Shown here: piece by piece, positions 1-36,171 of the stretch | How positions within the stretch are numbered: the first letter of the stretch is position 1 | Layout: each line of letters starts with the position of its first letter | IMG/VR virus record: IMGVR_UViG_3300042109_000082 | Coordinates: 1-36,171 of that record | From: a virus | Lineage: Duplodnaviria > Caudoviricetes | Length of the DNA: 36,171 bases | Reading direction: 5' to 3' (one strand) | The notes under the pieces: model-generated | Told to the model about the DNA's origin: nothing | The model's input: only the letters and a program-made list of their open reading frames with translations | Databases searched by the model: none | Program-made: the position numbers and the translations under genes

Positions 1-390
1 CTCCAACGCCTGAATCTCGGCATCCGTGAAGCCAGCAGCCTTCGCTAGTTCCTCGTCCTCAATCTGCAACGCGGCCAACTGCTGCGCCAAGGCTTCCTCG
101 TCCCACTCGGCCAGTTCAGCCGTGCGGTTGTCCGCGATGGCGTAGGCGGTCGCCTCGCTGCCCTCCAACTCCGTCCGCACGATGTTGATGTGATCCCACC
201 CCAACGCCTTCGCGGCCATCACCGTTCCGTTCCCCGCGATGATGATGCCCTTCGCATTGACGAGGACGGGCCGTTGCTGCCCGAACCGTGTCAGGCTCGC
301 CTTGATCGAATCGAGGTTCTTGGCGGGATGCCGCCGGACATTGGCCGGGTCGAGCGTCAAGGTTTCGATTTTCACGCGCTGCGTCTGCAT
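1..390 (-). CDS. ParB/Srx-like N-terminal half of a ParB-DNA methyltransferase fusion (partial; runs off the window start)
   Basis: Manual translation from ATG at 390: MQTQRVKIETLTLDPANVRRHPAKNLDSIKASLTRFGQQRPVLVNAKGIIIAGNGTVMAAKALGW...AYAIADNRTAELAEWDEEAL, open to base 1. Typical ParB-like motifs (N.R.H, FG..P, IIAG.G, IADN). Not in the ORF track. Confidence 0.9.
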   Translation of the reverse strand, partial: MQTQRVKIETLTLDPANVRRHPAKNLDSIKASLTRFGQQRPVLVNAKGIIIAGNGTVMAAKALGWDHINIVRTELEGSEATAYAIADNRTAELAEWDEEALAQQLAALQIEDEELAKAAGFTDAEIQALE

Positions 391-399
391 GGCATAAAT

Positions 400-432
400 G
401 CTACCGCCCCGGCGCGAGGCCGAGGCGGCAGC
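400..432 (-). terminator. Strong hairpin / probable intrinsic terminator after the membrane-protein cluster
   Basis: Minus strand GCTGCCGCCTCGGC-CTCGC-GCCGGGGCGGTAGC: 14-bp stem with two G-U pairs valid only on the minus strand, followed by a weak ATTT tail. Confidence 0.55.
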
Positions 433-453
433 TCGAACAGTTCCCCTTGTCCG

Positions 454-591
454 TCAGTCCTTCTTGCCGGGAATCCATCCCGCGATCTTCGACAGCGGGA
501 CGAGATGCCCGCCGATGTAGCCGATGGCGAAGGCAGCGACCGCACCCCACACGCTGCCGATCAGACTCTCAAGGCTCGCAAGCGTCATCAT
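454..591 (-). CDS. 45-aa membrane protein, holin-like candidate
   Basis: MMTLASLESLIGSVWGAVAAFAIGYIGGHLVPLSKIAGWIPGKKD; AAGGAG SD upstream; one hydrophobic helix and a basic C-terminus. Below the ORF-track cutoff. Confidence 0.7.
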   Translation of the reverse strand: MMTLASLESLIGSVWGAVAAFAIGYIGGHLVPLSKIAGWIPGKKD

Positions 592-594
592 GGT

Positions 595-1125
595 TCAGAC
601 TCCTTTCGCGGGAGATTGTACCGACTCCGCGTTCGCTTTGCGCCACGCCGCGTCGAACTCGCGGTCGGCTGCTCGACGGGCCGCGATGACCTCGCGCAGC
701 CCCTCGGGCTTGGTCTCGTCCAAAGCCGCGACGGCCAGTTCTGCCTCGGCGACCTTCCTGCGTGGTATCCACCCGATAGCGACCCGGATCGCCGTCCCGA
801 TGCCCGTGGCGTGGACGAGCCACACGAGGGCCGCGCCCGCCGCCGCGATGGCGACCCACCGGATCAGGCTTGACCACCACGGCTCGCGGTCTACGACCCC
901 CGGCAGGGCCGTGTGGATCGCCTGCGTGCCCTTGCCGATGGCTACGGCCTCCGTGGCAATCGTCGCCGCGTCAGCGACCACCTCGGGCTGATCGGACTGC
1001 TCGCCGATCCGCAACGCGAGGCGGTGGATCGTGTTCGCTCGCTCGCCGATGCCGTTGGCCTCGGTGGCGATGCGTTCACTAGCCGAGCAGCCGACGAGGA
1101 GCAGGCAGGCGAGGATGCGAGTCAC
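595..1125 (-). CDS. Lipoprotein with internal transmembrane segment (spanin-like candidate)
   Basis: N-terminal MTRILACLLLVGC lipobox-like signal; hydrophobic stretch WWSSLIRWVAIAAAGAALVWLV; GTGA overlap with the upstream stop. Confidence 0.65.
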   Translation of the reverse strand: MTRILACLLLVGCSASERIATEANGIGERANTIHRLALRIGEQSDQPEVVADAATIATEAVAIGKGTQAIHTALPGVVDREPWWSSLIRWVAIAAAGAALVWLVHATGIGTAIRVAIGWIPRRKVAEAELAVAALDETKPEGLREVIAARRAADREFDAAWRKANAESVQSPAKGV

Positions 1126-1958
1126 GAGACGAAGCGCACCGCGAGGCCGACACTGATGTTCGATGCGGTGCCTGTGGACATGGTGATTGATGGCGTTACG
1201 GTCGGAGCCGCAGTACCGAGGGCCGCGAAGCAGGTCAGCTTGTCAACGCCACAGAGTGCGATGTACGGACTGTCGTTGGTGCCAAGTGGATGCGGGTTCG
1301 AGCCCGAGAGGCTTCCACCGTACTGCGAGTGCCCGTTTAGGGTTTCAAACACCGGAGCCGTAGAAGATCCTCGCAAAAGAGAAGCGATGGAGGTTCGCGC
1401 CAGTCCATTGTCGCTCGCGGTAGCGATTCCGTAGTTTGACGGACACGCTGCCGAGTTGTCGCTGTAGTAGTTGAAAATGTTGCCTGCACCTCCGCCTGTG
1501 TTTGCAGCGAGTCGCCACGCGCCAAGAGCGCACCAGTATCCGTAAGTGCTAGGAGACACGGCGCTTGTCATCGAGGCCGTGCTTGGGTTGTAGGTGTATT
1601 CCGATGGCGCATTCGGAATACGACCCGCGAAGATGAATCGCAGCGGGTTTGTGCTAGCACCAACGACCTGAAGATTAGCGGTCGCAAAAGCATCGGTTGC
1701 GGCGGACACCGTGTAGTTCAGCACCGAGTACGGGATGAAACCACGCGCCCATCCGGGAACATCAAGCACCACGGAGTACTGTGCATCGGCTTCCGATCCC
1801 GTCAGAATCTCGTTGATGGTGTTCGGCTCTTCAAGCGTCTTCGTGACATCCTTGTGAATCAGGTAGAGGGCCGATCCGTGGTTTGAGAGCGTCGCGAGAC
1901 GCGAGGTCTCGCCCGGAACGGTGGTTTCCTTGAAGGTTTGGGCAGGAAAAACGCTCAT
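1122..1958 (-). CDS. Hypothetical protein (278 aa, Ser/Thr/Gly-rich, possibly virion-associated)
   Basis: Start re-called at MSVFPAQTF (ATG 1958) with AAAGGAAG SD; the upstream part of the track ORF overlaps another gene. Confidence 0.7.
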   Translation of the reverse strand: MSVFPAQTFKETTVPGETSRLATLSNHGSALYLIHKDVTKTLEEPNTINEILTGSEADAQYSVVLDVPGWARGFIPYSVLNYTVSAATDAFATANLQVVGASTNPLRFIFAGRIPNAPSEYTYNPSTASMTSAVSPSTYGYWCALGAWRLAANTGGGAGNIFNYYSDNSAACPSNYGIATASDNGLARTSIASLLRGSSTAPVFETLNGHSQYGGSLSGSNPHPLGTNDSPYIALCGVDKLTCFAALGTAAPTVTPSITMSTGTASNISVGLAVRFVS

Positions 1959-1960
1959 GG

Positions 1961-2245
1961 TCAGGGCTTCCTTTCGAGGCGGTCGAGCCGCAGTTGAATG
2001 CTGTCGATGCGTGCGCCGAACTCGCGGTCGCTCGCGGAGAGGGTGGACACGGCCTTCACGAGGTCGGAGGTGATCGTCGCCAGTTCCTTGATGCGCTCGC
2101 CCTGACCGTCGAGGGTCGCGTCTCGGCGACCGATGGTGAGGAACACGCCCGCGACCGAGCCGAGCAGCACTACGGTCTGCAAGCCCGCGAACACGGTTTG
2201 GAGGTTGATCTGCTTGCCGATCTTCACTTCGTCCGAGGTGGTCAT
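1961..2245 (-). CDS. Membrane protein, one TM helix plus coiled coil (holin/i-spanin-like candidate)
   Basis: MTTSDEVKIGKQINLQTVFAGLQTVVLLGSVAGVFLTIGRR...IDSIQLRLDRLERKP; ATGA coupling to the upstream gene. Confidence 0.65.
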   Translation of the reverse strand: MTTSDEVKIGKQINLQTVFAGLQTVVLLGSVAGVFLTIGRRDATLDGQGERIKELATITSDLVKAVSTLSASDREFGARIDSIQLRLDRLERKP

Positions 2246-2553
2246 GTCTTGGCCTTTGGACGGGATGGTAGCGGGTGCCGTCGCCATGCCAAAGAGAAAA
2301 GGACACGGGCCACCACCGCCGCCGCGTCGGTCACGGTTTCCTCCGCAAGCGAAGGGATCGCCGCGTGGAGGGTCTCGTGGACGGTGACCTCGAGGAGCCG
2401 TTGCGCTCGGAGGTTGCGCCGGATTCGGATGGTGGGGTGTGGCCCCGGCGGGTGGTCGCAGTCGCCGTCGCGATCCTTGGGCAGCTCGCGCGCCTTGACC
2501 ATGCGGACGCGCCACCGCCGCCCGTTGATCGTGGCTCGCGTTTCAAGTCGCAC
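2242..2553 (-). CDS. Minimal zincin-like metallopeptidase (HExxH)
   Basis: LEVTVHETLHAA motif followed by EE; adjacent to a phosphoesterase, a common pairing in phages. Confidence 0.7.
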   Translation of the reverse strand: MRLETRATINGRRWRVRMVKARELPKDRDGDCDHPPGPHPTIRIRRNLRAQRLLEVTVHETLHAAIPSLAEETVTDAAAVVARVLFSLAWRRHPLPSRPKAKT

Positions 2554-3508
2554 GGGTCACCTCGGCGGCGAGTCTGTAGTCCTTCTGCGTCCCGGCGATG
2601 TGCAGGCGCATCCACACCGCGCCGACTGGCTTGGGCGGCAGTCCCTTCTCCAGTTCCCAACCGCCGAAGCCGTCCGAGTGCGACCGCTTGTACGAACCGA
2701 TGCGGACATGGATCTGCTCATCGAGTACGACCTCGGCTCGGCCCATGAACTGCCGCACGCGCTCCTGCGCGATTGGAACGATGTAGTGCGTGTGCGTGTG
2801 GCCGTTGATGACGAGGTTCGCATCGGGGTAGATGGCGGCATCCCGACGAACCGCGAGGCTTCCGTGGCTCATCGGTGATGCCCCGCCGGAACCGTGAAAC
2901 GCCTTGCACTTGAACGAGTACGAGCCTCCGTTCCTCGAGACGAGCCGGAACAGGATCCACCCGCCGTAGCCGCTGCTGTAGACCGGGCACGGGCCCGCCG
3001 CGCTCAACCCCGCGCAGAGCCTCTCGGTGAGGTCGGATTCATGTCGGCGAGTTATGGCTGTTTCGTGATTTCCACGGAGGATCGCCACCCACCGATCCGC
3101 GTACTTGCCGCCGTAGAACTTGATCGCCTCGCGAACGAGCGCGTCGAGGTAGTCGCCGCACTGGTACTCATCTCGCAACGCGCTGCGGTCTGCTCGAGGA
3201 TCCCACTTGCCCTGCATGGCGCAGAACAGGTCGCCGCAGTCGATGATGCCGCCCTTCCGGCGCACGATCTCGTCGAGGTGCTTGCGCTCGAGTTCGTGGT
3301 CGGTCTTGGCGTGGTCGTGGTGCCGATCTGACGAGAGGAGGCAATGCCATTCGAACTCGTGCGGCGTGTCGCACAGCATCGTCACCCGGTGGATGTTGCG
3401 GGCGAGTTTCTCGACCGTCCATTGCGTGCCCGGCGTGATGCCTTCGCGCCAGTAGTGATCCTTCAGCTCCTCGCGGATGCGTTCCTTGTCGCAGCGTCGG
3501 GTCATCAT
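2543..3508 (-). CDS. Calcineurin-like metallophosphoesterase
   Basis: All five motifs in order: SDRH, GDLF, GNHE, FHG, GHTH. Confidence 0.9.
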   Translation of the reverse strand: MMTRRCDKERIREELKDHYWREGITPGTQWTVEKLARNIHRVTMLCDTPHEFEWHCLLSSDRHHDHAKTDHELERKHLDEIVRRKGGIIDCGDLFCAMQGKWDPRADRSALRDEYQCGDYLDALVREAIKFYGGKYADRWVAILRGNHETAITRRHESDLTERLCAGLSAAGPCPVYSSGYGGWILFRLVSRNGGSYSFKCKAFHGSGGASPMSHGSLAVRRDAAIYPDANLVINGHTHTHYIVPIAQERVRQFMGRAEVVLDEQIHVRIGSYKRSHSDGFGGWELEKGLPPKPVGAVWMRLHIAGTQKDYRLAAEVTRAT

Positions 3509-3945
3509 CGCACCTCGTTCAGGAGGAGTTCGACGCGCGGGTTCTTCGCGTCCACGAGTATCACGAGCGGAAGGTGCGTCAGGGCGTTGTCATCGCGGAG
3601 CAGGCCCGCGTCTACGAGACCGTCGAACACGGCCTTGAGGCTCGCCAGGCAGTTGTCCTTGTCGCGGCGGCGAGCGTCTCGAGCGAACCAATGCACCTCA
3701 CAGGTCGCGTCCTTCCACCCACCTTTGACATCGGCCTCGTACATGGCGACCTGTGCCGCAGCCCACGCCTCCGTTCGCGCACGCTTCACGGCCTTGAACT
3801 TCACGGCCCAATGGCACCGCGCGTTCGGCGAGAGCGTCCGAGCAGGGGTGCCGACCGTGACGGTGAGCGACTCGGCCACGGGTGCATTGTGGCCGTCGCC
3901 ATCATCCGGTGGAAGGGATCGCGCCGTCCGTGGCTCGTCTCCCAT
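3505..3945 (-). CDS. rusA: RusA-like Holliday junction resolvase
   Basis: SPN...RRRDKDNCLASLKAVFDGLVDAGLLRDDN...NPRVEL (DxDN, K, D, DD catalytic pattern). Confidence 0.85.
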   Translation of the reverse strand: MGDEPRTARSLPPDDGDGHNAPVAESLTVTVGTPARTLSPNARCHWAVKFKAVKRARTEAWAAAQVAMYEADVKGGWKDATCEVHWFARDARRRDKDNCLASLKAVFDGLVDAGLLRDDNALTHLPLVILVDAKNPRVELLLNEVR

Positions 3946-3960
3946 CGTGAACCTCCTCGC

Positions 3961-4212
3961 CTACTGGTCGTCCTCTCGTGGTCTGAACTTGCGCCTCGGC
4001 AACGGCTCGACGGCGGCGAACACCTGTGCCGCGAGCTTCAGGCCCGCGCGTGCTTCGTCTAGGTCGTACTGCGTGGGGTAGTGCTTCAGGAGTCGCCGCG
4101 CCTCGGCCCGGAGTTCACCCGGCACCCCCGGCGTGCGCTTGGGGTCAACAAGTGCCGCGAGGAAGTGCCGGGTTTTGGCGATGGCTCGGAATCGTTCGTG
4201 TGGCAGGGTCAT
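3961..4212 (-). CDS. BPSL0761-like family protein
   Basis: MTLPHERFRA...TPGVP...RAEARRLLKHYP signature recognised from memory. Confidence 0.7.
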   Translation of the reverse strand: MTLPHERFRAIAKTRHFLAALVDPKRTPGVPGELRAEARRLLKHYPTQYDLDEARAGLKLAAQVFAAVEPLPRRKFRPREDDQ

Positions 4213-4248
4213 GGCGCAGGAATCCCTAGTCCCTTATGCGAGACCATC

Positions 4249-4800
4249 TTACCGCCAATCGGAATGATGCAGAACGGTCAACTTCCTGACATCGAGCAGC
4301 CACGATTCCTTCGCATTGCCCGACTGATCGAACGCTCGGGCTTGATACTCGTGCCGACACGATCCGCTGTCTTCGATTGCCTTTCGGATTTGTGCGAGTG
4401 TTCCGACCGCGACCAGTCGCATCGGTTCGACTGTCACGGCCTGCGAGTCTGGTGTGGGCTGATACTTCATGCCTTCGCCCCACAGGACATCGAACAGCAC
4501 TTGGATATCCGGGTACTGTTTTCGATACCGCTGCCCGTCCTTCGTGTTGAATGTGACGGTGTACTGGGGATCGAGCTTGTAGAGTGCTTGGGCGCGATAG
4601 AACGGCGTTCTGACGGTCTTGAGGTCTGCCGGGTTTCCGTCGTAGATCAGGTCATAGGTGTAGGGATCGGTGGTCTTCGCGGGGTTGACCGCCACGGGCA
4701 TGTCGAGCGTCAGGAAAGCCCATCGGCAGAAGGTCGCTTCCGTCTTGGGGCCGAACTCTTCGCACCATGCTCGCTTGTCTTCGTTGCTGACTGGTCTCAT
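4249..4800 (-). CDS. Putative PD-(D/E)xK-fold nuclease-like protein
   Basis: Start re-called at MRPVSNEDK (ATGA overlap); E...YTYDL...ADLKT pattern. Confidence 0.55.
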   Translation of the reverse strand: MRPVSNEDKRAWCEEFGPKTEATFCRWAFLTLDMPVAVNPAKTTDPYTYDLIYDGNPADLKTVRTPFYRAQALYKLDPQYTVTFNTKDGQRYRKQYPDIQVLFDVLWGEGMKYQPTPDSQAVTVEPMRLVAVGTLAQIRKAIEDSGSCRHEYQARAFDQSGNAKESWLLDVRKLTVLHHSDWR

Positions 4801-4949
4801 CGGTTGACCTCCGATTCGTCGGCCTTGCCGTCCTGCTTCGCCAGTTCCGCTCGAAGCCGCTTGATCTCCGCAGCGGCCTCCAGCGCGATGCCGTAGCCGT
4901 AAGCCTGCCATAGCCCTTCCAGCCGTTCCACAATGTCGCGTTCGTTCAT
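4797..4949 (-). CDS. Small hypothetical protein (DIVERL...EAAAEIKRLR type)
   Basis: MNERDIVERLEGLWQAYGYGIALEAAAEIKRLRAELAKQ; ATGA overlaps at both ends. Confidence 0.75.
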   Translation of the reverse strand: MNERDIVERLEGLWQAYGYGIALEAAAEIKRLRAELAKQDGKADESEVNR

Positions 4950-5338
4950 AGCCCGTTCTCCGCATCCATCTTGGCGAGCCGATCCAGCGGCGATTCGCGG
5001 AAGCAGTCCCATTGCAATGCCGCCGCGATGTCCTCGGGCCGCTTGCCTTGGATTGCTGCCGCTCGGTGTCTGCATACCTCGCGCCGGAGCAGGTCGCGCT
5101 CGCGCACCGCTTGGTCGCAGCGTTTCTGTAGGTCGATGATCCACGCTTGATTTGCTTCGTCTGATTTTGTGCGATCCCAAATCGCTTGTCCAGATAAAGC
5201 CCTCGCCTCGTCGCGCTCGACGCGTAGGCGTTCGATTTCATAGATTGCTAATTTCAATCCCATTGCAATTCTAAGATTTCCACACGCCGCATCGCTGCAT
5301 TGAATTCTTCGTAGAGTTTCGATGATGTCCTCGCTCAT
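4946..5338 (-). CDS. Hypothetical protein, ERDEAR...WDCF paralog 3
   Basis: ORF track; contains ERDEAR, ERDLLRR and QWDCFRE. Confidence 0.8.
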   Translation of the reverse strand: MSEDIIETLRRIQCSDAACGNLRIAMGLKLAIYEIERLRVERDEARALSGQAIWDRTKSDEANQAWIIDLQKRCDQAVRERDLLRREVCRHRAAAIQGKRPEDIAAALQWDCFRESPLDRLAKMDAENGL

Positions 5339-5598
5339 TTACCATCCTCTCTGAAGCAATCCCATCCATGCTGCTTTGCAAAATCTTCAGGCGACCATTC
5401 ACGCGGTTCATCATCTCCCATGCACGATTGCAAACAGGCGATTCGCCTCGCCTCGTCGCGCTCGGCGGTGAGACGGGCTATCTCGCGCTCCAGTTCACGG
5501 GCAAAATCTGAAAGAACAATGAACTCCGACCGCAGACCGTCATCGCTCCACAGTTCTACTTCTGCTTTGTCGGTGCGTGGTGTTTTGGTGTCGTTCAC
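5335..5598 (-). CDS. Hypothetical protein, ERDEAR...WDCF paralog 2
   Basis: GTG start re-called at 5598 (AGGAGG SD, GTGA overlap); TPRTD...FARELERE...ERDEARR...GWDCFREDGK. Confidence 0.8.
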   Translation of the reverse strand: MNDTKTPRTDKAEVELWSDDGLRSEFIVLSDFARELEREIARLTAERDEARRIACLQSCMGDDEPREWSPEDFAKQHGWDCFREDGK

Positions 5599-5825
5599 TT
5601 GCCGTCCTCCTTGTAGCAGTCCCAGCCTCGCTCTAATGCAACATCCTTTTCCGTCTTTACCCAACTCCGGAGCAACCAGCACACTTTTCGCCTCGCCTCA
5701 TCGCGCTCCCGCCGCGCCTCGCGCAATGCTCGCCAGAGCGCAGCCTCAACCGCGTGTCGCGTGGCCGGGATCTTGACCTGTGATGTTTCGTCGGTCGCTG
5801 GATCTGTCGGTTGATGATTTGTCAC
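5595..5825 (-). CDS. Hypothetical protein, ERDEAR...WDCY paralog 1
   Basis: GTG start at 5825 overlapping the upstream stop; ERDEARR...GWDCYKEDGK. Confidence 0.75.
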   Translation of the reverse strand: MTNHQPTDPATDETSQVKIPATRHAVEAALWRALREARRERDEARRKVCWLLRSWVKTEKDVALERGWDCYKEDGK

Positions 5826-5826
5826 G
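5794..5826. repeat. 33-bp direct repeat, copy 1
   Basis: gtcgctggatctgtcggttgatgatttgtcacg; 31/33 identical to 6356..6388, with a 24-bp perfect core. Confidence 0.95.
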
Positions 5827-6349
5827 TCGTGCTCCACAAACTGTCTTCTGTATCGGACAATTCAGGCAAAACGATTGGTGCGTAACTGTTATTCAAAATT
5901 CTTGACCATCGACCTTTCAAACACGTCGGCTGATCGGTTCTTCGCTGCTTGCCATCCGTGTGTTTCCATTGGCCTCCGCCAGCAGCACCCTCATAAGTCC
6001 AACCGCTCGCTTTCAAACTGATGCCGCTTTCTGTTTCCAACACATACGTCTGGATTCGCAGATAACCCATTTCTTTTCCAATGCGTGCTGCAGCTGCGTA
6101 CAGTGCACTGCAAGCATTTGCTTGCCCATTGGTTACTAGCCGTGTGACTTCAAGGACTTCTCGCGGCAGGCCAGCAAGTCTCGCTACTGGCCTACCAACG
6201 ATTGCTGCGCCACATACTGTCCCATCTTCAGTAACAACTCCAATGCTGAAACGGTGTCCCTGACACGGCTTGTGATGGCGATGCCATGCCGATACGACAA
6301 GATTTGCTTCCGTCAATTCCAATGGAATCACCTTGAGGCGGGATTGCAT
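5822..6349 (-). CDS. XF1762-family (Mom-related, GNAT-like) protein
   Basis: EANLVVSAWHRHHKP..GHRFSIG...CGAAIVGRPVAR...LEVTRL...NACSALY...MGYLRIQTY....ESGISLKASGW signature; visibly more AT-rich than its neighbours. Confidence 0.85.
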   Translation of the reverse strand: MQSRLKVIPLELTEANLVVSAWHRHHKPCQGHRFSIGVVTEDGTVCGAAIVGRPVARLAGLPREVLEVTRLVTNGQANACSALYAAAARIGKEMGYLRIQTYVLETESGISLKASGWTYEGAAGGGQWKHTDGKQRRTDQPTCLKGRWSRILNNSYAPIVLPELSDTEDSLWSTT

Positions 6350-6355
6350 GTGCTA

Positions 6356-6388
6356 GTCGCTTGGTCTGTCGGTTGATGATTTGTCACG
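6356..6388. repeat. 33-bp direct repeat, copy 2
   Basis: gtcgcttggtctgtcggttgatgatttgtcacg; encodes the same MTNHQPTD start as copy 1. Confidence 0.95.
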
Positions 6389-6842
6389 CGAAGACTCCCT
6401 TCCGTTCCATTGCTGCCCAAACGATTCCGGTGGCATACGCACTCCACTCCTCGACCTTGCCCGGTAGCGGATCGCCGCCGAGCGCACCGACCTGTCTCGC
6501 ATAGGAGACACCTACCGCGATCTCCTCGCGCGTAGCGAGCATGAGCATCCGCTTCATGTCCTCGCGGTCGCGGTCTACCTCGGCCGGGTTGATGCCCTCG
6601 CGCCACGCCTGCGCCTGCACTACCTCGCGCCGCTTGTTGCGCTTGATTTCTCCGACCAGTTCCTCGGGCTTCACGTGCGAGCGCGAGAGTGTGCGCCGCA
6701 TGGACTTGCAGGCGGCTGCGATCTCCTCGTGCGTGAACTCCTCCAGCACCTTCGCGGCCTCGTCGTACCGCTTGGAATCCGGCTTGGCCCACGAGGAGCC
6801 GCCAAAGTACTCGAGGATCGTGGCTGCGGTTTCGGCTCTCAT
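6384..6842 (-). CDS. Replication-associated protein (positional helicase loader/inhibitor analogue)
   Basis: Directly downstream of the initiator with ATGA coupling; helical pattern LEEFTHEEIAAACK...HVKPEEL. Function inferred from position. Confidence 0.55.
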   Translation of the reverse strand: MRAETAATILEYFGGSSWAKPDSKRYDEAAKVLEEFTHEEIAAACKSMRRTLSRSHVKPEELVGEIKRNKRREVVQAQAWREGINPAEVDRDREDMKRMLMLATREEIAVGVSYARQVGALGGDPLPGKVEEWSAYATGIVWAAMERKGVFA

Positions 6843-7615
6843 GGTGTCTCCACCGGGTCAAGGTAGCGGCCCTGCCCAAGCCAAGTCGCCGGGTGCGGGA
6901 TGAACTTCGGGTCGGTGAGCTTGTGCTGCTTGGCGAGCGCGTCGATCCGCTCCTCCATCCAGATGAGGGCATCGTGCGGCTCGTCATGCTCGAAGTCCTC
7001 CATGACCTCGCGCACGGCCTTGTCGAGCAGCGTCATAGCCTTCTTCCTGCCCACCTTGCGCGGGAACCTCTGCCACAGCGCGTCGAGCGCGGCCTGCGGG
7101 ATCGTGGCTCGCCTGTTCGGGCTCGGATCATCTGACGGTGAAACGGGCTCGACGGCGGAGCCGTTGAGCGTATCTCTGACTTTGCTTTCGCTGTCGGTTC
7201 CGATCTCGCTTTCGATTTCGTTATCGCTTTCGTTTTCGATGGCATCGTTCTGCATTGCTGCCGCATTGCGTCCGCTATGCCACCGCATTGCTGCGGCATT
7301 GCGAGCCTGCTTGCGCTTCCGGTCGCCTGCCGCAAGGCTCTTTGCCCGGATCTCCTCGCAGCGGGGATTCCGAAGCAGCCCGTCCGGGCCGAGGATGAAC
7401 TTGCGCTTGATGCGATCCCAATGCGCGACCGTTCCCGGCGCGATCTCCTCCAGCACTTGCGGGTCGGCATTTAGACCGCCGTTGCTGTACTGCTCGCAGA
7501 GCAGATACAGATACGCGAGCGCAGCTTCAGCGGGCCACCCCCTCGTAGACCACGCGAAGCGTTGGTAGTAGAACGGCATGAAACCCATCGCGCCGCTCTC
7601 GGTTTGTACACTCAC
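6839..7615 (-). CDS. Replication initiator (DUF1376/YdaU-like N-terminus, replisome-organiser-like C-terminus)
   Basis: FMPFY...AYLYLLCEQY..GGL..D N-terminus; LWQRFPRKVGRKKA and KFIPHPATWLGQGRY C-terminal motifs; CAGGAGG SD. Confidence 0.85.
   Translation of the reverse strand: MSVQTESGAMGFMPFYYQRFAWSTRGWPAEAALAYLYLLCEQYSNGGLNADPQVLEEIAPGTVAHWDRIKRKFILGPDGLLRNPRCEEIRAKSLAAGDRKRKQARNAAAMRWHSGRNAAAMQNDAIENESDNEIESEIGTDSESKVRDTLNGSAVEPVSPSDDPSPNRRATIPQAALDALWQRFPRKVGRKKAMTLLDKAVREVMEDFEHDEPHDALIWMEERIDALAKQHKLTDPKFIPHPATWLGQGRYLDPVETP
7205..7303. other. Putative replication origin (iteron-like array inside the initiator gene)
   Basis: GCATTGC at 7252, 7263, 7285, 7296 and degenerate GCTATGC at 7274 (exact 11-bp period), next to a T-rich 6-bp-period tract (TTCGAT/TTCGTT/ATCGCT) at 7205..7240. 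Confidence 0.65.
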
Positions 7616-7655
7616 TCGAAGCCTCCTGCGCTCTCTATCAGCGCGGTTACGGTTA

Positions 7656-7688
7656 GAGACGGCTCCCGCACGCTACGGGGGCCGTTTC
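7656..7688 (+). terminator. Antisense-strand hairpin upstream of the initiator gene
   Basis: GAGACGGCTCCCG-CACGCTA-CGGGGGCCGTTTC: 13-bp stem whose two G-U pairs form only on the + strand; weak GCTTT tail. Confidence 0.4.
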
Positions 7689-7696
7689 GCTTTCCA

Positions 7697-8023
7697 TCAT
7701 CCCTGATTCTCTAGGGATTGCAAGCGTTCCGTACTGCGGTCGATCTGCGCCTTGACATCATCTAGCCACGCTTGCCTGTCCTTCGGCGAGCGGTAGAACG
7801 AATGCGCCGCTTGCTGCATCGTGAGCGCGGTGGGAGCGGTGCAGCCGATCAGCTTCGCGATGCCTGACGGCGTAGCGTTCGTGTAGGTGTGGAGCGCGTC
7901 ATACGCGAGTCGCCTCGCCGCGACGGCTTCCTTGCCGATGCCGGAGCCGGGTTGCGGGAACTCGAAGCCTCGCGCCTTCAGCGCGGCCTCGACAGCGGGA
8001 ACGACGATACTGGGGGCGTACAT
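7697..8023 (-). CDS. DnaA domain IV-like helix-turn-helix protein
   Basis: Start re-called at MYAPSIV (8023); AVAARRLAYDALHTYTNATPSGIAKLIG resembles the DnaA_C pattern ARQIAMYL.R..T..SL..IG..FG. Confidence 0.6.
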   Translation of the reverse strand: MYAPSIVVPAVEAALKARGFEFPQPGSGIGKEAVAARRLAYDALHTYTNATPSGIAKLIGCTAPTALTMQQAAHSFYRSPKDRQAWLDDVKAQIDRSTERLQSLENQG

Positions 8024-8538
8024 CAGGAAACCTTCAGGTAGGGTTGCTTCGGAACCAGTCGCGCGAAGGGCAGAACCGTACCACCGTCGAGCGCGGCGCG
8101 GATCTTGTCCTTGTCGATTTCGCGCGTGACCACCTCGCGGTAGTAGTCCTCTGGGATCGCGTCCACGATCTCCATGCTCGGCTTGCCTCCCGGCATCGCC
8201 GCCGTGGCTCGCCAGCGCGAACATTCAAGTTTCTTGATGCCTTGTGCCTGCATCGCACGAAGCACTTGGCCCTTGAACCACTCGGCTACCGCCTCGTCGC
8301 GCTTGGCGCGAGCCTTTAGCCTGTCGGCCTCCGCCTTGCGAGCCGCCGCACGGTGTTCGATCTCCGCGACCAGCGAGAGCACATCGTCAATCGCTGCGGG
8401 CAGGTTCTCCGCCTGCTGCGCAAGAATGTCGAAGTGGCCCTCCATCTCGGCGGTCAACTCGCCCTCGCTCTCGGTGAGCATCGCTTCCAGTTCGCGGGCC
8501 GCGTTGCTTGTCTCGTACAGTCGTTGAATTGCGCTCAT
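8023..8538 (-). CDS. Siphovirus Gp157-family protein
   Basis: LYE...KAEADRLKARAK...AMQAQGIKKL...IPEDY...IDKDKIRAALDGG..LPFARL; CAAGGAG SD; start re-called at 8538. Confidence 0.85.
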   Translation of the reverse strand: MSAIQRLYETSNAARELEAMLTESEGELTAEMEGHFDILAQQAENLPAAIDDVLSLVAEIEHRAAARKAEADRLKARAKRDEAVAEWFKGQVLRAMQAQGIKKLECSRWRATAAMPGGKPSMEIVDAIPEDYYREVVTREIDKDKIRAALDGGTVLPFARLVPKQPYLKVS

Positions 8539-8560
8539 TGGGTCTCCTTGATTCGATGGC

Positions 8561-8875
8561 TCACGCCGCCGCCTTTGCAATCACGCTCACGGATTCCAAA
8601 CGCAACGAAGCGCAAAAACGACCCCATTGAACTTTCTCAAACTCCATCCAAGAGGTTGCGACACGCAAAGAAAGCGCATTGCCAAACTCAATGCCGTCCT
8701 TGTCAACTCGCACGAATCGCGCCGTGATGATTTCGCTGGTTGACTTCCAGCGAGCATTCTTACGCACCGTAACCTTGCGACCAATGCACTTCCATCCGGC
8801 CACAATGCACGCCGGGGTATTGCGCTGCTCAAGGTTCGTGTAGACGGTTCCAATTTCAAACTTGTTGCTAGCCAT
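8561..8875 (-). CDS. Hypothetical protein (first gene after promoter PL2)
   Basis: Start re-called at MASNKFEIG with GAAAGGA SD; more AT-rich than its flanks. Confidence 0.7.
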   Translation of the reverse strand: MASNKFEIGTVYTNLEQRNTPACIVAGWKCIGRKVTVRKNARWKSTSEIITARFVRVDKDGIEFGNALSLRVATSWMEFEKVQWGRFCASLRLESVSVIAKAAA

Positions 8876-8958
8876 TGTGGTGTCCTTTCGGTTGGGTGTC
8901 TCGCAAGCCGCCCCGGCTTGCATGGGTGAACTGTAACCCATATCGGCGCAGACGCAAG
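8876..8958 (-). promoter_or_regulatory. Early promoter PL2 plus leader (hairpin, GAGACACC, SD)
   Basis: TTGCGT-16-TACAGT with GCCGATA in the spacer, then GCAAGCC-GGGGC-GGCTTGC hairpin, GAGACACC and GAAAGGA; near copy of 10287..10367. Confidence 0.75.
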
Positions 8959-9000
8959 GCTTTCTTATAGATTTCTTCTAGGATTCTTCAGATACCCAAT

Positions 9001-9052
9001 AACCCCTAGCCGGGGAGGGACTTGCGTCAACCTCCCCGGCCTTCCGGGGGTT
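9001..9052 (-). terminator. Long hairpin with GCAA tetraloop immediately after the ERF stop
   Basis: AACCCC..GCCGGGGAGG.(TT)GAC-GCAA-GTC-CCTCCCCGGC..GGGGTT, followed by ATT. Confidence 0.6.
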
Positions 9053-9990
9053 TAGAACGGGATCTCGTCCTCGGCTGGCACGGTCGCCGCCGCTGGCTGC
9101 TCCGATTGTACCGCAGTCCGCAGGCCGTACAGCGTCCAGCCGTATTGGCCCTCCTGCACGAAGGCTTCCACGGTGTCGCCGCCCATCGCGTCCTGCGCTG
9201 CCTGCATGAGAGCCTGATCGAAGCACGAGCACCATTGCTCGCCCGATCCGGTGTCGAACAGGATCGGCCAGCGGTTTCCGCCCTTCGCCGTGGGCTTGCC
9301 CTGCCCGACCTTGACCACCTTCAATCCCTGCCGCCATGAGCAGTCCTTCGCGGGCCGGGATGCCATGACCTCGCCAAACGCGCTAGGAGCCGCCGTGGCG
9401 GGTTCCTGCGCCTTGGCCGGGGTCTGGGTCGCCTGCGGGGCCGGAATCGACCGTGGCGCATCCTGCGCGGTCTGGCGGGGTGCCGGAGCGTTTCCGCTAG
9501 AGTTGGCCGTAGGTGTAGCGGAATTGCTCCGCGCCGGGGCCGGGGTGGCCCGCTTGGGCTGGTACTTGGAATCATCCTGCTTATCCATTTCGTTCTCGTC
9601 CTCGCGCGGGACGAGCAGCAAGTCGCGCAGGTAGTAGCCCATGCTGGCGGTCAAAGCACCAGCCATCGCCTTGTCGATTGGCTGCTGGCCGCGCGGCACG
9701 GCGACCCACGCGACCTCATCGGTGACGCTTTCGCCGCTACCCGCGTGGGTCAAGATGAACTGGCTTGTGACCAGCCCGCCGCCCTCCGGCGTTCCATCGA
9801 ACTTCCATCCCGCGCGGCGCAGAGTCAACCCAGCACCGTGCAGTACCTCGCGGCAAGCCGCGATCATCGTTTCGCTGCTGGTGTAGGCGTACCCGTAGGT
9901 TCCGCCCTTGAATTGCGAATCCTTCCCGACGCTGGGGAGGGCGCGTTGCGCCGCCAGAAGGGCGGTCGCTAGTGTCTCGGTCTTGGTCAT
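9052..9990 (-). CDS. ERF-family single-strand annealing recombinase with SSB-like acidic tail
   Basis: LATALLAAQ...VGKDS...YAY...L.H.GSGES...AMAGALT...Y.L..LL.V..ED; Pro/Ala linker; C-terminus EDEIPF; CAGGAG SD; start re-called at 9990. Confidence 0.85.
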   Translation of the reverse strand: MTKTETLATALLAAQRALPSVGKDSQFKGGTYGYAYTSSETMIAACREVLHGAGLTLRRAGWKFDGTPEGGGLVTSQFILTHAGSGESVTDEVAWVAVPRGQQPIDKAMAGALTASMGYYLRDLLLVPREDENEMDKQDDSKYQPKRATPAPARSNSATPTANSSGNAPAPRQTAQDAPRSIPAPQATQTPAKAQEPATAAPSAFGEVMASRPAKDCSWRQGLKVVKVGQGKPTAKGGNRWPILFDTGSGEQWCSCFDQALMQAAQDAMGGDTVEAFVQEGQYGWTLYGLRTAVQSEQPAAATVPAEDEIPF

Positions 9991-10058
9991 GGTGTCTCGT
10001 TTCTCCTGCAAACGGTGCAGGCCGTCCCGCCCCCGGAGGGGCGGTGGGGCCGGAGCCG

Positions 10059-10286
10059 TCAGAGCCATCCGATGATGTTGCAATGAAGTGTCACCGTGTA
10101 ATCCCGGTTCTCCTCCACGCGCTGGTTGCGATAGGTTCGCGCTGCGTCCTCGCAGTCTGTTCGGAACACAACTTCTTCGTTTCCGTACGAGTCGCAGGCA
10201 ATCACCCACCACGCTGCACGACCCAAAATCGTAGTGCATCGAATCTCGGTCTTGTAGCCACCTTGAATCACGGTTGCGGTCTTCAT
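10059..10286 (-). CDS. Hypothetical protein (first gene after promoter PL1)
   Basis: ORF track; GAAAGGAAA SD. Confidence 0.75.
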   Translation of the reverse strand: MKTATVIQGGYKTEIRCTTILGRAAWWVIACDSYGNEEVVFRTDCEDAARTYRNQRVEENRDYTVTLHCNIIGWL

Positions 10287-10367
10287 TGTTGTTTCCTTTC
10301 GCTTGGGTGTCTCGTCAGCCGCCCCGGCTGACGGGTGAACTCTACCTACTATCGGCTTGAGCGCAAG
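10287..10367 (-). promoter_or_regulatory. Early promoter PL1 plus leader (hairpin, GAGACACC, SD)
   Basis: TTGCGC-16-TAGAGT with GCCGATA in the spacer, then CGTCAGCC-GGGGC-GGCTGACG hairpin, GAGACACC and GAAAGGA. Confidence 0.75.
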
Positions 10368-10386
10368 AACCCTTCAGCCATATTTC

Positions 10387-10493
10387 CACATTTCGTGCAA
10401 ATAAATACGGGCTTGCATATTCAACAGTCCATAGAATATTTCACATTCTGTCTAGATTCTTTGTTCTATGGACTTGCAATCGGTCGAAATGTG
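10387..10493. repeat. Nested inverted repeats in the AT-rich divergent control region
   Basis: AGTCCATAGAA (10426..10436) / TTCTATGGACT (10464..10474) and CACATTTCG (10387..10395) / CGAAATGTG (10485..10493). Confidence 0.75.
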
Positions 10494-10561
10494 ATCATAC
10501 TTGACCGCGTGGTCGGGGCGACCACCCGAACCCGCCGGACGCGGGCGACAAGGAGACACCC
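10473..10561 (+). promoter_or_regulatory. Early rightward promoter PR plus leader
   Basis: TTGCAA-16-CATACT with GTCGAAA in the spacer, then GTGGTC-GGGGC-GACCAC hairpin and AAGGAGACACCCATG. Confidence 0.7.
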
Positions 10562-10645
10562 ATGAACACCCGACAGACACAACACCTGACCGTGGACGAG
10601 GCGGCGTATCAGGCTCGACTCGCCGCGAAGGGAGGTGCGCGATGA
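10562..10645 (+). CDS. 27-aa leader peptide / small protein
   Basis: MNTRQTQHLTVDEAAYQARLAAKGGAR; AAGGAG SD; ATGA-coupled to the next gene. Confidence 0.6.
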   Translation: MNTRQTQHLTVDEAAYQARLAAKGGAR

Positions 10646-10950
10646 ATCGCACCATCGCGCAGCACTTGGAGGGCGACCTCGATCCGGAGTTCCTCGCCGG
10701 AATGCTCTGCAAGCGTGCCGGGATGTCCCCCGCGCAGCTCACGGCGGCGTTCGGCGTTGGTGCCGCGCTCTACCGCCTCAACGCGGAGGAACTGCGCTTG
10801 GAACAGGTCGAGCGCGGTGAGTTCCAAATGTCGCTCGCCATCGCCGAGCAGTGCGTCTCGGATGCCGTTGATGCCTACGACGCAGCCGTCGCGACCTTCG
10901 TGAAACTGTGCAGCGATCTTCGACTGGAGGTGGTGGATGCGCCTCGCTGA
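10642..10950 (+). CDS. Hypothetical protein
   Basis: Start re-called at MNRTIAQ with GGAGGT SD. Confidence 0.75.
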   Translation: MNRTIAQHLEGDLDPEFLAGMLCKRAGMSPAQLTAAFGVGAALYRLNAEELRLEQVERGEFQMSLAIAEQCVSDAVDAYDAAVATFVKLCSDLRLEVVDAPR

Positions 10951-11146
10951 ACGGTGGGTGAGCGATAGAGATAAGCAGCCGCACCAGATGCGCTTGCAAC
11001 CCGATGCGCCGCTCCTCACGCTCGAGGAGTGCGCAGAGGCGTTGGGGATGACCTACGAGCAGGTCAAGTACCTGCACGCGAGTGCGCTTCAGAAGCTTGG
11101 TGCCGCCCTTTCCGTCTACGGCTACCACAAGGAGATCGTGCGATGA
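10937..11146 (+). CDS. Stand-alone sigma-70 region 4-like HTH protein
   Basis: LTLEECAEALGMTYEQVKYLHASALQKL resembles region 4.2 (TLEEVG..F.VTRERIRQIE.KAL.KL); GGAGGT SD. Confidence 0.75.
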   Translation: MRLAERWVSDRDKQPHQMRLQPDAPLLTLEECAEALGMTYEQVKYLHASALQKLGAALSVYGYHKEIVR

Positions 11147-11265
11147 GCCTACTTTGGCTGATGCCCGAGGATGACCTCCCGCGCCCGAAGTCGCCGGAGC
11201 CCTACGGCCTGCCGGAACCGGAGCCCGAGCCGGAGCCTGATCCGTTCCGCAGGGAGGAGCCATGA
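11143..11265 (+). CDS. Small Pro/Glu-rich protein
   Basis: MSLLWLMPEDDLPRPKSPEPYGLPEPEPEPEPDPFRREEP; AAGGAG SD; ATGA overlaps on both sides. Confidence 0.6.
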   Translation: MSLLWLMPEDDLPRPKSPEPYGLPEPEPEPEPDPFRREEP

Positions 11266-11684
11266 CCTACCGCCACGAGAGCCGCCTCGCGTTCGACGCG
11301 ATCACGCCGTCCATCGGCGAACTCGCACAGCGCGTCCTCGACCTGGTTCGCAGCAGCGGGTCGCACGGCGCGACCTGTGACGAGGCCATTGCGATCCTCG
11401 GCCTGACGCACCAGACCGCCTCGCCCCGGTTCACGGAACTGGAGGCGAAGGGGTTCATCGTTCGCACCGAGAAGCGTCGCCGCACGCGCAGCGGGAACCA
11501 AGCCGCGATCTACATTCTTGCCGATTCGCCCGGATTGTTCTCAAGTCCGAGGGTCGGGCGAGCCGATCTAATGCGTGCAGTCATACGGGCGGCAATCACC
11601 GCCCGGACTACAGGGGACTGGATGGCGTTTGACGAAGCCCTCGGCGCGTTGCCGAAGGCCGAGCGAGCGCGACTTCAGAAGTAG
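11262..11684 (+). CDS. Winged-helix DNA-binding protein
   Basis: RVLDLVR...GATCDEA...LGLTHQTASPRFTELEAKGFI...RRRTRSG..A.IY. Confidence 0.8.
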   Translation: MTYRHESRLAFDAITPSIGELAQRVLDLVRSSGSHGATCDEAIAILGLTHQTASPRFTELEAKGFIVRTEKRRRTRSGNQAAIYILADSPGLFSSPRVGRADLMRAVIRAAITARTTGDWMAFDEALGALPKAERARLQK

Positions 11685-11692
11685 GAGACACC

Positions 11693-11893
11693 ATGTTGAC
11701 GATCCGACTGACACGCGCGGAGGCGAAGTTCATCCGCAACCGAATGCGCCTGACCGCAATGAACGAAACGGGCGAGGACGCGGCGACCGCCGCGCAGATC
11801 GCCGATGCCATCGAACCCGAACTGGCGGGCTCCGCTCTGTTCCGCGAGATCCGCGAGGTGTTCGCTGACCTCTACCCGGAGGGCCGCGAATGA
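11693..11893 (+). CDS. Hypothetical protein
   Basis: ORF track; TAGGAGACACC-ATG ribosome-binding site. Confidence 0.75.
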   Translation: MLTIRLTRAEAKFIRNRMRLTAMNETGEDAATAAQIADAIEPELAGSALFREIREVFADLYPEGRE

Positions 11894-12015
11894 GCGCGAA
11901 GCGACAGCATGACCTCGTGGACTTCTACCTCGGCTTCGCCTTCGGCCTGTTCGGCGTGGCCGCGTTCCTCGTAGGCTCGTGGAGTCACGGATATCTTGAA
12001 TGGCTGATCCCATGA
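11890..12015 (+). CDS. 41-aa single-pass membrane protein
   Basis: MSAKRQHDLVDFYLGFAFGLFGVAAFLVGSWSHGYLEWLIP; ATGA overlaps at both ends; not in the ORF track. Confidence 0.65.
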   Translation: MSAKRQHDLVDFYLGFAFGLFGVAAFLVGSWSHGYLEWLIP

Positions 12016-12338
12016 CACCCGCCCAAACAGCTCTCGACATCATCGAAACCGTCCCGGCGATTGTGCCATGCTGTTCTGGCGATCAGGCCGTGCCATCCTC
12101 GACCATTGCAGCTCTACGCGAGGCGATTCGCAACGCGGCAGAGGACGAGCGCATCATGGCTCGAATCCTCGCTCGTGCGCTTCCAGTCGCGCAGGCCCAT
12201 GTGGTGAGGATGCAGGCCGAAGCAGACGGTGCGGTCGCCCTCAACGGTAAGCCGCACCCGGTCAGCGAAGAGCTGCTCCTACAGGCTCGCGAACTGCTGT
12301 ATTCGATCCGAGCGCGGGTGGGAGTGTCCGATGATTGA
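12012..12338 (+). CDS. Hypothetical protein
   Basis: Start re-called at MTPAQTAL (ATGA overlap). Confidence 0.7.
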   Translation: MTPAQTALDIIETVPAIVPCCSGDQAVPSSTIAALREAIRNAAEDERIMARILARALPVAQAHVVRMQAEADGAVALNGKPHPVSEELLLQARELLYSIRARVGVSDD

Positions 12339-12819
12339 GGCACTCCTGATCCTCGTCGCGCTGATCTGTGGCGCGACCTTGTGGCACCTGTTCACCCGCA
12401 ACACGCCGCCGCAGGCGCGGATCGTGCTGCCCGGCCACCCAATGCACCGAGCCGACCGGGCACGCGAGATTCCGTGGCACGAGCCGCGCGTACCGCTCGC
12501 GGCCACGCACATCGCTTGGATCATGCACGGCGAGGGCGATCTCGGAACCGTCCACACGCTCTACCTTCAGACGCTCGCATCGCTTCGGCAGGAGGTGCAG
12601 GATGCGAACTCGCCGTGGGGGCCGATCATCGCGCACAGCATCGAACTGGAGTGCGACATTCGGGGCCGGGGCTGCGTTCCCACCTCCGAGGTGATGTACG
12701 CCGTCGCTCGCGTGGACAGCGACGGTAACGAGTACTGGCTTTCGCGCGACGGTTCGTGGGTCGCTCGATGGAGCGCGGATGCCGAAATCTTTGAGGTGTT
12801 TCCCGGCCAAGTGCGCTAG
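12331..12819 (+). CDS. Membrane-anchored hypothetical protein
   Basis: Start re-called at MIEALLILVALICGATLWHLF (N-terminal TM); GGGAG SD. Confidence 0.7.
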   Translation: MIEALLILVALICGATLWHLFTRNTPPQARIVLPGHPMHRADRAREIPWHEPRVPLAATHIAWIMHGEGDLGTVHTLYLQTLASLRQEVQDANSPWGPIIAHSIELECDIRGRGCVPTSEVMYAVARVDSDGNEYWLSRDGSWVARWSADAEIFEVFPGQVR

Positions 12820-12835
12820 GCCGCTACAATCCACC

Positions 12836-12916
12836 CGCACGGGGTCGCCCCCCAATTCATCCCGTGCGAAGGTGTCTCGCCCCGGTGGCCCTCGCGGCTG
12901 CCGGGGCTTTTCGTTT
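12836..12916 (+). ncRNA. Candidate trans-acting antisense small RNA
   Basis: TACAAT at 12825..12830; hairpin CGCACGGG/CCCGTGCG with a C-rich loop (CGCCCCCC); unpaired linker AAGGTGTCTC; terminator hairpin with U tail. Loop and linker are complementary to repeated early-leader motifs. Confidence 0.65.
12879..12916 (+). terminator. Intrinsic terminator
   Basis: GCCCCGGTGGCC-CTCGC-GGCTGCCGGGGC-TTTTCGTTT; G-U pairs valid on the + strand. Confidence 0.85.
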
Positions 12917-12928
12917 AGGCTACCGCGC

Positions 12929-13222
12929 ATGGCAAGGATGCCCCGACCCAAACCTCCCCCCGACCTCTACCGCGCACTCGAGGCCGTAGGCGACCTCCTG
13001 CGCGAGCGCGAGATGCCCGACCTCGCAGGCGATGTCGAGGCCGTCGTAGACGCGCTGCGCTCCATGCTTGAGCTGACCCGCTACGGCGACGCGCTGTGGG
13101 GGGACGAGATACGAAACCTCCTCTGCATCCGGCACGCGCTTCGGCCCCGGCGTGGAACCGTGGACGATCCCATGCGCGGTCGCCGCAAGGCACGCCGCAT
13201 CCGCAGGCGGTCGTTCAGATAG
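12929..13222 (+). CDS. Hypothetical protein with Arg-rich C-terminus, possibly leaderless
   Basis: MARMPRPKPPPDLY...RGRRKARRIRRRSFR; TAGGCT 7 nt before the ATG and no SD there. Confidence 0.65.
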   Translation: MARMPRPKPPPDLYRALEAVGDLLREREMPDLAGDVEAVVDALRSMLELTRYGDALWGDEIRNLLCIRHALRPRRGTVDDPMRGRRKARRIRRRSFR

Positions 13223-14591
13223 TCACGAGCGAATCGGAGAGCGTCGGCGTGGTCGAGACGGGCAGATAGATGCCCTGCCGCTCGAGGCCGACGAACCGCG
13301 CGAACCCCGCCATGAACTTGCCGTTCGTGCTGGTGGTGCTTGTGACCGCCGTCGAGAAGGTGTCGTTCTCGGCCCAGTCCGTCATGCCGGGGTAAATCAC
13401 GAACGACGGCCCACCCGCGTAGGCGCGAACCATCGGCACGAGAACGAGTTCATCGATCACAAGCGTGTTGCCCGACGCAATGGCCGTACTGCTGTAGATG
13501 TCGAGATAGACCGTGGTCGGGATCGCGCTCTTCGCCAAGCTGAAGGTCGTGCTGCTCACGGCGTAGGAAGTCGTGACACTCGACAGGTCGAGCGTGATCT
13601 CGCTGCTGCCCGTCAGCACGGTGCTCGAAGAATTGCGTAGGCCGATCTTCACGACACCCGTCGTTCCGCTCGCCGTTTTCTTCGCGTAACAAATCAGCGC
13701 GTAGTCCGTGTCCGGCTGAATCGTCACGGGCGTGCTGTTCGAGTAGGCGAGCTGCTGCCGCAGGCTCGTGAGCGTCGAGCCGTCGCCCACGATGGACAGT
13801 GCATAGTCACCGCGTGCCGGGCTGCTCGACCGAAGCACTTGCGAGCCCGCCGATCCGGTGGTGATCGTCCACTGCGCCGGAGTGTTCGTAGACCAGTTCT
13901 CGAACGCGCCGTTCGCGATGATGCTCTTCCCCGGCTCGCCAGTCGGGCTATTGATCGCGGCAGGCGTGGCCGTGATCGTCGCGGCGGTGCCACTGCCACC
14001 CGGCCACTCGGTGTTCGTGTAGGCGCGGTTCGCATCGCCGCCGAGCCGGAACGAGGCCGCTCCAAAGTTCAGCACATTGCCGGGAGCGACACAGGTGCCC
14101 GTGATCGTCTCGGCATACATCTCCTGCAGGAAGTCGGTCGAGGCCGGGCGGTACGCCCGCGCAAGGACGGTGCCGTTGCCGAGGTTGCCCGCCGTGATCG
14201 TCGTGCTGATGCTGCTCGTGCCGACCGAGCGGAAGGACGCGCTCTGCGCGATCATCGAATCCCGCAAGCCCTTGTAGGCCGTGGTCAGCGTGCCGTCGTA
14301 GAGCTGCCCCTCGGCGCGGATGGTGTTCAGGATCAGGTTGTTCGCCGCCGACTGGAGCATCGGGTACAGGCTCGTCCCAAGCCTCGCCGGGAAGCCCGTG
14401 ATCGGTGCGTCCATGCCCGTGAACGGGGCGACCGCCGAACGGTAGTCCGTGCCATCGAACTGCGTCAGCAGGCTCGACAGGTCTGCGCCGTACAGGGGGG
14501 ACATCCGGGTCTTGATGTCGTTCGCGTACCCGAAAATCTTGCCGAGTCGCGTTGCGAAGTTGGTCAGATTGACGGACGAGAGCGTTGGCAT
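13215..14591 (-). CDS. Virion protein with carbohydrate-binding-module-like domain (paralog B)
   Basis: IIANGAFENWSTNTPAQWTI...LVIDELVL is a CBM4/9-like pattern; full-length resemblance to 23049..24320. Confidence 0.75.
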   Translation of the reverse strand: MPTLSSVNLTNFATRLGKIFGYANDIKTRMSPLYGADLSSLLTQFDGTDYRSAVAPFTGMDAPITGFPARLGTSLYPMLQSAANNLILNTIRAEGQLYDGTLTTAYKGLRDSMIAQSASFRSVGTSSISTTITAGNLGNGTVLARAYRPASTDFLQEMYAETITGTCVAPGNVLNFGAASFRLGGDANRAYTNTEWPGGSGTAATITATPAAINSPTGEPGKSIIANGAFENWSTNTPAQWTITTGSAGSQVLRSSSPARGDYALSIVGDGSTLTSLRQQLAYSNSTPVTIQPDTDYALICYAKKTASGTTGVVKIGLRNSSSTVLTGSSEITLDLSSVTTSYAVSSTTFSLAKSAIPTTVYLDIYSSTAIASGNTLVIDELVLVPMVRAYAGGPSFVIYPGMTDWAENDTFSTAVTSTTSTNGKFMAGFARFVGLERQGIYLPVSTTPTLSDSLVTI

Positions 14592-14600
14592 GGCGGCATC

Positions 14601-15152
14601 CTAACTGACCGCAGACCACTTTCCGATAGGGCAGGACTCGCTCGGCAGGCGCACCTTGAGGGCCGTGAAGCACCCGCACTTGCGGCACTTCGAGCCCGTC
14701 CAGTTCTCGCAGCCCTTGCAGATCGCAAGCCGCTGCTGCGCCATCGGGCTGTCGGGTGTCACGAGCGCGGCCATCGCCTTCGGCGCGGCCTTCACCATGT
14801 CCCACAAGCCTGCGCCCTCGCGCTCGACCCGCTCGGCCTCGGCCTGCTCCTGCGCGGCCTGCGCGTCCCGCTTCTCCTGCTCGGCGCGATTGAACGCCTC
14901 GGCATCAGGCTCCCCACGCTCATACTCCACCGCCGGAACGGCATATGAGATGACCGGAACCGCCACTCCCGTGCGCTCGTCAGGCACCACGCCATCGGCC
15001 GCGATGGCAGCGCGATCCTCGTCCCAGTACGCGGGGTTGGTCTGTTGCTGCTCGTAGTGCCGTTGCTTGATCGCCGCGCTCGCCAGTGCGATCTCGCGTG
15101 CCATCGTGTAGGAGTACTTCACCCGGAGGCTGTTCGCGTTGAATGGTGTCAT
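14601..15152 (-). CDS. Protein with C-terminal Cys-rich DUF6171-like domain
   Basis: QQRLAICKGC....SKCRKCGCF...KVRLPSESCPIGKW. Confidence 0.75.
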   Translation of the reverse strand: MTPFNANSLRVKYSYTMAREIALASAAIKQRHYEQQQTNPAYWDEDRAAIAADGVVPDERTGVAVPVISYAVPAVEYERGEPDAEAFNRAEQEKRDAQAAQEQAEAERVEREGAGLWDMVKAAPKAMAALVTPDSPMAQQRLAICKGCENWTGSKCRKCGCFTALKVRLPSESCPIGKWSAVS

Positions 15153-16402
15153 GGTGTGCAGGATCGATGCGCTCGGTCGTACCCCACGCAGACGCTCGTG
15201 GAGTAGTCAAGTTCCATCGTATACGAGGGCACATCGCCCGGCTGCCACACCCCGTCCTTCTTCGTCCCGGTATGCGGAATGCGAATGGTCATCTTCGACA
15301 TATTGTTGTCGCAGCAAAGTCTGTTTCGGGATTGCGTGAAGCACCGCACTCCGTTCGATACGGTCAGAGACTCGCCGTTACAGGTGTCGGTGATTCGCTC
15401 CACGATCTCGTCAGAATTGCAAGCGATGTCGATAGAGGTCTCGACCGTGTTCGATCCAAAGCAGTCGGTGTCAGTTTCGATTCGCGTCACGCCCAACCGC
15501 TTGCCCGCATCGGCGCAGCTCGGCGCGTTCAACGCGAGCGTGTCGCAGTAGTTGTTCGAGAAGTTCAGCGGGCCGAGGGTGACCGTTTCTTCGACGCTCG
15601 AGGCCGTCTGAATGCGCTCCGTCACGATGTCGAACCACACCTTGATGACGCAGGTCGGGTTGTAGGTTGTCGGTCGCTGACAGGGACTTGGCTGCGTGTT
15701 GTTGCCGCCCGGTCGAGGGCCGACTGGCGGGATGACCGGAGGGCCGACACCACCACCGCCGCCGCCCGCGCCCCCCGTGTCACATTGCGAACGCTGCGCG
15801 TCGGTGAAGGTGCTGCACGGGCCAGCGCCCAACACTCGCACGCCGGGCTGCTCAAGACTCGGACAGCCAATACGAACATCCGTCGCCTGTCCGTTGATGC
15901 AAGCGCATACGAGACAGTTTGTCCCGCAGTTGGTGCCAACGCTCCATCCGCCGTCTTGAACCAAGCCTTGCGAGGCTCGCAGTGCAATGCATTGGCACTT
16001 CGTCACATTGTCGGTGCAGTTGCATTCTGTACAGCACGATCCAGTCCTGCTGTCGCACGGCACATTACACTCGCTGCTCGCACAAGCCCCCGCCACATTC
16101 AGCCACAGACCCCTATATCCGGGCTGACATTCCGGACGCGAGAACAAGTGTGCCGACTGCGTGTAGCCGATGTATGCAAACGCGCCGGAGGTATCAACCT
16201 TGCGACAGCAGTAGCAACGGAGACACGAATCGGGACAAGTGGTTGCTGCTCCCTGCCATGCACCACCGATGCGACGGCATTCGCATTCCGTTGTCTGTTC
16301 GCAGCCCGGAGGCGTGTTCAGGTCGCCGCGTGTGCAGCAAGCCCCGAGCGGCCCGTTATCGCACGGATCGGCATCGCAGCAGCAGTTTCGATCCGCGCTC
16401 AT
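15149..16402 (-). CDS. Cys-rich tail-tip/fibre-like protein with G(A/S)CC repeats
   Basis: NCCCD, LGACCT...C...TECEC...GG.WQG..T.C and TGSCCT...C...V.KCQC...GG.W..GT.C repeats; Gly/Pro linker. Confidence 0.75.
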   Translation of the reverse strand: MSADRNCCCDADPCDNGPLGACCTRGDLNTPPGCEQTTECECRRIGGAWQGAATTCPDSCLRCYCCRKVDTSGAFAYIGYTQSAHLFSRPECQPGYRGLWLNVAGACASSECNVPCDSRTGSCCTECNCTDNVTKCQCIALRASQGLVQDGGWSVGTNCGTNCLVCACINGQATDVRIGCPSLEQPGVRVLGAGPCSTFTDAQRSQCDTGGAGGGGGGVGPPVIPPVGPRPGGNNTQPSPCQRPTTYNPTCVIKVWFDIVTERIQTASSVEETVTLGPLNFSNNYCDTLALNAPSCADAGKRLGVTRIETDTDCFGSNTVETSIDIACNSDEIVERITDTCNGESLTVSNGVRCFTQSRNRLCCDNNMSKMTIRIPHTGTKKDGVWQPGDVPSYTMELDYSTSVCVGYDRAHRSCTP

Positions 16403-16719
16403 GCACCGACAACACCGGAGGCCACGAGGCTACAGCTCGTCGCGTTACTGCAGTACGCACGCAGTTGATGGCCGTCCGGGACAAGGATGTTGGACAGCAT
16501 CACATATCCGTAGCCCGTGATGTCGTAATGGTTCAGGATGTAGTCGCCGTGCGTCATCTGCGCCGTGCCTCGCACGATGCCGACATACACATGGTGCGTG
16601 CTGTTGCTGCTGTTGCTGATGTAAAGGCTCTTGAAGAACAACGCCTGCCCTTCAAGGCCCGTAGCCACGGCCTGCTCGACATCTGTGATCGCGAATCGGA
16701 TGAGGACGGGCTGGCTCAT
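16399..16719 (-). CDS. Small beta-rich virion protein
   Basis: ORF track; ATGA-coupled within the tail operon; alternating hydrophobic pattern. Confidence 0.7.
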   Translation of the reverse strand: MSQPVLIRFAITDVEQAVATGLEGQALFFKSLYISNSSNSTHHVYVGIVRGTAQMTHGDYILNHYDITGYGYVMLSNILVPDGHQLRAYCSNATSCSLVASGVVGA

Positions 16720-19688
16720 GCTGTTTCGATGATACCCGCGAGTTCGCTATCCGTAGCCTTCGCGGCACCACTCGCACCCATGTAGGGCCAAGTCGGCGCG
16801 GTCAACGGCGCAAAGCCGCCCGCCGGGGCAGGGGCGCAGCGCACTTCGACATCCGGCTGCACCGCGATCCAGTACGAGGTGAAGCCGAGGCGGTTCGTCA
16901 CCTCATACACCGGAACGATGTCGAGCTTCGGCGTGTAGGGCCGACGAATCGGCTCGTCGCCCGCCGGGCCGAAGTCCCAGTTGAAAGGCATCCCGCCGAC
17001 GCTGTGCGGCCATTGCAGGGTCGTTCCGGTCTGCGGGTTGGGGTTGAACCACTGCTCGTAGAGGTTGAACGCCACGCCCGCGCAGAGGCCCTTGTAGCCA
17101 AGCGCACTGCCGCTCGACCAGTACATTGTGAACGGGTTCGCGTCCGGCGCAGCCTCCACGAAGAAGTAGCGGTTCATGTAGAAACGCTGCTCGAGGACAG
17201 TCGTGGGATCTTCCGTAAACGCCTGCTGCACGCCGATCACGCGGGCCATGAAGATCCGCACCACATTTGACCGCTCGGTTCGCCGCAGGCTCGTGTGCTT
17301 CACGCCGCTGACCATTGCAGCCGTCACGCCTGCGCCGCTCGTATGCGCTTCGACCTTTGCGCCCTGCGGGTACAGGAGCGGGTGGTTGTTGTGGCCTCGA
17401 ATGCGGTACTCGACGCTCGGGATTCCGATGGTGCCGAATCGGATCGTCTCGTACTGCAAGCCCACGCTCGGGGTGATCTGCGACAAGCGACCCTGCGCCA
17501 TCGGGTCAGGCATCCGCGTAAACACCGCCTCGCCATCCGACACCTGTCGGAGGTAGTCCATACGCGCCTTCAGAAGTTCACGGCGACCCTTCAGCGTCGT
17601 GTCGAATCGCTCGGCAAAGCTGTAGTCGAACACCATGCCCGCGTCGGTGGGTGTCGGCGTGACGGTGTTCGGGTCGAGCGACTTGATCGCGGTACGCAGC
17701 AGACCGCTCGTGTAGTTCCACGGCACCTCGTAGTCCACGACCGGATCGGGCGAGATGTACTTGTCCACGCGCGTGTTCGTGTTGCCCAATCCCTTCGGGC
17801 CACCGACAGAGAGCCAGTACTCCGGGCCATTCACGAACGAGCCGCCCGTCGCGGCGTTGTGATTCGTTCCCGGCAGGAACGCAGGCACCAATCCGTTCGG
17901 CGTGCTGTGGCCGATCATGGCCGGGATGTGATCGCGAATCTCGACGGTCGTGTGCGTCGGGCCTGCCACATCCGTGTGCCACAGCGTTGGCGTTCGACTG
18001 TTCAGGCCGTTGACGAACCGGGTAGAGATGACCCCATCCGTGGTCTCATGGCTTCGGCAGTCCACGAGGTGCGCGTAGGTGTGCGCGACATTATCCGCAC
18101 CGTATCCATAGGGCGCGATCCACGGGATGTTGTACGCCTCGCTGCGCTCCGGCCCGAGACGGGAGCAGTAGAACGCCTCATGCGACACGACCACCGTCTG
18201 CGGGAGGTCGAGCGTCATCGTGTTGATGTAGCCCGCCACGCGATAGTCGGCCATGGTGGACAGCCAGTTCGGAAGGTTAGGGACGGTTCCTGCGGTCTGC
18301 GTTCCGTGCGCTCGAGCGAGCGACAGCACGAGCGACAGGGATCGAGCGTCGTACAGCCACACGCAGCCATGCCGCTGTGCGACGATGTCCAACGCCTCCC
18401 CAAGTGTCATGCCGCGAAAATCGAGGTTCACGATGTCGCCATCGTCAAAGGCCGCCGCGCCCGCAGGCTTCCCGAGCTGCGCGTCATAGAGCGCAAGATC
18501 CAAGCCCAGCACGCCATTCGTCGCGAACAGCACTTGAGCAGCTAACGCACGCAGGATCTCGTCCCGGCTGTAGGGCCGTTGGATATGCGTCAAAGCCGCC
18601 GCCGTGTTTGTCCAGTTCCGACCCGGCACTTGCAGCGATGCCTTCCAACTGGGGGCCGTCGTTTCGCCCTGCACATAGGACGGATCTTCAAAGCCGGGGA
18701 AGTCGAGAACGGCAGGCGGGTAGGTGACCGTCGCGGCCACGGTGTTCGCCTCGAACGCGACGGGCGGATCAGCGAGCATATTCACGCAGCCGAGAGCCAT
18801 GCCGCCGTAGTACTGCTGTTGATTCGTGTTGTTCGTGCTGTCCGTGATCGCGCCGCTGCTCGTGATTCCGTCATGGATCAAGTCCGACCGGAACTCGAGC
18901 GACCGAATGCCGCGCAGCATCGAACGGACATCGGTCAACTCCATAACGAACAGCGTGTCGTTCTGCTGCGGGCGACCGCTCAAGTTCACGGCAGACGAGG
19001 CTGCACCGCTGCGGCGCAGTTCTTTGATACTGGTGCAGATCAGGCCCGCGAACACCATCGAGCGCGGCGCACCGAGCGGCATTTCCACGGCATTGGTGCC
19101 GCCCGTCAGCGTCGAGAGCATGGACATCGCTTCCGCTCTGCGGGTCGAGATGTCATCTCGCGAGCGGAGGATCTCGGCTCCTACAGGCTGACGCATCGCG
19201 CCATAGTCGCGCTCCTGCTCGTTCATCGGGACATCCTGAACGATTGGCGGTGCGGTCTCGGCCTGCGGCGCAGCCTCCTCCGGTGGGTTCACGCTCTCGT
19301 CCCGGATCGGATTCGGGATGCCGGGGTTGTTGATGATCGCGAGCTGCGGCTGCGGAAGGCTTGCGGCATCGGCGGGCAACTGAACGAGGCCGCGCTCCGT
19401 TGTGCCGCCCTGCTCCGACAGGTACAGCGTCCACTTCAACGGCTCGTTCCCGTTCAGGGTCGCGATGGCATTGCTCGTCGTTCCCGCGAAGGTGTCGCTG
19501 ATCGGATGCACGAGGACGCTGATGCGTGCGCTCTCGCAAGCTCCTACAAGCGGATTCTGCACCACATTGATCGCGTCCGCGTCGTAGCCATTGGCCCGCA
19601 GCAGCGCGTCGAGTTCCTCGCTGCGCCTGACGATGCGAAGCTGCGTGTAGTCCGTGTCGTTGTCGAGCCAGCCGGAGATGCCTGCCAT
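16716..19688 (-). CDS. Large tail protein (baseplate hub/Tal-like candidate)
   Basis: 990 aa, second gene after the tape-measure candidate; VNLDFRGMTLGEALDIVAQRHGCVWLYD resembles a hub-protein domain. Confidence 0.65.
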   Translation of the reverse strand: MAGISGWLDNDTDYTQLRIVRRSEELDALLRANGYDADAINVVQNPLVGACESARISVLVHPISDTFAGTTSNAIATLNGNEPLKWTLYLSEQGGTTERGLVQLPADAASLPQPQLAIINNPGIPNPIRDESVNPPEEAAPQAETAPPIVQDVPMNEQERDYGAMRQPVGAEILRSRDDISTRRAEAMSMLSTLTGGTNAVEMPLGAPRSMVFAGLICTSIKELRRSGAASSAVNLSGRPQQNDTLFVMELTDVRSMLRGIRSLEFRSDLIHDGITSSGAITDSTNNTNQQQYYGGMALGCVNMLADPPVAFEANTVAATVTYPPAVLDFPGFEDPSYVQGETTAPSWKASLQVPGRNWTNTAAALTHIQRPYSRDEILRALAAQVLFATNGVLGLDLALYDAQLGKPAGAAAFDDGDIVNLDFRGMTLGEALDIVAQRHGCVWLYDARSLSLVLSLARAHGTQTAGTVPNLPNWLSTMADYRVAGYINTMTLDLPQTVVVSHEAFYCSRLGPERSEAYNIPWIAPYGYGADNVAHTYAHLVDCRSHETTDGVISTRFVNGLNSRTPTLWHTDVAGPTHTTVEIRDHIPAMIGHSTPNGLVPAFLPGTNHNAATGGSFVNGPEYWLSVGGPKGLGNTNTRVDKYISPDPVVDYEVPWNYTSGLLRTAIKSLDPNTVTPTPTDAGMVFDYSFAERFDTTLKGRRELLKARMDYLRQVSDGEAVFTRMPDPMAQGRLSQITPSVGLQYETIRFGTIGIPSVEYRIRGHNNHPLLYPQGAKVEAHTSGAGVTAAMVSGVKHTSLRRTERSNVVRIFMARVIGVQQAFTEDPTTVLEQRFYMNRYFFVEAAPDANPFTMYWSSGSALGYKGLCAGVAFNLYEQWFNPNPQTGTTLQWPHSVGGMPFNWDFGPAGDEPIRRPYTPKLDIVPVYEVTNRLGFTSYWIAVQPDVEVRCAPAPAGGFAPLTAPTWPYMGASGAAKATDSELAGIIETA

Positions 19689-19703
19689 GCGTGCATCCTA
19701 CGG

Positions 19704-21599
19704 TCATGCACCCGTACTGCTCGGGTCAAGGTAATCCTGCGGCGCGATTGTGCCGTTCCGGTTCTCTTGGTTCGTGACCTCGACGCTGCCGGAGTACGGG
19801 TTGCGCGGCAGTTGCAGGGTCTCGGGCATCCACACGGCGCGATTCGGGCCGGATTCGCCTCCGATGTACCGCCGGAGGTGTGCGCTGTTGGCGACCGACA
19901 CTTGCAGGCGGCGGGTCGCCCGGATCGCGATGATGCGGTTTCCGCTTGCGTCTGGCGGGCCGTCGTTCATCTGAATGTCCTGCGACACGACGGCGTAGCG
20001 ATCATCCACGCGCGGCCAAGGAACGGCCATGCCCTTCACTTTCGTGCTCATCTCGACGGTCTGAACGATGAACACCTTCGGCAGCGACATCTGAAACGCG
20101 AACTGATGCTCGCCGCCCATCGTCTCCATCTGCGAGAACCGGGTGTCCATGCTGACGCTCTGCGAGGCGCGGTAGGCGATGATGCCCGGCGCATCGTCTT
20201 CGAGGATTGAGTCGGGCGTTTCTCCATCCTGCGGGGGACGCGCGACATCGCCCCTGTCGTTCAGGTCGATTGGAAGCTTCTGTGCCTGAACATCAGACGA
20301 GTCTACCGTGACCGCCGTCGCCTGCGTCGTGCCTGCGAGTTCCGTCCAAGTGTTCGACAGCGTGCAGGGGTCGAACTTGAACTTCGGCGAGTAGCCCACA
20401 CCGTAGGTCGAGAATCCGTAGGGCGACGAGTACAGCGGACGCTCGCCGTTGGGATTGGGGTGCGAGAAGAGGTACTTGTAGAGCCACTGGTCTACAGATC
20501 CGATTGGCTCATTCTGTGGCGTTGCAACGGGAACGCCCCACGCGGTGATTTCCAGAACGATCTCGTTCCGCTTGAACAGCGACGGCTCGCTGATCTTGAA
20601 AGTCCGAATCGTGTCAGGATTCGGCGGCATGAAGCGAATGCGCGTGAGCGCGATCTCCAATGCGCGGAAGAACAGGGCCGCGCGAAGCGTTCGGTAGTCC
20701 GTCGCTCCCGGCACGGTCGTTTGTAGATCCGTGGTCTCAATCGGCGGGCCGATCAGCGTGCATCGGAACACCTTGGTTCCCATCTCATTCCCGTCAAGGC
20801 CGCGCTCGTAGTCGAACGAGGCATCGCCCGAAAGTGCGGGATATGGCAGACTCGCAGCCACTTGCGTGTCCGTGACATGAAACACGAGCGTTCTCTGATC
20901 CGGCTCAACAAAGAACTCCTGCTTGGTTCGCTTGAACCCCTTCGGAGTCAGGCCCGCCACGAAGAGCCGATAGTCGCTCGGACTAGCCGAGTAGTTCGTC
21001 GGCGTTGCGGCAAGGTCTGTGATGTTGTTGTACGGCTTGGTCGATGTGGGCACCGTTTGCGCCTGCACCGGAATCGATGATGGCCCGCCCGTGCCAGAGT
21101 TCGACGCACTCACGGTCAGATAGCCGCGCCGATCAATCGTGGACACGCCCTCTTCATCGATGTTGTGCGTGATCGTGATTTCCGCACGCTGAATCGGGCT
21201 GCTGTTGCAGTTATTCCAAACGAACGAGAAGCCGATGACAAAGGTGCCCGTGTACCCGCCCGTGATCTCGGTGACATTCACCGAAGGCAGTGGCCCCTTG
21301 CTGACATCCCGAATGCTCGTCAGGCCGACCGTGCTATCGTCGGAGCCCGTCGCGAGGTTCAGCGTCGTGGCATTGTCATCGAACTTGATCGACAGCAACT
21401 TGCCCGGCACATTCAGCGTGTTGCGAATGTCGGCGAGGGCCGTGTTGAATGCCGAGGCGTTCTTGTAGATGCCCACGCCCTCGAGCGTGTGCTTCTTGCC
21501 CGTGCGGTTTCGGTTGTTGCTCTCGAACTCGTTCTCGGTGACGAACCGCGAGATCTTGCAGCTTGTGATGGCGATGCCGTTGTAGGTGACCGTTGCCAT
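19704..21599 (-). CDS. Tail protein (distal-tail-like candidate)
   Basis: 631 aa, begins MATVTYNGI, directly follows the tape-measure candidate; positional call. Confidence 0.6.
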   Translation of the reverse strand: MATVTYNGIAITSCKISRFVTENEFESNNRNRTGKKHTLEGVGIYKNASAFNTALADIRNTLNVPGKLLSIKFDDNATTLNLATGSDDSTVGLTSIRDVSKGPLPSVNVTEITGGYTGTFVIGFSFVWNNCNSSPIQRAEITITHNIDEEGVSTIDRRGYLTVSASNSGTGGPSSIPVQAQTVPTSTKPYNNITDLAATPTNYSASPSDYRLFVAGLTPKGFKRTKQEFFVEPDQRTLVFHVTDTQVAASLPYPALSGDASFDYERGLDGNEMGTKVFRCTLIGPPIETTDLQTTVPGATDYRTLRAALFFRALEIALTRIRFMPPNPDTIRTFKISEPSLFKRNEIVLEITAWGVPVATPQNEPIGSVDQWLYKYLFSHPNPNGERPLYSSPYGFSTYGVGYSPKFKFDPCTLSNTWTELAGTTQATAVTVDSSDVQAQKLPIDLNDRGDVARPPQDGETPDSILEDDAPGIIAYRASQSVSMDTRFSQMETMGGEHQFAFQMSLPKVFIVQTVEMSTKVKGMAVPWPRVDDRYAVVSQDIQMNDGPPDASGNRIIAIRATRRLQVSVANSAHLRRYIGGESGPNRAVWMPETLQLPRNPYSGSVEVTNQENRNGTIAPQDYLDPSSTGA

Positions 21600-21608
21600 G
21601 CTCGCGCC

Positions 21609-22568
21609 TTATGGGTAGGTGCTGCCGGGAGGACGGAAGAACGGAGCCTGCCCGCCGGGCGTGGCATACGCGGGCTGACCCGTGATGCCGTACAGCGGCG
21701 AAATCGATGCGATCTCGCGGAGCTGCGAAGCCGCCCAGTCGGCACCGTTGCCCTGCGGCGCGGTGTTTGTTGCAATCTGATTGATGCCTTGCAAGACGCT
21801 CTGCATCACGCCAGAAATGGCCGCCAGCGGAGCCTGAACTCCGGTCATAACGCCTCCAACCTTTTGGCCCACCGCGTTACCAATTAGGTAGCCGACAACA
21901 GATGAGCCCGGCAATGGAATCAGATTTGCTCCTGCTGTGAAAAGATAGGTGGTAGCGATTTGTGATGCCTTTCCCAAATACCCCGACCACTCGATCAGCA
22001 CATCGAGTACCCCGATCAGCACCTCGATGAGTTTGGGAAGTGACTTATTCAGTTCCGTGAGGATTGCGTTCATGGTCGCCAAGATCACGCCCGCCACCAA
22101 TCCGAGAATCGCCTGAAACAGCATCTTCCACGGCTCGAGCAGGCGCATCAGTTCGCGGTACCACCGCAGCACCATCGCGTAGAGCGGCCCGAGAACTTGC
22201 GCCTCGCGGACTTGCTGCTGAATGGCCTGCACCTTCCCGGCGACATTCTCGAACATGACCTCGGGCGAGTACTTGCCGCGCTCGCGGAATTCCGAAGCCA
22301 CCTGACTGACGAACTGATATGCACGCTGGATGACATCCACAACCTGCCGCAGCGCATTCTTGAGTGCATCCTTTATTTCTACTGCTTTCTTCCCAATTTC
22401 GGCTCCGACCGCAGCTCCCGCCGGGCCGCCGAATGCTGTTCCAATCGCAGCACCAACGGTTTCCATCTGACCACCCATACCGCCACCCATCGCGGTAGGT
22501 TCCGGCCCGGTCGTGCCACCCGACAGGCTTCCGAAGTCGATCTTGATGTGTCCGAGGTCTTCAGCCAT
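21609..22568 (-). CDS. Short tape-measure-like protein
   Basis: MAEDLGHIKIDF start, GAAIGTAFGGPAGAAVGA, long amphipathic/hydrophobic helices; only 319 aa. Confidence 0.6.
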   Translation of the reverse strand: MAEDLGHIKIDFGSLSGGTTGPEPTAMGGGMGGQMETVGAAIGTAFGGPAGAAVGAEIGKKAVEIKDALKNALRQVVDVIQRAYQFVSQVASEFRERGKYSPEVMFENVAGKVQAIQQQVREAQVLGPLYAMVLRWYRELMRLLEPWKMLFQAILGLVAGVILATMNAILTELNKSLPKLIEVLIGVLDVLIEWSGYLGKASQIATTYLFTAGANLIPLPGSSVVGYLIGNAVGQKVGGVMTGVQAPLAAISGVMQSVLQGINQIATNTAPQGNGADWAASQLREIASISPLYGITGQPAYATPGGQAPFFRPPGSTYP

Positions 22569-23052
22569 CGTTCATCACTCGCAGCATGGTGCGGAACTGC
22601 CCGTATGCACTCGCCAGTCCTTCGACATCGTCGTGCGCCCCGCCCTCGACGCGAAGCAGCACTTGCGCCGAGGACGAGGCGTTGGTCATGGCCCACCCTG
22701 AAATGCCCGAAGCAACCGCGACCGCCAATGGAAACGCGCCGCGCGGCATGGTGCCGACTCCGGGCGCATCGCCGAGCAGTCGCTTGGTTTCGCGCTTGCC
22801 AAGGTCGAACTCGACCTTGACCACGGCGTGAACCTTGTACTCCATCGTCATCGCATTCACGCTCGACTGCTCGCCAATCGTCTGAATACTCAACGGCTCG
22901 ATCTGAATGCTCGGCGCGGCACTCGACTGGAGGCGCAGTTTGTCCACCACGAACGCCCGCGTGCCCGCAAGCGTGGCAGGCAACTGTGCGACGATCCGCG
23001 CCGACAGGGCGGCGAAGAAGGTCTCGAGCGTCGTGGAGGCCGTCACACTCAC
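22561..23052 (-). CDS. Tail completion/terminator-like protein
   Basis: 163 aa; N-terminal helix, P.I.I motif and beta strands typical of the gpU/gp37 size class; inference. Confidence 0.5.
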   Translation of the reverse strand: MSVTASTTLETFFAALSARIVAQLPATLAGTRAFVVDKLRLQSSAAPSIQIEPLSIQTIGEQSSVNAMTMEYKVHAVVKVEFDLGKRETKRLLGDAPGVGTMPRGAFPLAVAVASGISGWAMTNASSSAQVLLRVEGGAHDDVEGLASAYGQFRTMLRVMNDG

Positions 23053-24320
23053 GGAATCACCGAGTTGTTCACCGTGGGCGATCCGCTCGTCGGAACTTCG
23101 ATGCCGTTGGCGAACGGCGCGAAGAACCGCTCCGTGTAGGACAGAACCGACGAGGCGTAGTCATTCGTGATCGCTACGGTCATTCGGTCACCGATGCGCC
23201 AATCCGTGCCGCCGCCGATGATCTGAAAGAACTGCCCATTCGTGCCCTGCTGCGGAGGTGCGAAGAGGAACATACAGTCCACGGCAACGGTCACGCCCGC
23301 ATCGACATTCCGGGTGAGATACACGGTCACCGTTTCCTCTGGCGCAGTCCACGCGTGCTGATAGGAGCCGGAGTACAGCGTCCATGTCGATCCCGCCGCG
23401 TTGATCGCAGCAGCGGTCGCGGTCACGGTCGCGTAGCCCGTTCCGCTGCTCGTCTGCAATTCCATTTCGACATCAGCCGTCGCCGTCCCAGCGACTCGCC
23501 GTGCCCAAAATCCGAACACCACACGCTTTCCCGGCCCGATGGCTGTCGTGCCTCCGATCTGCTGCGTCATCACTACAGGCCCGGCGCTGTTCTGAATCAA
23601 CAGCGCGGACGAGTTCCGCAGAGGGTTCGCGGTGTATTGCGCGATGTAACTGGTCGGCATCGAAAGCGTCCACCCATCGGGCGCACTGCTCGTCCAGTTC
23701 TCGAACGAACCGTTCGTGAGGAGATTCTGATTCGTGTAATCCGAGGACACCATCGTGGTGTTCAGCCCCGTTCCCCCAGGCCATTGGCTGTCTGTAATGC
23801 TCGGGTAGGGCGTGCTTCCGGTCACGCGGAACACCTCGCTACCCGCCACCGATCCGGTGGTCGTGTCGCTGATGCACTCGAACTGAAGCGTATCGATGCG
23901 CGACATCTGCGACGGGCTCGTGTTGAACACGACGGTTCCCGTTCCGGTTCCGGTGCGAGAGACGGCTCCAATCGTCACCGTGTTCTGAAGCAGCGAAGTG
24001 CTGCCAGCCCGCATCTGGCGAACCAGTTCACGCATGGCCGGAAGCGTCTGCTTCGGGATGTTCGCGTTGTCCGAGTTGACCATCTCCGTCAGCGTCTTCA
24101 CGCCGCCCTGCACCGCCGCACTGATGGTTGCGTCCGTGCTGTTGTAGATCGACAGGAACCGCTGAAGCAGCGGCGTGTACATATACCGAGTCGCCGCCGT
24201 GTACTGCGCGTCGAGGTTGGTCACGCGGGTGACAATGCCCGCACGCGCGTCGAGCTGCGTCTTGGCGATGCCAAAATGCCCGCCGAGGCGATTGTAGAGC
24301 GTGGTGAGCGAGACGGTCAT
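23049..24320 (-). CDS. Virion protein with carbohydrate-binding-module-like domain (paralog A)
   Basis: NLLTNGSFENWTSSAPDGWTL...VAVDCMFL; paralog of 13215..14591. Confidence 0.75.
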   Translation of the reverse strand: MTVSLTTLYNRLGGHFGIAKTQLDARAGIVTRVTNLDAQYTAATRYMYTPLLQRFLSIYNSTDATISAAVQGGVKTLTEMVNSDNANIPKQTLPAMRELVRQMRAGSTSLLQNTVTIGAVSRTGTGTGTVVFNTSPSQMSRIDTLQFECISDTTTGSVAGSEVFRVTGSTPYPSITDSQWPGGTGLNTTMVSSDYTNQNLLTNGSFENWTSSAPDGWTLSMPTSYIAQYTANPLRNSSALLIQNSAGPVVMTQQIGGTTAIGPGKRVVFGFWARRVAGTATADVEMELQTSSGTGYATVTATAAAINAAGSTWTLYSGSYQHAWTAPEETVTVYLTRNVDAGVTVAVDCMFLFAPPQQGTNGQFFQIIGGGTDWRIGDRMTVAITNDYASSVLSYTERFFAPFANGIEVPTSGSPTVNNSVIP

Positions 24321-24586
24321 CGGTGCATCCCCATCTTGAGTTCCTGAATCAATTGCTGCGCCGTGGGCGCGGCGTTCGTGTCCGTCGCGAACAGCGAGCG
24401 GTTCAATTCAGCCGTGGCTTCCTTGCTGCCGAACGCCGTGCCGATGGCAAGCATCAGCGGGGTCGCACGCCATCCATGCACCATTCGCATATTCATCATG
24501 CAACCCATCGCAATCTCCGGCGGCATGGCATAAGGTGACACGCCGTAAACAGCCATGAAGAGGCTTACGGCGCGAGTGCTTTTCCC
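24317..24586 (-). CDS. Tail assembly chaperone frameshift extension (gpGT-like, -1 frame)
   Basis: Open -1 frame from GGG AAA AGC (GKSTRAVSLFMAVYG...KMGMHR) ending in an ATGA overlap with the next gene. Confidence 0.75.
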   Translation of the reverse strand, partial: GKSTRAVSLFMAVYGVSPYAMPPEIAMGCMMNMRMVHGWRATPLMLAIGTAFGSKEATAELNRSLFATDTNAAPTAQQLIQELKMGMHR

Positions 24587-24816
24587 AAGTCGCGGAGCTT
24601 CATGCTGACCCGCAGGCCGATGGCAAGGGCTTCCGCGTCCGTGACCGCGCTTGCCTGATCCTTCGGGCGCAGGCACCGCTTCACAATTTCGATGAGCTGC
24701 GCGTTCGTCGGCTCCGGCGTACCCGTCAGGGCGATCTCTGCCATGACGAGCAGACCGTCGATCTGGAACTGCACCTCTCCGACTTGGACGCTGATGTTGA
24801 AATCGTCGTTGTTCAT
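24565..24816 (-). CDS. Tail assembly chaperone (gpG-like)
   Basis: Follows the tail tube gene; ends ...DLGKALAP with in-frame G GGA AAA slippery heptamer. Confidence 0.8.
   Translation of the reverse strand: MNNDDFNISVQVGEVQFQIDGLLVMAEIALTGTPEPTNAQLIEIVKRCLRPKDQASAVTDAEALAIGLRVSMKLRDLGKALAP
24580..24586 (-). promoter_or_regulatory. -1 programmed ribosomal frameshift site GGGAAAA
   Basis: TTG GGA AAA GCA gives an X XXY YYZ heptamer in the correct phase, analogous to lambda G-T GGGAAAG. Confidence 0.85.
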
Positions 24817-24831
24817 GCGGCCATCCTACGG

Positions 24832-25350
24832 TCAAGAGGTCGAGCGCGTGTAGATGCTCGCACCAGTCGTTCCCGGCAGGATCTCAAACTTGAAACCCGC
24901 TCGGGTCGGCTTGTTGCCGATGTCCTTCACCGTCGTGGTGATGAGCCGACACCGATCCACGGTGTAGTGCGGTGCGCTCGTAATGTCGGAATCGACCTTC
25001 AGGGCGACAAGAAGCGCACCCGATGGGTCGTAGGCGAGCGATCCGACCTTGGGGAAGTAGAAGGTGTTCGTCGTGCTTCCGCTCTGACCATCCACCCGCT
25101 GAAGCAGCGAAGCCAACTGGTCAGGGTCATAGGTGACCATCGTGAAGTTCACGAACGCCCGTGCGCCCATCAGGATCGCATCGGCGGGGTTGTTGCCGAA
25201 CTCGTTCGTGAAAACATCGTTGTACTGGTACTCGATGTCGATGCTGAACAGATCGTCGTTATCAGTTCGACCGAGTTCGGTTGCCGGAGTGGTTCCGGCG
25301 TTGCCCCACAGGATCTTGTGCGGGCCTGTCACATTCAGGATCACGGGCAT
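24832..25350 (-). CDS. Major tail (tube) protein
   Basis: LNVTGP...ELGRT...I.....DV.T..FG..P.D....G..A.V.F.M pattern; immediately upstream of the chaperone pair; GGAGG SD. Confidence 0.8.
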   Translation of the reverse strand: MPVILNVTGPHKILWGNAGTTPATELGRTDNDDLFSIDIEYQYNDVFTNEFGNNPADAILMGARAFVNFTMVTYDPDQLASLLQRVDGQSGSTTNTFYFPKVGSLAYDPSGALLVALKVDSDITSAPHYTVDRCRLITTTVKDIGNKPTRAGFKFEILPGTTGASIYTRSTS

Positions 25351-25372
25351 GGAAGTCCTCCGATGGGATACT

Positions 25373-25885
25373 CTAACGCGCTCCGAGGGCGCGAGCGATA
25401 GCCCGTGCCACCTCTCGGCGGGCCGCTTGCGGCATGGCGAAGATCGGGCGGGCGGGCACGGTCACGCCGTTCCGAGCGAGCGCGTACTCGCCGCGCTTCA
25501 TGGCCTTGGGGTCACGCCGCACCGCGCCACGGGTGAACGGGATGAAGTTTGGCCCGCTCGTCTTGAAGCCGTGCTGATGGAACGCAGCGATAATTGAGCC
25601 CTGCAAGGTCATGCGAATGCCGCTCCCGGTCGCGGTCGTTTCAGCGGTCAGCGAGCGGTACAGGTCGCCCGTGTCCTTGAGCGGCACCCCGCCCTTGCGG
25701 TAGTGGTCGATGGTTCGCTTTTTCTTGCCCTTGCCGATGGTCACCGTGGCCGTGTCGGCCCACAGGGCCGCATAGCCGCCCACATCCGCGCCTCGGGAGT
25801 CGATTCGGGCCTGCGCCTGCTTCACGAGGATGCGAGCGACCTCGGAGGCTTGTAGACGCTTCAGGAGCCTCGCACGAAGATCCAT
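25373..25885 (-). CDS. Virion morphogenesis protein (Mu gpG / P2 gpS-like)
   Basis: PLKDTGDLYRSL...AAFHQHG...VTVPARP motifs. Confidence 0.85.
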   Translation of the reverse strand: MDLRARLLKRLQASEVARILVKQAQARIDSRGADVGGYAALWADTATVTIGKGKKKRTIDHYRKGGVPLKDTGDLYRSLTAETTATGSGIRMTLQGSIIAAFHQHGFKTSGPNFIPFTRGAVRRDPKAMKRGEYALARNGVTVPARPIFAMPQAARREVARAIARALGAR

Positions 25886-26376
25886 CAGTACGCCTGCGTG
25901 CGACGGGTCGGGAAGAAGGTCGAATCGGCGGTCATCGACAGGCTTCCGCGAGTACTGCTTGAAATGATGGCGACCGTGGCCGTTCCGGCCCCACGGTTGA
26001 CATCCACCGCGAACACTCGCTTCCCGTCACGAAGGTCGTTCAGCGTCTCGTTCGCTCGCATGGCTTTCGCCTTGATGCTCTCGGGCACATCGCCGCCGCG
26101 CCGCTCAAACAGGAAGCAGAGGGCCAAGTCGGCCACGAGGCCGCGCAGCATCCCGTTCCCGTCCGTGCCAAGCGTCTCAATCTCGGCCACGGTGTAGGCG
26201 TTCGACCGGGTGGCCGCGCTCGCGACCTCCTCCCCGGCCCGGAGCAGAGCTTCCGTGATGATCGTGGACGAGGCCACGGTGCCATCCGAGTTCGTGTCAG
26301 ATGCCAGTTCAGCGAGCAGCCGAGCGTCCGCATAGAGCGCGAAGTTGCTGTTCGACAGGAGTTGCGCCATCGGCAT
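25885..26376 (-). CDS. Head-tail adaptor (Mu gp36 / DUF1320-like)
   Basis: LLAEL..D...I.EAL..A..EV...Y...LVADLA...L..RR...A.E.L..L.DGK pattern; follows the capsid gene. Confidence 0.8.
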   Translation of the reverse strand: MPMAQLLSNSNFALYADARLLAELASDTNSDGTVASSTIITEALLRAGEEVASAATRSNAYTVAEIETLGTDGNGMLRGLVADLALCFLFERRGGDVPESIKAKAMRANETLNDLRDGKRVFAVDVNRGAGTATVAIISSSTRGSLSMTADSTFFPTRRTQAY

Positions 26377-26389
26377 AGGTCAATCCTCC

Positions 26390-26426
26390 AAGAAAGAGGG
26401 CCGCCCGGTGGTTAGCCGAGCGGCCC
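26390..26426 (-). terminator. Intrinsic terminator after the major capsid gene
   Basis: GGGCCGCTCGG-CTAACCA-CCGGGCGGCCC-TCTTTCTT on the minus strand. Confidence 0.8.
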
Positions 26427-26451
26427 GTTAGTTGCTGCCGTTAGGGCCGCG

Positions 26452-27507
26452 TCAGGTCGTGCAGTCCGCGAGAGCAAGGCCGGACAGCGGAGCGGTGATG
26501 ACCACCGCGCTGTTGTCGGTCACGCTGCCACGAATGCGGCGGTTCCACGGATCTTCCAGCGTCTCCACGGTCATGTCCTCGTAGGCGAAGACCGAGCAAG
26601 TGCTGAAGGACGGGCCTTCGTTGCCGACCAGTCCACCCGGACGGCTGACGAAGTACATTCCGCTCCCGTAGAAGAAGCCACGGGTGTTCGCGCCGCCCTT
26701 GCGGGTCGAAACGCGCACCGTGTCATCCACCACCACGCCGCCGAGGCCGAAGAGGTTCTGCGGCAGGCCGTACGCGGCGAAGGTCGTGTCACCCTTCAGG
26801 AAGTTCAGAGCGTGCGGGGTGTTCTTGATGTAATCGCGAACGCCCTCGCTACCTGCAAGACGACGCGCAGTGGTCGGGTTGACAATCAGGTAGATGTCCT
26901 GCGGGCCGACCACGCCAACGGTGTTCTGAACAATCTTCTCAATCGCGGTACGAATGATCGTCTGAACATTATCGCCGCTGCTGGTGATGGGAACCGCGCC
27001 ACCCGTCAGAGCCGTGGTGTTCGCAAAGTAGTTCACACCCGTAGTCCACGGCTGCGTGATCGTCTCGCTACCAGCCGACACGCCTGCGGTCGTGATGAGG
27101 TTCGCCATGCGGTACGCACGGTGAGTCATCATCTTGGCAGCAGCAATGCGAGCGTGGCTAGCCACGACATCCCACTGCGCCTGCCGCGCAGTCTCCTGCG
27201 GGATGGCGAAAGACGACTGGAACCGCTGCGCCGTCCACTGCGTCCAGTCGAGGTCGCTGTTGATGCCAGTCGGGCGATCCTCGCCGAGCGGCCACTGGAG
27301 ATCCTGCGTGTTGACCACGCGAGCAGTCTCCTCCTCGTCGATGCGGAGGTAGTAGCCGCTCATCTGCTGCACAGGCACGATCTGCGCGTACTGGGTGATC
27401 GGGAAGCGGTTCACCGAGCGGGTGAACTCGACCTGAATCTGACCAGTCGCCGCCGAGAAGGTGGGGATGAAGGTGTTCAGCCCACCGCCAATTCCGTATT
27501 CAGCCAT
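26452..27507 (-). CDS. Major capsid protein
   Basis: 351 aa, after protease/scaffold and decoration genes, strong AAGGAG SD, followed by a terminator; HK97-like features (YAQIVPV...GYY; YGLP..LFG). Confidence 0.85.
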   Translation of the reverse strand: MAEYGIGGGLNTFIPTFSAATGQIQVEFTRSVNRFPITQYAQIVPVQQMSGYYLRIDEEETARVVNTQDLQWPLGEDRPTGINSDLDWTQWTAQRFQSSFAIPQETARQAQWDVVASHARIAAAKMMTHRAYRMANLITTAGVSAGSETITQPWTTGVNYFANTTALTGGAVPITSSGDNVQTIIRTAIEKIVQNTVGVVGPQDIYLIVNPTTARRLAGSEGVRDYIKNTPHALNFLKGDTTFAAYGLPQNLFGLGGVVVDDTVRVSTRKGGANTRGFFYGSGMYFVSRPGGLVGNEGPSFSTCSVFAYEDMTVETLEDPWNRRIRGSVTDNSAVVITAPLSGLALADCTT

Positions 27508-27545
27508 TTGTCATTGCTCCTTGTGTTTGGGGGTTGGCTGTCAGA

Positions 27546-27947
27546 TCACGGGTAGTAACGCCAGCCGCTGACCTTCTGAACGCGGATGATGAGTCCATCC
27601 GCACCGCTCTGAAGGGCGACATAGCCGTGGAAACGCGAGCCAGTCGTGGTCGTGGCGGTCTGCGCCTTGCCGTTCCCATCGGACTCCACCAGCGAGCCGC
27701 GCGTGATGCTGCCGCTGCACTGCACGAGAACGACATCGCCGCCCTGAAGGGTGATCGGATCGCCGCTCACCGCGTGGTTCGCGCTCGTCGGGCCATTGGT
27801 GCTGCCGTCGCTCACGCCGAGAATCGTGGTGTTCGCTTCCGCAGCCTGAAGGCCGGTATCGTCCGCAGCGGTCGAAACCTTGACGAAGCGGAACGGCGCA
27901 ATCGTGCCGCCCGCGATGAGTGCCGGAGTGTCAGAGAAAGATCCCAT
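27546..27947 (-). CDS. Capsid decoration/cement protein (DUF2190-like)
   Basis: A.GTIAPFRFVK...LGVS...GD.I...G.V.V..SG.ITRG.LV.SD..GKA...G.AL..GADG.II.V. Confidence 0.8.
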   Translation of the reverse strand: MGSFSDTPALIAGGTIAPFRFVKVSTAADDTGLQAAEANTTILGVSDGSTNGPTSANHAVSGDPITLQGGDVVLVQCSGSITRGSLVESDGNGKAQTATTTTGSRFHGYVALQSGADGLIIRVQKVSGWRYYP

Positions 27948-27965
27948 TGGTCTGTTTCCTTTCGA

Positions 27966-29228
27966 TCAGGCGGTCTTCTGACCGCTGTACTTTGCGAACA
28001 GGCTCTTGAACTTGGCGAGGTCGCCCGCAGCCTCATGCACCGCACGCGCGGTAGCGGCCTTGATGTCCATTGAGGGCTGACCCTCGTCGGTCACGGTGTG
28101 CTGCGCGACGGTCGGCACATTGATGGGGTTGCGAGCCATCGTGGCCTTCCAGAACGCGATCTTCGCCGAGGGGTTGCCGCTGTCGGCCAGTTCCTCGACC
28201 ATGCTGTTGCGGAACTTGCCGCAGCGGTAGCCGTCGCGGATCATGCCGTCGACTTCCTTGCCAAACCGCTCCAGTCGGAGCTGACGCTCGAGTTCCTGAA
28301 CGCGGGCGAACAGAGCCTTCTCGCTCGTCTTGCTCTTGCTCATCTTGGCCTTTCCGCCGTAAGCGGCCCCCATCTCCTCCTCCTCCTCCTCCTCCTCGCC
28401 GGAGTGGGAGCCGATGTCCACATGGACGGCATCCTCGAACTTCTCCGCGTCCTCGGCGGCGTAGGCCATCTCGGCCTCATCGCCCTCCGCAGCCATCGCG
28501 GCAGCGTCGGCCTCTGCGGCCATCTCGTCCTCATCCTCGTCAGCGGCACACTCTGTAGCGGCGGCGGCGAGAGCCTTCTTGGCCTCCTCGTCATGCTGCT
28601 CCATCTGCTTCTTCATCTTGCTCGGCATTTTCTTTCCTTTGGTTCCTGACGGGATGAAGGTGTTCAGACCTCCGCCCACGCCAATTTCATCGAAAGTTTC
28701 CTTGGAGTCAATAGAAACGCGCACGACTCCCATAGGCCGCTCGAAGACCACCTTCGAGCCATGCTTCGTGAACCTCGTGTCCGGCAGCGGCCTGCGCGGC
28801 GTGTCACGCCCGAGCAGAGCCACCTCCGACAGATGGTTGTCCTTCCAGATTTCCGCACTGCGGCGGGGGTAGGCGTTGCTCGCCAGCAGCGAATCGAACG
28901 CCTCCTTCGGCATCTCGACATCGCCCACGACATAGGCAACGCCGTTGCGCTCCTCGTAGCGAACGCTGGTGATGTCGCCGACCGCCTCGGGCCGAGTGGG
29001 CTTGCCGTCCTTCTCGTGTTCGATGACGAGCTTCGGGCGCGAGCCGCGCGAGATGAACTTGCCCGTGCGGGAAACGATGTCCTTCACGCGGCCATTGTCA
29101 TACGCCTGCATGGCCTCGTCCTCGTCCGAGTCAATGGACGGATCGAAGCCCATGAACAACTCAAGGTTCTTGATGCGAACCTTGCCTTCCGAGGTGTTCT
29201 CGACGGTGTGGGAGGCTTGCATGGTCAT
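27966..29228 (-). CDS. Prohead protease-scaffold fusion (Mu gpI/Z-like)
   Basis: IEHEK, YPRRSAEI and LSEVALLGRDTP protease motifs; acidic/helical C-terminal half; possible internal scaffold start at 28628 (AAAGGAAAGAAAATG). Confidence 0.8.
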   Translation of the reverse strand: MTMQASHTVENTSEGKVRIKNLELFMGFDPSIDSDEDEAMQAYDNGRVKDIVSRTGKFISRGSRPKLVIEHEKDGKPTRPEAVGDITSVRYEERNGVAYVVGDVEMPKEAFDSLLASNAYPRRSAEIWKDNHLSEVALLGRDTPRRPLPDTRFTKHGSKVVFERPMGVVRVSIDSKETFDEIGVGGGLNTFIPSGTKGKKMPSKMKKQMEQHDEEAKKALAAAATECAADEDEDEMAAEADAAAMAAEGDEAEMAYAAEDAEKFEDAVHVDIGSHSGEEEEEEEEMGAAYGGKAKMSKSKTSEKALFARVQELERQLRLERFGKEVDGMIRDGYRCGKFRNSMVEELADSGNPSAKIAFWKATMARNPINVPTVAQHTVTDEGQPSMDIKAATARAVHEAAGDLAKFKSLFAKYSGQKTA

Positions 29229-29977
29229 GCCCGGAGAGCCAAGATCGAATCCTTTGGCTCGTAATTCACAACGGGGTAGACATCGACAACCACGGGCTGA
29301 CCCTTCGCACTCCCCTTTGCGGATGCAAGCATTTGCTTTGCGAGCGTTTTTGCTTCCTCAAGAGACTTCACACTTCGTTGCCCCACGGGCTGCGAGCCGA
29401 TGAAAGATGCCACGGTGTAGGTGACATTTTCCGCAAACCGCTCCTTGCCGAAGTAGAAGCGATCCTCGACGGCCATCGTGTCCTTCACGCCGGGGCGGGA
29501 GGCGCGAAGCAAGTGTCGTTCCTTGAACTGACCGATACCAAGCTTGCTTTCATCAACAAGTCGATACACGGGTTCCGAGTTGTTGTCCGTCCACATCTGT
29601 GCCACAATTCCAATCACATCGCCGTGTGTATTACGAACCTTATCGCCAACCTTGAACTTTGGCTGCGCCATCGTGTCCTTCGCGCCGGGGCGGGAGGCGC
29701 GTTCCAGCATTCGGCTAAAGTCAATTTCGACCACGCCAACATCCTCGGCGGGTAGTCCCGCTTCGGCTGGATGCGACACCTCACGCGACTTCATCGCGTT
29801 TTCCGGAACGCCCATTTGCTTCATTGCGGGCTTGAGTTGACTGACATATCGACTCGCCTCGCCCTTCTGATTTTCAAACAGAATCGTGGCGTGTGTTCCT
29901 CGCACAATGACGCGCGTTGGCTTGAAGCCATAGCGTCGCGTCAGCGACATTACTCGGGATTCGATGTCACTTGCCAT
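29225..29977 (-). CDS. Modular head-region protein 2 (three small domains joined by repeated linkers)
   Basis: RASRPGAKDTMA and RASRPGVKDTMA linkers flank a KFKVGDKV (SH3/Tudor-like) module; EDRFYFGKERFA. Confidence 0.75.
   Translation of the reverse strand: MASDIESRVMSLTRRYGFKPTRVIVRGTHATILFENQKGEASRYVSQLKPAMKQMGVPENAMKSREVSHPAEAGLPAEDVGVVEIDFSRMLERASRPGAKDTMAQPKFKVGDKVRNTHGDVIGIVAQMWTDNNSEPVYRLVDESKLGIGQFKERHLLRASRPGVKDTMAVEDRFYFGKERFAENVTYTVASFIGSQPVGQRSVKSLEEAKTLAKQMLASAKGSAKGQPVVVDVYPVVNYEPKDSILALRA
29472..29506. repeat. 35-bp direct repeat, copy 1 (RASRPGVKDTMA linker)
   Basis: gccatcgtgtccttcacgccggggcgggaggcgcg; 34/35 identical to 29667..29701. Confidence 0.95.
29667..29701. repeat. 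35-bp direct repeat, copy 2 (RASRPGAKDTMA linker)
   Basis: gccatcgtgtccttcgcgccggggcgggaggcgcg. Confidence 0.95.
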
Positions 29978-30602
29978 TCTTCACCTCCACATTCCAATAG
30001 CGTCCGGTGGTAGCCACGGGACTGGTTGCGCTGTAGCCCTTCGACGCGACCCGCCGCCCGAAATCGCGGGCAAGGTCTGCGTCCTCAAACGAAATCACGA
30101 GCGTGTCGCTGCCGACCTGCACGGCCCGCCATCCGCCGTCCGGCATCGCCTTCGCCGCGAGCAACTTGCCGAGCATTGGCGACTTGCTTGCCTCGGCAAA
30201 CGCGCCGCGCTCAAGGCTGGATGCGTCGAACTTCTCGGGCTGGCCGGGGCGGGACATCTTTGTCACCAGCCGTAGTGGAGCCTTGTAGGTTTGTGGGCCG
30301 TATTTGTCCGTTGTTTCGGACTGAATAAATGCGTACCCATCTTCGATCTTAGTGATTCGTCCTCTGAATCCAGCACCTCCAGCCGTCGCTAGACCTGCGT
30401 GGACACGATCACCCACCTTCAATTCATTTGCAAACTTCTCCTCGCCACCCGCTGCGTTCTTCATCGGCACACAGTTCGGCACGGTGCGCCCGTCCTTCTG
30501 CTTCGTGCCGACAGGCTCGTAGCCCTCCCAACACGCATCCTCAAGGCCGAACCGCTCGGGCTGGCCGGGCTTTCCGAAGTAGAACTTGTCTTCTGTGTTC
30601 AT
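29967..30602 (-). CDS. Modular head-region protein 1
   Basis: EDKFYFGKPGQPERF; CWEGYEPVGTKQKDGRTVPNCVP mini-domain; EEKFA-LKVGDRV SH3/KOW-like module; SRPGQPEKF linker. Confidence 0.75.
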   Translation of the reverse strand: MNTEDKFYFGKPGQPERFGLEDACWEGYEPVGTKQKDGRTVPNCVPMKNAAGGEEKFANELKVGDRVHAGLATAGGAGFRGRITKIEDGYAFIQSETTDKYGPQTYKAPLRLVTKMSRPGQPEKFDASSLERGAFAEASKSPMLGKLLAAKAMPDGGWRAVQVGSDTLVISFEDADLARDFGRRVASKGYSATSPVATTGRYWNVEVKNGK

Positions 30603-31657
30603 CGCTTGAATCCGGGGTCGGGGTACTCGCCTCTGTCGATGATGCGCTGCCGTGCTGCGTTATATCGCGCAAGTGCCTTCCGATCTAGCGTTTCGTCCTC
30701 GCGCACGAAACCCATCTCGCGGGCCTCGTCAAAGGTCACGGGCGTTAGCGCACCTCGGCAGTTGAAGCCGTTGGGCGGCACGAGCCCCTGCCGCTTGAAG
30801 TCCGCAGCCGTCGCAATGTAGCCGTCCATCTGCCAATGCGAGCCGGGGTTCCGGCTGTCGCCCTTTCGACGGTACACGCCGCCCGGTGCGCCGCGCGTCC
30901 GGCTGTCGTGGATCTCGACCAAGCGCAGCAGGGGAGCCCATGAAGCCACGGCAGGCTTGTCCATCACCTCGGCAGTGGCCTCGTTGTACGCGGTCGCCGT
31001 GTTCGTGCGGTAGACCGTTTCCATCCGCGCCGTGGTCATCCCCACGATGCCCTCGACCTGCGCCCGCCGGATGAATCCTGACAGCCCGCCCGTCTTCAGA
31101 CCCGCCGGCATCGCGCTGGTTTCGATGCTGCGGGCGATCAGTTCTTTCAGTCGCTTCGCCTGCGCCGCCGTCGCGCCCTTGACGCGGAACGAGCCGTCGA
31201 GCGTGGCCCGCAACGCCTCCAATCGCCTGGTCAAGTCGCGTAGGGCCGTTCGGCTCTCGGTGCGTGCGATGCGGTCGGCGAGCCGCTGCATCTCGCGCCG
31301 GATGCGCCGTGTCTCCGTCCACGAGCGCGGGATGCGCCGCCGGAAGGCCCGCAGGGCTTCCCAAAACACGCCGGGCGTGAATCCCACCTTAGCAACGCGA
31401 TCCGCGAAGGTGTCCGGCTTCTCGTCCGGCCACTCCTCCGGCTCCCATTCGTTCCCCTGCGCCTTCGTGGCCGCGTAGGCCCGCGCCTGCCCGGCTAGGA
31501 CGGTCAGGGTCAGCACCTGGCCCAACGCCTCGCCGTACCGCTCCCACGCCTCGGCAGCGTCCTCCGGCTCCTCGCGCACCTGCGCGGCAAGGGCGGCGCG
31601 ATACCACCGCGCGACCTCGCGCAGCCCGCGCTTGTAGATGCGGTCGAACTCGGTCAC
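30599..31657 (-). CDS. Head morphogenesis protein (Mu gpF / SPP1 gp7 family)
   Basis: RMETVYRTNTATAYN...DSRTR...H..MDG...PPNGFNCRG. Confidence 0.9.
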   Translation of the reverse strand: MTEFDRIYKRGLREVARWYRAALAAQVREEPEDAAEAWERYGEALGQVLTLTVLAGQARAYAATKAQGNEWEPEEWPDEKPDTFADRVAKVGFTPGVFWEALRAFRRRIPRSWTETRRIRREMQRLADRIARTESRTALRDLTRRLEALRATLDGSFRVKGATAAQAKRLKELIARSIETSAMPAGLKTGGLSGFIRRAQVEGIVGMTTARMETVYRTNTATAYNEATAEVMDKPAVASWAPLLRLVEIHDSRTRGAPGGVYRRKGDSRNPGSHWQMDGYIATAADFKRQGLVPPNGFNCRGALTPVTFDEAREMGFVREDETLDRKALARYNAARQRIIDRGEYPDPGFKR

Positions 31658-33630
31658 TTGCGGCGGCGGGGCTTACTGGCCTTTGCCTTACGGCCACGCT
31701 TTGCGGCGGTGGTCTTGCGACCCTTCTTCGTGTGCAGTTCGCCGCGCCGCTTCATGGAGAGCGCGATAGCCACGGCCTGATCCTGCGGGTAGCCCTCGTC
31801 GCGCAGTAGCGCGATCTTGCGGCTCACGGCATCGTCCTTCGCGGCGTTCGCGTCCTTGCCCTCGGCGCGGTCAAGTTCCTTGTCCTTCCGCTTCGCCCAC
31901 GCCTTGCCGGGGTCGCCGCCCCAAAGCAGCCACGCGATGTAGCCCGCCGAGTCCTCGCCCCATCCCTCGCCCTGCTTGTCCACCTCGTGACGGGCGAAGT
32001 AGGAGTTCATCCGGCGCACGGTGGACGGCGAGAGCGTCTTGCGGTTCGACAGGTCGCGGGCACGCGCCACGCCTACCTCCGTGCCGCCCCTGCCGTGCTT
32101 CTTCCGCAGCTCAAGGCCGCGACGGGCCGCGCTCGCCATCTCCTCGGTCGGGGTCAGGTCAACATCCGAGAGCGCGAACTTGTCCTTGCCGAACGGCGTA
32201 GGCCCGTCGCCTTCCGGCTCGCTCTCCGGCCCCATCGGCGGCAGATCGAGGCCGGGCATACCGCCCATGCCGCCCTCGGCAGGAGCCTGAAGCACAGCCT
32301 CATCGTCCTCCGGCTCGGCCAGTCCAAGCACCTTCCGGGCCTCGCGCTCGGACACGCGACCGCCCAACTTCGTGAAGGACTCGATGGCCTTCATGTACTC
32401 GTCGGGGTTCGGCTTGCTCACGCTGAACGAGAACTGCGGCGGCGTTCCATCGTCGCCAAAGTTGAACCGATAGAGCGGCGTGACGATTTCGCGCGTGATG
32501 GTTTCGCCCAGCGCGTTTGCGATGTAGGTCAACTGGCGGTTCAGCGTCTGCGCGTGCTGGTCGCCAATGGAACTGCCTAGCCCACTCGTCACCGCCTGCG
32601 ATGTTCCGGTCTGACCAAGGATCACTTCCTTGATGTTCTCGGTAAGATACTCCACCATCTTTGCGAAAGCCTCGGCGTTTCCGCCGTTGGGCTCGAGGAT
32701 CTTGATGTCGTAGCCCGCGTCGGTTCCGTCGCCGTTCTTCGGGATCAGCACCGAGACATCGCCGAGGAGGTTCTGCATGGCGGTTTCCATGTCAGACTTC
32801 GCAGCGTCGTTCCCGACTGGATAGTTGCCCACTCGGATGCCCATGCTGTACCGCTCGATGTAGGTCGCCCAGTTCTGTAGCGCGGCCTGCTTGAGCGACC
32901 AGTAGTACCACACAAGGTCGCGCATACCTCGACCGAGGTAGGCGTTCTCGGCCTCGTATGGGTCATCGAAGTCCACGCCCTGCGGCTGATAGGTGTGGAG
33001 CGCGATGGTGCTGCGCTGCTCGTCATCGAGCGGCAGGACGCGGCTGTCCCAACCGACCACCGTGCCGTTGATCTTGTCGGTGTCCGGGGCCGCGCCGCCG
33101 ATGGTCTGCGTGTAATAACGCGGGCCAACCTTCAGGCCGAGCTGCCCGAGTTCGGTCATCGTGATGCTGTCGCCGTGGATCGGGAGCCAGTCTCGGAGGT
33201 AGACCGTCTCGCCGTGCTTGCCGAACACCATGTTCACCGCGCTGCGCCCGTACCAGAGCGCGTCGAGGAGGTGCCGCATCAGGTCGGTGAATCGCGGCGT
33301 GTTCTTCAGCAGCTTCTCGACGAACGCGGCCTGCTCCGTCGCGTCCTCGTCGCCCTGAAGGTCAGCGGGGCACTGCACGGCCCATTCGCTGCACGCCACC
33401 GAGAGTTGCAGCATGAGCAGCGGCCCCATGATGTCGGGGTCGTAGCGCATCTGCCGCTGAAGGTTCCGATCCTTGCGGAACGCGAGCGACCCCTGACGGA
33501 GCACTTTATTTAGGGAAAGATAATAGGAACGCTGCATCTCCACCGGGGTGACGAGTGCCTGAAACACGGGTGCGGCTCGCACCATGTCTGCGCCCTGCGT
33601 GGTCGTTGCTTCGCTCATTGGTTCGTTCAT
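31654..33630 (-). CDS. Portal protein (DUF935 / Mu gp29-like) with C-terminal accessory domains
   Basis: LLDALWYGRS, GRGMRDLVWYYWSLKQ...WATYIERYSM...VGNY, ILGQTGTS...G.SIGDQH; start re-called at 33630 (ATGA overlap with the terminase stop). Confidence 0.9.
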   Translation of the reverse strand: MNEPMSEATTTQGADMVRAAPVFQALVTPVEMQRSYYLSLNKVLRQGSLAFRKDRNLQRQMRYDPDIMGPLLMLQLSVACSEWAVQCPADLQGDEDATEQAAFVEKLLKNTPRFTDLMRHLLDALWYGRSAVNMVFGKHGETVYLRDWLPIHGDSITMTELGQLGLKVGPRYYTQTIGGAAPDTDKINGTVVGWDSRVLPLDDEQRSTIALHTYQPQGVDFDDPYEAENAYLGRGMRDLVWYYWSLKQAALQNWATYIERYSMGIRVGNYPVGNDAAKSDMETAMQNLLGDVSVLIPKNGDGTDAGYDIKILEPNGGNAEAFAKMVEYLTENIKEVILGQTGTSQAVTSGLGSSIGDQHAQTLNRQLTYIANALGETITREIVTPLYRFNFGDDGTPPQFSFSVSKPNPDEYMKAIESFTKLGGRVSEREARKVLGLAEPEDDEAVLQAPAEGGMGGMPGLDLPPMGPESEPEGDGPTPFGKDKFALSDVDLTPTEEMASAARRGLELRKKHGRGGTEVGVARARDLSNRKTLSPSTVRRMNSYFARHEVDKQGEGWGEDSAGYIAWLLWGGDPGKAWAKRKDKELDRAEGKDANAAKDDAVSRKIALLRDEGYPQDQAVAIALSMKRRGELHTKKGRKTTAAKRGRKAKASKPRRRK

Positions 33631-35057
33631 GGGTTGGTTCCGTAAAGTCGCCACAGCCTCGGTCGGTTGCTCGCGATAGTGGTCGGTTTCGCTTGTGGAT
33701 CGTAACGGCGGGTGCGACCATGTTCTAGGAGATCCACCACCGCATCCACGGTGTCATCGTGTTCGGCAGCAGGGAAAGCGACCATCTCGTCTCGGATTGG
33801 CTCCTGCGTCGGTTCGATCCGGCCATCCGCTCTGCATCGCAGCCGGAGCCTGCCCTGCTCGACCATCGGCTGCGCCTCGCTCGCCCGCACCACCTTGTCC
33901 TTCGTCCGGGTCAGCCGTTGGATCGGAATGCGGGTGACGGTCGCGAGTTGTTGGCAGAGGCCCGCCTGCGGGCCGTTGCCCTCGGCGAGGATCAGGGACG
34001 CGGATAGCCGCTCGCACGCATCAACGGCACGGCGCATGAACTCGGGGAAGGTGGCTTGGACGCGAAGGCACTCCAACACCCACACATTCGATTCCCGGTC
34101 GATGAGGGCGATGACGCAAACGCTGTAGTCGCCGCGCTCGCCGCGCTTCTCGGTGAAGGCCCAGTCGATGGCCGCGATGACGCGCCCATTGCCTCGAGCA
34201 GCTTCGGGCGGATCGACGGGGTACAGCCCTGCTTCGATCCACTCGGGCCGGAAGATCAGCGCATCGTCCGACACGGGCACGAGTTCGTAGGCGCGGGCGT
34301 AGCCGAGCGGCCCCATCTCGCGCCGCTGCGCGGTCAGCACCTCCTGCGTGAATACCTCGGCCCACGGGCTGTCGAAGCCTCGGCATGGTCGCCAGAACAG
34401 CGATCCGTCCTCCTGCGCCTGCCGCTTCCATTCGGAGGTCAGGTCATCGGTGTGGTACGGCGTGAAGAGCCGCCATGTACGCGGCCTGCCCGCGCTGAAG
34501 TCCCGCATCGGCAGCCAGTTGTTGCGCCACGCCTCCTTCACCTTCTCGCGCTCAGCGGGAATCAGGACGGAGTTTCGGAGGTCGCACACATCGTCCCCGC
34601 AGAGGAGGTCGGAACGGCCACCCGCTCGCCCGAAGATGTTCGCCGCCTGCATCGTCGCGTCGCGGTGCATGGCCTTGGACTTCACCACGATTTCGTTACT
34701 GCCGTCCGTGCCCGCGTCGGGCTTCAGCATCTTGATGTCGGGAAAGACGGCTCGGTAGACATCCGAGCGCATGATCTGCACGACCATGCGGATCTGTTCC
34801 TGCGCCTTCGCGACCGTCTGCCCGATGTGCTTGATGCGGATGGCCGGGTTGTTGCCGATCTCCCACGCTTGGCGAATGCCGAGCTGCACGCTCTTCCCGT
34901 GGCCTCGGGGCATCCCAATCGCCGCGTCCCCGTGCTTCGACAGGTGCGCCTGCATCTCGGCGTGGAGCGCGGACTGGTTGAAGCCGAGCAGTTCGGCGAA
35001 GATGTCCGGGCAAAGCCGCGCCGCCTGAAGGATTGCGTCCGTGTCAGGGTCACGCAT
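33627..35057 (-). CDS. terL: Terminase large subunit
   Basis: Walker A MPRGHGKS, GGRSDLLCGDD Walker B, nuclease AAIDWA...GDYS...EGNGPQ...HDDTVDA; start re-called at MRDPDTD. Confidence 0.92.
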   Translation of the reverse strand: MRDPDTDAILQAARLCPDIFAELLGFNQSALHAEMQAHLSKHGDAAIGMPRGHGKSVQLGIRQAWEIGNNPAIRIKHIGQTVAKAQEQIRMVVQIMRSDVYRAVFPDIKMLKPDAGTDGSNEIVVKSKAMHRDATMQAANIFGRAGGRSDLLCGDDVCDLRNSVLIPAEREKVKEAWRNNWLPMRDFSAGRPRTWRLFTPYHTDDLTSEWKRQAQEDGSLFWRPCRGFDSPWAEVFTQEVLTAQRREMGPLGYARAYELVPVSDDALIFRPEWIEAGLYPVDPPEAARGNGRVIAAIDWAFTEKRGERGDYSVCVIALIDRESNVWVLECLRVQATFPEFMRRAVDACERLSASLILAEGNGPQAGLCQQLATVTRIPIQRLTRTKDKVVRASEAQPMVEQGRLRLRCRADGRIEPTQEPIRDEMVAFPAAEHDDTVDAVVDLLEHGRTRRYDPQAKPTTIASNRPRLWRLYGTNP

Positions 35058-35457
35058 TGCCGAGCCGCCGGGCGATGATCTCGCGGGCGCGGGCTTGGAT
35101 TTCCGGGCTGATGACCACGCGCTCGGTCGCCTCGCCATCGTCCAGCCGCTCCATCTTGTCGAGCGCGATAGCGGCGTTCACCTTGTCGCGTGCCATCGCC
35201 GCTAGCACCTCGGCGGCTCGTAGGCGGTCACGAGCGGTCGCGCCCTCGTTGGCAAGGATGCGGGCGCAGATACCCGGCGCGGCCCGCCATACGGCCTCCG
35301 GGATCTCCCACCCCTGCGTCACGGCCCGCTGTAGGAGCCGCAGCGCGGCCCGTTGGCGGTTCGGCGGCTCGTCCAGTACCGGAACGGCCTCCGGCGGCGT
35401 AGGCGGCTCCACGGGGGCTATCGCGGGCGGCTTGGACTGGATGCGCTTCCTAGCCAC
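35050..35457 (-). CDS. Putative terminase small subunit
   Basis: 135-aa helical protein directly upstream of terL; positional call. Confidence 0.6.
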   Translation of the reverse strand: MARKRIQSKPPAIAPVEPPTPPEAVPVLDEPPNRQRAALRLLQRAVTQGWEIPEAVWRAAPGICARILANEGATARDRLRAAEVLAAMARDKVNAAIALDKMERLDDGEATERVVISPEIQARAREIIARRLGNA

Positions 35458-36171
35458 GCTGCGCTTTCTTGCCCGTCAGGGTTTCCCACCGCTTCACGAT
35501 GACATCGCAGTAGGCGGGGCTGATTTCCATGCCGTAGCACTTGCGGCCCAGTTGCTCGGCGGCGATGAGGGTGGTGCCGGAGCCTAGGAAGGGATCGTAG
35601 ACCAGCGGTGCGTCATGGTTTCGGATGGCGCGGGCCATGCACTCCACGGGTTTCTGCGTTGGGTGAAACTCGTTTCGGCTCGGCTGGTCAATCTCCCAAA
35701 CCGTTACCTCGTTGGACGGCCCAACAAATCCCGCAGACCCATTCACCGCGTATAGGCAAGGCTCATGCTTCTGGCAGTAGTGAGCACTAGGAGCACCATA
35801 GTGCGCCTTCAATTTGTGCCACACGATCAACGCCCGTATGTCGTAGCCGCATTGCCTGATAGACGCATAGACAGGCTCGGCGTGTTTACCTGCGTGCCAA
35901 ACATACCATGCGCCCTCCGGCATGATGGCTTTAGCGCACGCTAGCGCGGGCGCAAATACATCAGGCACATCATCGCTTTGCAATCGCTCGCGCTTCTTGG
36001 TGTTTACCTGACCACCCTCGTAGGCAACGCCATAGGGAGGGTCTGTGACCATTAACCGCGGTTTCGCCCCCGCCATCAGCCTCGCCACATCCTCCGCCTT
36101 CGTGCTATCCCCGCAGAGCAGGCGATGCTCGCCGAGCAGCCACAGGTCGCCCGGTTTCGTGATCGGCTCCG
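35450..36171 (-). CDS. Amino (N6A/N4C) DNA methyltransferase, beta class; C-terminal half of the ParB fusion (5'-partial)
   Basis: Frame open to the window end (EPITKPGDLWLLGEHRLLCGDST), TDPPY before HPTQKP and DPFLGSGTT, GMEISPAYCDVI..RW. Confidence 0.93.
   Translation of the reverse strand, partial: EPITKPGDLWLLGEHRLLCGDSTKAEDVARLMAGAKPRLMVTDPPYGVAYEGGQVNTKKRERLQSDDVPDVFAPALACAKAIMPEGAWYVWHAGKHAEPVYASIRQCGYDIRALIVWHKLKAHYGAPSAHYCQKHEPCLYAVNGSAGFVGPSNEVTVWEIDQPSRNEFHPTQKPVECMARAIRNHDAPLVYDPFLGSGTTLIAAEQLGRKCYGMEISPAYCDVIVKRWETLTGKKAQRG

Follow-up and report, generated by a model that had tools for sequence, protein, structure and literature searches.

Three predicted early promoters in a tailed-phage genome are each followed by a hairpin whose stem differs between sites while its loop reads GGGGC every time. 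What is this loop kept for, and what would recognize it? We addressed the question in the window, which is the entire virus record of 36,171 nt, and in relatives of this phage.

Family searches with the 52 ORFs found tailed-phage genes for terminase, Mu-like portal, neck and tape-measure proteins on the minus strand. The leftward early block has family matches to ERF, Gp157, a replication protein, RusA and a Mom-like gene, and the rightward block consists of small genes. In cultured phages, the terminase reached just 23–27% identity among the 12 matches listed, and the protein encoded at 26452 had no match. A 6.5-kb contig in a bacterial MAG (L099) was dropped as a host clue: it matches a capsid-region gene without host flank. 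Most of its length aligns to the head genes of the window at about 80% identity, and it is probably a binned phage fragment. A direct repeat of about 24 bp, located by eye at about 5803–5826 and 6365–6388, brackets the lower-GC Mom-like gene (5822–6349), which suggests an insertion.

Predicted early promoters and their leader hairpins

Two leftward and one rightward early-type promoters are predicted. P1 (minus strand, 8930–8957) has the -35 box TTGCGT at 8957–8952 and the -10 box TACAGT at 8935–8930, separated by a 16-nt spacer that holds CCGA, and this layout recurs in relatives. P2 (minus strand, 10339–10366) is composed of TTGCGC (10366–10361) and TAGAGT (10344–10339), and P3 (plus strand, 10474–10501) of TTGCAA (10474–10479) and CATACT (10496–10501). 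All three -10 boxes are of the sigma-70 type and stand 16 nt from a TTGCRN -35 box; a generic promoter scan missed these promoters. A CCGA or TCGA word, which may be a contact for a host or phage factor, occurs at a similar spot in the 16–17-nt promoter spacers of P1–P3 and of the examined groups of relatives, including groups with different small RNAs.

The GGGGC hairpins of the original prediction were all recovered: GCAAGCC-GGGGC-GGCTTGC (minus strand, 8903–8921) behind P1, CGTCAGCC-GGGGC-GGCTGACG (minus strand, 10313–10333) behind P2 and GTGGTC-GGGGC-GACCAC (plus strand, 10509–10525) behind P3, the last with a second small hairpin on its 3′ side (10531–10545, plus strand). They had been placed 5–8 nt from the -10 box, and the distances measured are 8, 5 and 7 nt for P1, P2 and P3. 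Since the usual spacing between a -10 box and the start site would make them the first bases of the transcripts, the hairpins are predicted to lie at the 5′ ends of early transcripts. The stems are perfect in all three copies, as had been noted, but the P1 and P2 leader cassettes are paralogues (81% identity across 75 nt), which leaves two independent stems in the window instead of three. GGGGC within a perfect stem of at least 4 bp is found at these three sites only, and CGGGGCG is not over-represented in the window (11 seen, 18.4 expected). In the window alone the hairpin coincidence is of modest rarity, with 5 of 300 dinucleotide shuffles showing three perfect stems of at least 6 bp that share one loop anywhere in the genome. 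Other G+C-rich hairpins lie at 9010–9045, just behind the ERF gene, and at 10028–10055, just before the ERF ribosome-binding site; the latter carries GGGGGCG inside its stem.

Relatives with different stems around the same core were first found by a pattern search, from which eight matches without family proteins (L024, L027, L029–L031, L035–L037) were left out as chance. We compared 14 hand-picked leaders anchored on the loop, so that loop invariance in this set holds by construction. Double changes were found in five of the eight stem pairs, the seven inner pairs are kept in 14 of 14 leaders, and the covariation score lies above 500 of 500 shuffles and above all slid controls. G-U pairs are also present in the stems of relatives. 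Automatic stem picking mis-anchored several leader rows, and our statements on stems rest on other leader alignments. The stem covariation in relatives settles the leader hairpin as real, and the proposal of a selected RNA structure is supported.

The same comparison bears on whether the repeats act as DNA instead, be it as operators or in the way of N4-like hairpin promoters. Perfect inverted repeats beside promoters could be read in this way. However, their arms vary around a fixed centre, which is the opposite of an operator, and the sense strand allows G-T pairs. The repeats lie downstream of ordinary -35 and -10 boxes; the family search gave no match to a virion RNA polymerase among the 52 ORFs. 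We consider a role as DNA highly improbable.

A repeated tag and a complementary, putative small RNA

The octamer GAGACACC, here called the tag, is the commonest 8-mer in the 32 nt ahead of 53 automatically called starts (6 of 53), and occurs in eight copies genome-wide against about 1.0–1.4 expected. Of the starts listed by hand, 6 of 27 early ones have the tag ahead of them and none of the 27 late ones does; six of the hand-listed starts are a few bases off. At P1 (8895–8902, minus strand) the tag adjoins the 3′ side of the hairpin and is followed by a distinct Shine-Dalgarno (SD) sequence, AAAGGA, and by ATG 8875, and at P2 (10306–10313, minus strand) it likewise stands behind the hairpin, upstream of AAAGGA and ATG 10286. 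Both copies lie about 20–27 nt upstream of the AUG, where the ribosome footprint ends, and their separation from the SD in these leftward cassettes indicates that the tag is more than an SD. The copy at P3 (10553–10560, plus strand) overlaps the SD AGGAG just before ATG 10562, whereas those at the gene for the ERF ssDNA-annealing protein (9990–9052; tag 9991–9998, minus strand) and at a 66-aa gene of no known family (tag 11685–11692, plus strand; ATG 11693) abut the start codon. In these three cases the tag covers the SD or spacer region, and the ERF and 11693 genes carry it without a 5′ hairpin. Against a tag read by an RNA stands that A/C-rich spacers after GGA are common in this phage family. 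The sixth copy (6843–6850, minus strand) abuts ATG 6842 and is a doubtful RNA target, since it also encodes the end of the upstream replication gene and is kept in group C of the relatives, where the RNA seed differs.

A leftward cassette of promoter, hairpin and tag occurs once or twice per genome (window 8876–8990 and 10286–10400; also L004, L005, L006, L011, L012 and L015). Such cassettes follow each other in tandem or flank the ERF gene, ahead of differing small cargo genes, which suggests shuffling among these genes similar to that of the PeSL cassettes of T4-like phages.

A complement to both the tag and the loop was found in one element on the plus strand (12837–12912), a predicted small RNA of about 76 nt composed of a hairpin, a linker and a terminator. 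The -10-like hexamer TACAAT (12825–12830) precedes it with no clear -35 box, which places the predicted 5′ end at about 12837; a similar hexamer is present at the same place in relatives. Hairpin 1 (12837–12867) has a 13-nt loop (12846–12858) that begins CGCCCCCC and complements the leader loops. The single-stranded linker GGTGTCTC (12871–12878), with its core GGUGUCUC, complements the tag, and an intrinsic-terminator-like stem of 12 bp with a U-run (12879–12912) ends the RNA. With the 5′ end set at 12837, the linker is predicted to be unpaired. Co-folding, with the linker paired to the tag, gained 13–15 kcal/mol for five of the tagged leaders; for the 6842 leader and an imperfect gp157 site the gain was about 10 kcal/mol.

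From these sequence features we infer that the element is transcribed as a small RNA, which could double as the 3′ end of the P3 operon. Contigs from RNA runs were low-depth assemblies with small word shares and are possibly DNA. Rfam returned only two chance eukaryote or archaeal matches for the window at E ≤ 1, both elsewhere in the window, and no match for seven relative loci at the gathering threshold.

Joint change of the putative small RNA and the leaders across relatives

Directly behind the small RNA lies the gene for a 97-aa helical protein of no known family (12929–13222, plus strand), possibly made by read-through of the small RNA terminator, and we used it as a handle to collect relatives. 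After loci at contig ends and duplicates between collections had been left out, all 40 examined loci with sequence upstream of the 12929 gene showed a short terminator-ended element there (31 + 9). Group A comprises 19 loci with the linker GGUGUCUC, and group B 12 loci (GC 43–49%) with the linker ACCUAGU and a CGCCCCC loop in a covarying stem. This loop is present in 31 of 31 group A and B RNAs, again on covarying stems. A covariance model of group A, built from 17 RNAs and lacking most of hairpin 1, found the group B RNA only at E = 0.57 and in 1 of 11 group B loci; the homology of the two groups therefore rests on position and layout.

The tags follow the linkers. Together with GGUGUCUC, GAGACAC is found in 24 of 27 leaders, with the other three one base off, and ACUAGG in 2 of 27; together with ACCUAGU, ACUAGG is found in 18 of 18 leaders and GAGACAC in four. 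These counts cover 25 loci after two spurious window rows had been dropped, and the promoter pattern missed a few leaders. The group B seed has only six Watson-Crick pairs plus flanking G-U and G-C pairs. Further partners are found in the smaller groups: the shorter RNA of group C (five loci) has UGUUCUCC and its leaders GGAGAACA, with neither loop motif; in group D (one locus) the RNA has GUGUCUCU and the leader AGAGACAC; in group E (two loci) UUUGGUGUCUC and GAGACACCAAA match over 11 bp; and for the UGGUCUCC of the group F RNA (one locus) the partner is GGAGACCA at the 11693 orthologue, with only 6 bp at the first leader. A last viral scan found no further group. The records of groups C, D and F, some of them incomplete, share the early region and gave no match to the window terminase. 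The group E terminase is 70% identical to that of the window, and the match holds one TAG.

We assessed the specificity of these matches in two ways. When the longest complements were cross-tabulated, the cognate combination was best or tied for groups A, C and E and nearly so for D, which has one longer non-cognate match, while B and F could not be told from background. A blind genome-wide ranking singled out the RNA in three of seven genomes (A, D and E), with 0.12% of 18,060 windows scoring as high as the RNA in the window genome, 0.7% in D and 0.6% in E. No such rank was reached in C, in F or in either B genome; the seeds are short, and the crude scripted gene caller missed some starts. 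The joint changes of seed and tag are few when counted as lineage events (a handful instead of dozens), and most of the protein tree lacks resolution. With this proviso, the predicted contact between GAGACACC and the RNA linker, a site that the original prediction did not name, is the stronger one and clearly covaries.

The contact proposed originally, a kissing interaction between the GGGGC loop and a small RNA, appears less well supported than the tag pairing. The leader loop does have a complement in the loop of the 12837–12912 element, and in group B leaders GGG(G)CG is kept in the loops of stems unrelated to those of group A (GC about 60% in A, about 46% in B). Leader loops read GGGGC, GGGC or GGGGCGUUCU, and there are exceptions: GGGTC in 1 of 27 leaders of group A (the GAGACACC group), a degenerate rightward hairpin in the noisy contig L057 and one ATGGCG variant among group B leaders. 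Group C has neither loop motif, and the leader loops of D and F are without complement in their own RNA. In group E, the RNA loop ACCCC faces GGGGU in the rightward leader, and the two seeds stand in swapped order. This double change is a single event, seen in two near-identical genomes and in the rightward leader only. The loops of three of the four hairpins in group D and F leaders (L127, L122) contain GCGCAAT, possibly another recognition system.

Could the RNA pair with the tag only, with the 5′ hairpins being stabilizing or protein-bound and their loop kept by cassette descent or by a protein? The uncomplemented loops of D and F would be expected then, as would the hairpin-free tags of the ERF and 11693 genes; P1 and P2 are duplicates, and the leader loop can close one extra pair to give a G-GGG-C triloop. 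However, GGG(G)CG is kept in the unrelated A and B stems exactly where the RNA has CGCCCCC, and neither the ACCCC/GGGGU double change of group E nor the joint loss of both loop motifs in group C is expected from tag pairing alone. We therefore regard pairing with the tag only as rather unlikely and favour an RNA that would use both sites.

The collected loci also bear on the proposal that the hairpins are boxB-like antitermination sites with the Arg-rich 12929 protein as ligand. A fixed loop on variable stems near promoters would suit boxB, and the protein of the window has an Arg-rich C-terminus and adjoins the RNA in all groups, the latter by construction of the search. The loop of lambdoid boxB is a GNRA-like pentaloop (GNRNA), which the GGGGC loop does not resemble, and none of 30 boxA-like matches (at most one mismatch to the consensus) falls within the three leaders. 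The invariant core of the protein (L-T-x-x-G-D-x-L-x-x-D-E-x-R...H...R-G) stays throughout, but in groups B, C, D and F its Arg-rich tail is reduced or missing; the tail is thus not conserved, and its presence does not go with that of the leader loop. The family has just eight representatives at 50% clustering; the AF2 model is helical with a pTM of 0.46, a PDB fold search gave no match, an Atlas search was blank, and the host search found no relative in GTDB genomes. A boxB site would also leave the covariation of tag and linker unexplained. A boxB-like site with this protein as ligand is not supported, and we judge antitermination of this kind improbable.

Proposed mechanism and comparison with known systems

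What the genomes themselves display are promoter-like motifs, hairpins and two complementarities that change jointly among relatives. Because tag and linker change together, several early genes are probably silenced at once by a single small RNA. Our preferred reading, which we hold with some confidence, is that a trans-acting, two-site antisense RNA of about 76 nt blocks translation of several tagged early genes, and the hairpins are likely the target side of this uncatalogued two-seed phage RNA. The RNA (12837–12912) would be transcribed from the plus strand. Its loop CGCCCC would kiss the leader loop GGG(G)CG, after which linker and tag would form a duplex of 8–9 bp. The two sites follow the same 5′-to-3′ order in RNA and leader of groups A and B, so that the kissing contact and the duplex between the two stem bases could, judged by geometry, form simultaneously. 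The RNA-tag duplex would then inhibit translation initiation of the tagged genes, a step proposed because the seed covers the SD or spacer in most groups.

The same two-site pairing could instead act on transcription or RNA stability, by premature termination as in P4 CI or by decay, or serve immunity in a carrier state, in place of a translation block within a lytic switch from early to late genes. The tags of P1 and P2 lie upstream of the SD, and the RNA may also form the P3 operon end. Furthermore, two reports describe P4 CI as terminating by two-site pairing (PMC4825925) and C4 RNA as serving immunity (PMC5320573). Against this, the rightward leaders, and likewise those of groups B, C and D, have their SD covered by the seed, no terminator-like site was found in the P1–P3 leaders, whose hairpins have no U-run, and the family search gave no match to integrase, repressor or antirepressor families among the 52 ORFs. 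Taken together, an effect other than a translation block seems unlikely to us. For the preferred translation block, the likeliest purpose, given the lack of integrase or repressor matches, is to damp early genes or shut them off in a coordinated way, and immunity in a carrier state may be another.

More speculative is a re-programmable master switch, in which an RNA of about 50–85 nt with two exchangeable, group-specific seeds would control the whole early regulon in trans and the cassettes would recruit new genes. We offer this idea tentatively and think it more doubtful than the translation block itself. If true, mobile promoter-hairpin-tag cassettes would put any newly acquired gene under RNA control at once, and phages without a repressor would have, in RNA alone, their equivalent of repressor-operator immunity groups.

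Among known systems, the predicted small RNA works like the C4 RNA of P1 without being a member of its family, as it has no Rfam match and a different fold. C4 of P1/P7 is described in PMC5320573 as a phage RNA of about 77 nt with two short single-stranded segments, one complementary to a site partly over the ribosome-binding site (RBS) and one to a site upstream, and with a target-binding loop that differs between phages; PMC8198154 likewise gives a two-segment action with one site over the RBS. The likeness to C4 (RF01695) lies in this pair of unpaired segments with complements at the RBS and upstream of it, here seen by sequence and covariation. The RF01695 model is unmatched here, however. 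C4 consists of three stem-loops cut by RNase P, whereas two hairpins and a linker with an own terminator are predicted here, and it controls the icd-ant antirepressor message, whereas the predicted targets here are several leaders on two divergent operons.

The CI RNA of P4 (seqA/seqC) also pairs with two short sites and keeps the replication genes of the phage itself down, according to PMC4825925. Its targets flank the RNA on one transcript, in contrast to the window, where no plus-strand GAGACACC lies downstream of the RNA (beyond 12878), the predicted targets are up to 6 kb off and on both strands, and termination is not indicated. The PeSLs of T4-like phages resemble the leftward cassettes: PMC4122927 describes them as repeated early-promoter/stem-loop cassettes before interchangeable small genes. 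They are presented there as terminator/promoter composites, whereas in the cassettes of the window the hairpin follows the -10 box, has no U-run and is joined by predicted RNA target sites.

Phage antisense RNAs that act on phage genes mostly control one message, often in cis, as summarized in the pertinent section of a review (PMC12197685), and the literature searched, which covers few subscription journals, yielded no published phage RNA acting on several leaders in this way. One short RNA with two seeds over several divergent early operons would differ from these usual single-message RNAs, and the at least five seed types would constitute natural compensatory pairs. Finally, the start-associated sequence (SAS) of Cluster K mycobacteriophages is an asymmetric repeat a few bases before the starts of non-structural genes only, and PMC3203893 leaves open whether RNA or protein binds it. 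GAGACACC is similarly asymmetric and stands ahead of early, not late, starts. Its sequence is unrelated to SAS, but here a complementary RNA is present and covaries with it, which offers a testable answer to what may bind such start-associated repeats.

Follow-up and report, generated by a model that had tools for sequence, protein, structure and literature searches.

A candidate trans-acting antisense RNA complementary to tags in the early leaders of an uncultured aquatic phage

Comparison across related phages points to a conserved intergenic unit that probably encodes a trans-acting antisense RNA of 75 nt, which matches by complementarity the tags in the early leaders of the same uncultured, aquatic, tailed phage and predicted to shut the tagged genes off during lytic growth. 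The element is real and conserved, and the comparative evidence that its RNA would pair with the phage's own early leaders is strong. Its anatomy, its + strand orientation, its complementarity to the leaders and its co-variation with them across lineages can be read directly from the sequences. Because tag and RNA change together across related phages, the RNA likely switches the tagged genes off by base pairing. Phage early-gene shut-off is usually put down to proteins; in this phage a single small RNA seems to reach the two divergent early operons by way of a tag built into their leaders. If this is true, a post-transcriptional master regulator would be added to lytic phage biology.

The predicted RNA unit and the leader tags

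The window, by which we mean the whole 36,171-base stretch analysed, is a virus record rated complete. Its terminase, portal, head and tail genes all lie on the - strand, and its early region consists of two divergent operons. The leftward operon contains ERF recombinase, Gp157/Gam-like, replication initiator, Mom-like, RusA and exonuclease genes, and the rightward one small genes, among them those for a sigma-region-4-like and a winged-helix protein. The Mom-like DNA modification gene occupies 5822-6349, and a DNA methyltransferase gene lies at 35450-36088. No cultured relative was found in the phage collection, the closest cultured terminases being less than 28% identical, and the sRNA region had no DNA match among 50,697 phage records.

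The unit lies 5-20 nt past the last stop codon of the rightward (PR) operon, whose final gene (12331-12819, +) has no family match and serves as an upstream marker. A -10 box, TACAAT (12825-12830, +), with neither a -35 nor a CGATA element, is followed by a predicted sRNA of about 75 nt (12836-12912, +; 5' end deduced from the -10 box) composed of hairpin, linker and terminator. The C-rich, 13-nt loop of hairpin 1 (12836-12868, +) contains CGCCCCCC, and its seed GGUCGCCCC (12843-12851, +) is the complement of GGGGCGRC at the tops of leader hairpins. Between the two hairpins lies an open 10-nt linker (12869-12878) with the linker seed GGUGUCUC (12871-12878, +), the complement of GAGACACC. The intrinsic terminator (12879-12916, +) has a 12-bp stem spanning 12879-12907 and then a T tract. 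The first-pass annotation had placed the TACAAT box, hairpin 1, the linker and the terminator correctly. The fold of 12836-12912 has a z score of -3.9 on the + strand and -1.8 on the - strand. The linker is predicted to be open only for an RNA starting at about 12836-12837, since a 6-nt 5' extension would pair with it (4.3 kcal/mol). Pairing of read-through RNA over the seed recurs in several lineages and exceeds a random null in 1 of 15 units at the 5% level, a hint that read-through RNA might mask the seed as a safety catch.

In agreement with the earlier proposal that this is not a described RNA family, the unit had no Rfam match; at E values up to 5 the window gave just two chance matches elsewhere, and none of seven relatives yielded a match at the gathering score. 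Thirteen RNA runs contained at most 0.13 of the sequence words. Four runs compared with 8500-14000 gave scattered low-depth contigs, from early and late genes alike, which show neither strand nor ends; one such contig spans 12826-13336 and none is confined to the unit.

The tag GAGACACC occurs eight times in the window, against 1.26 expected from shuffles, and none of 100 shuffles reaches eight. Six copies lie on the mRNA strand of early leaders, all at the places originally named; another is the unit itself, and the eighth, which the first-pass list had left unmentioned, runs antisense inside gene 6384-6842 (6505-6512, +; codons Gly-Val-Ser) and is probably incidental. Outside the unit, six of the seven copies end no more than 25 nt from a coding-strand start. 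Of the 31 starts listed from 411 to 12929, six have the tag in front of them; none of 23 late-gene starts does, and the 22,956 late-region bases contain no copy. As a bare 8-mer it falls outside the window's 30 most over-represented words, so its significance comes from its position.

Chance, helped by Shine-Dalgarno (SD) and C/A-rich spacer bias, is a very improbable explanation of these matches. GGAG is indeed common in the leaders of this phage, and the 8-mer is not among the most enriched words. On the other hand, five of the 23 late leaders have GGAG and none carries the tag, and three of the six leader sites are CGAGACACC without GGAG, two of these (at PL1 and PL2) lying upstream of a separate AAAGGA. 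SD bias therefore does not account for the tag, in line with the earlier expectation of enrichment beyond it. The chance reading is already contradicted by the comparison of own with swapped pairs, in which swapped pairs score far lower, and by the loop co-variation, both described below; the corresponding tag of one lineage (type B), ACUAGG, moreover lies mostly outside the SD.

Three early promoters head the tagged transcripts: PL1 (TTGCGC, a CCGATA spacer element and TAGAGT; 10339-10366, -), PL2 (8930-8957, -) and PR (10474-10501, +). PL1 and PL2 are two copies of one cassette of promoter, GGG-topped hairpin, tag and SD. In the PL1 leader (10306-10325, -) the hairpin-top site is at 10318-10325 and GAGACACC at 10306-10313, upstream of the SD of gene 10059-10286; in the PL2 leader (8895-8914, -) the two sites are at 8907-8914 and 8895-8902, before gene 8561-8875. 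At both, the tag lies upstream of the SD and not on it. The PR leader (10515-10560, +) carries GGGGCGACC at 10515-10523, and its tag at 10553-10560 overlaps the SD of gene 10562-10645. The remaining copies stand immediately before the start of the ERF recombinase gene (9991-9998, -; gene 9052-9990) and in the ribosome-binding sites of gene 11693-11893 (11685-11692, +), where the site changes with the seed in types C and E, and of gene 6384-6842 (6843-6850, -), the weakest site.

When 53 leaders were ranked for pairing with the linker, accessibility included, five of the six named leaders took ranks 1-5, the ERF leader being first, and the sixth (6843) came tenth. Predicted binding energies are -10 to -16 kcal/mol for the five and -5.5 for the sixth. 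The gene behind that sixth site had been taken for a replication gene; it is unannotated and follows the replication initiator rather than being it. In the corresponding ranking for the loop, PL1 and PL2 were first and second and PR fifth. The proposal that each target is contacted by two seeds thus holds for the linker at all six leaders and for the loop at PL1, PL2 and PR only. Likewise, GGGGCGRC had been described as exposed in leader hairpins: in the predicted folds only three of its G's lie in the loop, and the rest of the site is stem. GGGGCG alone is not enriched (24 seen, 21-46 expected).

Further upstream, the ERF leader (10028-10043 in the window) and its homologs contain a strong conserved hairpin, CCGCCCC-loop-GGGGCGG, ahead of the tag. 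A pattern search of viral contigs for the leader cassette found members of this phage family only. One relative with the same cassette, L121, is a 3.2-kb contig that sits within a Luteolibacter metagenome-assembled genome (MAG) and carries phage genes only; as a pointer to the host it is too weak, and the other two matches of the search that gave it were unrelated. All three early promoters combine a -35 with a (C/T)CGA(T/A)A element between -35 and -10. This element is kept in most lineages, type C excepted, and is possibly a host promoter element or a factor site. The unit's promoter has a -10 only, a trait found also ahead of several late-side genes. In the window, the starts at 391, 589, 2245, 12929, 14591, 19688 and 25350 follow a TAnnnT box with no -35; relatives conserve the boxes at 589, 12929 and 14591, and four of the seven stand 6-7 nt before the ATG, so that the mRNAs are probably leaderless. 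Such -10-only boxes could be ordinary host promoters.

Conservation and co-variation among related phages

Relatives were gathered from viral and metagenome contigs by protein searches with ERF and the two genes flanking the unit; these searches returned none from the genome collection. One hundred loci carried the downstream gene; two were too short, and the rest collapse to 56 distinct upstream sequences. Four of 14 pattern matches (L012, L016, L018 and L019) were dropped for want of any homolog of the window's proteins. The hairpin-linker-terminator unit stands at the same place in 55 of the 56, as judged by class patterns written after the sequences had been seen. The one relative without it, L101, also lacks the tag at its homolog of gene 11693-11893 (g11693). 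Among 14 aligned type A units, the loop CCCCC is invariant, the linker core GTGTCTC is present in every row, and two-sided changes affect 10 of 16 consensus pairs (3 of 5 in hairpin 1 and 7 of 11 in the terminator). Seven type A relatives have 3-7 tag copies upstream, against 0-1 in equal lengths downstream. A CUUCCG terminator loop recurs in many relatives of types A, C, D, E and F (for example in L039, L031, L067 and L115), on stems that differ.

When a covariance model was built from these 14 units, types C, D, E and F scored only 19-27 bits at the syntenic position and L045 scored 14 bits. The model missed L044, L048, L103 and L118, and it gave 20.6 bits to L012, which is unrelated. These results do not establish that hairpin 1 is homologous from one type to another.

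In 47 of the 55 distinct units a TAnnnT box is present within the 45 nt that precede the seed pattern. This bears on two related alternatives: that the element is the 3' end of the PR mRNA, a feedback signal without a promoter of its own, or that pairing activates or processes the leaders. Both are improbable in our estimation. The unit follows the last PR-operon stop closely, and its terminator is the only strong one predicted on the + strand of the early region; the -10 box is absent from eight of the 55 units (one of them truncated), so that for some units the PR transcript, through its 3' end, may be the only source of the RNA. In most units, however, the box is at the expected distance, and in type A it lies outside coding sequence. 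Activation or processing would suit the position of the PL1 and PL2 sites, which are not on the SD; against it, pairing covers the SD or start region in four of the six window targets and in types B, C, E and G.

Our preferred reading, in which the RNA pairs with the leaders, draws its main support from the way seeds and leaders change together. The earlier suggestion that they co-vary in relatives proved right: linker, loop and leaders change together from lineage to lineage, and these natural variants are the compensatory changes otherwise made at the bench. Type A (24 of 56, the window included) has the loop CGCCCC and the linker GUGUCUC, and in 22 of 26 leaders its loop pairs best with the GGGGCG hairpin top. 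Type B (13 of 56) combines the type A loop with the linker CCUAGUGG; ACUAGG is present in 16 of 16 first-gene leaders, 13 of which have CUACUAGG (8 bp, one G-U), and GGGCG is kept in the 5' leader. Two members of this type, L044 and L045, have no GAGACACC upstream. In type C (7 of 56) the loop is GGCAUG, the leaders have other hairpins in place of the GGGGCG hairpin, and CAUGCC is found at the start codon in 8 of 8 leaders. Its linker and g11693 leader also differ together at one position, being UGGUCUCCA/UGGAGACCA in L003, L007 and L029 and UGUCUCCA/UGGAGACA in L092. Type E (5 of 56) has the linker UGUUCUCC and carries GGAGAACA in 8 of 8 leaders. The remaining types, D, F and G (3, 2 and 1 of 56), retain the GAGACAC core with lineage-specific flanks and pair over up to 11 and 13 bp; in F and G the helix measures 10-13 bp in four of five leaders.

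For types A, B and E, each compared with types of other cores, the mean helix was longest on own leaders: 8.4 for A against 5.4 on B leaders, 7.7 for B against 4.7 on A leaders, and 8.0 for E against 4.9-5.5 on others, with control leaders giving 3.0-6.5 and no pattern. Leaders were defined by gene position; two first-gene calls were corrected by hand and six unclear ones were dropped (L025 PR, L118 PL and four type E PR). In a swap test on nine phages, hand-chosen to span the lineages and the only test in which ERF leaders were entered, own pairs averaged 8.6 bp and swapped pairs 6.5, a difference that 20,000 permutations never matched. Inside the GAGACAC family own and swapped pairs lie close together (8.9 versus 8.1), and F and G account for most of what difference there is; leaders of type A phages paired no better with their own seeds than with one another's. 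A blind seed scan reached significance in only 16 of 35 phages, including 12 of the 14 of type A but none of the 8 of type B or the 4 of type C; its first-ATG start calls undercounted real leaders, and it took no account of G-U pairs. Because most seeds contain CUCC, which resembles an anti-SD, any RNA of this kind would be expected to show some of the pairing. On a tree of the downstream protein, types B, C, D, E and F each fall on one side of a branch and the backbone is unresolved; the evidence thus rests on about three to five independent switches, not dozens. Types D, F and G showed no signal when loop co-variation was tested, and one phage, L106, keeps a type A unit with a leftward first gene that lacks both sites. 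In the type G phage (L118:6400-6490, 9373-9450), GGGUU lies in the loops of two PR-leader hairpins and CAACCC in the second loop of the unit, possibly a third loop-loop specificity, which the automated test did not capture. If the proposed pairing is correct, types A, B and E would make orthogonal RNA-leader pairs available.

Directly downstream of the unit, a -10 box (TAGGCT, 12916-12921) precedes a conserved, probably leaderless gene for a 97-aa protein with an Arg-rich end (12929-13222; box and gene together 12916-13222, +). The protein has an invariant DE.RN..H...RG motif; none of its 85 homologs has a Pfam domain or an informative name, and the Atlas gave no match. L001/L026 have an insertion of about 150 bases between unit and gene, which contains several hairpins and another terminator. 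Could GAGACACC and the leader hairpins instead be sites for a protein, for example this Arg-rich product acting as a translational regulator or antitermination factor, the unit being only a terminator with an inverted copy? Nut sites have a hairpin-plus-box arrangement after promoters. The hairpin and box directly after both divergent promoters recall them, the - strand of the unit likewise reads hairpin then GAGACACC, and the 97-aa gene always adjoins the unit. The idea nevertheless seems improbable to us. The + strand is the more stable in 32 of 32 distinct units (G-U pairs 118 versus 36), and the copy in the unit tracks lineage-specific flanks of up to 13 nt and, in type C, start codons. 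The 97-aa protein, for its part, is kept while the motifs change and is present in L101, which has no unit.

Proposed action of the RNA and life cycle of the phage

Taken together, the core of the original proposal, that an antisense RNA with two seeds is directed at early leaders of the phage itself, is supported by sequence comparison. We propose that the unit (12825-12916) gives rise to a 75-nt trans-acting antisense RNA that starts at about 12836 from the -10-only promoter. Its linker GGUGUCUC would pair with GAGACACC over or just upstream of ribosome-binding sites, at the first gene of each early transcript (PL1, PL2 and PR) and at three internal genes. In the three promoter-proximal leaders the C-rich loop might also contact the GGG-topped hairpin that stands at the 5' end, nucleating on the GGG loop and then invading the stem; G-U wobble would let one loop serve both GGGGCGAC and GGGGCGGC. 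Pairing is expected to block initiation at the first gene, and this block could lower both divergent operons via polarity or decay as the infection moves on. An RNA made weaker or later than the early transcripts would thereby provide delayed negative feedback on the early genes.

We infer both the sign of this action (repression) and its timing (late). Repression is favoured because in most targets and lineages the paired stretch would take in the SD or the start codon, and weaker or later expression is suggested because the unit's promoter has a -10 only, whereas the early promoters have a -35 and a spacer element.

The first-pass annotation had called the RNA a repressor-less regulatory switch; read as a repressor-like switch in the sense of lysogeny, this part of the proposal was not supported. 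Tyrosine integrase (PF00589), serine resolvase (PF00239), S24 peptidase (PF00717) and ParA (PF13614) were found in none of 20 virus records, of which 14 are at least 90% complete and six have terminal repeats. An HTH_3 gene is present in four of these records, the window not among them, and the 61 window ORFs scanned include no antirepressor or repressor family. The life cycle, judged from gene content, is likely lytic, and the absence of integrase, resolvase, S24 peptidase and ParA from the 20 records makes a lytic early-gene shut-off more likely than a lysogeny switch.

The same leader pairing could instead serve immunity or superinfection exclusion, or steer a dormant state, as C4 and CI RNAs do. 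We consider this unlikely, if less so than the alternatives discussed above. At least four seed specificity types exist among otherwise similar phages, reminiscent of the difference in C4 specificity between P1 and P7 given in the sections of PMC5320573 used here; the window has no CI-type repressor, and exclusion during lytic co-infection needs no integrase, resolvase or ParA. This alternative is opposed by the 0 of 20 records with integrase, resolvase or ParA, and by a genome collection without any homolog of the 97-aa marker protein.

Relation to described RNAs and to start-associated sequences

P4 CI RNA is a small phage RNA in which two exposed segments act on a leader; it is an immunity factor processed from the transcript under its control. 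The unit resembles it in having two exposed segments directed against a leader. It differs in that it gave no Rfam match at E values up to 5 and in that the window encodes its own head and tail genes, rather than being the immunity region of a satellite.

The closest likeness is to the C4 antisense RNA of P1 and P7, Rfam family RF01695 (PMC2864571). As set out in the portions of the C4 literature drawn on here, one loop occludes a ribosome-binding site and another gives specificity (PMC5320573, PMC12197685, PMC8546580), and the RNA, of about 77 nt, acts in trans through two short exposed segments, at the ribosome-binding site and upstream of it; it has three stem-loops, P1-P3, and its specificity differs between the phages P1 and P7 (PMC5320573). 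Two exposed segments, one matching ribosome-binding sites and one an upstream site, are likewise predicted for the unit from its sequence and modelled fold, and its specificity also diverges between related phages. The differences are as many. Where C4 consists of three stem-loops, the unit has two hairpins and an open linker; the C4 covariance model did not match it; it has its own predicted promoter and terminator, whereas C4 is described as processed by RNase P; and it has up to six targets on separate early transcripts, whereas C4 targets an antirepressor operon. In addition, C4 comes from temperate phages, while the present phage has no sign of a temperate cycle and no antirepressor family. 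The unit would work like the P1 C4 RNA and is not a member of its family, from which it departs in sequence, structure and context.

Two further RNAs, known to us here from selected passages of their descriptions, may be regarded as functional parallels. SviR, an sRNA of the phage satellite PLE, acts in trans on the 5' UTRs of its own operons independently of Hfq and ProQ (10.1101/2022.04.08.487710) and is thus likewise an RNA of a mobile element that acts on several of that element's operons. Compared by description only, it differs in belonging to a satellite and in also targeting the helper phage, and those passages describe no shared leader tag. The C-rich loops of the actinobacterial 6C sRNA pair with G-rich mRNA sites without a chaperone (PMC6486639), much as the C-rich loop of the unit faces a G-rich site; 6C is chromosomal with many host targets, and the unit has no Rfam match to it. 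Neither the unit's RNA nor an anti-SAS RNA (see below) was found described in the literature searched. Five strings looked for are absent from six supplements of PMC10690425, among whose unnamed candidates the unit may still figure, and the main text of 10.64898/2026.10.21.760802 contains no relevant passage.

The start-associated sequences (SAS) of cluster K mycobacteriophages offer a further comparison. As far as the sections of the original report used here go, SAS is an asymmetric motif before non-structural genes, conserved beyond the SD, and four genomes carry one reversed copy apiece, at a distance from gene starts (PMC3203893). Its function is given as unknown there and, in the corresponding passages, still in papers of 2024 and 2025 (PMC11373665, PMC12699233). 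The tag of the window is also asymmetric, in one orientation and before non-structural genes, and its single reversed copy away from starts is the linker of the unit, with one further reversed copy inside a gene. In contrast, the SAS consensus GGGATAGGAGCCC is unrelated to GAGACACC, the cluster K phages are described as temperate, and they have one seed in a late leader rather than a two-seed unit running from promoter to terminator.

In four of the seven cluster K phages examined, the reversed SAS core CUCCUAUCCC lies unpaired in a hairpin loop in the late-promoter gap (L133:29874-29883, L134:28839-28848, L135:15138-15147 and L139:1637-1646). These are Anaya, CrimD, Adephagia and Mdavu, in which a 10-nt exact SAS complement occupies the loop in the last large intergenic gap; in Adephagia this gap is 92-93, where the passages on that phage indicate that late transcription appears to start. 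Hurricane, Scarlett and Krueger have 7-12 SAS copies in the stretches covered and no reversed copy there, so the reversed copy is not universal. Subcluster K8 is reported to have no SAS.

By analogy, antisense reading of tags may offer a testable explanation of the cluster K SAS. Whether phages commonly tag their early leaders and have one small antisense RNA read the tags, which would also explain SAS, is in our judgement an even bet. We are equally divided over shut-off by RNA only, with seed and tags co-evolving into specificity groups, which forms part of that general reading; the present family would then be an instance with two seeds, in lytic phages. Were it true, a question open since 2011 would become testable in cultured phages. 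The stems of the reversed-SAS hairpins differ between cluster K phages yet stay paired.
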